From a bacterium (GTDB lineage: Bacteria; Bdellovibrionota_B; Oligoflexia; Oligoflexales; RGVZ01): DNA of 64,000 nucleotides. The notes under the pieces are model-generated. The model was given only the letters and a program-made list of their open reading frames with translations. It was not told the DNA's origin and did no database searches. Positions 1 through 64,000 of the stretch are shown one piece after another; positions within the stretch are counted from its first letter, which is position 1, and the number at the start of each line of letters is the position of its first letter. The stretch lies in assembly GCA_037134655.1 (NCBI GenBank), contig JBAXLR010000001.1, positions 4,294-68,293 on the forward strand, written 5' to 3'. The translations under genes and the position numbers were made by a program.

Positions 1-198
1 CTGCTCTTGCAGAAATTAGCGCAAGCTACCGCTGATCGCGATACCTTATCGACAATGGCAAAGTCATGGGATGGATTTGAGAAGAGTCTGCCTGATCATA
101 CGTTATCGAATACCGAGCTGCAGGGCCTAAAACAATCAATTGCTACGAGCCGCAAAAACTACGGTTTTGATCCAAGCTCAGAAAAAGTTAACCTATAA
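1..198 (+). CDS. 3' end of a CDS that starts left of the window (hypothetical)
   Basis: Frame 1 is open from base 1 to the TAA at 196-198. Track ORF 7..198 only begins at an internal TTG. No recognisable motif. Confidence 0.35.
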   Translation: MLLQKLAQATADRDTLSTMAKSWDGFEKSLPDHTLSNTELQGLKQSIATSRKNYGFDPSSEKVNL

Positions 199-204
199 AT
201 CTCG

Positions 205-1179
205 ATGGAGAATGCGGCAATGACGTCCGACGATCGCACCAAGAGTATGACTCCGGCAGAGGACGGGAATACAGACAAAAAACCTGGTTCTCCTGCCATG
301 TCAGATTATTTACAAGCTCCACGAAAAAAACGAAAAAGTTTTGTAGCTTTTGGTATCGGCCCCAATTTGGACGCTGATACCATTTCAGCAATCCAGAAAT
401 TTTTTGCCTCTCAGTATCCAAAACTTGTTGTTTTAACGGTGAAATCTCCCGATGAGCTCGTGAAGCTAGCCAGTAGGAATATTGTATTGACGCTAATAGA
501 TGATGAATTAGCTGAACGCGACGAGACACTAAAAGCTGTTCGCAGCCTTAAAGAAAAACGCTCTAACGCCCCACTTCCAACTCTATTTTTCACCAACGAT
601 GTGCCGTCGCTAATTGCATCTTATCAGGGCCATCTACCTCTTTGGCACGAAGTGGACGACTATTTAAGTCTGGCGGAAAGCCCACGGCACAAGTTATTTG
701 AGAAGATCAAATCTTGCCTTGAAAATCGCAATCAGCGACGGGCGAGAAGGTTCAAGACAAATATACCCATTACGTTTCAGATTCTCGATTCGGGAGAGCA
801 CCGTTTTCAAGGAGAGATTGTAGACTTTAGTCTTCATGGCGCAATGCTGGCTGCCGCAGGCAATACCCATAGGTTTAGCACGAAAGATCAGCTGGTCATT
901 CACTTCCCCCTAAGCCAGTATGTGCACGGCAAAGCTGATTTTTTCAGGATATCTGCACGAGTACGACGGGTGATTATTTCTGGCGACAAAGCAGGTATCA
1001 GCTGGGAGTACCTAACCGGCGAAAAAGTTGGAACACTTACAGAAATTTTGACCACGATCGTTAGCGCGGGGCTAAGTCGGGCGGCCGCCTCCACTAGGCA
1101 GCGATACAGCAAGTTTTTAGAAGTGCCATCTGAGGCAGATCAGGCCAAGGGCAAAGATTCTCGAAAATATGAGTATTAA
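205..1179 (+). CDS. PilZ-domain (c-di-GMP binding) protein with N-terminal receiver-like domain
   Basis: RRARR ... DFSLHGAML matches the PilZ RxxxR / D-x-S-x-x-G signature. The N-terminal ~130 aa has a receiver-like pattern (VLTLIDDEL). Confidence 0.7.
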   Translation: MENAAMTSDDRTKSMTPAEDGNTDKKPGSPAMSDYLQAPRKKRKSFVAFGIGPNLDADTISAIQKFFASQYPKLVVLTVKSPDELVKLASRNIVLTLIDDELAERDETLKAVRSLKEKRSNAPLPTLFFTNDVPSLIASYQGHLPLWHEVDDYLSLAESPRHKLFEKIKSCLENRNQRRARRFKTNIPITFQILDSGEHRFQGEIVDFSLHGAMLAAAGNTHRFSTKDQLVIHFPLSQYVHGKADFFRISARVRRVIISGDKAGISWEYLTGEKVGTLTEILTTIVSAGLSRAAASTRQRYSKFLEVPSEADQAKGKDSRKYEY

Positions 1180-1295
1180 CAGATATTTATAAGATTTTGT
1201 TAATTTAGCTTATCAAATCTCCGATGTCCTTTCCTGTTAAAGGGACCAGGCATTTTTTGACTCGAGGTATCCCTTGGGATTGAAAAGGAGACGTC

Positions 1296-2420
1296 ATGAA
1301 GAAGACAATACAAAACCACAGGACTTTTAGCCGACCCATCCTCGCTTTGGTGTCAGCGACCAGCCTCGCTCTTTCGGCTTGTAACCTCGGTGATGTCGCT
1401 GGGCTGAAAGTCGCAGGCGGTACAATCGATGGAGCAGGCGAATCGGCAAAATATCCTGGTACAGTCTATGTTGAGTTAAACGCACGAGACTTCAGCGGCG
1501 GCAGTCATACTATCCGAAATGTTGGCACCATCGCTGACGTTGGTTTAACAGATGCTTATGCCCTCTTTTTATCCCTTGCTGATGTTTTCAAAGTAGGAGC
1601 TGACGGACAAGCTGAGCTACCCGTCATGAAATCTGTCGAAGTAAAGCTATTCCTTAATAATGGCGAAACATCGATCACTCTGCCCGGTATGGAAATGAAT
1701 CGTACTGGCTTTATGCGTGATGCGCAGGGTCGTGCGTATTTCATGGTGACTTACGGCGCCAAAGCCTTACCGGTCGGAAGTATCCCACAGAACTTCAAAG
1801 AAGAGGCAGAGCTCGTAGCCAATAAGATTTTTATCGATAGTCCATTACGGCTTGCTACCGGCCAAAATCTACGAAATGCCAACACCAGTTTTATCATGAT
1901 GGCTGTTCCTAAAAGCGCCCATCGAGCCCTCGCTTCCCTCAGAGCGCCAAAGATTATGTCGGCTGAAGAGCGTCCAAGTGCGGCAGAACTAAAAGGTGTC
2001 GTGGTTGGTTTTGGTGAAAATACTGTGGGTGGTTCGAGAAAGTCTGACTTTGCTCTCACGGCAGCTTTACCGTCAGTAATGAAGCGAAATTTTGCCGACA
2101 TCGAAGCCCTGAACAAAACCGAGGCCGAGTTCACACCACTTAGAAAGCAGATTGGCGGAGACTCCCATGTGGCTAAACAGATTTGGGAATTCACTGGCTC
2201 TGGACTCTGCGAATCAAAAGACGGCTCTAACTACGACACAGGCGCGGCCGTTTATGTAAACGGTAAGTTTGCTGGCTTTGGAGTCCTCTCCTCCGCCATA
2301 TCCCAAGGCTATAAGGGCCGTCTAAAATGTGAAATGACGAGCCGCAAGGACATGGTAACACTGGTAGTAAGCCCAAGTGCTTCTGACATCGCTGAGTTCG
2401 TGAAACGTTATCAGAAGTAA
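1296..2420 (+). CDS. hypothetical lipoprotein
   Basis: 374-aa ORF with signal peptide and lipobox (LALSAC). AGGAG RBS upstream of the ATG. No family recognised. Confidence 0.5.
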   Translation: MKKTIQNHRTFSRPILALVSATSLALSACNLGDVAGLKVAGGTIDGAGESAKYPGTVYVELNARDFSGGSHTIRNVGTIADVGLTDAYALFLSLADVFKVGADGQAELPVMKSVEVKLFLNNGETSITLPGMEMNRTGFMRDAQGRAYFMVTYGAKALPVGSIPQNFKEEAELVANKIFIDSPLRLATGQNLRNANTSFIMMAVPKSAHRALASLRAPKIMSAEERPSAAELKGVVVGFGENTVGGSRKSDFALTAALPSVMKRNFADIEALNKTEAEFTPLRKQIGGDSHVAKQIWEFTGSGLCESKDGSNYDTGAAVYVNGKFAGFGVLSSAISQGYKGRLKCEMTSRKDMVTLVVSPSASDIAEFVKRYQK

Positions 2421-2461
2421 AAGTAAATTGACCCGTTCTCAGAAATCATGAGGAGTGAAAC

Positions 2462-2716
2462 ATGAAAGCAATCAAAAAAAACCTGTTCCTGGCAACTGTC
2501 TTGGTCTTCGCGGTATCTTCTTCTAGCTGTCAGCTACTCAGCGGTATACTCCCGATGCTGGGCGGGGGGATGGGTTTGACGGATGACGATAATCAAAATA
2601 GCCTCTCATTGACAGGATCTCAGGACCGGGTGAAAAACGGCTACCGGATTGTGGGTGGCGCTCTTCCACAACAAAGTCGACAAGAGGGTGCTCTGTACTC
2701 TGCTTTTGACCAGTAG
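2462..2716 (+). CDS. small hypothetical lipoprotein
   Basis: 84-aa ORF with signal peptide ending SSSSC. GAGGAG RBS at 2449-2454. Followed by a terminator hairpin. Confidence 0.4.
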   Translation: MKAIKKNLFLATVLVFAVSSSSCQLLSGILPMLGGGMGLTDDDNQNSLSLTGSQDRVKNGYRIVGGALPQQSRQEGALYSAFDQ

Positions 2717-2755
2717 ACGATTATCACTAAGAACGGTTAGTACCGTTACGAACCA

Positions 2756-2815
2756 ATTGCGTCCCCTTGTTTTGAGACCTTACTGGGTCTAAATTCGGGG
2801 ACGCAATCTTTTTTG
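2756..2815 (+). terminator. rho-independent terminator (two-tier hairpin)
   Basis: attgcgtcccc (2756-2766) pairs with ggggacgcaat (2797-2807). Inner agacc/ggtct stem, followed by cttttttg. Confidence 0.6.
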
Positions 2816-2914
2816 CCAGCCAATTTTTCCAAAAGTCATAACATTTGCTAAAAATACGGGCATCAATGTTGTGGCCTTGGTAATTTTCCTCTATATTAGG
2901 GTGTTTTCCCTCGA

Positions 2915-3269
2915 GGGGCCGTCATGGTTTCGACATGCACGGTCGTCGAGTCAAAGCGCATGTCCGGGGTGGGTACGTCACCCGGTTATTAAAGGCGGAC
3001 CAACGCTTATTCGGCAACGAATACGCACTCGCAGCTTAATTAAGCTGCCGTCGAACCCAAAGCGGCCACGGCTTTGGGGGATGGCGCAATCGATGTGGCT
3101 TGGTGTCAGGGACTTCCGTCTGGAGTTTCGGGCATGACGACAATCAGGCTGCGGTCGGATGAGCCTGTCTATGGGCGCATAAGACAAGAGGATAAATCAT
3201 AAGACTAAACATGTAGTGCTTTTTCCGACGCGTGTATGGACGCGGGTTCGATTCCCGCCGGCTCCACCA
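2915..3269 (+). ncRNA. ssrA: tmRNA (transfer-messenger RNA)
   Basis: 5' GGGGCCGTCATGGTTTCGAC and 3' GGACGCGGGTTCGATTCCCGCCGGCTCCACCA are the canonical tRNA-like ends. Internal tag frame ggc aac gaa tac gca ctc gca gct taa encodes ...GNEYALAA*. Confidence 0.92.
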
Positions 3270-3291
3270 GAGCCAATGGTGGGAATTTTTT
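3264..3291 (+). terminator. ssrA terminator hairpin
   Basis: ccacca (3264-3269) pairs with tggtgg (3277-3282), followed by a T6 run at 3286-3291. Confidence 0.55.
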
Positions 3292-3524
3292 AGTTAGCAA
3301 ATTTCAGCTGCCACCAGTGACTTCAACTTCGACGCAGAAAAAAATCCAAACAAAAGTCCTCGCATCCCTTCACGCATTTGCTGGTCCTAAGTAGGTCAAA
3401 AAAATTACTCCCAAATCAAGTCAGGAATATTATTCCATCCAAAGCTTGCACTCAGGTTTGTGCATCATTTGACAGATCATCTATAATTTAGAAATTAATC
3501 TCATAAAAATTCAGGGCAATTACG

Positions 3525-4358
3525 ATGCAGACAAAAATCCTTGGTATTTTAGTAAGTATTATTTTTATGACCTCGTGTATCTCGGTCATCTCACCACAGA
3601 CAGCGGACACCTTAGCGCCAGGGGAAATGAGCGCGTACGTCGCTTTGACCACGCCAGTCATATATTACGCCAATAAGAGTGATTCGTCCGATACAAGTGA
3701 CAGTGAAGACGAAGACAGTGATTCATCCGGCGGTGAAATCATGGACGGCCTCTGGTTTGACGTGGGAACCAGGTACGGACTATCCGACAACCTGGACTTT
3801 GGCGTCGAGAAGACCGGTATGATTACCCATTTTGACTTTAAACGGCGTCTTTTTGGTTCCGGCAAGGGCACATCCTTGGCTATTGGAGCAGGATTAGGAG
3901 CTAATAACCTCTCTGGGTTTTTCAACAGCAGCAAGTCTTCTTTCTTCATTAGAACATCAGATGTCCCGTTATATTTCTCCACCCGAATTGGCGAGACTTC
4001 AAGCTTTTACTCAGTGCTTCGATATCACTACACCCACGTTGAATCCAAGAGTTCCTTAAATTTAACGGATTCCAGTGACTCAACCACTGACACAGAGACA
4101 GATAACTCCCAAAAATCCATATCCGCACGCAATGTTGCCTTAAGCCTTGGTGGAGTCTTTGGTGAACCGGTGGGATTTTTTATTGAGATCGCCGCCATCA
4201 AGGGAATGGATAAGGATGGCAATAACGACACAAGGCCCCAAATCGCCCTGGGCTTCACTTTGCGAAACTCTGTACCAAAGTCAAAGTCGGATACTGAACC
4301 GGCCACTCCCGTTTTGACTCCAAAGGCACCAAAAAAATCTAAAACCCTGCGACATTAA
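3525..4358 (+). CDS. hypothetical lipoprotein, Ser/Asp-rich, possibly beta-barrel
   Basis: 277-aa ORF with lipobox MTSC, acidic SDSSDTSDSEDEDSDSS tract and alternating beta-strand-like segments. Confidence 0.45.
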   Translation: MQTKILGILVSIIFMTSCISVISPQTADTLAPGEMSAYVALTTPVIYYANKSDSSDTSDSEDEDSDSSGGEIMDGLWFDVGTRYGLSDNLDFGVEKTGMITHFDFKRRLFGSGKGTSLAIGAGLGANNLSGFFNSSKSSFFIRTSDVPLYFSTRIGETSSFYSVLRYHYTHVESKSSLNLTDSSDSTTDTETDNSQKSISARNVALSLGGVFGEPVGFFIEIAAIKGMDKDGNNDTRPQIALGFTLRNSVPKSKSDTEPATPVLTPKAPKKSKTLRH

Positions 4359-4365
4359 TATTACG

Positions 4366-4387
4366 AAAAAGCTACTTACCGAGTGGC
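4366..4387 (-). terminator. terminator hairpin for the 4418..5065 gene
   Basis: On the minus strand, gccac-tcggtaa-gtagc is followed by ttttt, 30 nt after the stop codon. Confidence 0.4.
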
Positions 4388-4417
4388 AAAAAAATCGTAA
4401 ATCAACCACGGAAACTG

Positions 4418-5065
4418 TTATAGCTCAGTTCTAATTTCCATCCAGATCTCAAAATACTTCCACGCTGGCGGCACGTCCGCGCCTTGATCGTGATCAGGCC
4501 TTAGAATAAGATTTCCAGTGGCTTTGAGAAGTCTCTTCACCTCTGGATTTTGATCAAGCTTTGTCTTCATGGCACGACGAATCAATTTGTATTGTTCACC
4601 TTTTTCTATAACTCTATAAGGCATTTTTTTGCCTTCATAGGTGACCCAATTTATATTCATTATCTTCATATTGTGCTCAGCAAGAGTGCCGGCCCGCTTC
4701 GCCTCAAAACCAAGCATTTGAGCCACTTGGTCACGCGTATGCTTCCACTCTAAGCCGGGAAACTTACTTCGCTCGTCTTGTGGACCTTCAGGGTATTTCA
4801 TCATCTGCCAAAAACCCTCTAGACCTGGATACCTCTTGCCATCAATTGCAATTGGAGTGGCCGCAAAATTTGAAAGAATCCCAAGCTCAGTTCTTTTGGA
4901 TAAAATGACTTCGCCTGGCTTTGCATCCTGCGGAAGAATTTCCCAAGACTGGGCTTCATTCCTAGGGAATTTTTTCCACCACGCGGGAGGATAATTGGTT
5001 TTTTTCAGTTGGGCGGCGAACGCCAGGTTTGAGACTAGAGCAAAAAAAACTATCACATATTTCAT
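4418..5065 (-). CDS. secreted NADAR-family (YbiA-like) protein
   Basis: ILSNFAATPIAIDGKRYPGLEGFWQMMK and KLDQNPEVKRLLKATGNLILRPDHDQG resemble the NADAR motifs (SNF...F.S.EH.fQ..K; qNpel...LL.TG...L.E). Start moved to the ATG at 5065 that opens a signal peptide (MKYVIVFFALVSNLAFA). Confidence 0.5.
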   Translation of the reverse strand: MKYVIVFFALVSNLAFAAQLKKTNYPPAWWKKFPRNEAQSWEILPQDAKPGEVILSKRTELGILSNFAATPIAIDGKRYPGLEGFWQMMKYPEGPQDERSKFPGLEWKHTRDQVAQMLGFEAKRAGTLAEHNMKIMNINWVTYEGKKMPYRVIEKGEQYKLIRRAMKTKLDQNPEVKRLLKATGNLILRPDHDQGADVPPAWKYFEIWMEIRTEL

Positions 5066-5320
5066 GGACAAATAACCCTCGCCACCCCTGAAATCCAATG
5101 CAGTTATTTTTGAAAGTGCCAAAAAAGGGCGTAAAGATCAAAAATTTCGGGGCTTACAGATCATAGCAGGCAAAACTCAAAAAAATAGCGATTAATCGCA
5201 ATAGATTTTGATGGCTTAAAGGAAACTCTGCTGTTTTTTTGCTCCCTTCTCAGAATCCTCTTACCATAGAAGAAGACTTGTTTTTGGGCTTATAAACCAA
5301 AATAATTGCCTGGGGTTATC

Positions 5321-7810
5321 ATGAAAATATCGGCCACCTTATCCCGTCGATCCCTCGTCTCATTCGCAATCATCTTATCGCTCGTATCGAGCTGGCAAGC
5401 GTGTAAGCCCAGATCAGAGACTCGGTCTGAACTTCAACAACGTGACTTCCAAGGTCGCGGTTCATTCCCGATCTGGTCTTATGATGCAGGCCCAACTCCC
5501 AAAACAGATCTGGGTAACGACCTGATAAACCTTCACGCTGCACTTCCTTACTTCCCAGGCCTATCTACGGCGATTTTTGGCGATCAGATGTTTAGACCCG
5601 CATTTGGTCCAGTCGTATGGCGTATGCTCCAAGAGCCTAATAGCATTAAAATTCTTTTCATCGGCCAAGATGCCACCCACATCGCAGAAGCCGCTGGTCG
5701 CACAGCGACCGCAGGCTTCGGAGGCCGAGCGCAGGATCTTGCCAAATATTTTGGCGTAGGCTCTAGTGCAGCCTTTATCAATACATATCCTTACACCATT
5801 CGCTGGCAATACTCGTTTTTTGATACGCCAATTATTTCTGGATCAGGAGGTAGTGAAAAGCTTTCTTACGGCTCATTTACATCCAATCCTGTGTGGCTAC
5901 TATCGCAAGATGTTGATAGTCCGATCGTTCGATGGCGCAACCAGATGATTTCTTGGATCATTAAAAACAACAGAAAGTCCCTCAAGATGATTGTCCTATT
6001 TGGTGGCGCAGCACGCGACACGATGGGATCATTCGTTGTGGCAAATGGCGGCAATGTGGGTAGCCGTTACTCAGATGCAGATATCGCGAACTTGAAAATT
6101 CCAGAGTTTAAAGCAGTCTACAGTGGCGGCAACACTCAAGCTGCAAGCCCCTTCACACGGGAAGGCCAGGATCTATACCGCGATTTCGCAGGCACTAATC
6201 CAACGTATGATGATGAAGAGAAAATGAATGAACTGCGCAGCAAATTCCAAAGGGAATTTAATTCAGCGCCAGCTCGATGGTCGCAAAAAATGGTTTTTTC
6301 AGGTGGCGGCATTGGCGGAAGTGGCATACTGCACCCTGCCCAGCTTGGCGGCTATGACGTAAATCGCAAGATGTCGATCAATGGCAAAACCACAATCTCG
6401 CTAAAGGGTCTAAAGCTCTCTGACGGCAGCGTGATTGAAAACGATCTCCTTGTTTCACAGCTTCCCCACCCAACCGCGTTATCAAACATGTCTGATGGCG
6501 ACGCCTCTTCTGCTGTTAAGAGTGGGATTAAGCCGCTCGAACCGTTCACAAGAGCCGGCTGGAACATCGAGCCTGACTCTGGATTTTCAAGCGCCTTTGC
6601 AGAAGGACGCGATTACAAGTACGCCAGAGCCTCGATGGGTACAGAGTACTACGACTTTGGAGCCCCAAGCTCACGTATGGTCAATGTCTCGTCAGCTTCA
6701 AGGCTGTCAACCAACGTCATCGTCTTTGGAACTCGCGATAAAGTTCGCTTCGATGAAGAAGCTATCAAAGCCATGACGTTCGCCACACCATCAAGTTATC
6801 CGCCAGCAAACGAAGTCTGGCTCACCAAACCAAACAGTACAGATGGCTCCAAAAATCCAGGGCCAAAAAATCGTCGCTACACCTTTGACCCAGGTCCTCC
6901 GGAAGAGTTTGCAAAAATCATGAAGACGATTTTACCGACAGAGTCTGCATTTATTAAAAAGCGTGCTGATAATGGTGATTATGGACATTACCGCGGTACT
7001 TTCAAAGCACCACGTATTCTCATTGTTGCCGATCCAGATGGTTATGATGATCTTGTCACGGCTCGCGCTCTGACGGGAACACGCGGTCAGTATCTACAGT
7101 CACTTATGGATGGTATGGGTGTTAGTGATAAGTATCTGGTTGTTAAGACCGCTCCCTATGGACAAGATCCAGATTGGCAAGAAACATTTAATGCAACTAA
7201 ACCTTACCGTGAAGCCCTGTTTAAGAAAATCATTGCTAGCCACAAGCCTGAGTTGATTATTACTGACGGTAGGTTTGCCAAGGGCGAAGTGGAAAGAATC
7301 TTGGGCTCAGAGGGCGTAGCCATTGTGAATATTGAGCGTAGTGGTCTTGCTAATAATAGCGGTATTGCACAAGCTCTGCCCCAAATTAAGAAGGTGCGAG
7401 GCTTTGCCCAAGCATCGTTCTCTGGAAAAATGACCGACATCCCAAGAAGTCATCTCACGTACTACGCAAGAGCATGGGAAGGCACTTCTGGCGACCGCGT
7501 CTTAGCATCCTCTGATCCAAAATATGCAGGTGTTGCTTACGCGTTTGTGGCTCCAAAGTGGGTCTCTCAGCAAAAATACTCCATGCCAGCAATTGAAATT
7601 AATGGCTGCGAAAAGCTCTTCAAAAAGAGCCTACAGGCCAAAATTCGTTTAGGCGGCGAATCCGTCTCCCGGATGGCCGACCGACTTCGCAGCGGATCCA
7701 CTCCTGCGAGTCCCTGCCAGGCGAGCAAGAGCTCTTCCAGTGATGCGCCTGAAATGGAAACACCAGCCAGTGATGAAGAAGAAAATGAAAGTCGCGTCGA
7801 GCGTCTCTAG
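5321..7810 (+). CDS. large secreted lipoprotein with two uracil-DNA-glycosylase-superfamily-like segments
   Basis: Signal peptide plus lipobox (SSWQAC). ILFIGQDATH resembles the UNG GQDPYH motif. ILIVADPDGYDDLVTARALTGTRGQYLQSL aligns by eye to the family-4 UDG motif vGEaPG..Ed..G.pFvG.aGqlL. Confidence 0.4.
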   Translation: MKISATLSRRSLVSFAIILSLVSSWQACKPRSETRSELQQRDFQGRGSFPIWSYDAGPTPKTDLGNDLINLHAALPYFPGLSTAIFGDQMFRPAFGPVVWRMLQEPNSIKILFIGQDATHIAEAAGRTATAGFGGRAQDLAKYFGVGSSAAFINTYPYTIRWQYSFFDTPIISGSGGSEKLSYGSFTSNPVWLLSQDVDSPIVRWRNQMISWIIKNNRKSLKMIVLFGGAARDTMGSFVVANGGNVGSRYSDADIANLKIPEFKAVYSGGNTQAASPFTREGQDLYRDFAGTNPTYDDEEKMNELRSKFQREFNSAPARWSQKMVFSGGGIGGSGILHPAQLGGYDVNRKMSINGKTTISLKGLKLSDGSVIENDLLVSQLPHPTALSNMSDGDASSAVKSGIKPLEPFTRAGWNIEPDSGFSSAFAEGRDYKYARASMGTEYYDFGAPSSRMVNVSSASRLSTNVIVFGTRDKVRFDEEAIKAMTFATPSSYPPANEVWLTKPNSTDGSKNPGPKNRRYTFDPGPPEEFAKIMKTILPTESAFIKKRADNGDYGHYRGTFKAPRILIVADPDGYDDLVTARALTGTRGQYLQSLMDGMGVSDKYLVVKTAPYGQDPDWQETFNATKPYREALFKKIIASHKPELIITDGRFAKGEVERILGSEGVAIVNIERSGLANNSGIAQALPQIKKVRGFAQASFSGKMTDIPRSHLTYYARAWEGTSGDRVLASSDPKYAGVAYAFVAPKWVSQQKYSMPAIEINGCEKLFKKSLQAKIRLGGESVSRMADRLRSGSTPASPCQASKSSSSDAPEMETPASDEEENESRVERL

Positions 7811-7834
7811 TCTTCCACGATCTATGTCGATAAG

Positions 7835-7865
7835 AAAAACCCCCTCGCACCGGAGGGGGTTTTTC
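7835..7865. terminator. bidirectional rho-independent terminator
   Basis: aaaaa-ccccctc-gcaccg-gaggggg-ttttt lies between convergent genes ending at 7810 and 7892. Confidence 0.8.
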
Positions 7866-7891
7866 TATTCAAAATTCTTTGCTAGCTAATT

Positions 7892-8788
7892 TTAGTCCAA
7901 ATCAAAAATCGTCTTCACCGCACAGTGATCCGAAACCGTGTCATTGTAGCGTTGGAGTCGACCGCGGTCGTTTTGGTTACAAGGTCCGATGACGTGGTGG
8001 GAATTTACTTGATCGGCTAAGACACCTGTGACCCAAGCGCGGTCAAACTTAGCTGGCTCGTATGTTTCGTGAGTTGTGGCCCAAGAATACGCCTCTGGCG
8101 ATTGGACTTCTTCCATTTGGTTGCCAGCCAAGATTCTTGTGAAGTTTTCAGGATCATCGCCATATGTGTTGAAGTCACCAACTATCACGGCTGGGATATT
8201 GCTATTTTGACGTTTGATGTAATCAGCAACGATTTTCATCTGCTTCACCCTGACAGAGGAGAAGTCTGGGGCGGACTTCAAATGTACGGCAAAAAGATGC
8301 ATCAGAGGTTTACCTGAGCTTGTCTTCACGATCCCATGAACAGCAGGACGAAGGTCACCATTTAAATCAACCTCATCCAAGGTATAGCTTCTTGCATCAC
8401 TGGCCTTTTCAAAGCGCAAGTGAGGCTTCACACAAACCACAACATGTTGATGCTGCGGGTCATTATTTGCATAGGAAACACAGTTATAGCGTCTCTCGAG
8501 CAGCCCTTCAGCTAGGAGCTTAACGTCCACAATCTCTTCAAATGCCAAAACGTCAGCAAAAAGACCACTGTCAGCCATATGCTTTCGAATGGTCGGAATG
8601 CGATTTTCTTCAATATTTTCTTTATTTTCTACGCCGTCAACTTTGCGCTGACCAAACCATCTTAAATTGAACTGTGCCAAAGTAAGTTGGCCTTTGCCAC
8701 CAGGGCCGACTTTTGCATAAACACTCTCAGAGCTAACACCCATCAACGCTAGAAGAAGCAATCCAGACTTTAAGAACCTTGATTTCAT
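7892..8788 (-). CDS. secreted endonuclease/exonuclease/phosphatase (EEP) family protein
   Basis: EEP motifs LAQFNLRWFG, VLAFEEI, VIVGDFNT and SDHCAV. Start set at the ATG at 8788 (AAGGAG RBS, signal peptide MKSRFLKSGLLLLALMG). Confidence 0.8.
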   Translation of the reverse strand: MKSRFLKSGLLLLALMGVSSESVYAKVGPGGKGQLTLAQFNLRWFGQRKVDGVENKENIEENRIPTIRKHMADSGLFADVLAFEEIVDVKLLAEGLLERRYNCVSYANNDPQHQHVVVCVKPHLRFEKASDARSYTLDEVDLNGDLRPAVHGIVKTSSGKPLMHLFAVHLKSAPDFSSVRVKQMKIVADYIKRQNSNIPAVIVGDFNTYGDDPENFTRILAGNQMEEVQSPEAYSWATTHETYEPAKFDRAWVTGVLADQVNSHHVIGPCNQNDRGRLQRYNDTVSDHCAVKTIFDLD

Positions 8789-8983
8789 GCAGTCTCCTTC
8801 TGCGGTTAGCAGGCAGTGCCGGATACTCCGCATTCCATGCAGAATATCTAGAAAAACAATTTTTTTAAGCTCTGGATAGGATTGTAGCTTTTCCTAACTA
8901 TTCTGAAAATAATAAAAAGGCGCCTCGAGCCGAATTTAAATTCTTTTAACAATCTGATTTATTTTAAGGCACTTCTAATAATT

Positions 8984-11689
8984 TCAAATTGTTAAACTCC
9001 TGCGTGCATATATTTTCCTGAGCTCCTCAACCCAAAGCACAAGACTTGCGACTAGTCCGATAGCAAAAAAACTCTCCAAAGCAATTGGAGTCGTGTGGAA
9101 AAACTCCGCGAGTGGTTTCCAGTAAATCACAAGCCCATGCAAGATGTTTGCAATAATCAGGCCACCAACAAGCCATGGGTTCCCCAAAAGGCTTCCGGAA
9201 AACGCCGATGCCTGTGGTGAACGACAGTTTAGTAAATTAAACCACTGGCACACGACCAAAACAGTAAACGTCTCGGATTGCACAACATTCGCTGGCACGC
9301 CCATGTAAGTTCTCGCCCAAAACCAACCAAAGGTGGAAACAACGGACGCGGCGATCATAAACGGCATGCGGTGTAGCATTTTTTGGTCTAATAGCGGTTC
9401 ATTAGCTGGAACCGGGGGACGATGCATATCTTGGTCCTCCATTGGCTCCATAATCAAGCTAACAGTCAGAGCACTTTCCGAGACCAAGTTCAACCAAAGT
9501 ATCTGCACTGCCGCCAAGGGCGCGTGAAAACCAAAAAGCAGCGCTAAAAGAAGCACCAACAACTCATCGACAGATGTGACAAAAAGAAAGAGCAGTAATT
9601 TTTTGATGTTTTGATAAACAAGTCGCCCCTCAGCAACAGCTGCCACAATGGTGGCAAAATTATCGTCGGTAATTACAATTTTTGAGGCTTCTTTAGCAAC
9701 CTCCGTACCAGTCACACCCATGGCAACACCCACATCAGCCTGCACCAATGCCGGAGAGTCATTAACACCATCACCTGTCATGGCAACCACATGCCCTCGG
9801 GACTGTAGTGACTTTACGATCCTTAGTTTTTGTTCGGGGTGAACACGTGCGAAGACCTTCGTATGTTCCATCTTCGCGGCTAGTTGCTCATCTGATAAAA
9901 GGTCCAATTCAGATCCTGACACCGCTTCATTCGCACTTTTAGCGATACCGAGCTGCCGAGCAATGGCTACGGCAGTAGCCTTGTGATCTCCCGTGATCAT
10001 CACCGTTTTGATACCCGCCCGCACACACTCCGCAATCGCTGGCTTCACCTCGTCACGTGGCGGATCCATTTGAGCGATCAGTCCGAGAAAATGTATACAT
10101 CCGTTAAGCCCATCAAACCCGCGCTGCGAAGAGATGTGAGCATCGTCGATAACGCCAAATGCCAACACTCGAAGGGCCTGCTGTCCCATGTCATCAGCCA
10201 CTTCTTTAAATGCTTCCAATATTTCTTTATGCTCATCGGCCGATGAAGCAAAACACTTTGAGAAGATAGCTTCTGGCGCCCCTTTAACGTAGACCAAAGA
10301 TCGTCCATCTTGCTGATGTTCCGTAGCCATCATTTTAAAATTTGGATCAAAGGGCAGCTCCGCGATTCGTGGGTTTTTTGCTTTTAAAGCCTGAAGATTG
10401 ATTCCAGATTTCTGCGCACAAACCAATAAAGCCGCCTCAGTTGGATCACCCGTAATCTGCCAAGATGCAGGCACATCATCGGGTGACACGAGCTCCGCAT
10501 CGTTACAACAAACTGCCGCGGTCATGAGCCTTTGAAAATTCGAATCCTGTGCTAGCATGTGCTGAGTTTGAACTTCCTCGGTAACATCTTCTTTAAAGTC
10601 ACCAACAGGCTCGTAACCTGTGCCACTGACTTTGATCCGTCTTAATGGCTTTGTAGGTAAGGCCAGTTGAACCACTGTCATCTCGTTTTTGGTGAGAGTC
10701 CCGGTTTTATCTGTGCAAATGACTGTGGTTGAACCGAGAGACTCCACCGCCGAGAGCTTTCGAACAATGGTTCGTCTTTTAGCCATCCGCTGCACGCCAA
10801 CAGCCAAGGCGACGGTCATGGCTACAGGTAGACCTTCTGGAACAATTGAAACCATTTGACTAATGGCGACCATAAAAATTTCGGTCATCTTCATCCCATG
10901 CAAAAGACCAAGGATAAAGACCAACAAAAATATTGTGACCGACGCCAAAGCTACGGTCTTGCCGAAAGCATCAATCCTTGCTTCAAGCCTTGTTTTAACT
11001 TGGGACGTCTTGCCTGCCATGGCAGCGATTTTTCCAAGTTCGTTGCGTGAGCCAGTAGTCACGGCTACGGCGATAGCTCGTCCACTTGTGACATATGTGC
11101 CCGCATAAACCATATTAGCGCGATCAGGCAGGGAGTTCTCCGCTGGCAAAGCATCGACAATCTTTGCTACCGGCATGGATTCGCCAGTCAATGAGGCTTC
11201 TGAAACTTGCAACACATTCGCTTCGAGCAGTCGCCCATCAGTTGGCACGCCGTCACCGGCCGTAAGGTGATAGATGTCACCTGGCACAAGCTCAGATGCG
11301 TCCAATTCCAGTAATTGACCGTCACGCAGAATCTTCGCTTTCAGTTTGGTCAGGCGGCGAAGAGCTGCCAAAGATGCTTCAGCCCGTCCCTCTTGGACGG
11401 CACTCACCAAGGAATTCAAAATGACGACGACGACAATGACTAGTGCGTCCTTGTAATTACCAAGTGCAAACGCGATGGCGCTTGCGATCATCAGAAGATA
11501 AATGAGTGGGCTTAGAAATTGCCTTAAAAAAATCCCGAGGACGCTTCTTCTTTTTTGCTCTGGCAAGGTGTTAAGGCCAAACTGAGCTTGGAGTTTTTTA
11601 CACTCCAGCGCCGTGCGACCGCACTTAACATTTACACCAAAAGCCTGAACCACTTCACCGGCCACGAGCTCATGCCAGATCTTTTTCAT
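8984..11689 (-). CDS. cation-transporting P-type ATPase (P2-type, Ca2+/Mg2+-like)
   Basis: ICTDKTGTLT phosphorylation motif, TGES, MITGDH, MTGDGVNDSPAL hinge and about 10 TM segments; 901 aa. Confidence 0.9.
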   Translation of the reverse strand: MKKIWHELVAGEVVQAFGVNVKCGRTALECKKLQAQFGLNTLPEQKRRSVLGIFLRQFLSPLIYLLMIASAIAFALGNYKDALVIVVVVILNSLVSAVQEGRAEASLAALRRLTKLKAKILRDGQLLELDASELVPGDIYHLTAGDGVPTDGRLLEANVLQVSEASLTGESMPVAKIVDALPAENSLPDRANMVYAGTYVTSGRAIAVAVTTGSRNELGKIAAMAGKTSQVKTRLEARIDAFGKTVALASVTIFLLVFILGLLHGMKMTEIFMVAISQMVSIVPEGLPVAMTVALAVGVQRMAKRRTIVRKLSAVESLGSTTVICTDKTGTLTKNEMTVVQLALPTKPLRRIKVSGTGYEPVGDFKEDVTEEVQTQHMLAQDSNFQRLMTAAVCCNDAELVSPDDVPASWQITGDPTEAALLVCAQKSGINLQALKAKNPRIAELPFDPNFKMMATEHQQDGRSLVYVKGAPEAIFSKCFASSADEHKEILEAFKEVADDMGQQALRVLAFGVIDDAHISSQRGFDGLNGCIHFLGLIAQMDPPRDEVKPAIAECVRAGIKTVMITGDHKATAVAIARQLGIAKSANEAVSGSELDLLSDEQLAAKMEHTKVFARVHPEQKLRIVKSLQSRGHVVAMTGDGVNDSPALVQADVGVAMGVTGTEVAKEASKIVITDDNFATIVAAVAEGRLVYQNIKKLLLFLFVTSVDELLVLLLALLFGFHAPLAAVQILWLNLVSESALTVSLIMEPMEDQDMHRPPVPANEPLLDQKMLHRMPFMIAASVVSTFGWFWARTYMGVPANVVQSETFTVLVVCQWFNLLNCRSPQASAFSGSLLGNPWLVGGLIIANILHGLVIYWKPLAEFFHTTPIALESFFAIGLVASLVLWVEELRKIYARRSLTI

Positions 11690-11728
11690 CGGGAGGTAGA
11701 TCCTCCTGTGGGGAGGGTAGGCCTTGGG

Positions 11729-12001
11729 TTATTTTACTGCTTGGAGGTTCTTATCGTCTTTGGACCGGGAAGAAAACTTCCGACTTATCATCCATAAGCA
11801 TGCGATAATCATGCCAAGGGCGAGTCCTGCCACTTGCGCCGTAATTAACTTATCCGTAGCCCATGTGGCTGCAGGCTCACAGTTTGTACTAAAACTTACT
11901 GGCGGCGTCACAAGCATCGAAATAACTCGTGGAGCAATCCATGTTGAAACTACCGCACCTGTGATGCCGAAACCAAAACAGACACTTAAAATTTTATGCA
12001 T
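11729..12001 (-). CDS. small hypothetical membrane protein
   Basis: 90-aa ORF with 2-3 hydrophobic helices, between the mscL and ATPase genes on the same strand. Confidence 0.35.
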   Translation of the reverse strand: MHKILSVCFGFGITGAVVSTWIAPRVISMLVTPPVSFSTNCEPAATWATDKLITAQVAGLALGMIIACLWMISRKFSSRSKDDKNLQAVK

Positions 12002-12036
12002 GACTAATTAGCTCCACAGGACTGTGATTGACCAAA

Positions 12037-12489
12037 TTAACGTTTTTGCGAAGCTAAAAGATCTCTGATCTCTTTTAGTAGTTTTTGATCTTCCGTCTCG
12101 ACGGAAGCTGCAGGCGCTTCAACTTGCTCGGCTTTTTTTCGCGCCGAAATCAATCCGATAAATTTGACCATAAACATATAGAGAGCGAACGCCACGATCA
12201 GAAAGTTGACCACCTCGCCCAAGAAAAGCCCGTAAGGGATTTCTTTGGAGCCGACTGCAAACTTCCAATCAACATAGCCCTGGTCACCTGGTGTCAGCAG
12301 ACCAATCGCTGGCATGATGATGTTTTTAACCAGTGAATCAACAATTTTACCGAAGGCCGCACCGATCACCACGCCAACGGCCATATCGACGACACTGCCC
12401 TTGAAGGCAAAGTTTTTAAACTCATCGAATAGTGATTTAATCTGTCTGGTTGCGATGGTTGAATTAACGGCTTGGAAACTGGCCTTCAT
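12037..12489 (-). CDS. mscL: large-conductance mechanosensitive channel
   Basis: FKNFAFKGSVVDMAVGVVIGAAFGKIVDSLVKNIIMP is the MscL TM1 signature. ATG at 12489 has a GGGAG RBS; the track ORF extends to 12531. Confidence 0.88.
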   Translation of the reverse strand: MKASFQAVNSTIATRQIKSLFDEFKNFAFKGSVVDMAVGVVIGAAFGKIVDSLVKNIIMPAIGLLTPGDQGYVDWKFAVGSKEIPYGLFLGEVVNFLIVAFALYMFMVKFIGLISARKKAEQVEAPAASVETEDQKLLKEIRDLLASQKR

Positions 12490-12696
12490 GCTTGAACTCC
12501 CGGTGATTTTTTTCAAAGATGGCCCCATCAACGCAAAAAGTCAGGGCCCCAAGACGGCCTGCTCTATATCTCGTCTGGAGAGTCATGGAAAGCGCAAATT
12601 ACTCTGATGACGGTTTAAAGCCACCCTCCCCGCTGGTCGGTTGTCAGTTGGCTAGGATTGAGCCCCGTCAGATGCCGAATAGATCAGCTTGTTCGG

Positions 12697-13533
12697 CTAT
12701 GAGTGGTTTAATTCTCTCAAAAAAATGACCCCATTTGGTCCTGTATGCCGCATACCGTGGGCCTCTCTGACCCACTGCGTCACATCTTTTTGAGGAATTG
12801 TACCGACCGGGCAGCCATACTGACCAAGGGCAAACCCCCGTTTTGATATGAGATAAATGGTGCTTAGGATGAAGTCCAAGCGCGAGTACCAGACCACCGC
12901 CCTCGCCGAATCAGCACCTGTGTACAGCTTGGGGACAACGCTGTATTCCCCTCCATCCGCAAATGACCACCGATGCATGGCCGGCTGCAATGCCCACCAG
13001 ATCCCAGGCTTTGCCAGAAGTTGGGAGGAATTTAAGACTAATTTGAGGGTTTCGGCCCAAACTAAGCCGCCCATACTGTGGGAGATCACGGTGGGACCCA
13101 TCTGATTCGCGGATCCCCAGTCTAAAACGAATGGCAAGAGATGATGAGCCGCCTCCTTAGCCCGGCGCTCCACATCTTTTAGGTAACTACGACACCGTGG
13201 CAACTCACTAAATAACAGTCTCAGACGATCAAAAAGGGAAGCGTTCCGTATCACGTCACGAATGGCGACCTGGTTATTAAGAAGACTATTCCAAGCGAAC
13301 ACATAGATGGGTCGATCGGCTATCCTTTGAGGACCCAAAGCCTCAAGAATTGGCCATACCAAGTCCTCTAGAGACTCCTCGGGTGTGGCAAACTCTATCC
13401 CATGAATAAATAGGAGCGGCGCTCGCGTCAAGGCGCAGCCACGGCGCACAAAGGGCACGGGCTCTAAGGTTTTACCATCTGGCGCCAATAGAAATACCGA
13501 ACCAAAGCCACTTGCTGTCTTAAGCATATCCAC
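12697..13533 (-). CDS. alpha/beta hydrolase-fold protein
   Basis: LLFIHG and nucleophile elbow VISHSMGG (GxSxG). Confidence 0.55.
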   Translation of the reverse strand: MDMLKTASGFGSVFLLAPDGKTLEPVPFVRRGCALTRAPLLFIHGIEFATPEESLEDLVWPILEALGPQRIADRPIYVFAWNSLLNNQVAIRDVIRNASLFDRLRLLFSELPRCRSYLKDVERRAKEAAHHLLPFVLDWGSANQMGPTVISHSMGGLVWAETLKLVLNSSQLLAKPGIWWALQPAMHRWSFADGGEYSVVPKLYTGADSARAVVWYSRLDFILSTIYLISKRGFALGQYGCPVGTIPQKDVTQWVREAHGMRHTGPNGVIFLRELNHS

Positions 13534-13690
13534 ACCTCCAGCGTCCCTGCCGAATTAGGGCTGATCAACCTGCCTAGTGTGAAGGAAGATTGAGTAGATG
13601 GTGTGAAGAATGTGAAAAAATTAGTTAAAGAATTCTATAGATTATATAAAATATTCAGATAGTTGTGGTCCAGTACACCTATCCTTACGA

Positions 13691-14698
13691 ATGCGTTATA
13701 ATCTCGCGATGGAAAGCCACCTCAGTACAAGTCAGAAAACCTCCCAAGGTCAGCGTCGCGCAGGTAACCTTGCTCGATTTGATGCGCCAGATTCGGGGGA
13801 TTTATACCAATACCTCTGCCCCATCGACCATCAAGCTAATTTTGCTGCAATTCTCGGTATAAGGTGCAAAAAGGCCGTCAAGGGTCCGCCCATTCTCGTG
13901 ATCCACGACGTTGGCGAACGGGCTGACATGTATTGGGACTGCATGAAGTATCTAAGTGACCACGGGCACAGCAGTTATTCATACGACCAACGCGGGCACG
14001 GAATCAATGCGGACCTTTCTGGTCACTTAGATAGATTCCAGGAACTAGTGGCTGATCTATTACAAGTTGCCTCGTGGCTTCGCCACCTGCACGAGGGAGA
14101 CGCTCCCATTATCGTTGGACAAGGCTACGGCGCTATAGTCGCCACGGAGCTTGCCGCAAAACATCCACAATTTGTCACAGGCCTTGTCCTCGCAGCTCCC
14201 ACCCTTGAGCTAGCTTGGATGCCTGGACCGTTAAAGCGCTGGATCATCCGCGTGCTTGCCGAATTGGTGCCCCGAATGAAAGTACCGACAGGACTTCATC
14301 CGCGTTTCTCAAACCCCATGCACCGGGTGGTAGGTCGCACCATGGCCACCCGCCTGATCCGCTCACTGATTGGACCGAGCCACTTACGACTGGCGTTTGC
14401 CTTTGCTCGCCAGTTATTTGAGGCGATGGATCAGTTTGGTCGTTTCTTCAATTCCATAAAAAAACCTGTGCTGATCCTCAAACCCGGTGAAGACGAAGTT
14501 GCACGATTTGACTCCATGGATCAATTTGCTATGGCTCACCCTGATAAGAACCGAATCACCACCAGAACCGTAGCCAATGTACACCACAACGGTTTCACAG
14601 AAGGCAAACTTCCGATGACATCCATCTTGAGTGAAATCACAACTTGGAGTGAAGCCTTAGTCCCGAGCCATGCCTCCGACAATGGGCCGAGGATTTAA
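13691..14698 (+). CDS. alpha/beta hydrolase-fold protein (lysophospholipase-like) lacking the nucleophile serine
   Basis: ILVIHDVGE, YDQRGHG and GLVLAAP match monoacylglycerol-lipase-like hydrolases. The elbow reads GQGYGA instead of GHSMGG. Confidence 0.55.
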   Translation: MRYNLAMESHLSTSQKTSQGQRRAGNLARFDAPDSGDLYQYLCPIDHQANFAAILGIRCKKAVKGPPILVIHDVGERADMYWDCMKYLSDHGHSSYSYDQRGHGINADLSGHLDRFQELVADLLQVASWLRHLHEGDAPIIVGQGYGAIVATELAAKHPQFVTGLVLAAPTLELAWMPGPLKRWIIRVLAELVPRMKVPTGLHPRFSNPMHRVVGRTMATRLIRSLIGPSHLRLAFAFARQLFEAMDQFGRFFNSIKKPVLILKPGEDEVARFDSMDQFAMAHPDKNRITTRTVANVHHNGFTEGKLPMTSILSEITTWSEALVPSHASDNGPRI

Positions 14699-14704
14699 AC
14701 TGAA

Positions 14705-17095
14705 ATGAACTCCAATTTTCGTAAGTCCTTGACTCGTATGAACCGCACAAAAGTTGCCGCCCACCGTGCGTACATTGCTCTTTCTTTGCTGCGAGCGGCA
14801 GCCATTGGCATCATTGTCACGAGCCTTTGGAATGCCACATCAAACGCCGCCCCGCTCATTCACGCCCTATGCGGGCTAGTCACTTTTTTTGCCGTTCTAG
14901 GGTTTTCATCCTTTGGCAGAACCCATGCCATCAACGAGTCCAGTTTACTGTTATCCCTCGATATTCAGTATCCAGCTTCAAAACGTTCTCCTTTTGTCGA
15001 CGCCGCGCCTGAAGGTGATGCGTCTGAGTGGGACAACAAGTTACTGAGGGAAGAAAAAAAACTTCGCAGCTGGGAATTACGTCGACTCTCAACATTGACT
15101 GGTTCTGTGTTGGTCTCGAGCCTTATTGCTGGCCTGTTACTGACAAGATCACCCATTGATGTCACGGGAACTTTGTCAGATGCACGCAACTTACTGACAG
15201 CACTTACGGGTGGTATGACACTTGAAGTCTTGGATGGTGCCGCTCCAAAGAAGGGTAAAAATTCCACATTTCAAGGCCCGGTTAACCTGTCCACCTCAAA
15301 TCCACCAACCATCGAATTAATCCCGTCCAATATGTTAAAACTAACGGTGATTCGCGTGAGCTCAAGTGAAAGTCCACCGGTTGTTAACTTAAAGCCACAC
15401 GGTGATACGCCACCTCTGAGCATTCAAATGTCCCCCGCTGGACCACTAACCACCCAACAAAATATCTGGTCAGCGGAGTTTTCTGTGCCTGAATCGGCAG
15501 ACCTGAGTATTCCCGTTATTTCATCAAAGATAGCCGCCAAGATTACTGTGAGTGAACTACCCAATCCGAAAGTCCAAATGACGTTTGAATCCATGGGGCG
15601 AGAGCTATGGCCGGATCACGAACTCCTGCCACTCAATATCAACGTCTCCGCAGTTCATCCCCTAGACAAGGTACTTTTGAAGATCACGACGAAAGAAAAA
15701 ACATTTCAAGAATCTGTCTTGAATATTTCAGGTGATACTACGACTGTGACTACAACCTACAAACTTAACCTTCAACCGTGGATGGAAGAAGACATTGTTG
15801 AGTTTGACATCGTTGCTGAAGCGATCGATCGCGCTGAACCTTCACCTTTGATCGGTAAAAGTCAGCCCCTTCACATCAAAGTTGCAAGTGCTTATGGGCG
15901 CTATAAACAAGCCCTTGAAACCCTAAAAAAGATCAAGTCTGCCCTTGATGATGCCAGAAGTAGCGGCAAGGGAGTGTCGCCAGCAACCGACGAGGTCATG
16001 CGGAGTGTATTGCAACAAAGTGAAGAGACTCCATTCTTTGACGGCATCGATCGCTCGCAACTTGCGCAGATTTCCCAAAAGCTTTCGGAAATTAAAACCT
16101 CCAAGGCTGACTACAAAGTCCAAGAGCTGGCTGATGAGGTAGGAGAGTTTTTGCTTGAACACGAGATCCTTGATGATCGTGAACGCGACCGGGATCTGTT
16201 CATTGCCATCAGAGCCTTTTCTAGGACTTTGGACAAATCAAACCCTGAGCGAATGCTTGACGCCAAGCATCTAGCTAATCGAATGCTAGGATTTCTCGAT
16301 GAAAGACAAAAAAGATGGGGCTTAAGAGTAAAATTTCTAGGACCTGGTAATGCGCCAGCCAGTTGGCCGCGGATTCAGGAAGAAAAGCCATTTAAAGGGC
16401 ATGTGAATCGAACCCTTAGTGGTGCTGAGTCCAACCCTAAAAAATCACAAGGCCACCTGAGCACCCTCGCCAGCCAATACAGAGCTTGGATTGAGGAGCT
16501 TGAGGCCAAAGAAGACGCCATGCGGGCAAAAATGGAAAAACAACGGCAGCAAGGTTTGGCGAACGCACGTAACGAACTTAGAGAACTGCAGCAGAGACAA
16601 GATCAAATCTCGACTGATCTTGACCGAGCAGCTGAGCGGTCTGCTGATGTCCAACAAAAATGGCCGGCCGCTCGCGCCGGAGAAAATACCAACGTGGACC
16701 AGGCCCAAGGCCTTCTGGGAAAACTCCAAGCCCTCTCGCCGACGGCGGGAGAGCGTTTAAAAGCCGCCATTCAGTCCATGCAATTGGCCTTATCAGCTGG
16801 CGAAGGCTCCAAATGGGTCGACGCGGAAAGTGCTGCCGACTTGGCTGGGCGACTTCTGCGTGACGCAGACCAAGCAGCTAACAAGAGTCAAAAGCAGCAA
16901 GGCCGTGGGCGGCGTAGAAGATCAGGTGGTGACGAGTATCACGGCACGTCAATCGGCGGCCAAGTTGAAATTAAGAGCGAATACCAGGTGGACCCTCGCT
17001 ACCGTGAACACATCCTTCGTGATGTGGAAGAGGAAATTTCCGACGGTGAAAATAAGGCTATCCTTGATGGTTGGCTACACGAAGTGGTGAGGTGA
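14705..17095 (+). CDS. large hypothetical membrane-anchored coiled-coil protein
   Basis: 796-aa ORF with two N-terminal TM helices and a Q/E/R/K-rich coiled-coil C-terminal half. It vaguely resembles DUF4175-type proteins, from memory only. Confidence 0.4.
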   Translation: MNSNFRKSLTRMNRTKVAAHRAYIALSLLRAAAIGIIVTSLWNATSNAAPLIHALCGLVTFFAVLGFSSFGRTHAINESSLLLSLDIQYPASKRSPFVDAAPEGDASEWDNKLLREEKKLRSWELRRLSTLTGSVLVSSLIAGLLLTRSPIDVTGTLSDARNLLTALTGGMTLEVLDGAAPKKGKNSTFQGPVNLSTSNPPTIELIPSNMLKLTVIRVSSSESPPVVNLKPHGDTPPLSIQMSPAGPLTTQQNIWSAEFSVPESADLSIPVISSKIAAKITVSELPNPKVQMTFESMGRELWPDHELLPLNINVSAVHPLDKVLLKITTKEKTFQESVLNISGDTTTVTTTYKLNLQPWMEEDIVEFDIVAEAIDRAEPSPLIGKSQPLHIKVASAYGRYKQALETLKKIKSALDDARSSGKGVSPATDEVMRSVLQQSEETPFFDGIDRSQLAQISQKLSEIKTSKADYKVQELADEVGEFLLEHEILDDRERDRDLFIAIRAFSRTLDKSNPERMLDAKHLANRMLGFLDERQKRWGLRVKFLGPGNAPASWPRIQEEKPFKGHVNRTLSGAESNPKKSQGHLSTLASQYRAWIEELEAKEDAMRAKMEKQRQQGLANARNELRELQQRQDQISTDLDRAAERSADVQQKWPAARAGENTNVDQAQGLLGKLQALSPTAGERLKAAIQSMQLALSAGEGSKWVDAESAADLAGRLLRDADQAANKSQKQQGRGRRRRSGGDEYHGTSIGGQVEIKSEYQVDPRYREHILRDVEEEISDGENKAILDGWLHEVVR

Positions 17096-17099
17096 TCTC

Positions 17100-18191
17100 T
17101 TGAACACATGGCGGGCTAATATCGCCGAAACCAGCGCAACACGCGTGTCGTGCGACATACATGTCCCGTTTGCCATCTCGTCTGAGACACTGGATCAGAT
17201 GAATTTCAGCCTGATTCAAATCACAGATGAAAATGGCCTGACAGGCATAGGAGAGGCTAGTCCTTTCCCTACCCTCACCGGAGACAATATCAACGGCGTC
17301 TTACCAGTGGCCGAAGAAATACTTGGTCACTTAAAAGAAATGACTGCTTTGGCAGCCTTACGCTATCTTCGCACCATAAGGGAAGAAACCTTCACGTCCT
17401 CGCCCAGTGCTTATGTTGGTGTCGAGATGGCCCTTTGGGACCTTTACGGCAAACAACTGGGTGTACCACTTGCGGGGATTTGGGGTGGCCGCATGTTAGA
17501 TAAGGTGATGACCGATATCACCATGCCTATCATGGCACCCAACATGGTCGCTGACTTTTGGACGCTCTATAAAGATCACGGCTTTGAGGTCATCAAAATT
17601 AAAGTTTCAGGTCATGTGTCTGATGACGTGGAGATGATTGAGGCGCTATTTAAAGTTGTCTCTCGCTCAACTCAAGTCACCCTTGACGGCAATCAAGGCT
17701 ACCGACTTGATAACGCCAAGTCTTTGCTTAGCCGTCTTGGGGAACTGGGGACGACTCCTTTATTCTTTGAACAACCCCTACCCGCCGATGATTGGGAAGG
17801 ACTAAAAGCACTGCAAGATTCAACGGGAATTCCCGTTTGCCTTGATGAAACCATCATGGCCCCTGAAGACGCCATCCGTGTAGTCAGGGAGAAAACAGCC
17901 AGCATGATCAATCTTAAGATCATGAAGTCAGGGATTGAGGAGACATCGAGAATCATCGCCATCGCACGCTCGGCGGGAATCGCTCTTATGATCGGAGGCA
18001 TGCTTGAAAGTGAAATTGCCATGGGCTGTAGCCTACAGCTTGCTTGTGGTTTTGGAGGTATCCAGCACTTTGATCTTGATACACCATTTTTCCTAAAAAA
18101 ATTCGTATGCGAAGACAGTCCTTGGCACGCGAACTCAGCAAGACTCGTACGACCAGCGGGCCCTGGCTTAGGTTTATCTTTGGCCAAATAA
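17100..18191 (+). CDS. enolase-superfamily dipeptide epimerase (L-Ala-D/L-Glu epimerase-like)
   Basis: IKIKVSG (KxK), LDGNQGY, FEQPL, LDET and NLKIMKSG are the MR/MLE-subgroup metal and base residues. TTG start. Confidence 0.75.
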   Translation: MNTWRANIAETSATRVSCDIHVPFAISSETLDQMNFSLIQITDENGLTGIGEASPFPTLTGDNINGVLPVAEEILGHLKEMTALAALRYLRTIREETFTSSPSAYVGVEMALWDLYGKQLGVPLAGIWGGRMLDKVMTDITMPIMAPNMVADFWTLYKDHGFEVIKIKVSGHVSDDVEMIEALFKVVSRSTQVTLDGNQGYRLDNAKSLLSRLGELGTTPLFFEQPLPADDWEGLKALQDSTGIPVCLDETIMAPEDAIRVVREKTASMINLKIMKSGIEETSRIIAIARSAGIALMIGGMLESEIAMGCSLQLACGFGGIQHFDLDTPFFLKKFVCEDSPWHANSARLVRPAGPGLGLSLAK

Positions 18192-18192
18192 A

Positions 18193-19230
18193 CTAAATCA
18201 CCGATCTAAAATGTTTGATGATTTTCTCGATCGCCTGATTTCTTACAGCGTCAACCTCATGAAGGATCTCATGGCGGCTGCCTTTAAGGGTCACCGCCTC
18301 GCAGCCGGTTGATCTTAGGCATGCAGCAAATGAGGGTTTTGGATCGATGTATCCATCGTCATCAGCCATGAGCATTAACGTACCGGGGTTCATGGGACTT
18401 TTCACGTTTGACACATCCGAACCTAAAGTCATCGCCATCTTGAGCCATCCCCAGGACGTCCCCGAGACGTAATAGTCAGGATATTTCAGACCGATCTTAT
18501 GGGAGGCCAGCCATCTGGCGCGACTGTTGGTTGAGATATTGGCTTCAAATGTTTTTTGTTCAATTGGTACGGTTTGACGGCTCCACGCTGTTGCCTCACA
18601 AAAGCCTAAGAGGCAGTGAATTTTAGCCATGACTGAGACGAATAAATTTGGAAATGGTGTTTTTGGCCATATGAGAGGAGCCGTCATCACGACCTCTTTT
18701 GCAATACCTGGCGATTTTTGCAGCGCCGACATCAAAACTAATGCGCCCGTTGAATGGGCGATCACCTTGGGCAAGCTACCTGAATTTTCCGGTGCGATGA
18801 CTTTTTTAATGATCCCTAGCACGGCCAGAGGATATCGATCGGGTATATCCACATGCACCACGCGTCTATCCACCTTCAGCAAATCCACAAGCCTCTCACT
18901 GGCCCCCTGCCCCGGCAGATCTAAAAGATACCAAGGACCAAGCTCTGGCATTTGTACCGAAAGGTCGCTAACAAGCTCCATGTACTTCATGGCAGGCTCT
19001 GTATAGCCCGGTATAATTAGGACTGGGTGAGCTGCTGTTTGTTTACCGCAGCGCCTATAAGCCACCTTACGACTTGGCGTCAGGTCATCAAAAAATTCGC
19101 CCGACTGACAGGCTTGCCAGGGCGCGTCGATCACCTGATCCCAGGCTGCATCCAAGAGCACTTCATCGGCTGCGTGCGCGCTGTTTGAAACCATTGAAAA
19201 ACCAATTAAAATCAGGATTCTGAGGGTCAT
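18193..19230 (-). CDS. secreted alpha/beta hydrolase (lysophospholipase L2-like)
   Basis: Signal peptide, LIIPGYTE and nucleophile elbow IAHSTGA. Confidence 0.6.
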   Translation of the reverse strand: MTLRILILIGFSMVSNSAHAADEVLLDAAWDQVIDAPWQACQSGEFFDDLTPSRKVAYRRCGKQTAAHPVLIIPGYTEPAMKYMELVSDLSVQMPELGPWYLLDLPGQGASERLVDLLKVDRRVVHVDIPDRYPLAVLGIIKKVIAPENSGSLPKVIAHSTGALVLMSALQKSPGIAKEVVMTAPLIWPKTPFPNLFVSVMAKIHCLLGFCEATAWSRQTVPIEQKTFEANISTNSRARWLASHKIGLKYPDYYVSGTSWGWLKMAMTLGSDVSNVKSPMNPGTLMLMADDDGYIDPKPSFAACLRSTGCEAVTLKGSRHEILHEVDAVRNQAIEKIIKHFRSVI

Positions 19231-19383
19231 GGAAAAAACCTGGGCAATACGTAGTTATTTTGAGTCCATTGAAAACTTATTTTAGCAGGTAATTTCCCAG
19301 TGTTACCACCCATATTCGTATGCTATGATTTTCCCTCGCCGTAATGTTTCAAATTCTTGCAAAGATAAGGCATCGCGTGACTT

Positions 19384-21198
19384 ATGGAAGAAAAAGACAA
19401 TCCAAAACTCTATAGAATTCGCCACTCGATGGCTCACGTTCTTGCGCAGGCCGTCCAGACAAAATACCCAGCCGTAAAACTTGGCTTTGGTCCTCCCATT
19501 GAGCACGGGTTTTACTATGACTTTGATTTTTCTGGTACCGAGTTCCAGGAAACTGATCTCAAAGAACTCGAAAAACTCATGCGCAAAATCATTGGCCAGG
19601 GCCAGGAGTTCAAACGAGTCGACTGTCAACTAAATGAAGCAGTAGAAACCATTAAAAAATACCGAGACGAGCCCTACAAGATCGAAAACATCAAAAATAT
19701 TGCCGGTCGTGGCGAGAAGAACTTTAGTTTTTACACCAATGGCAGCTTCATTGATCTTTGTGAAGGCCCGCACGTGGAAAACACCCGGGAACTTCAAAGT
19801 GCGGCCTTTAAACTTGACCGTGTTGCCGGAGCATACTGGCTAGGGGATGAAAAACGCCCCATGTTGACCCGCATCTATGCCCTTTGTTTTGAAAAGCAGC
19901 CCGAGCTCGACGAATTTTTGAAGCGCCGTAAGATGGCAGAAGAATTTGATCATAAGAAGCTCGGCAAAGAGCTCGACTTCTTCGAATTTGACGACCTCGT
20001 GGGCAAGGGTCTGCCCCTGTGGCTTCCAAACGGGACGGTTATTAGAAACGAAGTACAAAAGTTTGCCGAAGAGATGGAATTTAAATATGGCTATAAGCGT
20101 GTAGCGACTCCAAATATTGCTAAACAGGATCTGTACTTAAAGAGCCAACATCTTCCGGCATACGAAGAATCCATGTTTCCTCCGATGATCGTAAAAGACG
20201 ACGATGGCGCGGAAGCAACGAGATTCTTCCTAAAACCCATGAATTGCCCCCATCATCATTTGATTTACTCTAGCCGCATGCGTAGCTACAGAGATCTCCC
20301 TCTAAGGCTTGCCGAGTACGGCACCTGCTACCGCTATGAGCAATCAGGCGAGCTCTCAGGCCTAATCCGCGTACGCTGCATGTCCATGAATGATGCCCAT
20401 ATTTACCTAAGACATGACCAGTTTGAGGAAGAATTCCGTAATCTCATGAAAATGTATCAGGAGTTTTACGACACGTTTAAACTCTCATCGTACCGCTTCC
20501 GCTTATCTGTGCGTGGCAAAGAAAACGCCCACAAATTCAAAGGTGATGCGGCCATGTGGGATAAGGGTGAAGCTTTACTGGCAAAAGTTCTAAACGATAT
20601 CGGAGTGGACTATTATGTGGGCGAAGGCGAGGCCGCCTTCTACGGCCCGAAAGTGGACATTCAGTTTAAAAACCTCATGGGCAGAGAAGAAACTGTATCC
20701 ACTATACAAGTGGACTTCTTAAGCCCTGTGAACTTTGAACTCAAATACACCGAAGCCGGTGGCGGCGAAGGTGTGCCTGTTATTATTCATCGCGCGCCGC
20801 TGTCTACTCACGAACGCTTTATTAGTTACCTGATTGAGTACTACGGAGGAGCATTCCCCACCTGGGCGTCTCCCGTGCAGGTCAATCTCATTGCTGTTAA
20901 CCAAGACTGTGAAGCTTTCTGCAAAAAGTTAGCGGATGAACTTCACGAAAGCTACATCCGAGTAGAAGTGGACACGTCAGATAATAGCTTTAACAAGAAA
21001 ATCAGAAATTCCACCGTCCGCAAAACCCCAATCACTTTGATTGTGGGAAATAAGGAAGTGGAAGAAAACAAAGTTACCATCAGGCGCTACGGCATCGATA
21101 AGCAAGAAGCCATGGGTGTCACCGAATTCAAAACAATGCTCCTGGATGAAATCAAGTCTCGGAAAATGCTGCGCGAACCAATGAGCTCTCTTCTATAA
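19384..21198 (+). CDS. thrS: threonine--tRNA ligase (no N-terminal TGS domain)
   Basis: HSMAHVLAQAV editing-domain motif at residue 14. Class II motifs FLKPMNCPHH, YRYEQSGELSGLIRVR and GEAAFYGPKVD. C-terminal anticodon-binding domain. Confidence 0.92.
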   Translation: MEEKDNPKLYRIRHSMAHVLAQAVQTKYPAVKLGFGPPIEHGFYYDFDFSGTEFQETDLKELEKLMRKIIGQGQEFKRVDCQLNEAVETIKKYRDEPYKIENIKNIAGRGEKNFSFYTNGSFIDLCEGPHVENTRELQSAAFKLDRVAGAYWLGDEKRPMLTRIYALCFEKQPELDEFLKRRKMAEEFDHKKLGKELDFFEFDDLVGKGLPLWLPNGTVIRNEVQKFAEEMEFKYGYKRVATPNIAKQDLYLKSQHLPAYEESMFPPMIVKDDDGAEATRFFLKPMNCPHHHLIYSSRMRSYRDLPLRLAEYGTCYRYEQSGELSGLIRVRCMSMNDAHIYLRHDQFEEEFRNLMKMYQEFYDTFKLSSYRFRLSVRGKENAHKFKGDAAMWDKGEALLAKVLNDIGVDYYVGEGEAAFYGPKVDIQFKNLMGREETVSTIQVDFLSPVNFELKYTEAGGGEGVPVIIHRAPLSTHERFISYLIEYYGGAFPTWASPVQVNLIAVNQDCEAFCKKLADELHESYIRVEVDTSDNSFNKKIRNSTVRKTPITLIVGNKEVEENKVTIRRYGIDKQEAMGVTEFKTMLLDEIKSRKMLREPMSSLL

Positions 21199-21308
21199 TG
21201 GGGACACCCGACTGATTGAGTATTGATTAAACAGAGCACTCTAGCCGTGACACTGCTTCATTTCAGCAGATGCTGAATCAATAGCCAATCAGTCGGGTGT
21301 CCCCATTA
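21196..21308. repeat. long inverted repeat (23-bp perfect arms, extendable to 33 nt with a 2-nt mismatch) spanning the thrS / 21289 gene junction
   Basis: taatggggacacccgactgattg (21196-21218) is the exact reverse complement of 21286-21308. A further tattgatt/aatcaata pairing lies inside. Confidence 0.85.
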
Positions 21309-22746
21309 AATATAGTGACTTTAGGTGCCGTCGAAACATGGCCATCACAAACAAGTGAAGGATGGCTTGGGTATTTTTATAGATCCACCAGGGCAAAGCC
21401 GGTACAAAATCAAAAATCGCGACTAGGACAAACTTACCATTAAGAACTTCTCTGAATTCAAAGCGGCCTCTCGGATGAAATTTCGAACTCAGCAGGAGAC
21501 CGCCAGAGATATAGAACATCTGACGATGCTCTGAACTTCGATCTTTTCCATAAGTGAGCTCTAAAAGGGGCACATCGAATCTCGCAAAGATAGGCCTTAA
21601 TATGAAGGCAAGACTCCCATCAGCGTCCTGACGTACAAAGATGAGTGGCCTAAAAAATTGAATGAGCCAATTGGCGTATTCTTTTGTCACCCAAGCAGCA
21701 GTACGACCCACGATCAATGGTAGTCTTTGAACTGAACACACAAGGTTCACGATAGGTTTAGATGGTGTTTTTGTGACCGCTCGGGGTGGTGTTGAAATAT
21801 TGCTGGTCACACGCGACGGTTCATTTGATGGCTCTAATGCTTCAGCCAAGCAAGTTTTAAAACCTTGCGGTTCAATCCCAAGGTTTTCCATGAGGCTTAA
21901 ATCTCTTGCGACCATTTCATGCCTTAAGCTTTGCACTAATGGCCCAATAAGTTCCCGCGGGGCGCCAGTCACAAGGGTCACCCAAAGTCGTGAGAGATTG
22001 GGGCTAAACAAGAAAATCGGCAGGAAGAGACGCTTTTTGCCAAGTTGTCTTGCAACCTCGCGCATCATATCGATATAGGTCATGACATCTCTGCTGCCTA
22101 AATCATACTGTCCACTTCGAATCTCTGGCCTTTGAAGTAGTCTTGTGATGGTCTCCACCACGTCTTTAAGACTCACTGGTTGACTTCTAGTTCTCGTCCA
22201 ACCCGGGCACACCATCATGGGAAGCCTGTCAACGAGCTTACGCATGATGTCAAAAGAAGAGCCATTTTTGCCAATAATTAAACCTGCCCTCAGGGCGACA
22301 CAGGGTACACCGTGACTCTCTAGGGCAGCCTCAACCTCAAGGCGACTAGCCAAGTGCGGAGACAGCTCCTCTTGCGGGATAATTCCCCCGAGGTAAATAA
22401 TTTTTTGAACTTTTGCCTTCTTCGCGGCTCTCGCAAAATTATCCGCAATCAGAAGATCAAGATCCGCGAAACTACCTTGGGTCAGCTTGGCACTCGGCAG
22501 CATGGAGTGCACAAGATAAATGGCCATGTCAGCGCCAGCTAGACCTTGCTCAGCTTGTTTTAAGTTAAACAAATCACACTGACGCCACTCAATGCCGTCT
22601 TCTGTGCGTGTAGATCCGCGACTTAAAGCAATCAGGTCATATTCACCCCTAAGCTTTTCAATCAAGGCACGCCCAACGAACCCACTTGCACCAGCAATTG
22701 CAACTTTTAATTTCTTGGATTGGGAATCTTGACTGATATTGCTCAT
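21289..22746 (-). CDS. NAD(P)-binding SDR-family protein with an uncharacterised C-terminal domain (possibly DUF2867-type)
   Basis: VAIAGASGFVGRALIEKL Rossmann motif. The ~200-aa C-terminal extension has two hydrophobic helices. Confidence 0.6.
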   Translation of the reverse strand: MSNISQDSQSKKLKVAIAGASGFVGRALIEKLRGEYDLIALSRGSTRTEDGIEWRQCDLFNLKQAEQGLAGADMAIYLVHSMLPSAKLTQGSFADLDLLIADNFARAAKKAKVQKIIYLGGIIPQEELSPHLASRLEVEAALESHGVPCVALRAGLIIGKNGSSFDIMRKLVDRLPMMVCPGWTRTRSQPVSLKDVVETITRLLQRPEIRSGQYDLGSRDVMTYIDMMREVARQLGKKRLFLPIFLFSPNLSRLWVTLVTGAPRELIGPLVQSLRHEMVARDLSLMENLGIEPQGFKTCLAEALEPSNEPSRVTSNISTPPRAVTKTPSKPIVNLVCSVQRLPLIVGRTAAWVTKEYANWLIQFFRPLIFVRQDADGSLAFILRPIFARFDVPLLELTYGKDRSSEHRQMFYISGGLLLSSKFHPRGRFEFREVLNGKFVLVAIFDFVPALPWWIYKNTQAILHLFVMAMFRRHLKSLYLMGTPD

Positions 22747-23501
22747 TGAGACACTACCCCGTTAAACGCGGAACGAACATCCAAAGAACAGTTAAGACCT
22801 TCGAGATTTTCATAAAGACACAAAAGATAAACTCCTAGACCAAAGAAATCTGGATGTAGTCTGGTTTTGTTATTTTTACATGACATGAACACAGCATGAA
22901 GTGACTGTTTAAAATGATCCAATGAAAAAGTTACGGCGTCTTGGCTTCCTTGGCCAAAGTGGCTTTGGATGATTGAATCCGCGTGGGAGAGGTTTAATTT
23001 TTCAAGGCCGGCTTTAAATAACAAGTCATTTCCTTGATAAAAGCCCGAGTAGAGTTTTTGCAAGCCTTCTTTAAATTCGGGCGACCAGCCGTAGAATACA
23101 GGCTTTGGAGCCCACTCCGTCATGCCATTAAAAGCAGAAGACCTAAGATCTAAAATCGTTTTGTGGTCAGCAAATAGCTGAGAAAAATAGATCTTTAAAA
23201 CCATGGACCCATACTCTTGCCTCTCTTCGAGACTAAGATTGCGGATGTGAGTTTTAGCACTGAGTTTATCGACTAGTTGAAGTGGCTTGCCAGTCCGAGT
23301 ATTGACTCGTGCTTCTAATGTCGTAGCAGCAGCGGTTTTTACGTTTTTAAATTCTTTAGCACTGGAGTAATCCTTGAGGATTGATCCAAACACTTTTGCC
23401 ATACCAAGAGTCGGCACCACCTCAAAGAAGACGGGAGACACGAAATCGGTGAGTAGCTCCCAGTCTGTACCTTTAAGATTCTTAAATAAGTAATCAATCA
23501 T
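22743..23501 (-). CDS. hypothetical protein
   Basis: 252-aa ORF with 4-nt overlaps to both neighbours, consistent with an operon. No motif recognised. Confidence 0.4.
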   Translation of the reverse strand: MIDYLFKNLKGTDWELLTDFVSPVFFEVVPTLGMAKVFGSILKDYSSAKEFKNVKTAAATTLEARVNTRTGKPLQLVDKLSAKTHIRNLSLEERQEYGSMVLKIYFSQLFADHKTILDLRSSAFNGMTEWAPKPVFYGWSPEFKEGLQKLYSGFYQGNDLLFKAGLEKLNLSHADSIIQSHFGQGSQDAVTFSLDHFKQSLHAVFMSCKNNKTRLHPDFFGLGVYLLCLYENLEGLNCSLDVRSAFNGVVSQ

Positions 23502-23920
23502 GCTGGTAAACCTTTTAGTAAGACCTCAAATCGTCTGGCATGCTCATGCTCTTGCTCGGCAGCGAGGGCCAGAGCCTCTTTAAGAGCCTTTGGATCATCT
23601 GTGCCTAGTCCCGCAAGAGTTGTCTCATAGGTTTTTGCCGCCTCATGCTCTGCCCAAACATGAATGCGGAAGCAAAGAGGCCTGGGCAAGATAGACAGAA
23701 AGCTGCCCAACATCCAGCCCGCTATAAAATTAAACGGAGTCATAAGCAAAACGAGTATAGGACTATTCATAAACTGTGCCATGCTATCTTGGTGGGAGAG
23801 TTCTTCCGCTAGAACATCGCGAAATATTTGCCCACTTGCACCTGGACGCCAGAAGGTTTGCGCCTTATAAATGGCGATAGCTTGTTGTTCGGCGGAATAG
23901 GCGTTTATTAACTTGAGCAT
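23498..23920 (-). CDS. ferritin-like / di-iron carboxylate-type membrane protein (COQ7-like?)
   Basis: Repeated E..H-type motifs (EELSHQD, WAEHEAA, AEQEHEHARRF) flank a hydrophobic hairpin. ATG at 23920 has a GAAGGG RBS. Confidence 0.4.
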   Translation of the reverse strand: MLKLINAYSAEQQAIAIYKAQTFWRPGASGQIFRDVLAEELSHQDSMAQFMNSPILVLLMTPFNFIAGWMLGSFLSILPRPLCFRIHVWAEHEAAKTYETTLAGLGTDDPKALKEALALAAEQEHEHARRFEVLLKGLPA

Positions 23921-23980
23921 GACGATACCCTTCAACCCATTAGACTAGCACGGATAAATTTTTTAGGAGTTAAATTAAAG

Positions 23981-24622
23981 ATGATCACCCAAAAAAACTC
24001 TCTCGTTTTGCTTTCGCGGTTGTTTCTAGCGGTCTTCGCTGTCTTGATCTTACCAACCAACAAGCTCCAGGCAAAGTTTGATCCAGGCGTCTATCAGTTC
24101 AAAGTCCAAGACATCAAAAATAAGGCCGTTGATATGGCGTCTTACCGCGGCAAGGTTTTACTGATTGTTAACACTGCATCCTACTGCGGCTTCACGTCAC
24201 AGTATAAGCCCCTTCAAAAAACTTTCGAGCAATTCAAAGATCAAGGTTTTTTGGTGTTAGGATTTCCCAGTAATGACTTTGGTCGCCAGGAGCCTGGAAG
24301 CAATAAAGAGATCAAAGATTTTTGCGAGCTGAACTATAAAGTGAGCTTTCCTTTGTTCTCTAAGGTCACCGTATCAGGCAATCAAAAAGCTCCTTTATTT
24401 AAATATCTCACGGAAGACTCTGGTCAGGAGTTTAAACGATCAATCGACTGGAATTTCGAGAAATTCCTGATCGGTAGAGACGGCCAGCTAGTCGCAAGGT
24501 TTAAATCATCCACAGATCCACAAAGTGAAGAAATACTATCGGCGGTGAAGGCTGCACTGAAAACAAAGATCGATCAGCCTTCAGCCACCAAGGCCTTGCC
24601 CACGGCCAAACCTGACAAGTAA
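23981..24622 (+). CDS. glutathione peroxidase (Cys-type), exported
   Basis: LLIVNTASYCGFT (TGC codon, not TGA), LGFPSNDFGRQEPG and WNFEKFLIGRDG are the Gpx signatures. N-terminal signal or anchor sequence. Confidence 0.88.
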   Translation: MITQKNSLVLLSRLFLAVFAVLILPTNKLQAKFDPGVYQFKVQDIKNKAVDMASYRGKVLLIVNTASYCGFTSQYKPLQKTFEQFKDQGFLVLGFPSNDFGRQEPGSNKEIKDFCELNYKVSFPLFSKVTVSGNQKAPLFKYLTEDSGQEFKRSIDWNFEKFLIGRDGQLVARFKSSTDPQSEEILSAVKAALKTKIDQPSATKALPTAKPDK

Positions 24623-25626
24623 GCACCTTCGATCTTGGGGCCGCCGAAAGCTTCGCCGGCAAAATATATTTTGAGACTATTAGGCCCACTCCAACTTAAA
24701 TAGGGCTCATTGATCGTCGTCTTCGGGGTCGCAAAACGCCACCTGTGGACTTCGACAGTGGTAGGCCTTGTGACTTTTTTCAAATGAAAGTGTCGCCGAA
24801 GCTCATGGCACACGAAATCGACCACAACGCTGTCGTTAGCCGTAAAAAGTCCGTGGCTTGCCTCACTGGAAAGATGCACCGTTAAAGAGGCCTTCCTGCC
24901 TGACAAACCTTTCGAAAAATTATCTGCCACAAATGCCAAAGGGGCATTCATGGATTTAGCTGGAAATTTATCAAGAGGAAGCTCCTCTGGGTCAAAAAAA
25001 CCCATGACCGCAATGCAAGGGTCATAAATAACGCCACCAAGCTGCTCTATAATCTTGGAAATCTTTTGATCGAGAGGAAATTTTGCCATCATGGCGTTTG
25101 TTTGCGTCAAAGGTGATGTCAGGACTAGTTTTTTGGAAAAAAACTTAGTTCCCGGCTCAGACGTGGATGCTATAAATCCATCAATTAATTCCACGTCGAT
25201 TATTTTTTCATTAAGGGCAATATTTTTTTGAGGCAAGAGTGCCGCAAACTCTTTAACAATCTGATTCATACCATTAGTACCCACGTAGCGTGGATGACCA
25301 TCATCGAGGCTATCGCCAAAGCCCCTAACCCACTCTTTACAGATCCCCTGTTTGAGCCAGGTATCGACTTCTGCTTTAAATGCCGCTGATCTGACAGTAA
25401 AAAACTGCGCTCCGTGATCAAAACGGGCATCCTCGATTCTTCGAGTGGCCATTCTTCCACCGACAGATCTGGACTTATCGATAAGCTTCCAGGACTGCTT
25501 GTTTTCGCCAGTGCTGAGGCTTCTAGCCGCGGTGACCCCGCACAGGCCAGCGCCAATAATCAACACATCGACAATTTCTTGTATAGGTTGCATCCCAGCC
25601 TCCAGCACGGCAAAATGGTCACTCAT
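24574..25626 (-). CDS. NAD(P)/FAD-dependent oxidoreductase (renalase/amine-oxidase-like)
   Basis: DVLIIGAGLCGVTAARSL dinucleotide-binding motif and C-terminal GEAFGGPKIEGAYLSG. Start set at the ATG at 25626. Confidence 0.7.
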   Translation of the reverse strand: MSDHFAVLEAGMQPIQEIVDVLIIGAGLCGVTAARSLSTGENKQSWKLIDKSRSVGGRMATRRIEDARFDHGAQFFTVRSAAFKAEVDTWLKQGICKEWVRGFGDSLDDGHPRYVGTNGMNQIVKEFAALLPQKNIALNEKIIDVELIDGFIASTSEPGTKFFSKKLVLTSPLTQTNAMMAKFPLDQKISKIIEQLGGVIYDPCIAVMGFFDPEELPLDKFPAKSMNAPLAFVADNFSKGLSGRKASLTVHLSSEASHGLFTANDSVVVDFVCHELRRHFHLKKVTRPTTVEVHRWRFATPKTTINEPYLSWSGPNSLKIYFAGEAFGGPKIEGAYLSGLAVGKALVAEG

Positions 25627-25662
25627 TATAGTCCGGAATCCGGACTTTGGAGGCATAAAATC

Positions 25663-26412
25663 ATGACAACGTACGACTTTTCCGGAAAATATTTTTTTGT
25701 CGCAGGTGCCGGCGGAGGAATAGGATCAGAGCTTTCCCGCCAACTTAAAAAATTTGGAGCCAATGTTTTCCTATGTGGTCGAGACGCACAAAAATTGGAA
25801 GCTCTGCAAGCAGAATTAGATTCCGACGGAGCGATCATCGACGGCGCAAGTTTTGCCAGTTACGAAGAGGCTATGGCCAAAGCTGCCACTCACGGTAAAA
25901 TATCGGGTGCTATTTGCTGTACCGGTTCAGTCATTTTGAAGTCAGCTCACGCCACCACGCAGCAGGAGTTTGACGCGACGATTGCTGCAAACGTCACAAG
26001 TGCATTTGGTATGCTTAGATCCTCTGCGAAAGCCATGATGGAGCAAGGTGGCTCGATTGTTTTGGTCTCATCAGCTGCGGCCCAAATCGGTCTTCAAAAT
26101 CACGAGGCGATCGCTGCCGCAAAAGGCGCCATCATCGGACTAACACGCTCCGCTGCCGCCACCTATGCTCGAAGTAACATTCGGGTAAACTGTATCGCGC
26201 CGGGACTAACCGAGACGCCGATGACGGCACGCTTAACGTCAAACGAGGCGAGCCGAAAAGCGTCTGAATCCATGCACGCTCTCGGGCGCCTGGGTAAGCC
26301 ATCGGATATCGTTTCAAGTATGCTTTGGTTACTGTCAGATGAAGCGAGCTGGGTCACAGGTCAAGTGATTGGTGTTGATGGTGGGCTTGGGTCTTTGAAA
26401 ACTCGGGTGTGA
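25663..26412 (+). CDS. short-chain dehydrogenase/reductase
   Basis: VAGAGGGIGSEL (TGxxxGxG), the AAKGA-type active-site region and IRVNCIAPG. ATG at 25663 with a GGAGG RBS; the longer track ORF is an upstream extension. Confidence 0.85.
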   Translation: MTTYDFSGKYFFVAGAGGGIGSELSRQLKKFGANVFLCGRDAQKLEALQAELDSDGAIIDGASFASYEEAMAKAATHGKISGAICCTGSVILKSAHATTQQEFDATIAANVTSAFGMLRSSAKAMMEQGGSIVLVSSAAAQIGLQNHEAIAAAKGAIIGLTRSAAATYARSNIRVNCIAPGLTETPMTARLTSNEASRKASESMHALGRLGKPSDIVSSMLWLLSDEASWVTGQVIGVDGGLGSLKTRV

Positions 26413-26461
26413 TGATTTTTTTTGATGTGGCGTGTAGACTAAGTGTTGGAGGACAACACCC

Positions 26462-27139
26462 ATGCCAGCGCGCTACTGTTTAGCTTTGATGTTTTGTTTT
26501 TTGACTGGCTGCGCCTCGCAGCCAGCCGTTGACTTGACAAATGAGATCATTTCCTCCCAAGTCATCGAAAATGAACGCCGCTGTGATGCGGGAGAGCCGA
26601 TACTGATAGGATGCGAGTATGAATCTTGGGGCAAGAATAAGATTATTCTCTTTGTTTCTGGCAAAAATGCCACCATCAGTGACGTAACAAAAAAAGAGTT
26701 AGGCAGAAAGCTTGAACTAGATAGCAAGTTTCCCTCCCGAGATTACACTATGGGCAACAGAAAGAAAGATCTTCTAACTAATCAGCTTGAAAAATCAGGC
26801 TTTTGCGCATTCTCTGAAGCTCCAACACCCAAGACTTCAGACACCAAAGTCGATTCAAAACAAAATAATAAAAATTTCGTAGCGTTTGTACCAGGAAGTA
26901 TCTTGTCGGGACTGATGGAGGACGGCACGATCTTCCTGCGCAAATGGCCTTCCAAAAAAGCCCCCAAAAGGAAACCTACCGATAAGGTTTCACCGCCCTC
27001 TCAGGATCGGTCCACTAACCTGCCGGAAGACACTATAGCCAAATGTGTCGTGGAATCTAGAGGCGAGGAGGCAGCGCCTACACCTGGAGTTCCAATCAAA
27101 GAGACCGATAGTCAAAGTGGAGATCCCTCATCCAACTGA
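26462..27139 (+). CDS. hypothetical lipoprotein
   Basis: Lipobox FLTGCAS; 225 aa; no family recognised. Confidence 0.45.
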   Translation: MPARYCLALMFCFLTGCASQPAVDLTNEIISSQVIENERRCDAGEPILIGCEYESWGKNKIILFVSGKNATISDVTKKELGRKLELDSKFPSRDYTMGNRKKDLLTNQLEKSGFCAFSEAPTPKTSDTKVDSKQNNKNFVAFVPGSILSGLMEDGTIFLRKWPSKKAPKRKPTDKVSPPSQDRSTNLPEDTIAKCVVESRGEEAAPTPGVPIKETDSQSGDPSSN

Positions 27140-27175
27140 AGCTGATTCGGAACAACCTTAGATCTTCTTAGCGAT

Positions 27176-27204
27176 AAAGCCATTTTACCTGGGCTTTCTT
27201 TTTG
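27176..27204 (+). terminator. candidate rho-independent terminator
   Basis: aaagcc (27176-27181) pairs with ggcttt (27192-27197), followed by cttttt. Confidence 0.4.
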
Positions 27205-27299
27205 GGCATCAAAAATTTTTTTGTGTCACTAACCATCTAGGCTAGAGCCAAAAAAAAGGCTATCTTTGCAAGTCCATGTTTTAGTCTTTGGAGATCGAT

Positions 27300-29291
27300 A
27301 TGCGCATACTGATTTGTCTACTACTTTTGATCCAACAATCTGCATTTGCAAAATCCAGCAAAAAGCCTACGAGCGATATCCCGGATCGTCGTGAGTTTCC
27401 ACTCAATGAAACTATTAATCCGTGTGATGATTTTTATGGGTATGCCTGCAGCGAGGCTTTATCGGGGTTTAAACTAAGAGACGACCGGTCAAAGCACACG
27501 TTTTCTTTCTCTGACTCCAGCGAGCGACTTCTTAAGAAAAAAGAAAAGTTTCTGGACGATTTAAGTAAATCAAAAACCGCCCAATCAGAACGCCTTGAAA
27601 CACTTAAGACAGTATTTAATTCGTGTATGAACGTTCCGGCTTCCATCGCGGAAGAAAAATCAGTCGTTAAAGAAACATTAAGGGAAATCGCAGCTGTCAA
27701 AACACCCACCGACTACAACGCATTCAATGCCAAGCAATATTCTTCGGGTCGTGCCGATGTTTGGGACCTCGGAGACATCGCAAACCAAGACAAACCACTT
27801 GAAAGTGACGTCTACATGCTTCCTGATTTCATGACTCTTCCTGAGAGGTCCTACTACGACAATAAGGAGCTCGTTAAGGATTTTCAGAGTGTCATGACCG
27901 AGTTCTTTAAAGCCATAAAACTAGATCAACCAGAAAAACGCGCTGCCAATCTTTTGGAGCTTGAAAAGGCTTATGCTCAAGTCTTTCCCTTACCGGCAGA
28001 ATTTAGAGAACTTATCACTAAAAGAGTCTATGTCACGAGAGAAGATCTTTTAAAGAAATATCCAGGCATCGGCCTTGATTATCTGCTGAAAGATGTGCCA
28101 GAAACTGTAAAAATCCGCGATTTCTCGCCAGCTGCCATGAAGTGGCTGACCGATTACCTTGCAAGTGCTGCCACTGACGAGAAGAAGCTTTCTGTCTTGA
28201 AAGATCATCTTGCATGGTCGACCGTTTCAAAATTTCTAGATGACTCTAATCCAAAGTTTTTTAAGCGATGGTTCGACTTTCGCCACAAGCATCTGGGCGG
28301 ACCAGCCCAGAGGTCGCCGCGCAAGGAACGCTGCACTGATTTTGTGATGGACCGCTTTGGCCGTGAACTCGACGCCGAGATGATTGATGTTGTTTTCCCA
28401 AATTTTCCATCAGAGAAGATTGTTAACCTTGGTGAAAAAATTCGAAGTGCCATCATCACTCGAATGGAAAAAAGTGACTGGCTAAGCCCCGAGACCAGAA
28501 AAGAGGGCATTGAGAAGGTGAAGGTCATGAAACTTCAGCTAGTCAAGCCGTCCAACGACGAGGAGTGGGACTTTAATCTACCCGGCACTTATCAAAAAGA
28601 TAAGCCTCTCTCAAACCGTTTCATGGTTAACACCAAACGTCGCGAAAAAATGATTCAAAGGATTTCAAAACCACGCAATCCAAACATCTGGGGCATGGGC
28701 CCACTTACGGTGAATGCCTACTACAATCCCACGTCTAACAAATTCGTGATGCCAATCGGCATCCTGCAGTATCCATTTTTTGACGTGAATGCTCCCGATG
28801 AAATTAACTTAGGGGCCGTTGGTGTGGTTTTGGGGCATGAAATTGGTCACGGGATTGACGACAAAGGCTCTAAGTACGACAAAGAGGGAAAGATCCGTCA
28901 ATGGATGAAAGATGAAGAAGTCAAAACCTTCATGAGTCGTGGCGACCGCCTTGTCAGTCAATTTAATGCTATAGGCCACAACGGAAAACTGACCCTCGGA
29001 GAAAACATGGCTGACCTCTCAGGGTTAACATTCGCCTGGGACGCAGCCTTCAAAGGTAGCGCAGGCACTCCCGAGCTCAAAAAAGGATTTTACATTCAGT
29101 ACGCAAGATTATGGTGCGAAACCATCAGGCCGAAATTTCGTGAAATGCGTCTAAAAACCGATCCCCATGCCACGGGCGAGGCCCGGGTCAATGAACAAAT
29201 GAAGCATCAAACGGGCTTTGCTGAACAGTTCAGCTGCAAGGCTAACAATAAACTTTGGCTCGACCCTGAAAAGCGGGTCAAGATTTGGTAG
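27300..29291 (+). CDS. M13-family zinc metallopeptidase (neprilysin / PepO-like)
   Basis: VLGHEIGHGID (HExxH), GENMADLSG (ENxADxGG) and NAYYNP. Signal peptide present. ATG at 27300 with a GGAG RBS. Confidence 0.9.
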   Translation: MRILICLLLLIQQSAFAKSSKKPTSDIPDRREFPLNETINPCDDFYGYACSEALSGFKLRDDRSKHTFSFSDSSERLLKKKEKFLDDLSKSKTAQSERLETLKTVFNSCMNVPASIAEEKSVVKETLREIAAVKTPTDYNAFNAKQYSSGRADVWDLGDIANQDKPLESDVYMLPDFMTLPERSYYDNKELVKDFQSVMTEFFKAIKLDQPEKRAANLLELEKAYAQVFPLPAEFRELITKRVYVTREDLLKKYPGIGLDYLLKDVPETVKIRDFSPAAMKWLTDYLASAATDEKKLSVLKDHLAWSTVSKFLDDSNPKFFKRWFDFRHKHLGGPAQRSPRKERCTDFVMDRFGRELDAEMIDVVFPNFPSEKIVNLGEKIRSAIITRMEKSDWLSPETRKEGIEKVKVMKLQLVKPSNDEEWDFNLPGTYQKDKPLSNRFMVNTKRREKMIQRISKPRNPNIWGMGPLTVNAYYNPTSNKFVMPIGILQYPFFDVNAPDEINLGAVGVVLGHEIGHGIDDKGSKYDKEGKIRQWMKDEEVKTFMSRGDRLVSQFNAIGHNGKLTLGENMADLSGLTFAWDAAFKGSAGTPELKKGFYIQYARLWCETIRPKFREMRLKTDPHATGEARVNEQMKHQTGFAEQFSCKANNKLWLDPEKRVKIW

Positions 29292-29316
29292 TTATTGTTA
29301 GGAATAAAGTTAAATC

Positions 29317-30219
29317 CTAGCGCGGACGCTCAAGGGATTTAGCCTTAACCGCTGCTAATCTATCGGGCGTATAAGTGCTGACCAATTTTTCGAGTCCTAG
29401 TTTAAAGCTACCATCAGTGCCGTCAATCGAGCGGCGAACCCAAAAACCAACTACGCCAGGGCTGGCCGCGTCCTGGGGTAGACCCTTGAGCATGCCAGAG
29501 AGAAGCCCCTCGGGACTTGAAACTCCGTTAGGAGATGCTAGGGCGTCTCGGTAAGCTTTCTGTAGTCGAGCGAATTTTTCTGGATTCACTTCAAGGGAAT
29601 AGATGGTGGCAAGAAACCATTCAACGTTGTTTTGTAAATAGTCCACATAGATCTGATAAGTCGCAGCCCTAAAACCTACATCCTTTTCACCTGGAATGGC
29701 ATTCTGAACAGCCCAATCAACGAACCTCTTATTGTAGTTACCAAACGACTTGGTGCTATTGAAGTTTATGGCGCCAGGTTTATGCGGGCCCGAACTAAAA
29801 ACAGCGGCTCCGGCTAATTTCTCCAGGGTTTGAAGATCTAAAAGGGACAGCATAAAGCAGGATGTGATCCGCCCACTCATCTCCCAAAATTTTGGCGACA
29901 ACTTGTTCATGTAAAGGCCAGAAGAACAGCCATTTGTAGCATTAGGAAGTTTGGTCCAGGCTCCTTTCATTTTTTCTTCCGGATTTGCGGCCGCTGGCTG
30001 TGGCGCCGCAGCGGGAGCTGCTGCTTTCTTTTTTTCTTCCTCTTTAAGACGCTCTTCTTCCTTTTTCTTTTCTTGTTCTTTTTTCTTCTGTTCTTCGAGT
30101 TTTTGCTTTTCCTTATCAACTAGTTTCTTAAATTCTTTTTTTAAGTCGATGGCAAAGCCAGACTGGGACGCAGTCAATCCTGCTACAAGTAGACTAAAGA
30201 TCAAGACAAAGTGCTTCAC
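29317..30219 (-). CDS. secreted hypothetical protein with Lys/Glu-rich low-complexity region
   Basis: Signal peptide, then a KEKQKLEEQKKKEQEKKKEEERLKEEEKKK tract, then a globular C-terminal domain of unknown family. Confidence 0.45.
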   Translation of the reverse strand: MKHFVLIFSLLVAGLTASQSGFAIDLKKEFKKLVDKEKQKLEEQKKKEQEKKKEEERLKEEEKKKAAAPAAAPQPAAANPEEKMKGAWTKLPNATNGCSSGLYMNKLSPKFWEMSGRITSCFMLSLLDLQTLEKLAGAAVFSSGPHKPGAINFNSTKSFGNYNKRFVDWAVQNAIPGEKDVGFRAATYQIYVDYLQNNVEWFLATIYSLEVNPEKFARLQKAYRDALASPNGVSSPEGLLSGMLKGLPQDAASPGVVGFWVRRSIDGTDGSFKLGLEKLVSTYTPDRLAAVKAKSLERPR

Positions 30220-30449
30220 AAAAAGCTCCTAATTCAAATTACGTTCACGCCTCAGTTGTAAGTGCCTAATAATTTATTATCACTTGGTTGTCTTGACAGC
30301 TCAAATGAAGGCGCGAAAAACCAACCAGATTTTGATATTTTTTTCGTCTAACTGTTCAGATTAATTCATACTATGTCCATTTTTTTGATTTTCTAAAACA
30401 ACAGCTCGCTAGTCGAGTAGCATCACAGGCTAATAGAACTCTGGATATA

Positions 30450-31565
30450 ATGAGTAAGATGACACTTCCAATCACTATTTTAGGCTATAAAAAGTGCGCC
30501 TTCAGCGCTCTTATCGGCATGTTTTATTTTGCCTTCGTCAGCATTCCAGCGCAGGGATCACCCCAGTTCAAACTTTCAAAAAAATGCCCCACCACAGGTC
30601 TTTATCAAGATCACGTTGGCTACTGTCGCCCTATACAGCCATATCAAAATGCTAACGCCCGATTTCATGGCCTATGGAAACTCGAGGATAAAAACATTGC
30701 CCTTCGCCCCGAACAAATCGACCTGGGTCGATTACTATTCTTTGACCCAATACTATCCCACGACCAGAAAATGTCTTGTTCGACCTGCCATGATCCGACA
30801 AAGGCATTCTCGGGTAATCGACCAGGGCTTCGAAATTCTCCGGGACTCATCAATCTTGCCTACAACCCAAAATTTTTCTGGGATGGCCGTGCCACAAGTC
30901 CCGCGGATCAAATCGCTGCGCCACTAACCTCACCTATTGAAATGGGTAATTCTTCTGTGGCTGCTGTCATCACTCGCTTAAACTCAATCGGTGCTTACCG
31001 TAAACTTTTTGCCACAATTCGCCCGGCTGGAAATCAAAACAATGAAATCACCTGGATGGAACTTGTCGCGGCAATTGACAGCTTTCAAAAATCTCTTATC
31101 ACGTTCACAGCCCCTTACGATCACTATATTCTGGGTGATATGAACGCCATGAGACCAGATCAGATTCGGGGTTTGACGCTTTTTCGGTCTTTCGCAACAA
31201 GATGCGCCGAGTGTCATACACCACCACTATTTACGAATCACCAGATTTTGACGGTTGGGTCTCCGGGAGAGTCACGTCCTTTCAAAGTGCCAACCCTACG
31301 GCAGATTGCCAAAACCGCCCCCTACATGCATCGCGGCGCATTTAGCTCGCTGCATGAAGTGGTGCAATTTTACAACGACGGTGGTGGTCGTTCGAATCAG
31401 GGCATCTCGGGCAGCAACACGCACTGGCACGTGCGTCCCATTGGCCTCACCGAAGCAGACGAGGCCGATTTAGTGGCTTTTTTGGATGCCTTGACTGATG
31501 ATAGTTGGAGACCTGAAATACCCAAGAATGTTCCCTCTGGACTAGTGCCAGGACTACTAAATTAA
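30450..31565 (+). CDS. di-haem cytochrome c peroxidase / MauG-family enzyme
   Basis: Two CxxCH sites (CSTCH, CAECH). Also LGRLLFFDPILS, FWDGRA...EMG, KVPTLRQIAKTAPYMHRGAF. Confidence 0.88.
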   Translation: MSKMTLPITILGYKKCAFSALIGMFYFAFVSIPAQGSPQFKLSKKCPTTGLYQDHVGYCRPIQPYQNANARFHGLWKLEDKNIALRPEQIDLGRLLFFDPILSHDQKMSCSTCHDPTKAFSGNRPGLRNSPGLINLAYNPKFFWDGRATSPADQIAAPLTSPIEMGNSSVAAVITRLNSIGAYRKLFATIRPAGNQNNEITWMELVAAIDSFQKSLITFTAPYDHYILGDMNAMRPDQIRGLTLFRSFATRCAECHTPPLFTNHQILTVGSPGESRPFKVPTLRQIAKTAPYMHRGAFSSLHEVVQFYNDGGGRSNQGISGSNTHWHVRPIGLTEADEADLVAFLDALTDDSWRPEIPKNVPSGLVPGLLN

Positions 31566-31578
31566 AGGAGTTTTTTTC

Positions 31579-33000
31579 GTGATGAAGTATTGGTTGTCAT
31601 TGATTTCCTGTCTATTTTTCAGCACCGTCATCATGGGCGCTGAGCACCAGGTCAGATCTGGCGAGAAAATTCAAGAAGCCATCAATCGCGCTAGTCCTGG
31701 AGACTCAATTATCATTGCTCCAGGCGTCTATCATGAAAATCTTGTCATCGATAAAGCCAACATCACCCTAAGAGGTGTTTTAAGTGCTGGCCAGTGGCCC
31801 GTTCTGGACGGTAAAAATAAACTTAATGACGGCATTATTGCCTCAGGCTCCGGGTTTACCGTTGAGTGGCTACACATCAAGAATTATAAAGCTAACGGCG
31901 TTACGACTCAGGCTGCTGACAACGTCATCATGCGTCACTTGATCGTTGAAAAAACTGGCATCTACGGAATTTATCCAACTCTTGGTCGCAATGTGATCAT
32001 TGAAGATAACGTCACATCAGGAATTGCTGATGCTGGAATCTATATCGGCATGTGCCAACACACAGACGTACGCCGCAACGAGGCCTACGACAACGTGGCA
32101 GGAATTGAGGCCGAAAACTCCCATGACGTGCTCATTGAAAATAACTATGTTTATCGCAACACGAGCGGGATTTTGGTCTTCACCCTTCCGGAGCTTCCCA
32201 AAAAATCAAGCGGCAACATCATCGTCAGAAATAACCTGATCTCCAATAACAACCTTATGAACTTCGGAGCCAAGGGCGCCATCGTGGCGAGCGTGCCGCC
32301 GGGATCAGGCGTAATTGTTTTGGCAGCGGATGATGTGATTTTTGAAAATAATATCATAAGGGACAATAGCTTGGCCGGTGTGATCATTGCCCATCACGGC
32401 GCCATTCCACACATGGCAAAAGATCCGCAAGTGGAGCCGAATCCTGACCGGGTTAAAGTTCTAAAGAATTTATTTTACAACAATGGCACTAAAAATTTTT
32501 CAGACCTAGTCATCTGGACCCGCTACTTGATCAAACAAATCATCAGCACTGGAATCCCCGAGGGAGCCGACGAGAGCGTTATCCCACGTGGTGGTGACGT
32601 CGTTGGCACTAAATTTGGCACGGAGCTTTGCATTTATCAGCCTGAGGGCCTAAAACTTCGTGATACGGAGCACTTTGGAAAATGTCCAGATGCATCGCAA
32701 GCCAATCCACCCATTACGATGCTCGTTGACGCAAACAAACTGCCGGAGGTGTCGTCAAAAAATCTTGGCGAGCAAACCTATGCCGCTATTTGCGCAGGGT
32801 GCCACGCGATGAATTACCAACTTATTGGGCCGCCGGTTAAGGAGATTCAAGCAAAATATAAAGATAATCCCCAGGGGATCGTTAATTTTGCAAAGGCGCC
32901 GGTTAAGGTGCGCAGCGGATTTCCCCAAATGCCTCCACAAGCTTACCTAGGTGATGAAAAGCTAAAGGCAGTGGCTGAATACATACTACAGATGAAATAG
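31579..33000 (+). CDS. periplasmic parallel beta-helix repeat protein (NosD-like) fused to a C-terminal class I cytochrome c
   Basis: Repeated ~22-aa I/V-x-N-N motifs (IENNYVYRN, VRNNLISNN, FENNIIRDN). The C-terminal CAGCHAM...GPPVKEIQAKYK...PQMPP resembles c551/c552. It starts 14 nt after the peroxidase gene. Confidence 0.7.
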   Translation: MMKYWLSLISCLFFSTVIMGAEHQVRSGEKIQEAINRASPGDSIIIAPGVYHENLVIDKANITLRGVLSAGQWPVLDGKNKLNDGIIASGSGFTVEWLHIKNYKANGVTTQAADNVIMRHLIVEKTGIYGIYPTLGRNVIIEDNVTSGIADAGIYIGMCQHTDVRRNEAYDNVAGIEAENSHDVLIENNYVYRNTSGILVFTLPELPKKSSGNIIVRNNLISNNNLMNFGAKGAIVASVPPGSGVIVLAADDVIFENNIIRDNSLAGVIIAHHGAIPHMAKDPQVEPNPDRVKVLKNLFYNNGTKNFSDLVIWTRYLIKQIISTGIPEGADESVIPRGGDVVGTKFGTELCIYQPEGLKLRDTEHFGKCPDASQANPPITMLVDANKLPEVSSKNLGEQTYAAICAGCHAMNYQLIGPPVKEIQAKYKDNPQGIVNFAKAPVKVRSGFPQMPPQAYLGDEKLKAVAEYILQMK

Positions 33001-33033
33001 TTCAAGACTAGAAAATCAATAATTCGGACCCTT

Positions 33034-33492
33034 TCAAAGGGCCAAGTGCAGAGTTCCAGCCATGGCACCAACCGCAGCGCCATAGACAACGTGAGCAAAA
33101 AGATGCACCAATGCGACGTTGACACCAGTGACACGAAATCTTTGTAATGGATGATGCTCAGCCACAAAAATGACAAGTGCAATTGATGTGACCAGACCTT
33201 GAGCAAACCCACAGAATGCTCCAAGCTGAACATACCTAGCGACGCCGCCACTTGCAATCTCTGGAAACTGACTCCACACAAAGACGTAAATTAACGCAAA
33301 AAGAATGCCACCAGTGGCATGGATTAGAAGGCCAGGCTTGATGGAGTTCTCATATTTTTTGGTCAAAAGGCTGCCAAGGGCTCTGACCATGTCTCCGTTG
33401 GCAAAGCCCTGCCAGTGAAAAAGATAAAGGGTTAAAGTCATTAGACTGGTTGCAGCAACGCCTACTAGACACGTCATGATAAAATCATTCAT
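33034..33492 (-). CDS. hypothetical integral membrane protein
   Basis: 152-aa ORF with four hydrophobic helices. Confidence 0.4.
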   Translation of the reverse strand: MNDFIMTCLVGVAATSLMTLTLYLFHWQGFANGDMVRALGSLLTKKYENSIKPGLLIHATGGILFALIYVFVWSQFPEIASGGVARYVQLGAFCGFAQGLVTSIALVIFVAEHHPLQRFRVTGVNVALVHLFAHVVYGAAVGAMAGTLHLAL

Positions 33493-33613
33493 TATTCACC
33501 TCCCGACTGTCTTATTTACTGGAACCAGTATTTGAAAATTAATCAGTATTTATTTTGTATTATTCATCCGCCCAAAAATCTGTAAAAGCGAACTGACTAG
33601 ATATTTATCCAAT

Positions 33614-33653
33614 AAAAGAACCCCCCGTTGCGTCCAAAGACGCTAAAGGGGGG
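33614..33653 (-). terminator. rho-independent terminator after dabA
   Basis: Minus strand: cccccc-tttagcgtctttggacgcaac-gggggg followed by ttctttt, 38 nt after the dabA stop. Confidence 0.7.
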
Positions 33654-33690
33654 ATGTGATACAACCACAGACTATATTACAGATGCAGAC

Positions 33691-36189
33691 TTAACTAATA
33701 CTCTCGTATAATCCACCGGGCCTTCTGACGTAAACGAGGCCATCATCTCGGTTAATTTGGATGAGATAAAGCCACTCGTTATCCACCAATTCGCGCACAA
33801 CCTGATGCTTTGCAATGATGCCTTCCATAGCCTCTCTTGGCGCCTCGATAAATACACTGAGTCTTAAGGGATCATGGACGAATTTTGATCCATCATGAAC
33901 CGACTGTAGTGGCAAACCAACTCGCAGGTCACCACCGTTGCCTTCCATGACTCCGCACTCGTTGACTACATTATGAAGAACTTTGTTACCTGCTCCATAA
34001 ACGTCAGGCGCCACAGTTGATGCAAAGTACTGCAAATTAATCCAGTTTGTCACCACCATCGGAGCCGTCATAATGAGCTCCAGTGTTGCGAACCCATCAT
34101 CCTTTACATAGTCATAGTCATGTAAGAATGACCGACTTCCTAAGTTCATATCTTTGCTACGAACTCTTGGCGCTACGATAAAACAGGCATTACCAGCCAA
34201 TGCCCACTCGGGACGAACCTCAGACCAATTAATCGCCCTGCGAGCGGCGGGATCAACCATAAATTGGGACCGGGCCACTTGCCGTTCAACTCTTGCTCTT
34301 GAGGCAGCCAAAGCCATGGACTGCTTGATGCGTTCTGCGGCTTTGCGGTGCGCAGTCGGAATCAATTCTTCATCCAGCAAATAAACGTCGTCTGTTACGG
34401 TTTCATGGACAGCTGCCACAAAGTGAGTTTCATTAGGCATTGAGATGCCGTGTTTAGGCAGACCCTCTCTTACCTTTTGATCGTTAAGAAGAGCTACTAA
34501 GACTCTTGCGTTTACGTCACCTGCATGTCCTCCACAAGCACCGCAATCAAGAGCCGAGCCAAATGCATTATTGGTGGTATGACTACCGTGACCAGCTACC
34601 ACCACCAAAGGCGCAAATCCAGAGCGAAGTCCCATATGCTTTAGAATACCCGCAGCTCTGCCAGAAAGGTCTTCCGTACTCAGAGAACCGCCGGCCATCA
34701 GTGAGCAGCTTTCCATATCTGGAGCATATTTTACGGAACTAAATCTTCCAGGAACCTGATGAGGACTTCGTTGGCCCAACATAGCTCTAAAAGTCCTTGT
34801 AAGCATCGGCTTCAGAGCTAGAATCCCAAGCATTTCCACGTAAGCAAACGATGACAATGGAGCTTTTCTAAGCGCCTTAAAATAAGACAACGTGAGCTTC
34901 CTCGTGACTTTACGCGTGACGTCCTTATGACCCTGATCTTTAGAAGTTTCTTTTACCGTCACAGCGGGAGTTAGGAGCACTGGGCAGCGATGCCCAACGT
35001 CTTTTTCGTCGATCTTTTTATAGTCCATGGCCACACCGAAGAAGCCTGCAAATCCGATCGTAGAAATACGTCCATCAGTTGCCTCGATATGCCTTCTGAT
35101 CATCTCAGAGCGAACATCAATACAAAAAGCGATTTGCGCGTCGGCGTTGACTACGGTCGCTTGATTTTGCAAGGGACCAGTATATAGATCGCTGGCAATG
35201 TGCTTCTGATAACTCTCCTCAAAAGCTGCCTGCCACACCAACTCGACCGGGGTTCGATGAGGAACTTCTGAAGAACGCTCCTCAAATTCAAGAACTTGCG
35301 TGCGCCAAGCGTCCATGGCTCCCGGATATTTTGTCTTAATTGACTCATAGACGGCCAACTCATAAACCAATCTCACAGCCAGGAGATCTGCTGCCTCTGC
35401 CCTTGACTCCATGGCATACCCGAGGCTTTTCTGCCACTCAACATACTTGAATTGACTCATCCATCCGAGGACACTGACAGCCATTCTTTCCAAAAGATGA
35501 CGCTGGCACTGAGAGTCAATAATCCCAAGTAGTTCAAAGACCTCGCCGATTACATCAGCTGCTTTTTTGGATTTAAGTTTTGCTGTAACAGCTGAGAGGC
35601 GGGTTAATCCTTGAACCTCTAAACTGCGATCATACTGACTTGCCTCGAGCCAACCCGTCAGAAAATCCTGATCACGCCAAGGAAAGTTGGCCAGAGCCTG
35701 ACGGCTATCAAGATAGGCCGCAGCATAGCGCGATGTTTCTGCAGATAGAACTTTGGCAGTGCTAAGTCCAAAGTTTTTATCGAGGTAATCACTGAGCGAT
35801 CTAAATTTTTGTCTAGCTAATCGCTCAGTCTGGCTAATCTTAAGAAACTCACCAATATGGCTTGGCACGCCAGGCCACTTTTCATGAAGCCTAGTCAATG
35901 AAGACTCGAGCGCAGCCTCTGAAATCTCGCCGTTAGCATAGCGCTCGAGATAGTACTCCACAGGCATGTAGAGACCTTTATGAATAACTTTGTAAAGATC
36001 ACCAATCACTTCCTCAAACTTCTGGCCACGACGAAACCAGAACGGGTTTACAGCTACTGTATTCTGTAGGGGCCAAGAAGGCGTTGAGACGGTTAGAGCC
36101 TCTTCTAGCGTTGCTTTTATTGGCTTCCATGTCTGTTGTTGCTTGCTTTTTGATTTCACTTTATTTTTTTCCATTTTGACGTCAAACAT
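33691..36189 (-). CDS. dabA: DUF2309-family protein, inorganic-carbon transporter subunit DabA
   Basis: 832 aa. ALDCGACGGHAG (Cys/His zinc-site region typical of DUF2309). Immediately downstream of a NuoL-like membrane subunit, which is the canonical DAB pairing. Confidence 0.8.
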   Translation of the reverse strand: MFDVKMEKNKVKSKSKQQQTWKPIKATLEEALTVSTPSWPLQNTVAVNPFWFRRGQKFEEVIGDLYKVIHKGLYMPVEYYLERYANGEISEAALESSLTRLHEKWPGVPSHIGEFLKISQTERLARQKFRSLSDYLDKNFGLSTAKVLSAETSRYAAAYLDSRQALANFPWRDQDFLTGWLEASQYDRSLEVQGLTRLSAVTAKLKSKKAADVIGEVFELLGIIDSQCQRHLLERMAVSVLGWMSQFKYVEWQKSLGYAMESRAEAADLLAVRLVYELAVYESIKTKYPGAMDAWRTQVLEFEERSSEVPHRTPVELVWQAAFEESYQKHIASDLYTGPLQNQATVVNADAQIAFCIDVRSEMIRRHIEATDGRISTIGFAGFFGVAMDYKKIDEKDVGHRCPVLLTPAVTVKETSKDQGHKDVTRKVTRKLTLSYFKALRKAPLSSFAYVEMLGILALKPMLTRTFRAMLGQRSPHQVPGRFSSVKYAPDMESCSLMAGGSLSTEDLSGRAAGILKHMGLRSGFAPLVVVAGHGSHTTNNAFGSALDCGACGGHAGDVNARVLVALLNDQKVREGLPKHGISMPNETHFVAAVHETVTDDVYLLDEELIPTAHRKAAERIKQSMALAASRARVERQVARSQFMVDPAARRAINWSEVRPEWALAGNACFIVAPRVRSKDMNLGSRSFLHDYDYVKDDGFATLELIMTAPMVVTNWINLQYFASTVAPDVYGAGNKVLHNVVNECGVMEGNGGDLRVGLPLQSVHDGSKFVHDPLRLSVFIEAPREAMEGIIAKHQVVRELVDNEWLYLIQINRDDGLVYVRRPGGLYESIS

Positions 36190-36222
36190 AATTGATACTC
36201 CTTCTTCTGCTGGCTAACTGAA

Positions 36223-37725
36223 TTAACTATTCACAGGCCACACGGCAGAAAGAACTTTCGAAGATTTTTGCGTAAAATAATTACCGTTCCACAAACTGAC
36301 ATAGAGTCGCTTAGAAAAAACGTCATTTGGGCGATAAAGCCTTCCCGCTAGATGGAAGCCGATTCCAAATATCACAAGTGAGATTGCGGACACGGCAAAT
36401 ATGGGTGAGCTAATTGTAACGACATCTAGTGTATCTGCTACGATGCTCTGCATACGCGTACCAACGTAGAATTCTATTCCTGTGTAAATAGCAACTGCTA
36501 AAAACATCATGCTTGCAATCGATGTGAAATATTTTAACCGGGAAAATTCACTTTTCGGCAGCACGACAACGCACTGCATCAGAGCAATAATCAATAATCC
36601 TGCATATGCAAAATATGAGAAGTGCGTACCATCTTGATAAACTACGCCGTATCCAAGCACCGTCAAACCAACGACGGTTGCGAGTGCGCTGTACCATGCA
36701 CCAAAAGGAGCCAACTGAAGAGACGACTTTTTGGACTCTCCGACCAGGTCCCCGGTGGATAAGAATGCGTAAGCTTTGTAAAAACTATGGGCGATGATGT
36801 GAAAAAGAGCAATTGAGTATGCGCCGAGACCACACGCAAAGATCATGAGTCCCATCTGACTAATCGTTGAATAAGCGAGTTTTTTCTTGATGTCATTTTG
36901 TGTGATCATCACAAGCGCACCATAGACGGCCGTAACGGCGCCGGCCAATGTTAGCAAAAGATGAGGCAGCTCAACGTGAGTTAGAAGTGGACTTAGACGG
37001 ATAATAAGAAATCCACCAGCATTGATTATGCCTGCATGCATGAGTGCAGATACAGGGGTAGGCGTTTCCATCGTCTCGGGAAGCCAAAAATGAAGTGGAA
37101 ACTGAGCCGATTTAGCGATCGCACCTAACGCCAGGAACACGCCGGCAGATGCAATCATTGATCCGTTGGCGGAGGCAAATGCCTGGTCTGCTGCAAGAGC
37201 GAAAATACGCTCGAATTCAAATGACTTAAAAACATTGTAGCAGATCACAAAGCCTGCCAATAAAAACAAATCTCCTAGGCGACTAATCAAAAACTTCTTA
37301 CGCGCAGCAGCCACGGCCAGCGGTCTTTGAGGATAAAACAACAAGAGGCGGTGTAGACCAATACTAGAAAGACACCAAGCAATGAAGAACATGATTAGGT
37401 TACTGGATAATACCAGTAAGGATACTGCTGATACAGTAAACAAAAGATTTTTGTAGAAGTATCCTTGACGCTCCTCGCCGTCTAAATAGCGTAGAGAGTA
37501 CTGACTAATAACAGCTCCAAGCACTGAGATCATCGCAAAAAGTACCGTCGACAATGCATCAACCTTGAAAGATAAATTCAAATCAAGGCCCGCTACCATA
37601 CCACTTAGTACTGTAAACGTACCCGGCCCATTGACAGCCTCCCAAGCAAACAAAGCCACAGCAAGAACACCCTGAGTGAGTAGCGTCCAGTGGACCAAAC
37701 GTATTTCTAATCCTTGTCGATGCAT
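36223..37725 (-). CDS. dabB: NuoL/MrpA-like proton-conducting membrane subunit DabB
   Basis: About 13 TM helices. WLPETMETPTPVSALMHAGIINAGGFL matches the NADH-quinone oxidoreductase chain 5 / Mrp antiporter core. Start set at the ATG at 37725 (GAGGAGAGGAAG RBS). Confidence 0.8.
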   Translation of the reverse strand: MHRQGLEIRLVHWTLLTQGVLAVALFAWEAVNGPGTFTVLSGMVAGLDLNLSFKVDALSTVLFAMISVLGAVISQYSLRYLDGEERQGYFYKNLLFTVSAVSLLVLSSNLIMFFIAWCLSSIGLHRLLLFYPQRPLAVAAARKKFLISRLGDLFLLAGFVICYNVFKSFEFERIFALAADQAFASANGSMIASAGVFLALGAIAKSAQFPLHFWLPETMETPTPVSALMHAGIINAGGFLIIRLSPLLTHVELPHLLLTLAGAVTAVYGALVMITQNDIKKKLAYSTISQMGLMIFACGLGAYSIALFHIIAHSFYKAYAFLSTGDLVGESKKSSLQLAPFGAWYSALATVVGLTVLGYGVVYQDGTHFSYFAYAGLLIIALMQCVVVLPKSEFSRLKYFTSIASMMFLAVAIYTGIEFYVGTRMQSIVADTLDVVTISSPIFAVSAISLVIFGIGFHLAGRLYRPNDVFSKRLYVSLWNGNYFTQKSSKVLSAVWPVNS

Positions 37726-37834
37726 TGCTTCCTCTCCTCTATTAGAAAAATCTGGAAAATCGATTTTTAAAAAGTAACTGTGGTCAAAAAAGGTTCGCTT
37801 TGTGTTCTGCACTAAGACTCTAGCAGCTGAATTC

Positions 37835-37860
37835 AATATACGCAATGTATATCGTATATT
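37835..37860. promoter_or_regulatory. inverted repeat AATATACG-N10-CGTATATT in the dabB / HTH divergent region (candidate operator)
   Basis: Perfect 8-bp arms at 37835-37842 and 37853-37860. Confidence 0.35.
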
Positions 37861-37895
37861 TTTATTCGTAATTTAGTATTCGGCACTTATAATTC

Positions 37896-37924
37896 TTGAC
37901 TTATGTGTCGTAAGATGCTAATTT
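37896..37924 (+). promoter_or_regulatory. candidate sigma70-type promoter of the HTH gene
   Basis: TTGACT (37896-37901), 17 nt, TAATTT (37919-37924). The AAGGGGG RBS and the ATG at 37946 follow. Confidence 0.3.
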
Positions 37925-37945
37925 TACCCCATAAAGGGGGCAACT

Positions 37946-38239
37946 ATGAGCGAATCAGAAGACACCAAGGAGTGGACTTTTTTGACCAACCACCTTCACG
38001 TCCTACTGGTCATTGCCTCCAGAGGCGACCTCGTTTTGAGAGAAGTTGCAAATTTGGTAGGTATTACTGAGCGAGCTGTTCAAAAGATCGTCATGGAATT
38101 AGAAGACGCTGGGTATTTAATTAGAGAACGAGTAGGTAGGGTCAACCACTACACCGTGGATCTAAATCGCCCTCTTAGGCATACCTTGGAAAGGCATCAT
38201 ACTGTTGGGGCTCTGATTCGTATTCTGCAGAAAAAGTAG
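37946..38239 (+). CDS. small winged-helix (ArsR/MarR-like) transcriptional regulator
   Basis: 97 aa. LREVANLVGITERAVQKIVMELEDAGYLIRER is a typical HTH plus wing. Divergent from dabBA. Confidence 0.6.
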   Translation: MSESEDTKEWTFLTNHLHVLLVIASRGDLVLREVANLVGITERAVQKIVMELEDAGYLIRERVGRVNHYTVDLNRPLRHTLERHHTVGALIRILQKK

Positions 38240-38253
38240 CCGTTGTTACCCTT

Positions 38254-38766
38254 TCAGATGTAGGTGCCGAACGCTAAGCGAAATAGAATCCCAAAACCTG
38301 ATTCTTTCTTGGTGATTGCTCCAGAGACAACCCTTCGGTCAGTACCACCACCCAACCAATCAAATCCGAAGTAAGCGCGCTCATGCCGCCATCTATTACC
38401 AAGTGATGCGCTAATTCCGACATGGTTGGCGGGCGCCTCGCCAGCATAATCAATGCGGCGATAATAGGGCGACCAAGCAACATTAAAACTATTGCCGAGG
38501 AAGTGTCGGAGCTTAATTCCAGCCATATAACCGCGATCAGGAGGATATGAGAAAAAAGAATATGTTGGCGTTTCTCGGTACGCCTCAATGGCAAGGGAAG
38601 GATCGACTATATATCCTAAAGAAAAATTCCCGGTAAATAGACCCAACGCGGAAACCTCAATTCCAGCGCTGAATTTCTTCGAATCAACTTCAGCTGCTTG
38701 AGCGTACGATACATTTGCCAACGTCATGCTTAAAAAAATACAATTGACGAACAAACCAAGACGCAT
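38254..38766 (-). CDS. small outer-membrane beta-barrel protein
   Basis: Start set at the ATG at 38766 (GGAGGA RBS). Signal peptide ...VSYAQA, alternating aromatic beta-strands and terminal F-x-Y-I. The upstream part of track ORF 38254..39153 overlaps the next gene. Confidence 0.55.
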   Translation of the reverse strand: MRLGLFVNCIFLSMTLANVSYAQAAEVDSKKFSAGIEVSALGLFTGNFSLGYIVDPSLAIEAYRETPTYSFFSYPPDRGYMAGIKLRHFLGNSFNVAWSPYYRRIDYAGEAPANHVGISASLGNRWRHERAYFGFDWLGGGTDRRVVSGAITKKESGFGILFRLAFGTYI

Positions 38767-38797
38767 GATTTTCCTCCAATAGATTTTTTTAAAATAC

Positions 38798-39574
38798 TCA
38801 CTCAACATCCAGACGACACATATCGTCAATCCAAACTCCGCCTTTGGCTTGGCATTTTTTAGCTTTTTCCAGAAGTTGTTTGTTGTCCGCTTTACTGGAA
38901 GGTGGTTCGGATTCTGATCGGGCTGGTTTCGCCTGTAAATACCAACCAAAGCTAAAATAGATCGCAGCGTAGTTTCGACCTTTATCCCATAAATCAGCGG
39001 CCGTTTTTTGATCATTAGCCACGTCGTAGATCTCCCAGTACTTATAACTTTCTGCGGTTTGAATGCGTCCGAGACTTCTAATGCCAAAAGTGAAGTAGTA
39101 AAAATCATTTCCTTGCCACCCCACTTCAGGCCCAAGAAGCCAGCCTCGATCATAAAACTCTAGTTCTTGCTTTGGCTGAGCTTCCGTCTCACCGGTTTGT
39201 TGCAGTTCTAAGGAAGTGTAGTAAGTTCCGCCGATCATGCCGAAGTACAATCCTGAGTTATAAACGTGGCGATAAGCCATCTGAATTGAGGTTTTAGTTA
39301 GATTGATTTTACTAGTCTGCGACAAATTTTCGTTGCTTTCACCGGCTGACTCCAAATGAAAGTGAATCTGCTTATTAGACTCGTGCAGGTTATAGTCGTA
39401 GAAATAATAGCTACCGCCAACGGCACCTCCTGAAAAGCCGATACCAAGACCGTGCTGATCGATGCCTTCATTAAACTGAATTTGATTTGGAACGTGCTCT
39501 GCGAAAATCGTAGAACTGACTACAAACAAAAAAGCGCTGAGTGTGATCCTGGTTTCAAAACGAATGCCTCCCAT
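38798..39574 (-). CDS. outer-membrane beta-barrel-like protein with Cys-containing C-terminal tail
   Basis: Start at the ATG at 39574 (GGAGGG RBS). Signal peptide present. Gly/aromatic beta-strand pattern. Tail is KKCQAKGGVWIDDMCRLDVE. Confidence 0.5.
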   Translation of the reverse strand: MGGIRFETRITLSAFLFVVSSTIFAEHVPNQIQFNEGIDQHGLGIGFSGGAVGGSYYFYDYNLHESNKQIHFHLESAGESNENLSQTSKINLTKTSIQMAYRHVYNSGLYFGMIGGTYYTSLELQQTGETEAQPKQELEFYDRGWLLGPEVGWQGNDFYYFTFGIRSLGRIQTAESYKYWEIYDVANDQKTAADLWDKGRNYAAIYFSFGWYLQAKPARSESEPPSSKADNKQLLEKAKKCQAKGGVWIDDMCRLDVE

Positions 39575-39862
39575 TTCCAAAATCCCTCCGATGATGTTTT
39601 TGTCTGATCGGGTGCTGGGGGACATTTCTAAACGACATCGGGCGGAGGATCGGCCTACCGAGGACCACTTTTATTCAATAAAACCAGGATGTTATAAAAT
39701 ATCGCGCGGGCCTGCTATTGCATGATCATGTCGCTGAAAAAGTGATGAAAGTCATGTTTCACTGATCGGTAAAACTCCAAGCAACTGGTTTTGACGTACT
39801 GCTGAGAAAAAATACCATCGTAAATTTAGACATCGCTATGCCAAGCATAGCTCGACAGGGGA

Positions 39863-40017
39863 GATTCGAAATTTCTTCGACAGAGTTGCTTCTTTCGAAT
39901 CCCACAGACTTGGAAAATAAAAACACCACACATCGCCTGTGCAGCACAGGTTTTGGAGGTGAAGATAACTATTTTGTGGCCACATTACTCACCACACCAA
40001 GGTTCATATTTCGAATC
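39863..40017. promoter_or_regulatory. three copies of a TTCGAA-centred 10-mer upstream of the rhodopsin gene (candidate regulator sites)
   Basis: gattcgaaat (39863-39872) is the exact reverse complement of atttcgaatc (40008-40017). ctttcgaatc (39892-39901) matches 9/10. Confidence 0.35.
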
Positions 40018-40140
40018 AGGCACGATGATTTGATTCAGCTTGATTGACCTGAGTGCTTCATCCGTGAGACAATTATGCAGGTTTTTCAGAGAAGTTTTAG
40101 GTGTTTAGATTGCTAATTTAATTTGGAGTGGAGTCAAAGT

Positions 40141-40902
40141 ATGACGGAACTAACAGCAGGGCAGTTTTCGCTCGTTTACAACATGTTTTCTTTAACAATT
40201 GCCAGTATGGGTGCAGCATTCATATTCTTCTTGGCATCACGGTCTAGTGTTGCCCCGAAATACCGCGGCGCACTAACGGTCTCGGCTTTGGTTGTAGCTA
40301 TCGCTTGCTATCACTACTTCCGTATCTTCAATAGCTGGAATGAAGCATTCACCCTAAGCGGCGCCGTCTATGCTCCGTCTGGCAAGCCTTTTAACGACGC
40401 TTACCGCTATGTTGACTGGCTTTTGACTGTTCCATTGCTACTTGTTGAGCTTGTTGCTGTATTGGCTCTACCTAAAAATCAACGCGAAGGTCTATTTGGC
40501 AAGCTAGCAATTGCTGCTTTCCTCATGATTGCACTTGGTTACCCAGGTGAAGTCGCAACTGACAATACGACACGCGCCATCTGGGGCACACTGTCCTCGA
40601 TCCCATTCGTTTACATCCTTATGATCCTTTGGGGCAAATTGGGTGCGGCGATCGAAAGCCAGCCAGGTGAAGCTAAAGTCTACTTGACCAACATTCGCCT
40701 CCTTCTTCTCTTGACCTGGGGCTTCTACCCAATCACCTACATGCTGCCTATGTTCGGCATTGACCCACAATCATCGGTTGTTGGTATTCAGGTTGGATAT
40801 GCTGTCGCTGACGTGCTTGCAAAAGCCTTCTACGGCGTGATGATCTACTGGATCGCCAGAGCTAAGTCTGAAAACGAAGGTTTTGCTGACGCAGCTCACT
40901 GA
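40141..40902 (+). CDS. xanthorhodopsin-clade light-driven proton-pumping rhodopsin
   Basis: RYVDWLLTVPLLLVEL gives the D-T-E motif (D92/T96/E103 from the ATG at 40141). YHYFR provides the His. ADVLAKAFYG provides D224/K228 (Schiff-base Lys). The protein resembles Salinibacter xanthorhodopsin over its whole length as I recall that sequence. GGAGTGGAG RBS. Confidence 0.92.
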   Translation: MTELTAGQFSLVYNMFSLTIASMGAAFIFFLASRSSVAPKYRGALTVSALVVAIACYHYFRIFNSWNEAFTLSGAVYAPSGKPFNDAYRYVDWLLTVPLLLVELVAVLALPKNQREGLFGKLAIAAFLMIALGYPGEVATDNTTRAIWGTLSSIPFVYILMILWGKLGAAIESQPGEAKVYLTNIRLLLLLTWGFYPITYMLPMFGIDPQSSVVGIQVGYAVADVLAKAFYGVMIYWIARAKSENEGFADAAH

Positions 40903-40935
40903 TCCACGTTCTGGTCGCTCTCGCGACCAAACAGT

Positions 40936-42954
40936 CTATTGATAGGCCGCCTCTGCTGAAAAGCGAGGCGGTTTTCTTTTAAGAAATCGTTTCATGGCCG
41001 GGGCGTGGGATGCCGTCAAGGCCCCAACACCCAGAAAAACAACCTGCCAAAGCTGGTTTTGATCACCGGAGCGGGCGTAGATCCAGGCTATGACACCAAT
41101 GCCAAGGATACTTGCTACCGTGTAGCGGAGGCTTTTACTTACGTATTGCTTGGCCGTCCAGTCATTGGCAGCCCTTTGCGCCAGAATAGAATCCCAGCCA
41201 TGCCAGAACGCGAAGAAACAAAAAAACCCAGGCAGTAGGGGTAGCGCCAGTATGGAAGCGGCCAGAACCAGTGTGGCGGGCAAACCAATGACCGCCCTTC
41301 CGAGGGCTTTGCGCTCGTATCGATCTAGATTGCCAGCTGCAAAAATCCCTGCAATAAAAACCAAAACACCGCACCAACGCGCAGCCTCTAAGGTTATTCC
41401 CGTGACAGAAGCCGAGTCTCTAAGGATTAACTGGATAATTGGGCTCGCCTCCTGCCAATGCATGAACACCCCAAACGTTGCGGCAAACAATCCCCACTGC
41501 CAGGCCAAAACGCGACTCCAAAGGGCATAGCCTGAATTTTTGATGGCACGAATCCAATTTGCTTCACCAAAATGATCAGCTGATTGAAACAGGAAAAAAC
41601 CTAGTGCCAGGGGCGGGTACAGCCACCACATGAGAACAAAAAGGATGATGGAGCCAAGGTACAGACCGTAAAATTCGCGGGGTTTACGAGCTACTGGATC
41701 AAGTAGATGATCGAGGCTGCCATGGCCGATTCCAGCAGTTAAAAGACCGATCATTGGAATAATCCATCCGGCGACTCCACCGACGGTCCAATGGAGTGCA
41801 ATGCTTGCAGATACTGCAAAGATAAATGGGTAAAAAACTACAAGACTGCGTAAGAATGGCCCCCAGGGAAGGCCAAAAAATATTTTAATTTCCTCCCCGA
41901 AGCTGGACCTCTCATCAAGGAACGCGAAAATTTTTGAGGGACTATTTGCAGAAAAAAGCACGAGAAAAATCTTGGAGATGAACTCCCCCTGGGTCCTGAT
42001 GATCCTTAGAAGAAGAGCATCATAAACCTGAAACCGAAAATGCCCATATGACGTATTTGCTGAACCAGTCAGATGTCGAAGATTTCTTTGAAAAGAGTAG
42101 CCTGTACTGGCTTTGACCATTCCAGCAGCACTGCCGATTGTCTCAATCACGGAATTGAGTTCTGGTGGGGGGAACTTTGACGCTGCTCCTAGAGTCATGG
42201 GAATAGCGCCTGACTCCACTTTAAGAATCCGAAAATTTGGCAAAGAAAGCTTTCGAGCAATATAATCTCGAAGGATCGACTCACACTCCTCGGTAGTGAT
42301 TCTTTTGGCCGCAAATACGGTGAATTCCACCAAGGCTCGACGTCTGTCAAAAGGCAGGATGTAAACAAAGCGAACCTCGCCCACCTGGTCTAGCCTAAAA
42401 TCCATTAAATCAACCAGGTGAGGATCAAAGTAGTCCTCTTCAGTTTCAAGCTCAAAGCCAAGAAAATACTGCAATAATTCTGGTTTTTGAACCGTCACAG
42501 AATTAAAGATATGCTTTGCCGCGAACGTCTGGCCAGATGTGGTCGTCACAAACGCTTTTTTCCTGGATGACCCCACGTCAGATTTCTCGTTGATCGTTGT
42601 GACAGAATCAACCACTCGATGAAATCGGCTATCATTCTCAAGGCGGTTTTTGATTTTTAAGAGCAGCCGTTCGCCGGGAATTCGCTCGTAGTAATAATCG
42701 CCAAAATCACGAACGACTTTTTGACCCTCAGTCGACGTTATTCGAAATCTTTCCCAGCGATTTTCGATGCAATCCGCGTAACGATGGGGCTTAGACGTTT
42801 TCAGCCGCCAAGAGGCAAAGGTCTTTGACGAAAGGGAATCCGGATCGGGATCGATGATGGCAACCCGCAGATCCCTCGACGGATCATCTGCGAGGATGTC
42901 GGCTTGCATGAGGCCAGCCAGGCCGCCGCCAACGATAATAACGTCAAAATCCAT
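40936..42954 (-). CDS. fusion protein: lycopene beta-cyclase (CrtY-type, N-terminal) + Brp/Blh beta-carotene 15,15'-dioxygenase (C-terminal)
   Basis: N-terminal half: DVIIVGGGLAG, RFVYILPF, GAIPMT, AGMVKASTGYSF, FLDERS. C-terminal ~300 aa is polytopic with GHGSLDH, SADHFGE, FWHGWDS and SHAP (the four-His Brp/Blh pattern). The ATG at 42954 overlaps the upstream stop as ATGA. Confidence 0.8.
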   Translation of the reverse strand: MDFDVIIVGGGLAGLMQADILADDPSRDLRVAIIDPDPDSLSSKTFASWRLKTSKPHRYADCIENRWERFRITSTEGQKVVRDFGDYYYERIPGERLLLKIKNRLENDSRFHRVVDSVTTINEKSDVGSSRKKAFVTTTSGQTFAAKHIFNSVTVQKPELLQYFLGFELETEEDYFDPHLVDLMDFRLDQVGEVRFVYILPFDRRRALVEFTVFAAKRITTEECESILRDYIARKLSLPNFRILKVESGAIPMTLGAASKFPPPELNSVIETIGSAAGMVKASTGYSFQRNLRHLTGSANTSYGHFRFQVYDALLLRIIRTQGEFISKIFLVLFSANSPSKIFAFLDERSSFGEEIKIFFGLPWGPFLRSLVVFYPFIFAVSASIALHWTVGGVAGWIIPMIGLLTAGIGHGSLDHLLDPVARKPREFYGLYLGSIILFVLMWWLYPPLALGFFLFQSADHFGEANWIRAIKNSGYALWSRVLAWQWGLFAATFGVFMHWQEASPIIQLILRDSASVTGITLEAARWCGVLVFIAGIFAAGNLDRYERKALGRAVIGLPATLVLAASILALPLLPGFFCFFAFWHGWDSILAQRAANDWTAKQYVSKSLRYTVASILGIGVIAWIYARSGDQNQLWQVVFLGVGALTASHAPAMKRFLKRKPPRFSAEAAYQ
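40947..40980 (+). terminator. rho-independent terminator of the rhodopsin gene
   Basis: ccgcctc (40947-40953) pairs with gaggcgg (40965-40971), then ttttctttt. It lies inside the 3' end of the convergent crtY-blh ORF. Confidence 0.7.
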
Positions 42955-44111
42955 CAAATCGGCGACCACTTGATCACCCGACCCTTCCATTCATAAGAGC
43001 CGCGCAAGCTCGTTCTGAGAGACTTGTAAGCAGCTATATTGAATAGTAACAAACTGAGGGGATGTAAAAGCACATCACGAAGTGGCATCTTAAATAATTT
43101 TGCCGTCAACATTCGGCTTACTAAAACCAACCCTAGAGAAATCAGCGCAAATTGCGGGCGAAAAAAATAGCCCCACAATGGAAACATAAAAACAAGATTC
43201 ACCAGAATGACCACACACCCAAAAACTAGTGGCGTGCCTCCCCCAATCATGACCAAATTTTTTGAGAAGCCGGCTAGCGTAGCCCGCCAATCAGAATACA
43301 TGGCCACACTGATATCAGTTGCTGCCAAAACAGGCTGCACACCACGACCTGTCACCCGCTGAATCTGACGAGCTAGTGCAACGTCTTCAAGTGGTGTCAC
43401 ACCAAGCCTTTGGTGCCCTCCACTAGCATAATAATCAGGCTTGAATAACGCAATCCACTGTCCGTTAGCCATTTGCATTGACTTGAAAGGCAGACGCCAC
43501 GTGCAAAATAGCGGTAATGACATCAGCAAAGGAAGATGCATGATCCAAGGAATCAACAGACGCTCTAGTAATCCTTCACACGACTGTGCTGGTAAAGCTG
43601 TTAGACCAGCCATTTTTTCTCTCGCGCCAGGCTTCATCATCAAATTGACGGTATTCCGAATAGCCGTGGGTGATGGCCTAACATCTGCATCACAAAAGAT
43701 CAAAATCTCACCCTTTGCCACTGCAGCAAGCTGGGCACAAGCATGGGCTTTGCCTGAAAGTTGGGTCGCTTCCGACCATGGAATTCCCGCTACGATACGC
43801 ACGGGGAATGGAGCATCTGACATTAGATCTGTAGCGATTTTTGCTGAATGATCTCTAGATCCGTCATCTAATATAATGACTTCAAGGGGCTGATAGGTCG
43901 AATTCAGTAAAGCTGGCAGAAGATGTCGTAGGTTATTCGCCTCGTCACGCACAGGCACGAGAAAACTTACCAGTGGTTTTTCGGTGGTGGTAACCTCAGA
44001 TTGTCCCATCTTTGCAGCCAACGCTGCATTAAGGATGACCATTAAAGTCGTGACACAACACGCCAGTAAACAAAACCAACAGACCACATCAATCAGCAAC
44101 GCTGCATTCAT
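42954..44111 (-). CDS. family-2 glycosyltransferase (carotenoid glycosyltransferase CruC-like by context)
   Basis: FLVPVRDE, ILDDGSRD, FCDADV (GT2 DxD) and C-terminal TM helices. ATGA overlaps on both sides within the carotenoid operon. Confidence 0.65.
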   Translation of the reverse strand: MNAALLIDVVCWFCLLACCVTTLMVILNAALAAKMGQSEVTTTEKPLVSFLVPVRDEANNLRHLLPALLNSTYQPLEVIILDDGSRDHSAKIATDLMSDAPFPVRIVAGIPWSEATQLSGKAHACAQLAAVAKGEILIFCDADVRPSPTAIRNTVNLMMKPGAREKMAGLTALPAQSCEGLLERLLIPWIMHLPLLMSLPLFCTWRLPFKSMQMANGQWIALFKPDYYASGGHQRLGVTPLEDVALARQIQRVTGRGVQPVLAATDISVAMYSDWRATLAGFSKNLVMIGGGTPLVFGCVVILVNLVFMFPLWGYFFRPQFALISLGLVLVSRMLTAKLFKMPLRDVLLHPLSLLLFNIAAYKSLRTSLRGSYEWKGRVIKWSPI

Positions 44112-44782
44112 CAGCCACCACCTGCTAATAAAGCTTGGGGTGCGCTGATTGAGGCTAGATCCAAAAGCCTCGTAACTTCGGCTTCCAAAGTCTTGTGATC
44201 GATATTTTTACTGAGACTATCAATCGGCTGACCCGCATAAATGAAAACGGTTGGTTTCTCCTGGGTCATAGGCTCAATGTGAAGCCCTAGTGGCACATAC
44301 TGAACGCGACCAACTATCTTTGCCAAAGTTTCAATGCCACGACGAAACCCAAGCGGTCTTTGACGCAGAGGCGAGATTTCACCTTGGGGGAAATAGGTCA
44401 GAGTCCGGTATGGATTTGCAGCCGCCAGATCACGAAACTGGATGAAGGCTCTACGCACGCTTACTGGATTACCAGGTTCCAACCCAAAACATCCGATTTT
44501 ACGTAAAATGGGAAACTTCTTTAGCTCGCTTTCGAGCATCAAAGAATAGATACCCGATCCAGGACGAAGCCGATTTTGGACTTCAAAGCAAAAAAATCCG
44601 TCCCACCAGCTGATGTGATTAGGAACCAATATGACAGGTAACTTCGGATCAAGCTGACCCAGTGCGGCGTCCAAATCAAAATGGATGGATGCAAAAGCTC
44701 TACGGTACTTCCACTGTAAGTACCTATCCCAAAACCACCTTACATTGTCATTATGCCTGGGTGACACGGGTTCGAAATCCAA
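44111..44782 (-). CDS. PlsC-family acyltransferase (carotenoid glycoside acyltransferase CruD-like by context)
   Basis: NHISWWDG is the HxxxxD acyltransferase motif. 223 aa, within the carotenoid operon. Confidence 0.6.
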   Translation of the reverse strand: MDFEPVSPRHNDNVRWFWDRYLQWKYRRAFASIHFDLDAALGQLDPKLPVILVPNHISWWDGFFCFEVQNRLRPGSGIYSLMLESELKKFPILRKIGCFGLEPGNPVSVRRAFIQFRDLAAANPYRTLTYFPQGEISPLRQRPLGFRRGIETLAKIVGRVQYVPLGLHIEPMTQEKPTVFIYAGQPIDSLSKNIDHKTLEAEVTRLLDLASISAPQALLAGGG

Positions 44783-45671
44783 GCGGTAATGTGCCTCGGC
44801 TCAAGCCAAATATATAGAGCACTAGCAGTGTCAATGCCGTGAGAATCACGGGCGACCAGGCTGCACCGGCTATGGATAACCCAACCGGAAGGAACAAGTT
44901 TAGGAAGTAAAATTTTATCGGCCATGAACGCTCGAAGCGATGTCCATAGTTACCGAGCCCTAGTGCTTCAAAACTGAGGAATATTAAAAATCCAGTGAGT
45001 AACCAACCTAGAAGATTTCTGACCGCTACGCCGAGGAAAAAGACTCCAGATTCTTCCCAGATCCAATATGGAGTCAACTGGCTCATGGCTGGTTCAAGTG
45101 TGAAATCCCAAGCAATGAGCAATAAAGACGCTACTGCAATTCGCCCTAAAGAAAATCGCAATTGATCGAGCCTTCCTTGAAAGACCCTCCGAGGTTTGCG
45201 TCCAATAATCTGAGTTGCAAGGAGATGACAGCAAAGGGTCATGCAAAACCAGCTGATCGGAATCAGCACTGGGACTTTATCGCCAAGCTGCCAACCGAGA
45301 AGGCTCGTATACGAGTATTTGCCAAAAGGTATACCGTAACTGGTACCACCAAATTCCATAAAAAAACTGATCAAAAACGCTGAGAAAAAGTAGGCGAGCC
45401 AGCGCCAGCCCAAAACCTTATGGGCAGCCTGTATGCACAGCCAAAAACAAAGAAGAATCTGCAATCTCGCAAAAAGCGGGTATGATATGGCATAGATTGG
45501 CGGTGACCAAGGAAAACGCGCAAACAACTCTGGATGCAGCGTAAACGTGGCGTATCCAAAGATTGAAATCGCATTGATGAAAAGCAAAGCCCACATTGGA
45601 GAAAAGAATAGCACATGAGTCCCTTGGAGCAAGGACATTTGGGGGCCACCAGAATCCCAGTCAGGGATCAT
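44751..45671 (-). CDS. membrane carotenoid biosynthesis protein (CruF-like carotenoid 1,2-hydratase family)
   Basis: Polytopic. GIPFGKYSYT and AWDFTLEPAM...YWIWEE resemble the conserved PF04240-type motifs as I remember them. The true start may be an internal Met. Confidence 0.55.
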   Translation of the reverse strand: MIPDWDSGGPQMSLLQGTHVLFFSPMWALLFINAISIFGYATFTLHPELFARFPWSPPIYAISYPLFARLQILLCFWLCIQAAHKVLGWRWLAYFFSAFLISFFMEFGGTSYGIPFGKYSYTSLLGWQLGDKVPVLIPISWFCMTLCCHLLATQIIGRKPRRVFQGRLDQLRFSLGRIAVASLLLIAWDFTLEPAMSQLTPYWIWEESGVFFLGVAVRNLLGWLLTGFLIFLSFEALGLGNYGHRFERSWPIKFYFLNLFLPVGLSIAGAAWSPVILTALTLLVLYIFGLSRGTLPLGFRTRVTQA

Positions 45672-46376
45672 CTAGCACCCATTTTGGCCTTCTGTGTCAT
45701 TGGCGCCTGGGCATTTAGCCTCTGGTACGCGTTCTTCCATCTGCGTACCGGGATTTTCCCCGACTCTTTGGCCAGTATCGGCATGATGCTTTGGATGCAG
45801 TTTCTTAATTGTGGACTTTTTATTGTCACTCACGACGCCTGCCATGGTACTGCCTGGCCTGGGCATCCCAGACTGAATCGCTGGTTAGGAAAGACCACCG
45901 CGAGGCTCTATGCTGCCTTCAATTTTGATCGGCTTGTGCCAAAGCATCTCGCCCATCACGTCCATGTCGCCACTAATCTAGACCCGGACTTTAACGATCA
46001 CACCAAAAAGGGTGAAGGATTTTTCGCCTGGGGATGGCGATTTTTCCGCCAATATCTGAGCTTTAGCCAAATTATTATCATGATGGGGGTCGCCCAAATT
46101 TTCTTTCATATTCTAAAAATACCCGAAAGAAACGTGATCCAGTTTTGGGTTGTGCCGGCTATTATGAGCAGCATTCAGCTCTTTTACTTCGGAACGTGGT
46201 TACCGCACCGAGTCATCCCTGGAAAAGACTTCGCTGATAAGCATCATGCCAGAGATTCTGGACTGCCTTGGATATTATCACTCGTCTCATGCTGGCATTT
46301 CGGCTACCATCATGTGCATCACCTTAAACCGGGCGTGCCATGGTTTCGGCTACCCTCCCAAAGGAGAACATCATGA
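45615..46376 (+). CDS. crtW: beta-carotene 4-ketolase
   Basis: Three His boxes HDACHG, HLAHHVH and HHVHHL. FGTWLPHR and PWFRLP are typical of CrtW. Confidence 0.88.
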   Translation: MSPLEQGHLGATRIPVRDHLAPILAFCVIGAWAFSLWYAFFHLRTGIFPDSLASIGMMLWMQFLNCGLFIVTHDACHGTAWPGHPRLNRWLGKTTARLYAAFNFDRLVPKHLAHHVHVATNLDPDFNDHTKKGEGFFAWGWRFFRQYLSFSQIIIMMGVAQIFFHILKIPERNVIQFWVVPAIMSSIQLFYFGTWLPHRVIPGKDFADKHHARDSGLPWILSLVSCWHFGYHHVHHLKPGVPWFRLPSQRRTS

Positions 46377-46579
46377 AAGTTCAATCAATCCTAATGTGGA
46401 CACTTGGCGGAGCGTTATTTGGAGTTGCCTTCGGAGCGATCGCTTCCATCTTTCAAGGCGGTCCAGACGTGATGCGAGGCATACAAGAATCATGGTGGTG
46501 GTTTGCGGGAGCTGGATTTCTGATCTCAACGATCGGTAATCGCAGGTCACAAGTTGGACGTTCGCAACAGGCCGGCTGA
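46373..46579 (+). CDS. small two-helix membrane protein co-transcribed with crtW
   Basis: 68 aa. AAGGAG RBS. The ATG at 46373 overlaps the crtW stop (ATGA). Two hydrophobic segments. Confidence 0.4.
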   Translation: MKVQSILMWTLGGALFGVAFGAIASIFQGGPDVMRGIQESWWWFAGAGFLISTIGNRRSQVGRSQQAG

Positions 46580-47446
46580 TCCCAATGCTTTGATCGCAAA
46601 AACCAGAAAAATCCCCTGAGCTACGGCTATTATTTTTCCCGCACTTGAAACAATTGTGCGCCTGCGAAATGCCAACTCAGGATTAGATTTAGCAGCCCTC
46701 AATAGTTTATGACCAATGCGCTGATAAACCTTTCCAGCGACCGCGATGGCAAATGAAACGCGCCAGGGCAACCAATAAATACCTTGAAATCCGTGCTCAT
46801 ACAAATCGTCGGCGCGACTCAGTAGCCTACTCACTGCTCCGGAAGCGAGCTCTGGGTTAGTCGATAACTCTTCATGTGTCGTTTCTGGTAAAAAATCCTT
46901 GGGTATATAAACTCGGCCAAGACGCGCATCCGTTTGGATATCCCTCGCGATATTAGTGAGCTGCATGGCAGAACCGAGGGACATGGCATGTGGACTTGCC
47001 ATTTTTGGCTCTGCTCCCAGAAGTGGGCACATCATGAGTCCCACCACACCAGCGACCCTAAAGCAATACTGCTCAAGCTCTTGCAAGCTCTTGTAGCTGT
47101 GGCCTTCCACATCCATACGCATACCGGCAATAAACTCAGACCTCTGCCAATCGTTCACCCAAGCGGGCCCGGCGAGGCTAGCGCCCGCTGATCGTCGATC
47201 TTCCATCTTAGTGAGCATCACCCTTGCCGACTGGGCATCGGGTGCGTCGTCGATGGCATCATCACAGCGTCTGCACCACTGATAGAGCATCAGAACTTTT
47301 TCCCGGCAATTCACGGGTAAGAAAAGTGACGCTAGGGAAAAACTCTTTGATCCCTGTCTGATAACCTCAGCAGGGGATGCATTAAAATCAATTGGTGGTG
47401 ACTGGATCATGTAGGACCCGTGGTTTGCGGTCTCGAATGGGACCAT
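46547..47446 (-). CDS. crtB: phytoene synthase
   Basis: SKSFSLASLF, YQWCRRCDDAIDD, YCFRVAGVVG and NIARDIQTDARLGRVYIP. An alternative start exists at 47410. Confidence 0.9.
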   Translation of the reverse strand: MVPFETANHGSYMIQSPPIDFNASPAEVIRQGSKSFSLASLFLPVNCREKVLMLYQWCRRCDDAIDDAPDAQSARVMLTKMEDRRSAGASLAGPAWVNDWQRSEFIAGMRMDVEGHSYKSLQELEQYCFRVAGVVGLMMCPLLGAEPKMASPHAMSLGSAMQLTNIARDIQTDARLGRVYIPKDFLPETTHEELSTNPELASGAVSRLLSRADDLYEHGFQGIYWLPWRVSFAIAVAGKVYQRIGHKLLRAAKSNPELAFRRRTIVSSAGKIIAVAQGIFLVFAIKALGSAGLLRTSNL

Positions 47447-48950
47447 AAGCTTTTAAGTCTTCAAGCACAAGCGTTGCCGTGGCCTTGGCTGAGTTCACAA
47501 CACCGGGCACACCAGCGCCTGGATGTGTCCCGGCCCCCGTAAAGTACATTCCAGCCACACGGTCATCACGGTTATGAGTACGAAAGAACGCACTTTGCCA
47601 AAGAACCGGCTCACTTGAAAATGCCGATCCTAGATGGGAGTTTAACTCCACCTTGAAATCCATCGGCGTGAAAATTTTCTGGGTTACGATGTGCTGACGC
47701 AAACCCGGCGCATAGTGTTGCTCGATGTAATTTAAGATGCGGTCAGCGTAGGCTGGGCCTTCTTTTTTCCAGTCAACATTGAGATTTCCCAGATGTGGAA
47801 CGGGCGATAGAACGTAAAATGCCTCACACCCTTCCGGCGCCATCCCAGGATCAGTCCGTGTTGGAGCATGCAAATAAAGGGAAAAATCATCTGGGATTTT
47901 TTTAGCCTTAGTAAAGATCTGACTTAGAAGCCCGCGGTAAGACTTTCCAAAAAGAATATTATGGTGTGCAAGCTCCGGATACTGCCTGTTTGTGCCAAAA
48001 TAAATTAAAAATAACGACATGCTCTGCGAGTGACCAAGGACTTTCTTACGCCCTGGTGCGGCCTCTGGAACATTGCGCAAAAGATGACTATAGCTGTGCA
48101 CTACATCGGCGTTTGAAACGACCACATCACAAGGCCAAACACCCTCTGCAGTCTTGATCCCGCTGACTTGGCCCTCAGCTGTAAGAATCTCTTCAACCGA
48201 AGACGACAAGCGAACCTCACCACCCATCTCCTCGAAGAGTCTGACTAAGGCCTTGACCAAAGCACCAGTCCCCCCACGCGGGAAGAAGACACCCCAATTT
48301 CGTTCAAGATAGTGAATCAATGTGTAAATCGACGATGTTTTAAATGGATTACCACCAACCAAAAGCGTGTGGAAGCTGAACGCTTGTCGCAGTTGTGGAT
48401 CCTTAATAAATCGCGCGACTGTTTTGAAGACGGAGCGATGGGCGCTGAGCTTCACCAACTGTGGTGCCACACGAATCATACTCCACCAGTTTAGAAACGG
48501 CACGTGGGCCAACTTGGTATAGCCTTCGTCAAAAACTTCTTTTGAATACTTTAAGAACTTGGAGTAACCGTCAACGTCCTGTGGTGATTTTTTTTGGATC
48601 TGATCGAATGTACTGACAGGATCATTTGAGTAATCAAAGGAAAAACCATTTTCCCAGAATAGACGGTAGAATGGCGTGACTGGCATCATCTCCACGTAGT
48701 CTTCCATTTTCTTACCAGCACAGTCAAAAAGCTCACGCAGACAGTCTGGGGCCGTAATAACGGTCGGTCCTGCATCAAAGATGAAACCCTTGTCGCGGTA
48801 AACGTAGGCTCTGCCGCCAGGCTGATCACGCTTTTCAAATATAACGACCTTGTTTCCCGCCGCTTGCAAGCGAATGGCGGCGGCAAGACCTCCAAAACCA
48901 CTACCAATCACAGCTATTCGAGTGGACTCTTTTGATTTACGCATATGCAC
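47388..48950 (-). CDS. crtI: phytoene desaturase
   Basis: IAVIGSGFGGLAAAIRL, EKRDQPGGRAY and C-terminal FTGAGTHPGAGVPGV. Confidence 0.92.
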   Translation of the reverse strand: MHMRKSKESTRIAVIGSGFGGLAAAIRLQAAGNKVVIFEKRDQPGGRAYVYRDKGFIFDAGPTVITAPDCLRELFDCAGKKMEDYVEMMPVTPFYRLFWENGFSFDYSNDPVSTFDQIQKKSPQDVDGYSKFLKYSKEVFDEGYTKLAHVPFLNWWSMIRVAPQLVKLSAHRSVFKTVARFIKDPQLRQAFSFHTLLVGGNPFKTSSIYTLIHYLERNWGVFFPRGGTGALVKALVRLFEEMGGEVRLSSSVEEILTAEGQVSGIKTAEGVWPCDVVVSNADVVHSYSHLLRNVPEAAPGRKKVLGHSQSMSLFLIYFGTNRQYPELAHHNILFGKSYRGLLSQIFTKAKKIPDDFSLYLHAPTRTDPGMAPEGCEAFYVLSPVPHLGNLNVDWKKEGPAYADRILNYIEQHYAPGLRQHIVTQKIFTPMDFKVELNSHLGSAFSSEPVLWQSAFFRTHNRDDRVAGMYFTGAGTHPGAGVPGVVNSAKATATLVLEDLKAYGPIRDRKPRVLHDPVTTN

Positions 48951-50028
48951 GCATCACTTTCTGCGCAAGCTCTCGCAAGGAAGACTGCGCCAACTTGTGC
49001 GCGTCAGTTTTAACAAGACTATTGATCTCATCCATACAGTTTTCAAATTCAACTACAGCCAGTTCAGTGGCTCTTTTAACTATTTGGTCGACAAGTGCTC
49101 CAGTTGTGCAAAGGCCGCCCATCATACTTTGGAATTTTGCGAATTCCTCGGAGCTAAGCTCTCGCGCAGCCACAGCCCAAACCCAAGAAGGCCTGAGTAG
49201 GGGGCGAAGCGCTTGATCGTCTTTAATTTTTGCAAAGACTTCTCCAATATCGTTAAACATCTGTAACGCGACGCCAAATCTTTGGCCAAGTGTGGTTAAT
49301 TGACGACGACGAGTCGGTTCTGCATTTCCAACAATTGCACCCAGCTCTGAGCACATGGCGGTAAGCTCACCCGTCTTTAATTCGATTGCAGCAACGGAAA
49401 TTTCGAAGCCTTCAGCTTGCGAAGTTTTGGTCATATCATGCCCCAAATCAAGGGCTTGGCCCTGATGGGCTCGCATCATGGTCTTATGAAACAGACGGTA
49501 GATCTCAAGCTCCATAGCTGGCTCAAGAGTCTGCTGCCGCAGTAAATCGGTTGGCCAAAAATAAAGCCAGTTGGCCGCATTGATGGTACGCGGAACGCCA
49601 ATTTGCATATGAAGAGCTGCTTTGCCGCGACGCATGTCGTCAGCATCTTGAATATCATCGATCATGAGTGAACCGGCATGGAGTGCCTCCACCACGCAAG
49701 CCATGCAGTCGAGCAGCTTTTCTTGATCGGCGTTTGGTGATACGCCGTGGCTGGTAGCAAGACTAAAGCCGATTCGGACCAGTTGCGCCCGAACCTGCTT
49801 GGAATCACGGCTGACAAATTCACGAACAGGCACGAGTAAGGCACTATCAATGCCGGGCGTGTCGACGCCCGCGCGAGCCGAGGTTGGTAATAGCTCCGCC
49901 AACAGGGGCAACTGGGCGCTCCCAATGACGTTTTTTTGTAAATTTGCTGGATTGTCAATCACACGTAATAGCCTACTGGATGAGACCAAATGGGTCAAGG
50001 AATGTGAGTAAAAAATAGCACCACCCAC
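48937..50028 (-). CDS. crtE: polyprenyl (geranylgeranyl) diphosphate synthase
   Basis: HAGSLMIDDIQDADDMRRG (first DDxxD) and INAANWLYF, like type-III GGPPS. The second motif is degenerate (FNDIGE). GTG start. Overlaps the crtI start. Confidence 0.75.
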   Translation of the reverse strand: MGGAIFYSHSLTHLVSSSRLLRVIDNPANLQKNVIGSAQLPLLAELLPTSARAGVDTPGIDSALLVPVREFVSRDSKQVRAQLVRIGFSLATSHGVSPNADQEKLLDCMACVVEALHAGSLMIDDIQDADDMRRGKAALHMQIGVPRTINAANWLYFWPTDLLRQQTLEPAMELEIYRLFHKTMMRAHQGQALDLGHDMTKTSQAEGFEISVAAIELKTGELTAMCSELGAIVGNAEPTRRRQLTTLGQRFGVALQMFNDIGEVFAKIKDDQALRPLLRPSWVWAVAARELSSEEFAKFQSMMGGLCTTGALVDQIVKRATELAVVEFENCMDEINSLVKTDAHKLAQSSLRELAQKVMRAYA

Positions 50029-50261
50029 TAGTGGTCGTTCTCTTTAAATTAGGGTCAAGACGTCGTGCATAAAAAGGCATCACCGTATTTTCTGAGACTC
50101 GTTTTCATGGGATGATGATGTCCCTACGGCTCATAAAACAAATGAGAGTCGCAGTGCGACAAAACTGACGCACTTAAAGAAAATGTGGCAACATGAGGCT
50201 GATTAACCATAAGTTTCTGCACACTTCATTGGCTCACTTTTTTCCTCGAAAGACATGACTC

Positions 50262-50867
50262 ATGCTTGGTGACTTTAAAAGTTTCAAAGTTTCGACAGCA
50301 AAATTGTTTTTAGCCTTCCTACTCTTACTGGAAGCTTCCTATGCCTCTGTAAGCCTTGCTAGCCAACCAAGTCAAATGTCACCAGGGGACAGTCTCGCGT
50401 CAAAGCGAACCGCCAAAGCACTACTAGGCATTTTCCTTAATGATAATTCCACCCTCATCGCGGGTGCGGCGACCACCATACCCATGACCCAAAAAATCGC
50501 CCTCGACGGCGGCGTTGACTATGTGAAATGGGGCAGCGAATTACTATCTGCAACATTTCTGAGGATTGCCGCCGGAGCTGGATATGCGGCCTATTCTGGA
50601 CCCGATTCTTTGATTCGACTTGGTGGAAGAATTGGCGTGGGTAAAATCTCAACATCCCTGACTATCCCGCCCCTGTTAGGAATCGGAAAAGGGTATAAGG
50701 CAGACACCAAGAAAACTGGTCTCTACGGAGAGCTTCGAGCTGCCTATGAAAAGGAGTTTGATGGGCTGACGTTAGGCGGTGAAATTCAAATTCCAGTTTA
50801 TTTTAGCGAAAGCACGTCTGACTCTACGTCTATCTCTGCCTACGGCACCCTCGGTTTTGTTTTCTGA
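50262..50867 (+). CDS. small outer-membrane beta-barrel protein
   Basis: Signal peptide, Gly/aromatic beta-strand pattern and terminal GTLGFVF. Confidence 0.5.
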   Translation: MLGDFKSFKVSTAKLFLAFLLLLEASYASVSLASQPSQMSPGDSLASKRTAKALLGIFLNDNSTLIAGAATTIPMTQKIALDGGVDYVKWGSELLSATFLRIAAGAGYAAYSGPDSLIRLGGRIGVGKISTSLTIPPLLGIGKGYKADTKKTGLYGELRAAYEKEFDGLTLGGEIQIPVYFSESTSDSTSISAYGTLGFVF

Positions 50868-50888
50868 CAAGTGGTGGCCGTCTTAAGC

Positions 50889-53636
50889 TTATGGAATTCG
50901 CACAGAGACTGTAGTACCTGAGCTTATGTTGCCGGCATAATCTACCGCACACACGCGAAACCCATAATTATTTTTTGAGGCAAGATTTGGCACTGTGGCC
51001 GTCAGCGCTCCCAGCGCTACCGCAATCGCGGCCCCGTCAGTGCAGCTAGCCCTCGGAGCATCAGCGCCTCGTTTGTAAACTAACCGGTATGATGCGATGC
51101 CGTTTGCATCTGAGCCTTGATTCCAGTTGAGAATGGCACTTTTTCCTTGGGCGCGCCCAGTGATTTTTCCAGTTGTGGGCGCTACAGAATCCAAAATAAT
51201 GTCGTCTTTTACAGCATTAATGGTTCGGTTTCCGCGTCCATCTTCAAACCACACATTCACAGTTTTTATTCCTTGGCCTTTTGACAGAACAATTGCTTTT
51301 GAGTTCGCGAAATTTTCCCAGCTTGAGCATGCCGAGGTCAAACTTACACACATTTTTGCTACCCCACTTGGATCAGTTGCCTCAATAGACAGGCTCGCCG
51401 CGGTGTTACGCGCAAACACGTCACCAGAGTTGATTTTCACAGATCCCACTGGCGGTGTAACATCGACGGGATCAAGCCTAAAGGACGTAGTCACTCCAGC
51501 TGAAGTCAGATCAACGGCGTTTTTGGCGCAGACCCGGTAGTAATAGGTGCCGGGACTTAGTGGGCCATGGGTTCGATATCGACCATAACTACTGTAGACG
51601 ACGTCGCCTTCCGCACAGGATTGCGGCATTTTGGTAGCGGAATAGACAAGAGTATAGGTTTTAATCTCTGTTTCATTGTCGATAAAGCCGTCCCACTCCA
51701 AATCAATATGAAGATCATTTGATGACTTTGTTGCAATCAGACGTCCGGCCGTAGGTGCAGTGGTGTCTAGAATAATTGTGCTCTTGAGCGGCTGGTCTGC
51801 TTTTGTTGTATTGCCTAATTTATCACGGAGGAAAACATAAACTGTTTTCACTCCATCACCTGAACTCAAATCCCAAGAGTAAGCCTGAGAAAATGGTACA
51901 AAGTTACTGCATGACGTGGTGTTTGACACACACATGGAGTCAATGCCACTAATATCTGTCACGTTGAATATTAGACTTACTCTGCGATCAGATGTGTATT
52001 GGTTGCCACGATTTCCACCAATCACGAATGAGCCATTCGGTGGTTCAGCATCTAGAGGCTGAATAACTTTTACTGAAACTCTCGCTGCGTCTCCTGAAAT
52101 CGTCAAAACACCTAGGCGTTGGGCCGAAAGAGGCTTTTCCAGATTAAGGATAAAACTACCGGGGCCCTTGCCACTTCCACTTGCGACTGTAATCCATGAC
52201 GCCTCAGATGCAACACTCCATTTGCATTCGGAACCGGTGTTGATGGGAACCTCAAGTGAGGAGTTAAGAGTCTTAATTTTTGGCGGCAGTACAAACTGAC
52301 ATCTCGGTCCAAGAGCTGCGGCCAAATCAAGGCGCGGCAGTTTCAGCAAGGGATACGACGGGGGCACGATGATCTTTCCCGTTCCGGCAAGGCGATCTTG
52401 TAATTGATCAGGCGTTTCGCTTGGGAATGCGGACTTTAAGACACCAATTGCGGCCGCTACATGCGGAGTCGCCTGACTTGTACCAGACATGGTGATGCCC
52501 GCCGCCGATATCTGAACCCCAGGCGCCAACATCTTTAGATCCGGCGAAAAACTTGAAAAGCAGGCGATTTTATCGGGCGCTGAGGCTTGTTTCTCCGTAC
52601 ACCCGAAGTCAACTGAACCAATGTCACTATCAAAAACTGCGCCCACTGAGACGGCACTTGGTGAACAGGCTGGATAATCAAGATAAATAGAGCCCATATT
52701 GCCCGCCGCCGCTGCCGTGAGTACTCCGGCATCTTTGGCAGTCGAAATCGCAACCGCTAAACTGCCTCCAAGGCAGTCTACAAATCCGTAACTACCAAAA
52801 CTCATATTCATCGATGCAATATTATATTTTGACTTATTGGCTATAACCCAATTGATCGCCCCAATAATGTCAGATCCGTAGGCGCCGTCGCCGTCAAACA
52901 CATCAAGGCCAATCAATTTCGCCCCGGGCGCGACAGCTGCAACGATACCGGCCACGTTTGTTCCATGAAGTATTGAATCATCAAGGACATTGTCAGCCGG
53001 TGCAAAGTCTTGAACAACCGATACCCGGCAAGTATCAGCCGGCGTATTGGGAGCTGTGCATGAGCCAAATGCAGTCCTCATATAGTCAAGTCCAGTGTCG
53101 AGGATTGCTACTGATGCTCCATCCCCCAAAAATCCTTTAGCCACGGCCTCTGGCTGTCTTATCAGATTTAAATTTGAGTTCGAATTAAACTTAAATTTCA
53201 CGTCTTCAGAAATACTAACGACGTTTGGATCATTAGCAAGAGCCGTGAGATCATTCACGCTCTTTGCAGATACTTTAAGAATGGGAAGATGACTATAGCT
53301 ATCGTCGATTGCAATTTTCTTGCTACGTGCTGAGTCAAGAACCACTTGCTTTAGTGAACGAAACCTAGCGGCTCTGGCAGTAACAGCCGAATCCGAAGAC
53401 GAGGCGTTCATCGACTCACTCATACCAAGAATTTGTGAATCGTGCTTCACAACAACCAAAAGTCGCTGCGCTCGCCCAGTAGTTAAAGCAGCGAGTACGG
53501 GCTCTGACGGGCGATCAAGTTTGAAGTTGTTTTGAGCCGACTTCGATTCAGTGGTTCTTTGCTTGCAGGCAAAAAAACTCACAGCCGCTGCCAAACTTAA
53601 GACGGCTAACAAATATTTAGAATTCCGAATCTTCAT
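50889..53636 (-). CDS. secreted S8 (subtilisin-like) serine protease with C-terminal Ig/Fn3-like repeats
   Basis: Catalytic triad motifs VAILDTGLD, HGTNVAGIVAA and GTSQATPHVAAA. Lipobox FFAC. Repeated ~100-aa C-terminal modules. Confidence 0.9.
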   Translation of the reverse strand: MKIRNSKYLLAVLSLAAAVSFFACKQRTTESKSAQNNFKLDRPSEPVLAALTTGRAQRLLVVVKHDSQILGMSESMNASSSDSAVTARAARFRSLKQVVLDSARSKKIAIDDSYSHLPILKVSAKSVNDLTALANDPNVVSISEDVKFKFNSNSNLNLIRQPEAVAKGFLGDGASVAILDTGLDYMRTAFGSCTAPNTPADTCRVSVVQDFAPADNVLDDSILHGTNVAGIVAAVAPGAKLIGLDVFDGDGAYGSDIIGAINWVIANKSKYNIASMNMSFGSYGFVDCLGGSLAVAISTAKDAGVLTAAAAGNMGSIYLDYPACSPSAVSVGAVFDSDIGSVDFGCTEKQASAPDKIACFSSFSPDLKMLAPGVQISAAGITMSGTSQATPHVAAAIGVLKSAFPSETPDQLQDRLAGTGKIIVPPSYPLLKLPRLDLAAALGPRCQFVLPPKIKTLNSSLEVPINTGSECKWSVASEASWITVASGSGKGPGSFILNLEKPLSAQRLGVLTISGDAARVSVKVIQPLDAEPPNGSFVIGGNRGNQYTSDRRVSLIFNVTDISGIDSMCVSNTTSCSNFVPFSQAYSWDLSSGDGVKTVYVFLRDKLGNTTKADQPLKSTIILDTTAPTAGRLIATKSSNDLHIDLEWDGFIDNETEIKTYTLVYSATKMPQSCAEGDVVYSSYGRYRTHGPLSPGTYYYRVCAKNAVDLTSAGVTTSFRLDPVDVTPPVGSVKINSGDVFARNTAASLSIEATDPSGVAKMCVSLTSACSSWENFANSKAIVLSKGQGIKTVNVWFEDGRGNRTINAVKDDIILDSVAPTTGKITGRAQGKSAILNWNQGSDANGIASYRLVYKRGADAPRASCTDGAAIAVALGALTATVPNLASKNNYGFRVCAVDYAGNISSGTTVSVRIP

Positions 53637-53827
53637 TGAGGAGTCATCGGCTACCGGACAGCAAAATTGAATAGGCAGAGTCTTAAAAGTCAGAGCGGAA
53701 TACCCATGCCCATCAGCAATATCTCCTTAACCGCATGATAACTTTGGCTTTATTTTTATTTATCTAATCTTTGCTACTTCTCGCCCGAACACACCGGAAA
53801 GTATGGGCTTTATTGGAGGGTCATCGA

Positions 53828-54718
53828 ATGAAAAACGGCATGCTCTTAACTGTTCTAGCGGCAAGCTTTGTCAGTCTTCTCATGATTTCTTGTGGCAATG
53901 ATAAATCGGGAAGTGATTCAAATGATTCAGGGCAAAACAGTAACAACACGGGAGATAAAAAATACCGTGACGATGAACTAAACTCCATCACTTACTCCGG
54001 GAGCCTGGTTGTCTCAGCCGCCATGCTGGGTAGTTCACTGAAGCTCGATTCGGAAACACCAAAAGTATACGAGATCTCAGCCCCACTATTTCCAATCGTT
54101 ACGACTCTCTACAATTACGAGGGCACAAATTATCCAACGACTGCCGATGGCCAGAAGGCCTTGGCAAAAGATGGATATACCACGTTTGAAAAAATTCGCG
54201 ATGCGTGCCTTACAAAAGATCCGCGTGGCTCATTCTCAGGAGGCATTAAAACCGAAGGTAATTCGCAAACTCTTACTGTCGAAGATCGCGCTGAAAACTA
54301 TTCCAAAATTGCGCAGTGCGCTTATGAGTATTTTGGCTCAAAGCCCTACTCCATACCCCAGCTAGTGTCTGATGTTGATCTATGCGCTGAGCATCTAGGA
54401 ACCGATTGGCGGCTATTGAGCGAAGACGACATCGGAGCATTTACACAAGATTTTTTTTCAAATATCAAAGGAGCGCTTGAGAAAACTAGCGGCTCATTTT
54501 CTTGGGGGTCCTTCTATTTCTCCCTCGCGGCGTATACACAAGGGTCCGATAGGAGTCTAAAGATCGGTAGTCTTTTCCCCAACGCGGCCTCGAGGGTTAC
54601 TGCAGCCTCCTATCCTTCAAGTTCGAAATATCACCTTGAAAGCCACAGTATAGATGGCGGCTCGACTGGACTAACGAGTTCCACCGTCACGGTTAGATGC
54701 ATTCGGGTGCTCGAGTAG
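53828..54718 (+). CDS. hypothetical lipoprotein
   Basis: ATG at 53828 with a GGAGGG RBS. Lipobox MISCGN. Confidence 0.45.
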   Translation: MKNGMLLTVLAASFVSLLMISCGNDKSGSDSNDSGQNSNNTGDKKYRDDELNSITYSGSLVVSAAMLGSSLKLDSETPKVYEISAPLFPIVTTLYNYEGTNYPTTADGQKALAKDGYTTFEKIRDACLTKDPRGSFSGGIKTEGNSQTLTVEDRAENYSKIAQCAYEYFGSKPYSIPQLVSDVDLCAEHLGTDWRLLSEDDIGAFTQDFFSNIKGALEKTSGSFSWGSFYFSLAAYTQGSDRSLKIGSLFPNAASRVTAASYPSSSKYHLESHSIDGGSTGLTSSTVTVRCIRVLE

Positions 54719-54741
54719 TCAGGGTTTATTTTAAATTAAAC

Positions 54742-54763
54742 AGGTTTTTCTTCTCTGGAGAAT
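54742..54763. repeat. 22-bp perfect direct repeat, left copy
   Basis: aggtttttcttctctggagaat is identical to 62171-62192. Confidence 0.9.
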
Positions 54764-54899
54764 CTGTACCATTGCAACGCACGTATCTGACGCCGATTTA
54801 AGATCTGACCGCCTTTTGCTTGTGCGCTCAGACAGTTTCCTGCCTAAAAATGGCTCTAATTTTATCTATCAGGGCAGTGCTTTATGTTCTCATCACAAA

Positions 54900-57053
54900 T
54901 CAGGAACGGCTCATCCCGGCTTCCCGAACAACTGGGTCGCGCTTTAAAAATTTTAACGGTGGCAAAAGTACATTTTTATATTTGGTCAAATCCACCTCAT
55001 TGACTGGATACAGCAGGAAGCAATTTAGATCCCCTCGCGTTATTTCGAGCTTTTCAACCCAAACCTTCAATTCGGCCGATGACGGTCCTGAGTCTTGCTT
55101 AGGACCTTTTTGCGAGAAAGCATCGATTTCTTGCTGTTGGCCTTCCAGGGGGAGGTCTGTAATTTGTAGCTTAATGCCCTTGGTTGAGGCCTGCTCAATA
55201 CGCGTGAGCAGATGACTTGCCTTTTTGACCAATTCTTTATTTGAACTCTTTAACGAGCCTTGAAGATGCTTCGCGGCCATTTCTAGATCGCCGTAGCGAG
55301 AATAGCCAAGACCCAGATTATACATGACTGCAGCTCGCTTTTCTTTCCAGGATACCGGAATTACGTTGAGCGCATCCTCGTAGAGTTTAATGCCTTCATC
55401 AAAGCGGCCGCGATGCACAAGCGCAATAGCCCTGGCATTCATCGCAGCTATAAAACGTTCGCCTTTGTCTAAACTAGATAATATTTGCCGCGAGGCTGAT
55501 ACGTCTCCGGCAGACAACTTAAGTAAGGCTGCGTGCTCAGCGACAGCCTCATTTGTTCCATCAAGAGATTTCGCTCGGTCCACCGCTGACTGCGCAGCGG
55601 GAATATCACCTTTATTGAGATGAATTTGACTCATGGCTATCAGCCTATCGATATTTTTTGGAGACTGCGCCTGCGCTTTCTCGAAAAATTTGAGAGACAT
55701 CTCATAGTCTTTTTTATACAAAAAAATCTTACCAAGTAAGTTCAATGCCGAAATCGATCCCTGACTTTTCTCAAGGGCTTGCAAAGCTTTCCGGGAAGCG
55801 TCATCTAGTCGTTGATTCGCAAAATCAAATTCAGCCTGTAACTCCAACTTCACAGCCGCTTCAATGCGCACGTCTAAGATTACGTGTGCCAACAGTCGCT
55901 CAGCTTCTCCAAGTCGCCCCATGTCTATGGCTCTAATGATTTTTGCGTGTAGCGATTTTTGCTCAGTGGGTCGCACATTCTCCTGCATTACAGAAACAAT
56001 TGTTTTGAAAAAGATCTGACCGTCGAAGGGCTTTTCCAGCACATCATCAACACCGATTTCTCGCAGCAAAACACGATCCTCCGGCCCAACGAGAGAGCTG
56101 CATACAAGTGTCAACGTATCAAATGCTCGAGCCTGCCTTAGGCGCTGTATCAAAAACGGCCCAGGTAAATCGGGTATGCGCCATTCGCAGATGAAAAGCT
56201 TGGGCGGGGGGTTGGCCGTGAGCCAATCCATCGCCTCACTCCCAGTTTCGAACGTTTCAACAGACTTAACACCAGCGTCAGTTAAAAGATTTTTTATTGC
56301 AAAAAGAACATCTGTATCGGGATCAACGACAACAACCGAATGTAACTTTAGAACATCCTCCCTTTGAGTCGATGTACTTTTTGCTCCATTTGCATTAACA
56401 CCTAGCTTTTGCATTTTCTTTGCTAGGAGCTGCCCAGCGCGTTTATCAATAAGCTGAATTTGTTGGGCTAATGATGACGCCAAGTCCTGCTGCCCACAGT
56501 AGGCAAGTGACTCCACTAAATTTGATAGTACGAAAGTTGAACCCGGGAACAAAGAAAGATAAGTTTGATCAAGCTTTAGAAGATCTTGATAGTTTTTGGT
56601 CTCGATTAAATGCAGCCTCAAAAAGAACGAAGAGACCAGGCTGGCTTCCCCTGAATAAAGCCGATCAAGGAAAAATATTTGATCAAAGCTTCGCTCCAGA
56701 TCATCGCGAACATAGTTGTTGGCATGGGATGAAAACAATCCAAGCGCAAATGCCAGAGAAAGAAACTGACTTTCCGATGTAGGATCATAAAGAAGGCTGA
56801 CTCGTAACTTGCGCAAAACCGGCTCAGCCCTAACGAGGTTTAAAATTTTCAAAGTATTAATATTCGCGCCAAGATCAAACGGCGCAATGAGCCAGTCCAC
56901 ATGCTCAACCTCAAGAAAATGAATCGCCTCCTCGCCACCCGCTACTGCTTGGATATCTGTCATTCCACGATTTTTCAATACATCTAGCAGCATATGCCGA
57001 ACAGAGCTCACGGGATGAACCACTAAGACTTTAAGATTTTCCATTCCTGCCAT
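54900..57053 (-). CDS. dual pseudo-receiver + TPR-repeat signalling protein
   Basis: Two CheY-like domains with non-canonical acceptor positions (WLIAPFDL; LFICEWRIPDLPG has Glu where Asp is expected). These are followed by multiple TPR-like repeats. Confidence 0.6.
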   Translation of the reverse strand: MAGMENLKVLVVHPVSSVRHMLLDVLKNRGMTDIQAVAGGEEAIHFLEVEHVDWLIAPFDLGANINTLKILNLVRAEPVLRKLRVSLLYDPTSESQFLSLAFALGLFSSHANNYVRDDLERSFDQIFFLDRLYSGEASLVSSFFLRLHLIETKNYQDLLKLDQTYLSLFPGSTFVLSNLVESLAYCGQQDLASSLAQQIQLIDKRAGQLLAKKMQKLGVNANGAKSTSTQREDVLKLHSVVVVDPDTDVLFAIKNLLTDAGVKSVETFETGSEAMDWLTANPPPKLFICEWRIPDLPGPFLIQRLRQARAFDTLTLVCSSLVGPEDRVLLREIGVDDVLEKPFDGQIFFKTIVSVMQENVRPTEQKSLHAKIIRAIDMGRLGEAERLLAHVILDVRIEAAVKLELQAEFDFANQRLDDASRKALQALEKSQGSISALNLLGKIFLYKKDYEMSLKFFEKAQAQSPKNIDRLIAMSQIHLNKGDIPAAQSAVDRAKSLDGTNEAVAEHAALLKLSAGDVSASRQILSSLDKGERFIAAMNARAIALVHRGRFDEGIKLYEDALNVIPVSWKEKRAAVMYNLGLGYSRYGDLEMAAKHLQGSLKSSNKELVKKASHLLTRIEQASTKGIKLQITDLPLEGQQQEIDAFSQKGPKQDSGPSSAELKVWVEKLEITRGDLNCFLLYPVNEVDLTKYKNVLLPPLKFLKRDPVVREAGMSRS

Positions 57054-57065
57054 AAATCTGAACTT

Positions 57066-57815
57066 CTACTCGTTATGGTGGTTGGGGATAAAAGGAATAA
57101 GTTTCTGGTTAACAATGTAGGCGATAACGCTGTCCCGACAACTTGAGTCCAAACTTGAGATGGCCAAACCAGCTTCGACACTCAACGGTTTTTCAGGGTG
57201 CAAGCGCCTCCAAACAAGAGTCGCAGATCCCTCTAGATGTTTCACATCACCAGTCAAGAAACTAAATTCGTAGTCGACGTTTGAACCCAAGGGAATTTCC
57301 CCCAACTCCTGAAAACCCTGGACATAAAACCCGCCCCTTCCAAGGCAGATGCCGAGATTAGCGCTTAAATCCCCAACCGTACTAAATTCACCAATGATTT
57401 TTTGGGAGGATGGCGGCTGTGTTGAACTCCAACGCGTTGCTGCGGGTAGCAATGCATTGTGAATCGCTTTCTCGAGGACTTGGCTACTGAATGGCTTTGC
57501 AATAATGCCATCAGCACCCATGTCGTATGCCTCTTCGATACTAAAATCTGAAAACCCACTCATGAACAAAAATGGAGGTGACTGCGGATTTTTTTTACGC
57601 AGTTCTGTCAGCAATCTCGCGCCGTCCCACCCAGGCATTCGTATGTCTGAAATAATTAAGTCAAACGATTTGTTACCCGCCGCCTTGAAGCCTCTCTCTC
57701 CGTCCTCGGCTGTCGAGGTCTCAAAACCCATCGCCTGAAGTTCTGCTTCAGCTGCTTCGCGAAAGCTTTTTTGATCTTCGACAATTAAGATCCGAGATTT
57801 TGACGATTTATTCAT
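57066..57815 (-). CDS. response regulator (canonical receiver) with C-terminal PilZ-like beta-barrel domain
   Basis: ILIVEDQ, LIISDIRMPGWDG, FMSG and AKPF are the receiver residues. The C-terminal ~110 aa are beta-rich without a clear RxxxR. ATG at 57815 with a GAGGA RBS. Confidence 0.7.
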   Translation of the reverse strand: MNKSSKSRILIVEDQKSFREAAEAELQAMGFETSTAEDGERGFKAAGNKSFDLIISDIRMPGWDGARLLTELRKKNPQSPPFLFMSGFSDFSIEEAYDMGADGIIAKPFSSQVLEKAIHNALLPAATRWSSTQPPSSQKIIGEFSTVGDLSANLGICLGRGGFYVQGFQELGEIPLGSNVDYEFSFLTGDVKHLEGSATLVWRRLHPEKPLSVEAGLAISSLDSSCRDSVIAYIVNQKLIPFIPNHHNE

Positions 57816-58140
57816 ATAAAGATCCTCGACACGTATAGTACTCACCATTGTACGGCCGACGCCTGAGGGTTGTCGAATGACTACATGAGACCATGTCTTA
57901 GCTTATGGTTTTGGGAAACACGACGTTACACATCAACCTAAAATTATGTTTATATTGTTCTATTTTCATTTTTTTCATATTTCGCCAAATACGTTTGGCC
58001 AATCACAAACGGCCCGCCGGGTAGCGGACCCACAAGTTGCGGAGAACTGTGGCCTTACAGGGCTAAGGTTTACCCCCGAGGGCTCCGATCCACCTGCCAA
58101 TCATTGAGACCTTTCTGAAACGCCTAGGGAGTTTGAAATT

Positions 58141-61005
58141 ATGTCTTTCGAAACTCAAACATCATATAACCCAACAGCAGAAATTTCGAAGAACAGTCTT
58201 ACGACGGGTTACAGTAACCCAGATTTATTTCTTTATCGAATCATGCTCGGTTTTTTCTCTGTTGCTCCAGTTTTGAGCGAATATCTGACCTTCCAAATTC
58301 GGGGGGACATTAGTCCCAGTTTCCTTGGAAGCCTTGCGTTAAGTATCAGTAGCTTGGCTATTTTTGTCTGGTCGCAACTTAAAAAAGACCTCAGGCAGAT
58401 GATGGTTCAAACTGCTTTCGTCCATGCAGTCTGCTTGTCGGGGATTTTTTTTAGCTCACCCGAGCTAAAAACAGAACATCTAATCTATCTCAGTATCTTC
58501 CAGCTCGTGATTGGGATGCTCCTTAGCGAAAAAGCCCCAATTTATTCAGCCATATACGCCGTAACCACCTGGAGCATTGCGGTTGGTATTGGAGCTGCGG
58601 GTACTTCCCGGTCAGAAGCGTTTGCCCCCGTTAACGACTTGCCCCAGATATATGCTTGGTTCATTTTCATCGGTTTTCTAAGCATGAGCGTCAGCAACCA
58701 GAGAAGAAGGCAAGAGCATGAGCGTGCCATGCGGACTTCTGAGACAGATGCTCAGAATCATAAATCCATGAAGCTTGAGAGCATTATTAACGAAACTCAA
58801 TCTTTGGCAAAAATCGGTTCCTGGCATTATGAGCCCATCTCTAAATCGCTCACATGCTCACGTGAGATGCGCTTGATTTTTGAAATAGACGAACATCAAT
58901 CGTCCCATGAACTCCTAAGAAGTTGTCTTGCGAAAATTCACCCACACGATACCGGGGCTTTCAAAAAATTAGTTGAGAAAGCAATTTTATCTGGAGAGGA
59001 TTTTTCATACAGTGGCAGAATACTTCTGGATGGTGATGGACGAACGAAACATCTCCAAGTTATGACAAAATCCACAAAAAACTCCGCGGGCGACGTGATT
59101 AGTATTCGTGGCAGTGTCCAGGACAAGACCCGGGACATCCAAGAAGAGGGACGATTCAGCGCCGTCATCGAGGCCATGAGCGAGGGGCTAGTTATTCAAG
59201 ATGATACCGGCGCAATAATAATGCACAACTCAGCCGCACCGGAAATTCTTGGACTAAGTGCGGACCAATTAAATGGCCGGACCTCAATGGATCCAAGGTG
59301 GAGAGCTGTGAGGGAAAACGGCGATCCATTTGAGGGCCAGGATCATCCCGCGATGGTCTGCCTACGCACAGGCAAACCACAGCTTGGTGTTACGATGGGA
59401 CTTCATTTACCAAGTGGTGATTTGAGATGGATTCGAATCAATGCCGTGCCTAAGGCAAATTCACCACACAAACGCGTGGTCTGTACTTTTACCGACATCA
59501 CAGCTCTTGTTGCGGCAAATGATGAGATTCGATTTATACTTGATTCCCTAGGAATTGGTATCTGGCAGTTCAATCCTCGCACGTCAGAGCTATCCTGGGA
59601 TAACTCGATGTATAAACTTTTTGGCGTGAAGCAAGAAGATTTTTCGGGCGACTATCAGGCTTGGGAAGCCATGCTCACACCAGAGTCTCGCTCATCAGCT
59701 ATTCGTGATCTAGATATGGCGCTTCGCGGCGAAAAAGAATTCAACTCCACGTTTGAGATCAAGACCACATCAGACGAAAAACGTTTTATCGCTGGTCGCG
59801 GAAAAGTTCAGCGCGATGAACTTGGGCAGGCTCAGATGATGTTTGGCATAAACTGGGACCGCACCAAGGAAGTGCTTGATGAAAGCGCTATGGAGCGCCA
59901 ACGAGAACTCATCGAGGCCGTGCTAAATAATCTTCCAAACATGGTCTTTGCAAAGGATTACAATAAAAATCTAAGCCTCATATTATTCAATAAGGCAGGT
60001 GAAAAGCTTCTGGGTGTGAACGCCGCAAATCTTATCGGTAAAAATGACCACGATCTGTTCCCAAAACAAGAGGCGGATTTTTTTACATCTAAAGACCGCG
60101 AAGTTTTTGCAAAAAGGGAAACTCTTAAAATTGACCAAGAGATTATTTCCACCCCATCAGGACAGCGCTATTTACGAACCTACAAAGTCCCGACGTATCG
60201 TCATGATGGGACGCCGGATTTGCTGATTGGAATTTCCACTGACATTACCGACGAAGTTAAGATGCAGGAATCTCTTGATGCTGAGCGTGCAAAATCCATG
60301 CATACGGCCAAACTTGCATCCTTGGGTGAACTTGCAGCCGGTGTAGCGCACGAGATCAATAACCCACTTGCGATCATTTCGGGCAACATACCGCTTCTGA
60401 AGCGCTTCAAAGATGACCCTGAAAAACTAAATGAAAAGCTTGAGGCAGTTAAGTCATCAGTGGAACGCATAACCAAAATTGTAAATGGCCTAAGAAAATT
60501 CTCCAGGACCTCAAACGACAATAGCCACACAAAGCACAAGCTAATGAAACTTGTAGACGAGGTCGTCGTACTCACCGACGTTAAGGCTAAGCGCTTTGCC
60601 ACTCCAATCGAATGGGAGTTGACGTCGAATTCTGAAATATCTTGTGACCCCTTTGAAATTCAACAAGTGGTGATCAATCTTATAAATAATGCTGTAGACG
60701 CCGTACAGTCGATGGCAGAAAAGTGGGTTAAAGTTAAGTTATTTGATGAAGAAAGCCAGGTCGTCTTACAGGTTATAGATTCAGGCCCTGGGATATCAGC
60801 CGATGTTGAACTAAAGCTTTTTCAGCCATTTTTTACGACAAAGGCCGTCGGCGAGGGTACAGGTTTGGGACTTTCGATTTCCAAGGGAATCTGTGAGCAA
60901 CATGGCGGGACTCTAACTTTGAATCGTAAGGTTGCGCATACCTGCTTTGAAGTGAGATTTAAAATCGCAGGCGTCCGAGGACTAGGAGGCCAACATGCCG
61001 CTTAA
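58141..61005 (+). CDS. membrane-bound multi-PAS sensor histidine kinase
   Basis: N-terminal TM helices, about 4 PAS-like modules, HisKA (AHEINNPLA) and HATPase_c (NLINNAVDA, DSGPGI, GTGLGLSI). Confidence 0.88.
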   Translation: MSFETQTSYNPTAEISKNSLTTGYSNPDLFLYRIMLGFFSVAPVLSEYLTFQIRGDISPSFLGSLALSISSLAIFVWSQLKKDLRQMMVQTAFVHAVCLSGIFFSSPELKTEHLIYLSIFQLVIGMLLSEKAPIYSAIYAVTTWSIAVGIGAAGTSRSEAFAPVNDLPQIYAWFIFIGFLSMSVSNQRRRQEHERAMRTSETDAQNHKSMKLESIINETQSLAKIGSWHYEPISKSLTCSREMRLIFEIDEHQSSHELLRSCLAKIHPHDTGAFKKLVEKAILSGEDFSYSGRILLDGDGRTKHLQVMTKSTKNSAGDVISIRGSVQDKTRDIQEEGRFSAVIEAMSEGLVIQDDTGAIIMHNSAAPEILGLSADQLNGRTSMDPRWRAVRENGDPFEGQDHPAMVCLRTGKPQLGVTMGLHLPSGDLRWIRINAVPKANSPHKRVVCTFTDITALVAANDEIRFILDSLGIGIWQFNPRTSELSWDNSMYKLFGVKQEDFSGDYQAWEAMLTPESRSSAIRDLDMALRGEKEFNSTFEIKTTSDEKRFIAGRGKVQRDELGQAQMMFGINWDRTKEVLDESAMERQRELIEAVLNNLPNMVFAKDYNKNLSLILFNKAGEKLLGVNAANLIGKNDHDLFPKQEADFFTSKDREVFAKRETLKIDQEIISTPSGQRYLRTYKVPTYRHDGTPDLLIGISTDITDEVKMQESLDAERAKSMHTAKLASLGELAAGVAHEINNPLAIISGNIPLLKRFKDDPEKLNEKLEAVKSSVERITKIVNGLRKFSRTSNDNSHTKHKLMKLVDEVVVLTDVKAKRFATPIEWELTSNSEISCDPFEIQQVVINLINNAVDAVQSMAEKWVKVKLFDEESQVVLQVIDSGPGISADVELKLFQPFFTTKAVGEGTGLGLSISKGICEQHGGTLTLNRKVAHTCFEVRFKIAGVRGLGGQHAA

Positions 61006-62089
61006 TGTTTACTATTTAGACGATGAACAGGCACTTTGCGACGTATTTCGCGATACCTATAGTTCAGATGACGTGCATGTTCTGACATTCACAGATCCAG
61101 CTGCTCTGATCCAACAATCGAAAAAAATGCCGCCGGATCTTGCCTTCTTTGACTATTGTTTGCCCTTCACGACTGGAGATAAAGTCGCGCAGGCACTTGA
61201 TCCAATAATCCCAAAGGTTCTGGTCACCGGTGATACTGGGCTTGTCAGCGACTATCCGTTTGTCAAAGTCATTTATAAGCCATGGGATGATAACGATGTT
61301 ATTCAAATTTTAGATGCAGCACTAGACAAGAAAAAATGCAGAATTAAGAGTGAAACAATTCCTGAGATTATAGCCTCTGAGAAAGCCGTTTGTTTGGATG
61401 TAGGCGTCGGTCATATCGCGCATGAACTTAATACGCCACTTGCTGTAATCAAGATGCGGGCTCACCAACTAACAACATTATTAGAAAAAGACCTCCTAGC
61501 CGCGAACATCAAAGAAGAAGTCTCACGACTTGCGGGCATTATCGAGGGCACAATTGATGAGATGACGACGTCACTTCGGGAGATGCGCGACGCTGTGAAG
61601 ATGGATACCGCTGAGGTATCGCAGGCTTGTGATATTCGCGAGTCGCTTGAAATCGCAAGTCACATAATTAAGCGAAGCGAAAATCAAATCAAACTTGACG
61701 TAACTAAACTTGATTTTGGCGTTAACGCGATGTGTAAGCCTCAACAAATGATACAGATCTTCATGAACACCCTAGGGCATCTAATCTCTTTGAACGCGGT
61801 AGCTAATCCTAACAACAAGATATCGGTTACATCAGATCTTGCCGGTGGCAAAATTTTGATTCGCATGAGTATAAATTTAACGCTGCTGCCCACAGACGCC
61901 AAAGATGAGATGCCATATGACTCGTTGTATCTGTTTAAAGGTAGTCGCAAAACTAGGGGCCTAGATCTGGCTATCGCAGAGAAACTTGCAAAGGCTAACC
62001 GCGGCGCAATAGAGACCAGCACGGATGGGGCCAAACATATTGTTGTTTTCAGCCTGATATCTGCGCAGGAGCAACTAAAAAAGGCCTAG
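60995..62089 (+). CDS. receiver + HisKA + degenerate HATPase-like hybrid signalling protein
   Basis: VYYLDDE, LAFFDYCLP, LVTGD and YKPW form the receiver. HIAHELNTPLA is the H-box. The C-terminal GLDLAIAEKL is a weak G2 box. Overlaps the kinase gene by 11 nt. Confidence 0.65.
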   Translation: MPLNVYYLDDEQALCDVFRDTYSSDDVHVLTFTDPAALIQQSKKMPPDLAFFDYCLPFTTGDKVAQALDPIIPKVLVTGDTGLVSDYPFVKVIYKPWDDNDVIQILDAALDKKKCRIKSETIPEIIASEKAVCLDVGVGHIAHELNTPLAVIKMRAHQLTTLLEKDLLAANIKEEVSRLAGIIEGTIDEMTTSLREMRDAVKMDTAEVSQACDIRESLEIASHIIKRSENQIKLDVTKLDFGVNAMCKPQQMIQIFMNTLGHLISLNAVANPNNKISVTSDLAGGKILIRMSINLTLLPTDAKDEMPYDSLYLFKGSRKTRGLDLAIAEKLAKANRGAIETSTDGAKHIVVFSLISAQEQLKKA

Positions 62090-62116
62090 AGTCTAACTCT
62101 AAGCCTTTGATTTTGT

Positions 62117-62166
62117 TGGTAGCGGGGGTAGGACTTGAACCTACGGTCTTCGAGTTATGAGCCCAA
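62117..62166 (-). pseudogene. orphan 3' portion of a tRNA-Met (CAT) gene: anticodon arm, variable loop, T arm, acceptor 3' strand, CCA
   Basis: Minus-strand sense is ttggg-CTCATAA-ctcga-agacc-gtagg-TTCAAGT-cctac-ccccgct-ACCA. No complementary 5' acceptor strand (agcgggg) or D arm lies upstream. Confidence 0.7.
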
Positions 62167-62170
62167 GAAG

Positions 62171-62192
62171 AGGTTTTTCTTCTCTGGAGAAT
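62171..62192. repeat. 22-bp perfect direct repeat, right copy (4 nt from the tRNA fragment)
   Basis: aggtttttcttctctggagaat is identical to 54742-54763. Confidence 0.9.
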
Positions 62193-62229
62193 TCGGAGCA
62201 GTCCGTCGGTTTTAGATGGCTCAGTCGAA

Positions 62230-63183
62230 TCACTCGCCAAAAATAGCAGCATCAAGCCGGTGAAGAGCAGTCGTAAACTCATCCGCAAGCTTCTCGGCTC
62301 GAAAAAGCTCCTCCTTGCGGACAACTGGATCTATGAGAATGAGCTGCTGGCCGACTAATCCATGCTTTTTAGCGCGATTGATATCGTAGTGCATCTGCAG
62401 AGGTCGAGATGCCGCATCTCCAAAGTTTCTGCGCACCAGTGCTGCGAGAGGTGATTCTTTACGGGTGAATTCTATTCCTTCAAAAATTTCGAGAGCCATG
62501 GCAAAAGGCAATATTCCGAGTTCAGCGGCTTGATCAAGCAATGCGACCACTTTTTTTGTCTCTGCAAGTACGCCACCCTGCCAAGGGCCGATTTGATCGA
62601 TAACTTTCTGTAAAAATTTGTCATGGCCCATTTCGTCGTTACGAAAATCTGTCAATGCAACGCTAAACTTTGGATAATTTTTGATTGCTTTCTCGAGTAT
62701 TCGATCGCAATTAGAAGTTACGTAAAAATTTTGAAAAACCATCTTTTGAGCCATATCTTTTCCGGCAGAATCCATATCCATTCTAGGTGATTTTGACTCG
62801 CTCACTGATTGGGCACTAAGTAGCTTACGCCGAAAGTAGGTGAGAGCAGCCAAGCCATCATACTCATCCGGGATATTTGTTTTACTAAAGGCAAAAACAT
62901 TAAAATTATGAGAATCGGTTGTTTCAGAATAATGACTCAGACCGTGAATCCGCACAAATGCGACTGGATAATCAGAAAATGGTGCTAAAAAGCTGGAGAC
63001 ATGCTTTCTGCATTGCGGATCATGAAGGTGTTTAGCGCAATAATTCGCGAAGGATTGGGCTGCTGGATCAACGTCAGCATTAATTGTTAGCCACGGCGTG
63101 AGTAAGGATAGTTGACATCCATCTATCTCAGCCTGAAGTTCTGGATAAGGCTCAAACCTAAGAGAGCTCTGACCCTGCATCAT
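62230..63183 (-). CDS. hypothetical cytoplasmic helical protein (possible haem-oxygenase-like / iron-dependent redox enzyme fold)
   Basis: 317 aa, no signal peptide. FRNDEMGHDKF contains an ExxH-type motif. The start ATG overlaps the upstream lipoprotein stop (ATGA). Family assignment is tentative. Confidence 0.35.
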   Translation of the reverse strand: MMQGQSSLRFEPYPELQAEIDGCQLSLLTPWLTINADVDPAAQSFANYCAKHLHDPQCRKHVSSFLAPFSDYPVAFVRIHGLSHYSETTDSHNFNVFAFSKTNIPDEYDGLAALTYFRRKLLSAQSVSESKSPRMDMDSAGKDMAQKMVFQNFYVTSNCDRILEKAIKNYPKFSVALTDFRNDEMGHDKFLQKVIDQIGPWQGGVLAETKKVVALLDQAAELGILPFAMALEIFEGIEFTRKESPLAALVRRNFGDAASRPLQMHYDINRAKKHGLVGQQLILIDPVVRKEELFRAEKLADEFTTALHRLDAAIFGE

Positions 63184-63512
63184 AACTCCCTAACACAATC
63201 AAATATATTCACCATACGCGCCGGTACAACTTCTTTCACAACAACCCAGCCGTCCCTACAAGGTGGAGTGACGCACGTTTTAATCTTGACCCAATCGCCA
63301 CTTTTATCCTTAAGACCGCAACCCTCCACATAGCGAGTCTCTTCTTTTGTTTTTTTCTTGGATTTCTTCTTGGCCGGCTCGGGTTCTTTTTTTTCAGTTG
63401 CACCCGAGCTGACGGGCTGATCACGGGACACTGCCTCAGAGCCGTCAGCAATGACGCAAGCTGAAGTTAAAAGGCCCGCGAATACACTGCTGGATAATTT
63501 AAAAAGACTCAT
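63180..63512 (-). CDS. small lipoprotein with Lys-rich linker and 4-Cys C-terminal domain (paralog 1)
   Basis: Lipobox LLTSAC. KKKSKKKTKEE linker. YVEGCG...C..PPCRDGWVVVKEVVPAR...C..EL. ATG at 63512 lies 6 nt after GGAG. Confidence 0.55.
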   Translation of the reverse strand: MSLFKLSSSVFAGLLTSACVIADGSEAVSRDQPVSSGATEKKEPEPAKKKSKKKTKEETRYVEGCGLKDKSGDWVKIKTCVTPPCRDGWVVVKEVVPARMVNIFDCVREL

Positions 63513-63680
63513 AAGCATCTCCGAATGTGGAAGAGACAAATCGTGATTCTCGCTTATTGACGTTAGAAAAAGGCTCTCGCACCAAATTTACAAGTCCTGT
63601 ATTAAAAGAACCTATTTCATAATTTAACTTACTATCGTTATCCAAAAAATCTCACCCTTATGTGGAACTCTGAATACGAG

Positions 63681-64000
63681 TCATAATTCCATCGCTGCAC
63701 ATCTAAGCTCCTTCACGATTCGCGCTGGTACAACTTGCTTGACAATAACCCAGCCATCTGCGCAAGACAAAGTCCCGCAACCACTTTCAAAATTCTCATT
63801 CGTCATGGTCGCTTCGACCTCGATCCAATGACCGCTTGTATCCTTACGACCGCAGCCCTCCACGTAGAGTTTTTTTTCCTTTTTTTGCTTTTTTTTCTTA
63901 GATTTCTGCTCGCTGTGTGGGACTTTCACCTTCTGTTCAGTTGTACCCGAGCTGACGGGCTGATCACCGGATACTGCCTTAGAGCCGTCAGCAATGACGC
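63681..64000 (-). CDS. paralog 2 of the 4-Cys lipoprotein (5' end beyond the window)
   Basis: The frame stays open from 63929 to the window edge and encodes VIADGSKAVSGDQPVSSGTTEQK, matching paralog 1. The C-terminal part is YVEGCG...CGTLSCADGWVIVKQVVPAR...C..EL. Confidence 0.55.
   Translation of the reverse strand, partial: VIADGSKAVSGDQPVSSGTTEQKVKVPHSEQKSKKKKQKKEKKLYVEGCGRKDTSGHWIEVEATMTNENFESGCGTLSCADGWVIVKQVVPARIVKELRCAAMEL

Follow-up and report, generated by a model that had tools for sequence, protein, structure and literature searches.

A single open reading frame joining predicted FAD-dependent lycopene cyclase and Brp/Blh dioxygenase domains beside a xanthorhodopsin-type gene in a member of the Bdellovibrionota

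Rhodopsin-based phototrophy needs retinal, and in the well-known proteorhodopsin operon PR-crtEIBY-blh the last two steps of its synthesis, lycopene cyclization and cleavage of the product, fall to separate CrtY and Blh proteins. In the 64 kb stretch of DNA analysed here (the window), the same enzyme families occur in the same reaction order, again adjacent to a rhodopsin gene, but as a single polypeptide without a linker. The locus raises the question of whether this is a genuine gene, whether both halves are likely to be enzymes, and what their union could serve.

The crtY::blh open reading frame lies on the minus strand (40936..42990, stop codon at 40936-40938) and encodes 684 aa without an internal stop. 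An earlier sequence-only reading of the window had also described one frame, placing its upper bound at 42954; the single frame stands, but that position is the internal Met13 (MDFDVIIVGGG), and the frame extends to 42990. There are three candidate starts: ATG at 42990, giving a 37-nt overlap with the upstream family-2 glycosyltransferase (GT2) gene; GTG at 42969, where many homologues open with 'MV'; and ATG at 42954, giving a 1-nt overlap (TGATG) with the GT2 stop. The FAD motif is downstream of every candidate start, so the domain call is unaffected by the choice. The FAD-type lycopene cyclase comes first, followed by one extra transmembrane helix and then a nine-helix Brp/Blh core. By Pfam, the protein has no CrtI or CrtB domain; both are encoded by separate genes. 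The GC content of the Blh half is slightly above that of the cyclase half.

The cyclase domain (aa 14-383; 41842..42951, minus strand) matches PF05834 (Lycopene_cycl) over aa 16-307 (E 3e-51; 175.1 bits against a cutoff of 23.4), and alignment with stand-alone cyclases continues past the end of this match to about aa 383. The FAD/dinucleotide-binding motif (DVIIVGGGLAG...IIDP) is present, and none of its residues G21, G23 and D47 varies among 44 fusions of 25-93% identity. Invariant in the same set is E222, in the motif 'ALVEFT'; with F208, Y210, L212 and P213 it makes up an 'FxYxLP...xxxE' block in which each residue keeps a conservation of at least 90% when the set is widened to stand-alone cyclases. 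Mutagenesis of CrtY has led to the glutamate of this block being proposed as catalytic. All 31 positions conserved at 90% or more with stand-alone cyclases included are retained in the cyclase half of the fusion. The domain nevertheless scores below the NCBIfam cutoffs for both carotene-cycl TIGR01790 (103.5 versus 209.5) and the CrtY equivalog TIGR01789 (55 versus 215.2), and is thus a divergent member of the family. Its product specificity, monocyclic or bicyclic, cannot be read from the family name. The AF2 model gives a beta-rich Rossmann/PHBH fold, for which the top PDB matches are geranylgeranyl reductases.

The C-terminal half contains a predicted Brp/Blh beta-carotene 15,15'-dioxygenase core (aa 408-676; 40963..41769, minus strand), with a PF15461 (Pfam BCD) match at aa 415-663 (E 1.6e-27; 97.2 bits, cutoff 28) and a score of 105.1 bits for NCBIfam TIGR03753 blh, above the cutoff of 95.25. 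Four histidines, H423, H473, H597 and H662, are invariant in the 44 fusions; they are predicted to form the iron site, each near the cytoplasmic end of a helix. In Blh 66A03, a 9-TM protein, a plane of His21/78/188/256 has been proposed as the iron site (10.64898/2026.08.06.743266), and we take the histidine spacing of 50/124/65 in the fusion to match the 57/110/68 of 66A03. The sequence-only reading had assigned the two halves to a CrtY-type FAD lycopene cyclase and a polytopic Brp/Blh domain with a four-His pattern, catalysing consecutive steps. These profile matches, much stronger than chance would give, agree with it, and every motif that it named is found (DVIIVGGGLAG, FVYILPF, GAIPMT, STGYSF, GHGSLDH, SADHFGE, FWHGWDS and SHAP).

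Hydropathy and the positive-inside rule predict ten hydrophobic segments, with all K/R-rich loops on the N-terminal, cytoplasmic side. The first, TM0 (aa ~384-407; 41770..41841, minus strand), is supported by junction alignments and hydropathy and by an AF2 helix at 388-402; hydropathy and AF2 both place nine helices after it. TM0 connects the cyclase tail ('LPWGPFLRSL') directly to Blh helix 1, without a flexible linker, and is less conserved than either domain. Stand-alone cyclases stop approximately 10 aa past 'LPxxPF', exactly where TM0 starts. This tenth, N-terminal helix is absent from the 9-TM 66A03 (10.64898/2026.08.06.743266). The idea that TM0 is an adapter created by the fusion was rejected, since it is already present in an unfused Blh (locus L024), and the stand-alone Blh proteins P0125 and P0126 also have an N-terminal helix ahead of the His-bearing helix.

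The AF2 model of the whole protein has a pLDDT of 92.9 and a pTM of 0.91, and its helices comprise TM0 and nine others. The pTM suggests that the two domains may be rigidly docked. The PDB searches matched no CrtY-type cyclase and no Blh, and according to a recent preprint no Blh crystal structure exists (10.64898/2026.08.06.743266). For both families, the fusion could supply a model predicted with high confidence and a compact subject for cryo-EM.

Convergent with the fusion gene is a xanthorhodopsin-type proton pump gene (40123..40902, plus strand), identified by PF01036, PDB matching and a motif check, and encoding a DTE motif and the retinal-binding Lys234. Its best PDB match is 3DDL, Salinibacter xanthorhodopsin (E 9e-89); Kin4B8 gives E 4e-83. 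Gly155 occupies the antenna-fenestration position of XR-G156. The 33-nt gap between the two genes holds a stem-loop (40908..40932, no strand assigned) with a 7-bp GC-rich core (RNA fold -14.1 kcal/mol, z -2.87). This is possibly a shared terminator of both genes, although it lacks a T-run and was not picked up by a consensus terminator scan.

Upstream, also on the minus strand, the fusion is immediately preceded and overlapped by the GT2 gene, CruC/CruG-like by profile matches and conserved synteny (42954..44111). Then follow a putative acyltransferase (44111..44782), CruD-like by position, with conserved synteny and a marginal Pfam score (22.9 bits, cutoff 23), and a CruF-like carotenoid 1',2'-hydratase (44751..45671; PF04240, E 3e-43), for which NF045693 CruF is the top NCBIfam match yet is below cutoff. 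A CrtW-like beta-ring 4-ketolase gene (45615..46376; PF00487) lies on the plus strand, its top match NF045690 CrtW scoring 222 bits against a cutoff of 350. The minus strand continues with crtB for phytoene synthase (46547..47446; profile matches), crtI for phytoene desaturase (47388..48950; TIGR02734, 659 bits, cutoff 238), the sole CrtI-family gene in the cluster, and crtE for a polyprenyl (GGPP) synthase (48937..50028; profile matches). No second PF05834 cyclase is encoded in the 64 kb window among ORFs of at least 150 aa, a scan that shorter CrtYc/d genes would escape. The fusion therefore most likely feeds the antenna branch as well.

In each of the 17 related loci whose flank could be read (L001-L010, L013, L014, L016-L019 and L025), the fusion has a rhodopsin gene no more than about 150 bp away. 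In the window, L001-L009, L016 and L017, the fusion shares one operon with cruF, acyltransferase and GT2 genes. In L010, L013, L018, L019 and L025, cruF, glycosyltransferase, acyltransferase and crtW are absent nearby and the rhodopsins are PR-like. L018 and L019 contain only rhodopsin, fusion, crtB, crtI and crtE, which argues that the fusion supplies both cyclization and cleavage there.

The crtY-blh architecture is found in hundreds of database proteins, among them a large Bacteroidota clade (591 matches), and full-length fusions form at least 54 clusters at 50% identity; a word-index search with the Blh half alone gave eight matches. We conclude that the fusion is genuine and that uncultured freshwater bacteria commonly carry it. 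As the cyclase half diverges, so does the Blh half (identities of, for example, 94/92, 63/65 and 43/38%), a pattern that indicates purifying selection on both. In a neighbour-joining tree of cyclase domains, the fusions are separate from 132 stand-alone cyclases, except for four apparently stand-alone sequences among the fusions, two of which look like fragments. Several independent fusion events are not supported by this tree, which has no bootstrap and is indicative only.

Unfused relatives are of two kinds. In L024, crtY (398 aa) and blh (314 aa, TM0 included) are distinct genes with a 4-nt ATGA overlap, and a rhodopsin gene follows. In L020-L022, a stand-alone Blh occupies the slot of the fusion in an antenna operon and the cyclase half has been lost; this secondary loss shows that the fusion is dispensable. 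Stand-alone Blh proteins within the fusion clade were also considered as gene-call fragments, but P0136 and P0142 are, by their genomic context, real genes, directly overlapping GT2.

From these features we infer, and hold to be probable as a whole, that the protein is a bifunctional retinal synthase embedded in the membrane. Its FAD cyclase domain would lie in the cytoplasm, with TM0 as its connection to a nine-helix Brp/Blh iron dioxygenase. The cyclase would add beta-ionone rings to lycopene supplied by the adjacent CrtE, CrtB and CrtI, and the Blh core would cut the 15,15' bond of the cyclized product, giving retinal for the neighbouring rhodopsin. The most likely origin is read-through of an overlapping crtY-blh pair in which Blh already bore an N-in TM0. 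The gain may have been 1:1 co-expression, together with a cyclase tethered to the cytoplasmic face of Blh, where the four histidines are predicted to lie; a strongly hydrophobic intermediate would then have only a short way to travel between the two. Gamma-carotene probably also leaves this cyclase domain for the use of CruF, the glycosyltransferase, the acyltransferase and CrtW; these enzymes would make from it a salinixanthin-like antenna carotenoid for the xanthorhodopsin.

A bolder form of this model, which we think rather unlikely, would have the cyclase rigidly docked over the substrate cavity of Blh: lycopene would go in and retinal come out, with no build-up of free beta-carotene. The choice between release of gamma-carotene and a second cyclization with cleavage would then set the 1:1 ratio of retinal to antenna that xanthorhodopsin requires, and the fusion would act as the branch-point controller of a two-chromophore photosystem.

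Four other readings were weighed against the bifunctional synthase. It is unlikely that the cyclase half makes gamma-carotene only, with the Blh half then giving retinal and an acyclic 'gamma-retinal' and free beta-carotene never being formed. Blh is known to cleave gamma-carotene to these two products, both in vitro and in E. coli (10.64898/2026.08.06.743266), gamma-carotene is required by the antenna pathway, and the cyclase domain is divergent and under the CrtY equivalog cutoff. Such a route would, however, waste half of each substrate, and the minimal L018 and L019 clusters resemble the canonical crtEIBY-blh retinal operon, which proceeds via beta-carotene; the sequence itself holds nothing that separates monocyclases from bicyclases.

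The sequence-only reading had offered a different rationale, that the genes fused because a channel isolates beta-carotene and retinal from the monocyclic antenna branch. The operon with cruF, acyltransferase and GT2 genes beside a rhodopsin with the antenna glycine fits this, since it implies that both chromophores are needed together, and the pTM of the model would be compatible with rigid docking. The rationale is nevertheless not supported, on three counts, and appears quite unlikely: five loci have the fusion beside PR-like rhodopsins without antenna genes, the antenna operon of L020-L022 has an unfused Blh, and neither cluster nor window offers a second cyclase for separate gamma-carotene.

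It is highly improbable that the cyclase half is dead and only caps Blh in a carotenoid-binding or regulatory role, cyclization being performed by an enzyme encoded elsewhere. Some relatives without the cyclase domain do retain the operon, and 64 kb is all that is visible of this genome; but the FAD motif and all family-conserved residues, including E222, are invariant across 25-93% identity, the cyclase half evolves no faster than the Blh half, and L018 and L019 have no other cyclase near crtEIB and rhodopsin.

Finally, the window is probably metagenome-assembled, as its nearest relatives are all metagenome-assembled genomes (MAGs), and the small GC difference between the halves might be expected of two genes joined by a frameshift or chimeric contig, but such an artefact is hardly credible and is rejected on the unbroken frame in independent loci. 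Ten Oligoflexales (Bdellovibrionota) loci, in MAGs from different lakes, carry the frame uninterrupted, their proteins being 47-93% identical to that of the window; tblastn matches in L001-L010 are essentially full-length, the best segment spanning at least residues 1-670 or 19-681. The junction DNA (41650-42050) aligns without gaps to independent lake assemblies, at 93.5% identity for L001 and 71-74% for L002 and L003. Both domains are present in 145 retrieved proteins, and the 591 Bacteroidota matches are additional to these.

A described counterpart of the bifunctional synthase is a four-domain CrtI-CrtB-CrtYc/d-Blh protein of Thecamonas trahens, which likewise puts a lycopene cyclase directly ahead of the Blh domain (PMC10016063). 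That protein is eukaryotic, with a small membrane CrtYc/d cyclase and with CrtI and CrtB in the same chain; the fusion ORF has none of these, its cyclase being of the unrelated FAD-dependent PF05834 family. Fungal CrtYB, thraustochytrid CrtIBY and the fusion-type CrtYc-CrtYd cyclases cited in PMC2889829 also merge consecutive or cooperating carotenoid enzymes, but in other domain pairs, none of which combines a flavoprotein cyclase with a cleavage dioxygenase. A full-text literature search brought up no report of a CrtY-Blh fusion in bacteria; PMC9418006 and PMC2889829 share some vocabulary with the subject by coincidence. The sequence-only reading, which named no characterized example, had allowed that the architecture might prove common and already characterized; common it is, while a characterization was not found in that literature. 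We regard the fusion as an uncharacterized variant of known enzymes and an unsurprising sort of gene fusion.

Its context, as distinct from the fusion itself, resembles the xanthorhodopsin/salinixanthin system of Salinibacter ruber and the Bdellovibrionota xanthorhodopsin Kin4B8: the window rhodopsin is similar and keeps the fenestration glycine. The predicted CruF-, glycosyltransferase-, acyltransferase- and ketolase-like products would fit a salinixanthin-like carotenoid, although no CrtD-type 3',4'-desaturase was seen in the window cluster, and ketolation here would fall to a CrtW-like enzyme, CrtO being the one used in the related Rhodothermus pathway. The cluster suggests that freshwater Bdellovibrionota equip xanthorhodopsin with a keto-carotenoid glycoside antenna of their own making.

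Should both halves be active, one gene would provide the route from lycopene to retinal, and a rhodopsin photosystem could be as small as five genes (rhodopsin, crtE, crtI, crtB and the fusion). In retinoid engineering, artificial Crt/Blh fusions have already been built, and a natural rigid fusion could serve as a useful template. Genome surveys with separate scores for crtY and blh, or with one name per protein, may miscount such genomes; database names for the fusion protein vary between 'lycopene beta-cyclase' and 'Brp/Blh'.

In the window, positions 40936..42990 of the minus strand hold a single, uninterrupted 684-aa ORF in which a CrtY-type lycopene cyclase (PF05834) is joined to a Brp/Blh beta-carotene 15,15'-dioxygenase (PF15461). 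The sequence-only reading, which placed this fusion at 40936-42954, had rightly described one unbroken ORF, but its upper bound is the internal Met13 and the ORF reaches 42990. There are three candidate starts on the minus strand: an ATG at 42990, with a 37-nt overlap with the upstream glycosyltransferase gene; a GTG at 42969, which lines up with the 'MV' start of many homologues; and an ATG at 42954, which overlaps the stop codon of the glycosyltransferase gene in the sequence TGATG. Since the FAD motif lies downstream of all three, the fusion call is independent of the start chosen. Pfam places the Lycopene_cycl domain at aa 16-307 (E 3e-51) and the BCD domain at aa 415-663 (E 1.6e-27). The NCBIfam model TIGR03753 (Brp/Blh) scores 105.1, above its curated cutoff of 95.25, and the earlier assignment of the C-terminal half to Brp/Blh is upheld. 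The fusion falls below the cutoffs of both the carotene-cyclase and the CrtY models of NCBIfam; the cyclase half is therefore a divergent member of its family.

In a scan with one genome per species, the full-length protein recurs at ten loci (L001-L010), where its identity is 47-93%. Most of these carry the label of Oligoflexales (phylum Bdellovibrionota) MAGs, and the lakes represented include Mendota, Zurich and Rimov. The tblastn match is essentially full-length at all ten, with residues 1-670 or 19-681 as the minimum span of the best segment, and DNA at the domain junction aligns without gaps to L001 (93.5%) and L002/L003 (71-74%). This rules out an assembly join or frameshift, against which a check had been advised. 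An exhaustive search of representatives gave 3256 relatives; both domains are present in 59 of the best 150 clusters (50% identity), with 54 full length (646-703 aa). With a distant member as query, 591 matches reached E <= 1e-20. Both Pfam domains are present in every one of the best 120, and the few named ones are 'Bacteroidota bacterium'. Public databases contain hundreds of these proteins, each annotated for just one of its two functions. Full-text literature searches turned up no account of a bacterial CrtY-Blh fusion, the nearest precedent being the eukaryotic Thecamonas CrtI-CrtB-CrtYc/d-Blh protein (PMC10016063), whose cyclase is of an unrelated type. The architecture, built from two well-known enzymes, is real and widespread but apparently uncharacterized. 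It is only moderately surprising, since carotenoid enzyme fusions are familiar to specialists.

The fusion gene is the last in a minus-strand operon of overlapping genes, following cruF-like, acyltransferase and GT2 genes. Upstream of the operon are a CrtW-like ketolase gene, on the opposite strand, and crtB, crtI and crtE. The cruF-like and crtW-like genes (44751-46376) are divergent, and taken as longest ORFs they share 57 nt at the 5' ends; translation probably begins further inside each, which would leave a short promoter region in common. The fusion and rhodopsin genes are convergent, and the 33-nt gap between them contains a GC-rich stem-loop (40908-40932; -14.1 kcal/mol, z -2.87) with no T-tract, which may be a bidirectional terminator. 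The rhodopsin has Salinibacter XR as its top PDB match (3DDL, E 9e-89), contains a DTE motif and keeps Gly at the XR-G156 antenna position, features that identify it as a xanthorhodopsin. Kin4B8, a characterized xanthorhodopsin of an uncultured Bdellovibrionota bacterium, is likewise a close match. The whole cluster arrangement is kept in L001-L009, L016 and L017. Rhodopsin (40123-40902) identity to L001-L009 is 84-99% (aa), far above the values for adjacent genes there (fusion 58-93%, GT2 52-92%, CrtE 52-64%), a sign of very strong constraint or of recent opsin gene transfer. Region 40123-50028 of this freshwater Oligoflexales-type genome holds a full two-chromophore gene set (xanthorhodopsin with antenna Gly, CruF-like, acyltransferase, GT2, CrtW-like and crtE/I/B), which would fit a self-made salinixanthin-like keto-carotenoid glycoside ester. 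The set lacks a CrtD-type 3',4'-desaturase; the second-best NCBIfam match of its single CrtI is 'bifunctional phytoene desaturase/3,4-desaturase' (324 bits, below cutoff).

A rhodopsin gene directly adjoins the fusion at all 17 related loci with a readable flank, and the partners span two rhodopsin families. Loci with cruF, acyltransferase, GT2 and crtW genes have a xanthorhodopsin 74-99% identical to that of the window, whereas loci without them have a PR-like DTE pump (29-34%). L018 and L019 contain only rhodopsin, fusion, crtB, crtI and crtE, a canonical retinal operon but with one gene in place of crtY and blh. No other indirect evidence argues as strongly that both halves are functional. 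Across the family, identity drops in parallel in the cyclase and Blh halves, a pattern that indicates selection on each. The best-supported reading is that the fusion would be a bifunctional enzyme, the N-terminal half cyclizing lycopene and the Blh half cleaving the product to retinal for the adjoining pump. Fusing the two would ensure their equal expression and position the cyclase at the cytoplasmic side of Blh; direct channelling between the halves is possible. No second PF05834 cyclase is present among window ORFs of at least 150 aa, and as the only cyclase visible at this locus the fusion most likely supplies gamma-carotene, the monocyclic intermediate, as well. Blh has been reported to cleave gamma-carotene (10.64898/2026.08.06.743266), which leaves a monocyclase-plus-cleavage route as a minor alternative. 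The earlier idea that the fusion serves to keep retinal synthesis apart from the monocyclic antenna pathway is not supported by the distribution: the fusion occurs without antenna genes and antenna genes without the fusion.

Stand-alone cyclases (377-400 aa) end about 10 residues past 'LPxxPF'. In the fusion, an extra hydrophobic helix, TM0 (aa about 384-407), directly follows the cyclase tail and leads to the first His-bearing Blh helix, with no low-complexity linker at the junction. Hydropathy predicts ten membrane segments; all K/R-rich loops and the C-terminus share a side with the N-terminal flavoprotein, and the four His lie near cytoplasmic helix ends. These residues (H423, H473, H597 and H662), the Brp/Blh pattern of the sequence-only reading, are invariant in 44 fusions of 25-93% identity, as are G21, G23, D47 and E222 of the cyclase half. 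Their spacing (50/124/65 residues) matches the pattern of Blh 66A03 (57/110/68), for which a 2026 preprint gives a prediction of nine TM helices and of an iron plane made up of His21/78/188/256 (10.64898/2026.08.06.743266). A nine-helix core with its C-terminus inside has its N-terminus outside, so that a cytoplasmic domain can be attached only through a tenth helix. TM0 also occurs outside the fusion, in P0125 and P0126, which are stand-alone Blh proteins, and in the unfused Blh of L024. An AlphaFold2 model (66-sequence alignment) has pLDDT 92.9 and pTM 0.91, the latter implying that the modelled halves hold a defined relative orientation. Foldseek against the PDB matched the flavoprotein half alone, to geranylgeranyl reductases and PHBH-fold enzymes; a PDB sequence search found no related structure for either half.

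In L024 (1612-4577), separate crtY (398 aa) and blh (314 aa) genes share a 4-nt ATGA overlap and are followed by a rhodopsin gene. This is plausibly the pre-fusion state, which one small change would be enough to fuse. A neighbour-joining tree of cyclase domains, without support values, sets the fusions apart from 132 stand-alone cyclases and suggests a single old fusion event. Three loci with the same antenna operon, L020 (3955-4860), L021 (5377-6288) and L022 (1257-2168), hold in the fusion's slot a Blh alone (301-303 aa), its gene overlapping that for GT2. The N-terminus of these proteins retains a cyclase-tail remnant, 'F.PL..R.PF..AV', and TM0, and in the Blh tree they nest among fusions. 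Some lineages have therefore lost the cyclase half secondarily, apparently by clean deletion of the domain.

On a 2.87-Mb Bacteroidota-type contig (L025, 8001-16529), the strand that carries the fusion and rhodopsin genes has, downstream of them, three photolyase/cryptochrome-family genes and one for a flavin reductase, a grouping that looks like a light-response island. Beside the fusion-bearing carotenoid cluster of L017, genes for an RPE65-family carotenoid oxygenase, a lipocalin and a short-chain dehydrogenase (16747-19480) look like a second apocarotenoid module. In the window, a DabA gene (E 4e-233) adjoins one for a NuoL/Mrp-type proton-translocating subunit (33691-37845). The two form a DAB-type inorganic-carbon uptake pair and lie within a few kb of the rhodopsin cluster. 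Just upstream of rhodopsin are two overlapping minus-strand ORFs (38254-39625), alternative candidates for a real gene. That of 275 aa (38798-39625) has no match in Pfam or NCBIfam; that of 299 aa (38254-39153) is 55% identical over its C-terminal 192 residues to a translated stretch of L001.

Follow-up and report, generated by a model that had tools for sequence, protein, structure and literature searches.

Near the end of the window (the whole 64,000-nt stretch of Oligoflexales DNA that was analysed), tandem genes for small, cysteine-containing proteins with export signals run into the gene for a 317-aa cytoplasmic protein. What would a cytoplasmic protein have to do with exported neighbours of this kind? 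An earlier note, made from the sequence alone, had described the arrangement and left the pairing unexplained. The reading favoured here, with a probability of roughly 40% and by analogy with the bufferins and oxazolins, is that the cytoplasmic protein is an oxidase that modifies the Sec-exported small protein, which would make the two a novel enzyme–substrate pairing.

Organization of the Locus

The features of the locus are collected in Table 1. The two paralogous genes, lipo2 and lipo1, stand head to tail with a period of 543 bp, as the earlier note had described. The lipo1 ORF in full spans 63180–63539; its likely start is the ATG at 63512, which is preceded by a GGAG 6 nt upstream (63519–63522), and the NCBI record likewise uses the 110-aa start (P0016). 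The ATGA through which the last paralog had been said to overlap the 317-aa gene is indeed found at 63180–63183, combining the stop of one with the start of the other. The Cys-domain pattern read earlier was also recovered, as EGCG-x-KD...W...C...C-x-GW-x-V...VP...C-x(2,3)-EL; in lipo2, this domain carries a 10-residue insertion and ends in EL too. Similarity between the paralogs starts at the start codon (in contig L013, 229–608 aligns with 778–1109 only). Full-length orthologs of lipo2 are P0014, P0015, and P0017, and a complete copy lies in L013 at 228–608.

Table 1. Features at and next to the gene pair (positions in the window).
Feature	Position	Strand	Remarks
Terminator-like hairpin	62080–62108	−	13-bp stem, then T run; after operon and tRNA remnant; consensus scan only
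tRNA-Met(CAT) remnant	62111–62185	−	just downstream of the enzyme gene
317-aa cytoplasmic enzyme gene	62230–63183	−	ORF; NCBI MEI6832400.1, "hypothetical protein"
Codons of predicted metal ligands	62362–62634	−	E184 62632–62634; H187 62623–62625; E235 62479–62481; H265 62389–62391; N269 62377–62379; H274 62362–62364
lipo1, 110-aa pre-protein	63180–63512	−	signal peptide with LLTSAC, Lys-rich linker, 4-Cys domain ending EL-COOH
Homogenised 5' tract of lipo1	63388–63457		partner 63931–64000; 91% identity over 70 nt, spacing 543
lipo2–lipo1 spacer, 168 bp	63513–63680	−	outside the repeat
lipo2, lipo1 paralog	63681 to beyond 64000	−	5' end (signal peptide) past the window edge
Homogenised 5' tract of lipo2	63931–64000		partner 63388–63457

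Near-identical contigs (L012, L013, and L015) stand in for the DNA beyond the window end. In L013, which is 96.6% identical, the order is tRNA-Met, lipo2, lipo1, enzyme; judged from these contigs, the array is two copies long and ends beside the tRNA-Met. The earlier expectation that it continues beyond the window is therefore not borne out. On the other side of the pair, the 3' 54 nt of the tRNA-Met remnant (62111–62164) share 96% identity with an intact tRNA-Met in L001; ARAGORN called no tRNA here, and the Rfam tRNA score of 23.2 bits is below the gathering score of 29. Across this remnant from the gene pair lies a strain-variable block of 7.4 kb (54764–62168), which was weighed as a candidate tRNA-integrated genomic island. 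Its flanks carry a copy of the tRNA-Met 3' end and a direct repeat of 22 bp; it codes for four two-component signalling proteins only and holds no integrase. Being present also in strains without the block, the gene pair is not block cargo. Nor does the array lie on the island side of the tRNA fragment, where it had been placed.

The 317-aa Protein as a Divergent HDO

The AF2 model of the 317-aa protein (pLDDT 84, pTM 0.82) has two domains, i.e., a beta-rich N-terminal domain (residues about 9–80, with PYPEL and PW motifs), modelled as four strands and two helices, and a C-terminal helical HDO domain. In Foldseek searches against the PDB, 3dde, CADD, FlcD, TenA, UndA, HmuO, and PolF were matched with probability 1.0, with target-normalised TM values of 0.51–0.68 for 3dde, CADD (1rcw/8vag), UndA (6p5q), TenA, and HmuO. 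According to this model, the enzyme has the seven-helix heme-oxygenase-like fold of the MboA/UndA/CADD-type HDOs (heme-oxygenase-like dimetal oxidases; PF14518).

Six positions of the enzyme match, one to one, the iron ligands of MboA, namely E86, H89, E143, H172, D176, and H181 (PMC13185094), and the spacing E-x2-H ... E ... H-x3-X-x4-H is common to both (E86/H89, E143, and H172/D176/H181 in MboA). The HMMER E-value is only 0.2, and searches of PDB sequences with enzyme profiles built from 8, 44, and 139 sequences returned only the same weak MboA match (E = 0.2–0.3), which is relied on solely for the coincidence of all six ligand positions. Of E184, H187, E235, H265, N269, and H274, all but the nearly invariant H265 are invariant in a family alignment of 44 sequences; in one of 139 sequences, drawn from a family of 252 representatives, N269 too is only nearly invariant, and the other four are invariant. 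The ExxH motif (NDEMGH) to which attention had been drawn earlier is present, in a helical context, and provides the first predicted ligand pair. Because the heme-oxygenase-like fold comes with a ligand-for-ligand match to the MboA diiron site, the protein is best regarded as a divergent oxidase of the HDO superfamily, of predicted E-H-E-H-N-H type and with a novel beta-rich N-domain. The earlier idea of a possibly iron-dependent redox protein thus holds as to type, given the HDO-like fold, but the protein is no longer unassigned.

Its place in the superfamily is peripheral. The window enzyme has no match to PF14518 (Haem_oxygenas_2) at E ≤ 1; 6 of 44 distant relatives do match (best E-value 2.3e-7), and a relative from Ralstonia reaches 25.1 bits, short of the cut-off of 28.9. 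The enzyme is, then, on the fringe of PF14518 within the HDO superfamily. Scans of all three proteins with Pfam, NCBIfam, PHROGs, and PADLOC gave nothing meaningful.

Measured against the E-H-E-H-(D/E)-H set, the enzyme has five of the six ligands, and N269 takes the fifth position. Unlike MboA, UndA, and CADD, the enzyme would use Asn here instead of Asp or Glu, and it has the additional beta-rich N-domain. Asn among the last three ligands is predicted in only about 4% of HDO groups (PMC11363339). In FlcD, whose motif is E-H-E-H-V-R as compared with E-H-E-H-N-H in the window enzyme, the departure from the canonical ligand set changes the metal nuclearity. With Asn as its fifth ligand, the present enzyme may differ in metal nuclearity, and it might even lack catalytic competence.

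FlcD and SznF share the two-domain build: both are HDOs of about 320 aa that carry an N-terminal domain. Foldseek aligned FlcD over the full length (331 columns) with an rmsd of about 18 Å, which points to a different domain arrangement; moreover, their N-domain is a helical "superhelical linker", unlike the mixed fold modelled here. A PqqD-like RRE was considered for the N-domain, of which only the strand-strand-strand-helix-helix order is reminiscent, and it found no profile support: a profile of 35 N-domains matched nothing in the PDB, nor PqqD in Pfam, at E ≤ 10. The N-domain is common to a wider family of 252 representatives.

The Small 4-Cys Proteins

In 15 sequences of the small protein, n, h, and c regions of a signal peptide (judged by rule) are followed by an A-x-A or lipobox site, and four Cys residues are invariant. 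Conservation amounts to 50% in the signal peptide and 57% in the domain, as opposed to only 25% in the linker, which is encoded by homopolymer-rich sequence. The EGCG motif occurs as a single copy per Cys domain. At the extreme C-terminus, EL is invariant; it is kept in lipo2, which overlaps no gene, and in L014, where the overlap geometry differs, and in a two-domain variant it is found only at the end of the protein.

The putative lipobox of the window lineage reads L-T-S-A-C, with T at −3, against a consensus of [LVI][ASTVI][GAS]C. Both lipo1 and lipo2, as well as the two-domain variant, retain its Cys. Signal peptidase I could instead cleave at VIA↓DG, which lines up with the A-x-A site seen in the orthologs. 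At 35–44% identity, these orthologs have V or A at the position of the lipobox Cys, in addition to the A-x-A site. As far as the sequences indicate, the lipobox Cys is restricted to the window lineage and lipoprotein nature is not a family trait, so that the earlier description of lipobox lipoproteins may apply to the window lineage (LLTSAC) and fails for the orthologs.

The AF2 model of the small protein is poor (pLDDT 56), and Foldseek gave no match with a probability above 0.06. Searches of Pfam, NCBIfam, PHROGs, PADLOC, and PDB sequences, and with Foldseek, matched the Cys domain to no described family, in agreement with the earlier note, which had recognised none; the structure searches that it had proposed for both proteins thus led to a fold for the enzyme and to no family for the 4-Cys domain. 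In particular, there is no Pfam/NCBIfam match at E ≤ 1 to DUF2282, BUF_6/12Cys, or EGKCG-repeat families. A defence-system or toxin reading was also considered and is without support.

Co-Occurrence and Rarity of the Pair

A small-protein homolog of 101–131 aa lies directly upstream of the enzyme gene, with a 4-nt or 11-nt overlap, at all of the loci compared (L001, L002–4/L016, L005, L006, L007/L017, L008, L012, L013, L014, and L015), and on the P0020 contig a 97-aa gene overlaps upstream of the enzyme. The adjacency holds down to 34% identity of the enzymes and 32% of the small proteins. The co-occurrence search that had been suggested thus finds the pair together at every related locus checked, and the overlapping codons persist across deep divergence. 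No other gene is shared among the examined neighbourhoods.

Among 5.8 billion proteins, the two families account for 7 and 12 clusters, and a search of 185,579 species genomes found the pair at one locus; the two-gene module is very rare, and the rarity of one family matches that of the other. No match was found in a phage collection and one weak match only in a plasmid collection.

The two genes might be co-regulated in a response to metal or redox stress, with no enzyme–substrate relation between their products: the 4-Cys protein would bind metal or buffer redox in the periplasm, and the heme-oxygenase-like protein would handle cytoplasmic iron/O2 stress. The four invariant Cys and the Lys-rich tether of the small protein, the iron-type ligand set of the enzyme, and the role of bufferin-type proteins as copper buffers (PMC11626156) are all consistent with this. 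However, co-regulation alone would not explain a stop/start overlap kept across 34% identity, the surroundings of the pair hold no conserved metal-responsive regulator or transporter, and unmodified periplasmic 4-Cys domains normally form disulfides, not metal sites. This explanation is therefore considered improbable.

Three distant members of the enzyme family, at the P0022, P0085, and Ralstonia loci, have no small partner, i.e., no ORF with signal peptide and Cys. A nucleotidyltransferase proposed downstream of the Ralstonia homolog was not upheld (no Pfam match; BLASTP E = 0.56).

Alternatively, the enzyme could oxidise a small metabolite (an amino acid, a fatty acid, or a peptide-derived compound), and the 4-Cys protein could be a periplasmic partner rather than a substrate, which binds, carries, or senses the product or protects against it. 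Most of the known HDO substrates are small molecules (PMC13108848), one distant member is found in a small-molecule-like cluster with nucleotidyltransferase, MFS transporter, and GNAT, and the N-domain also occurs in members without the small protein. This proposal is rather unlikely, yet it deserves more weight than the preceding one. No further biosynthetic or export gene is conserved beside the pair in the examined neighbourhoods, and a lone oxidase without pathway or exporter would be of odd service to a periplasmic binder. Nor would this proposal account for the tandem variable copies, the invariance of the C-terminal EL, or the conservation of the signal peptide.

Tandem Copies and Strain Variation

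The 5' halves of the paralogs had been put at about 94% identity and are 93.8% identical (60/64; 63393–63456 versus 63936–64000), with no comparable second match elsewhere in the window. The 3' halves, estimated earlier to have diverged to roughly 70%, are 74% identical (63208–63275 versus 63712–63779), at a spacing of 504 owing to an indel. Between the L013 paralogs, dS is 0 in the first 40 codons and 0.78 in the Cys domain, where omega is about 0.28. This difference in dS indicates, at the level of the sequences, a recent homogenisation of the 5' halves by gene conversion, and the Cys domain appears to evolve under purifying selection. Gene conversion plus diversification had been suggested earlier: the conversion stands, but the dN/dS comparison, also suggested then, rules out positive selection between the paralogs. 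Diversification takes place elsewhere, judging from related strains, as turnover of cassettes and of domain number: the enzyme is 92–99% identical between strains and the adjoining small protein down to 30–45%, with one, two, or three Cys domains beside the enzyme. Several variable, precursor-like genes thus stand by one conserved enzyme.

The homogenised 5' tract (dS = 0) with diverging 3' domains, the variation of copy and domain number by strain, and the homopolymer-rich linker sequence could also suggest ordinary variable surface lipoproteins, subject to antigenic or phage-receptor-type variation by gene conversion, with the enzyme merely adjacent. This is very improbable, as most orthologs have no lipobox, the Cys domain is under purifying selection, and the pairing with the enzyme is kept at every examined locus, whatever the neighbours.

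A Proposed Enzyme–Substrate Module

In the favoured reading, the module would be a self-contained two-gene unit (three-gene here), in which a cytoplasmic, O2-activating non-heme iron HDO would take as substrate the small 4-Cys pre-protein of the adjoining upstream gene, before this protein is exported by Sec. In the window lineage, the exported protein would probably be lipid-anchored via the Cys of LLTSAC. The recognition ("leader") element may be the conserved signal peptide with the N-terminal stretch; as the N-domain of the enzyme is common to members without a small partner, it is no dedicated recognition module for the small protein. Two candidate sites of modification can be named, the invariant free carboxylate of the C-terminal Glu-Leu and the Cys of the invariant EGCG. 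The former is suggested because HDO substrates bind Fe1 via a carboxylate, including that of MboA, which is a peptide bound through its C-terminal carboxylate (PMC13185094). The mature domain, disulfide-bonded and modified, might act in the periplasm or at the membrane, e.g., as a metal-binding or redox-active factor.

The closest precedents are found among proteins modified by other enzymes. Bufferin precursors of 80–120 aa, with a Sec signal and four Cys, fold as small proteins and are modified by cytoplasmic iron oxidases (PMC11626156), and the same is true of the oxazolin HvfA (bioRxiv 10.64898/2026.07.17.739211). In both, the non-heme iron oxidase is cytoplasmic, Sec export requires no dedicated transporter, and the signal peptide can double as leader (PMC11626156; bioRxiv 10.64898/2026.07.17.739211). 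The present small protein resembles the precursors of these systems (BufA/BufB/BufC and HvfA/HvfB/HvfC) in size, Sec signal peptide, and conserved Cys, and its EGCG recalls the EGKCG of HvfA. Unlike the MNIO TIM barrel of bufferin and oxazolin systems, the window enzyme is modelled as an HDO helical bundle; a DUF2063/RRE partner is missing, and none of the models for those systems is matched by the small protein. Neither MNIO (DUF692) nor DUF2063/RRE is present among the called neighbours at any locus.

Lipobox-bearing RiPPs also exist, as the DAG-RiPPs, which are ChrH-subfamily RiPP–lipoprotein hybrids (PMC13056109). DAG-RiPPs combine a lipobox precursor, an iron enzyme, and maturation by the lipoprotein pathway, to which the LLTSAC of the window lineage would correspond; unlike here, they rely on MNIO and macrocycle-forming chemistry, and the present lipobox occurs in one lineage only, with T at −3. 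The only association of HDOs with RiPPs in the literature searched is that of thioamidated (thiovarsolin-type) clusters with HDO genes. In contrast to the present pair, these are actinobacterial and YcaO-TfuA-based, with short leader–core peptides and neither signal peptide nor Cys domain. The partner of the enzyme also differs from those of MboA, UndA, and CADD, being a signal-peptide protein and not a ligase or an NRPS-type pathway.

A substrate role of the small protein is supported by the HDO character of the enzyme (fold, ligands, and the PF14518 matches of its relatives), by the strict linkage and matching rarity of the two families, and by the traits of a Sec-type precursor, i.e., signal peptide, four invariant Cys, and C-terminal EL. 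The several variable precursor-like genes beside one conserved enzyme also argue for it, as do the precedents of the bufferins, HvfA, the lipobox RiPPs, and carboxylate binding in MboA. Against it, the Sec-signal precedents all use an MNIO (DUF692) with an RRE partner, neither of which is present here, and characterised HDOs act mostly on small molecules. In addition, the four Cys of a beta domain could be accounted for by two structural disulfides alone, Asn occupies the fifth ligand position, and the model of the small protein has a pLDDT of 56.

Taken further, and tentatively, the module may represent a new class of ribosomally made, modified exported protein. An HDO, not an MNIO, would modify a precursor of the Sec/lipoprotein pathway, either at the C-terminal Glu-Leu carboxylate (e.g., by UndA-like oxidative decarboxylation or desaturation) or at the EGCG Cys, with no RRE partner, protease, or transporter and with tandem, rapidly exchanged precursor cassettes.

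Implications

HDOs form a fast-growing superfamily that is known almost entirely for small-molecule chemistry, and the RiPP-like proteins with Sec signals (bufferins, oxazolins, and DAG-RiPPs) have so far been tied only to MNIO enzymes. If the link between the two genes is not one of enzyme and substrate, what is left is a rare operon, conserved but without an assigned function. The Asn-for-Asp ligand variant, invariant or nearly so in the two enzyme alignments, would represent an uncharacterised cofactor type. If the proposed modification is true, whole exported proteins would come within the reach of HDO chemistry, the logic of a Sec leader plus an iron oxidase would have evolved twice, on unrelated folds, and the pair would provide a minimal two-gene system that is directly testable.

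Gene organization and linkage

The window carries two tandem paralogs of a small four-cysteine protein, lipo1 and lipo2, and the gene of a 317-aa enzyme. As an earlier note on the sequence had described, the lipo1 stop TGA overlaps the enzyme start in a shared ATGA; the NCBI record of the metagenome-assembled genome that is the source of the window (MEI6832401.1) has lipo1 begin at the probable start tabulated below, giving 110 aa. The 5′ tracts of the paralogs, spaced by 543 bp, are 91% identical over the tracts tabulated, and 60 of 64 positions (93.8%) agree in the interval for which about 94% had been claimed; nowhere else in the window comes near. Their 3′ halves, previously put at roughly 70%, measure 74% identity with an indel.

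Coordinates of the features discussed
Feature	Sequence	Position	Strand	Remark
317-aa enzyme ORF	window	62230-63183	minus
lipo1 small ORF	window	3′ end 63180, probable start ATG 63512	minus	GGAG six bases before start
lipo2, second paralog	window	63681 to window end	minus	open throughout, no stop
Repeat tracts	window	63388-63457, 63931-64000
Linker repeats	window	63339-63400, 63862-63915
Strain-variable block	window	54764-62168		7.4 kb
22-bp direct repeat	window	54742-54763, 62169-62190		aggtttttcttctctggagaat
tmRNA gene	window	2915-3269	plus	tag peptide GNEYALAA
Small-gene region, close strain	L001	9630-10004		hybrid copy
Small-gene region, close strain	L012	1151-1681
Small-gene region, close strain	L015	542-1814		KKE repeats at about 840-910
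Small-gene region, close strain	L013	228-1109
Enzyme homolog and neighbors	L010	989-4797
Ralstonia homolog	L018	4485-5534

The two families, whose co-occurrence in other genomes had been proposed as a check, are adjacent in every related locus with readable DNA: a small-protein homolog stands directly upstream of the enzyme gene, its stop codon overlapping the enzyme's start codon. The linkage persists in locus L014, where the enzyme is 34% and the small protein 32% identical, and the flanking genes differ from locus to locus (aconitase/tRNA, D-Ala-D-Ala ligase, TonB_C, fasciclin, enolase). On the P0020 contig, whose DNA sequence is outside the comparison, a 97-aa gene overlaps upstream of the enzyme likewise. 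Set beside this linkage, mere adjacency of the enzyme to a variable lipoprotein appears highly improbable.

No small-protein partner was found beside the more distant enzyme relatives P0022, P0085 and that of Ralstonia. The enzyme of the window might alternatively oxidize a small molecule and have its partner in the periplasm; we consider this less likely than our main reading, but the strongest of the alternatives. The wider enzyme family (252 representatives) shares the N-domain and E-H-E-H-N-H ligands of the window enzyme and occurs without the small protein. In loci L010 and L011, the homolog overlaps the gene of a Pol-beta-type nucleotidyltransferase, after which come an MFS transporter and a GNAT. 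The Ralstonia homolog, encoded on the Ralstonia solanacearum CFBP2957 megaplasmid (NZ_CP115953.1, about 335 kb), reaches 25 bits against PF14518; its stretch holds no gene in the PLSDB table, which is itself incomplete.

The 317-aa enzyme

No Pfam or NCBIfam model matches the enzyme, which is rare: it forms seven clusters (90% identity) among 5.8 billion proteins, and 185,579 species genomes contain a single locus. That locus, L008 (CAYOEM010000022.1), belongs to a MAG labelled 'uncultured Polynucleobacter sp.', a label suspected to reflect binning rather than true taxonomy; the other matches are metagenome assemblies of unclassified bacteria.

The AF2 model (8-sequence input; pLDDT 84, pTM 0.82) comprises an N-domain of four strands and two helices, unlike the helical N-domains of FlcD and SznF, and then a bundle of helices. 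A Foldseek search of the PDB returned heme-oxygenase-like folds with probability 1.0, namely 3dde, CADD, FlcD (full-length alignment), TenA, UndA, HmuO and PolF. Among 1.84 billion representatives, a profile search yielded 252 distant relatives, some of which reach PF14518. In two alignments drawn from these sequences (44 and 139), E184, H187, E235 and H274 show no variation and H265 almost none, while N269 is invariant in the smaller alignment and nearly so in the larger. The profile aligns weakly with MboA (E = 0.2), yet matches exactly at all six of its published iron ligands, E86, H89, E143, H172, D176 and H181 (PMC13185094). Given this match and the canonical ligand set of heme-oxygenase-like dimetal oxidases (HDOs), E-H-E-H-(D/E)-H (PMC11363339), the enzyme is predicted to be a divergent HDO of E-H-E-H-N-H type; Asn among the last three ligands is predicted in about 4% of HDO groups (PMC11363339). 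Membership is supported by modeled fold and ligand geometry, with the Pfam threshold not reached and one ligand off-canon. The earlier description as an unassigned helical, possibly iron-dependent redox protein thus agrees with the predicted iron-type ligands and no longer holds for 'unassigned'. A further rival reading is that the two proteins are a co-regulated metal or redox pair, which we regard as improbable.

The small protein

The small protein matched nothing in family libraries, PDB sequences or fold search, in keeping with the previous failure to recognize a described family, and its structure model, with three strands, has low confidence (pLDDT 56). The architecture common to fifteen homologs is a signal peptide at the N terminus, then a low-complexity linker of Lys/Pro/Ser, then a ~55-aa domain with the invariant pattern G-C-G-x-K-D...W...C...C-x-x-G...V-x(3)-V-P...C-x(2,3)-E-L-COOH. 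Mean pairwise identity is 50% for the signal peptide, close to the 57% of the domain, against only 25% for the linker. As to the lipobox assigned earlier, all variants of the window lineage keep the LLTSAC Cys; in orthologs at 35-44% identity, V or A replaces it and a typical A-x-A site is present instead, so 'lipoprotein' is at most a feature of the window lineage. The terminal EL is invariant in lipo2, whose stop codon overlaps no gene, and in L014 despite a different overlap geometry, and the two-domain protein of close strains has it solely at its very C-terminal end. The motif is therefore constrained at the protein level and does not merely follow from the overlap with the start codon.

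Variation among strains

Among close strains (enzymes 92-99% identical), the Cys-domain state varies between one hybrid copy, two copies and three domains. The metagenome contig L013 (96.6% identity to the window) runs from the tRNA-Met 3′ end through lipo2, lipo1 and the enzyme to a junction with window position 54763; from this order the array, once thought to continue past the window, has two copies and ends at the tRNA-Met gene. In L001 the tRNA-Met(CAT) is intact and there is one small gene, lipo2-like in its upstream region and first ~40 codons and lipo1 in its 3′ half, the product expected of unequal recombination inside the homogenised 5′ tracts. In L012 and L015, lipo2 is accompanied by a 200-aa protein that contains two Cys domains, three in all; this protein shares only 30-45% identity with lipo1, yet the adjoining enzyme is 92-97% identical.

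The complete L013 paralogs are 95% identical over the first 40 codons, with zero synonymous changes, and show dS = 0.78 and dN = 0.22 in the Cys domain, a contrast indicating that the 5′ end underwent gene conversion recently and that the domain is under purifying selection. Of the conversion plus diversification suggested earlier, the conversion is thus retained, and the diversity stems from strain-to-strain turnover of cassettes and domains. At the DNA level, the Lys-rich linkers consist of 7-9 A runs (T on the plus strand) together with short AAG/GAA repeats, and they vary in length between strains by multiples of three (~eight KKE repeats in L015). Such slippage-prone tracts could additionally act as an on/off switch; no frameshifted small-gene copies were seen among the strains compared.

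Near a tRNA remnant, a block flanked by a 22-bp direct repeat is missing from the near-identical L001 and L013. It encodes four two-component signaling proteins (RR-TPR, RR, PAS histidine kinase, RR-HisKA) and no integrase, and at its inner edge lies a 54-nt copy of the 3′ end of tRNA-Met. The enzyme/small-protein pair is kept in strains without the block, contrary to its placement on a putative island side. In L012 it is instead upstream of lipo2 that the end of the RR-TPR gene and the tRNA remnant are found, which looks like circular permutation of the block or its insertion at the tRNA. ARAGORN detects a single RNA gene in the window, a tmRNA gene.

Proposed function and outlook

The module combines an exported 4-Cys protein of 100-130 aa, with conserved signal peptide and in several variable copies, with a single conserved cytoplasmic enzyme predicted to activate O2 with iron, and no dedicated protease or transporter. 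Our tentative reading, to which we assign a probability of about 0.4, is that the enzyme modifies the small protein, by analogy with the Sec-signal RiPP-like systems of MNIO enzymes. Bufferin BufA1 (80-120 aa, four Cys, Sec signal) folds as a small protein (PMC11626156), the signal peptide of oxazolins aids recognition (bioRxiv 10.64898/2026.07.17.739211), and DAG-RiPPs have lipobox-bearing precursors (PMC13056109). The module shares their logic, theirs being built on MNIO enzymes; membership among bufferins or oxazolins was rejected, as precursor family and enzyme fold differ and the RRE partner is absent. Since HDO substrates commonly ligate Fe1 via a carboxylate, which in MboA is the peptide C-terminus (PMC13185094), the invariant free C-terminal Glu-Leu is a candidate modification site; the other candidate is the EGCG Cys, reminiscent of HvfA EGKCG.

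The literature searched yielded no pairing of an HDO with a Sec-signal Cys protein, and the sole HDO-RiPP association in it is that of thioamidated actinobacterial clusters. The enzyme/small-protein pair is rare and tightly conserved, and it lends itself to direct testing.
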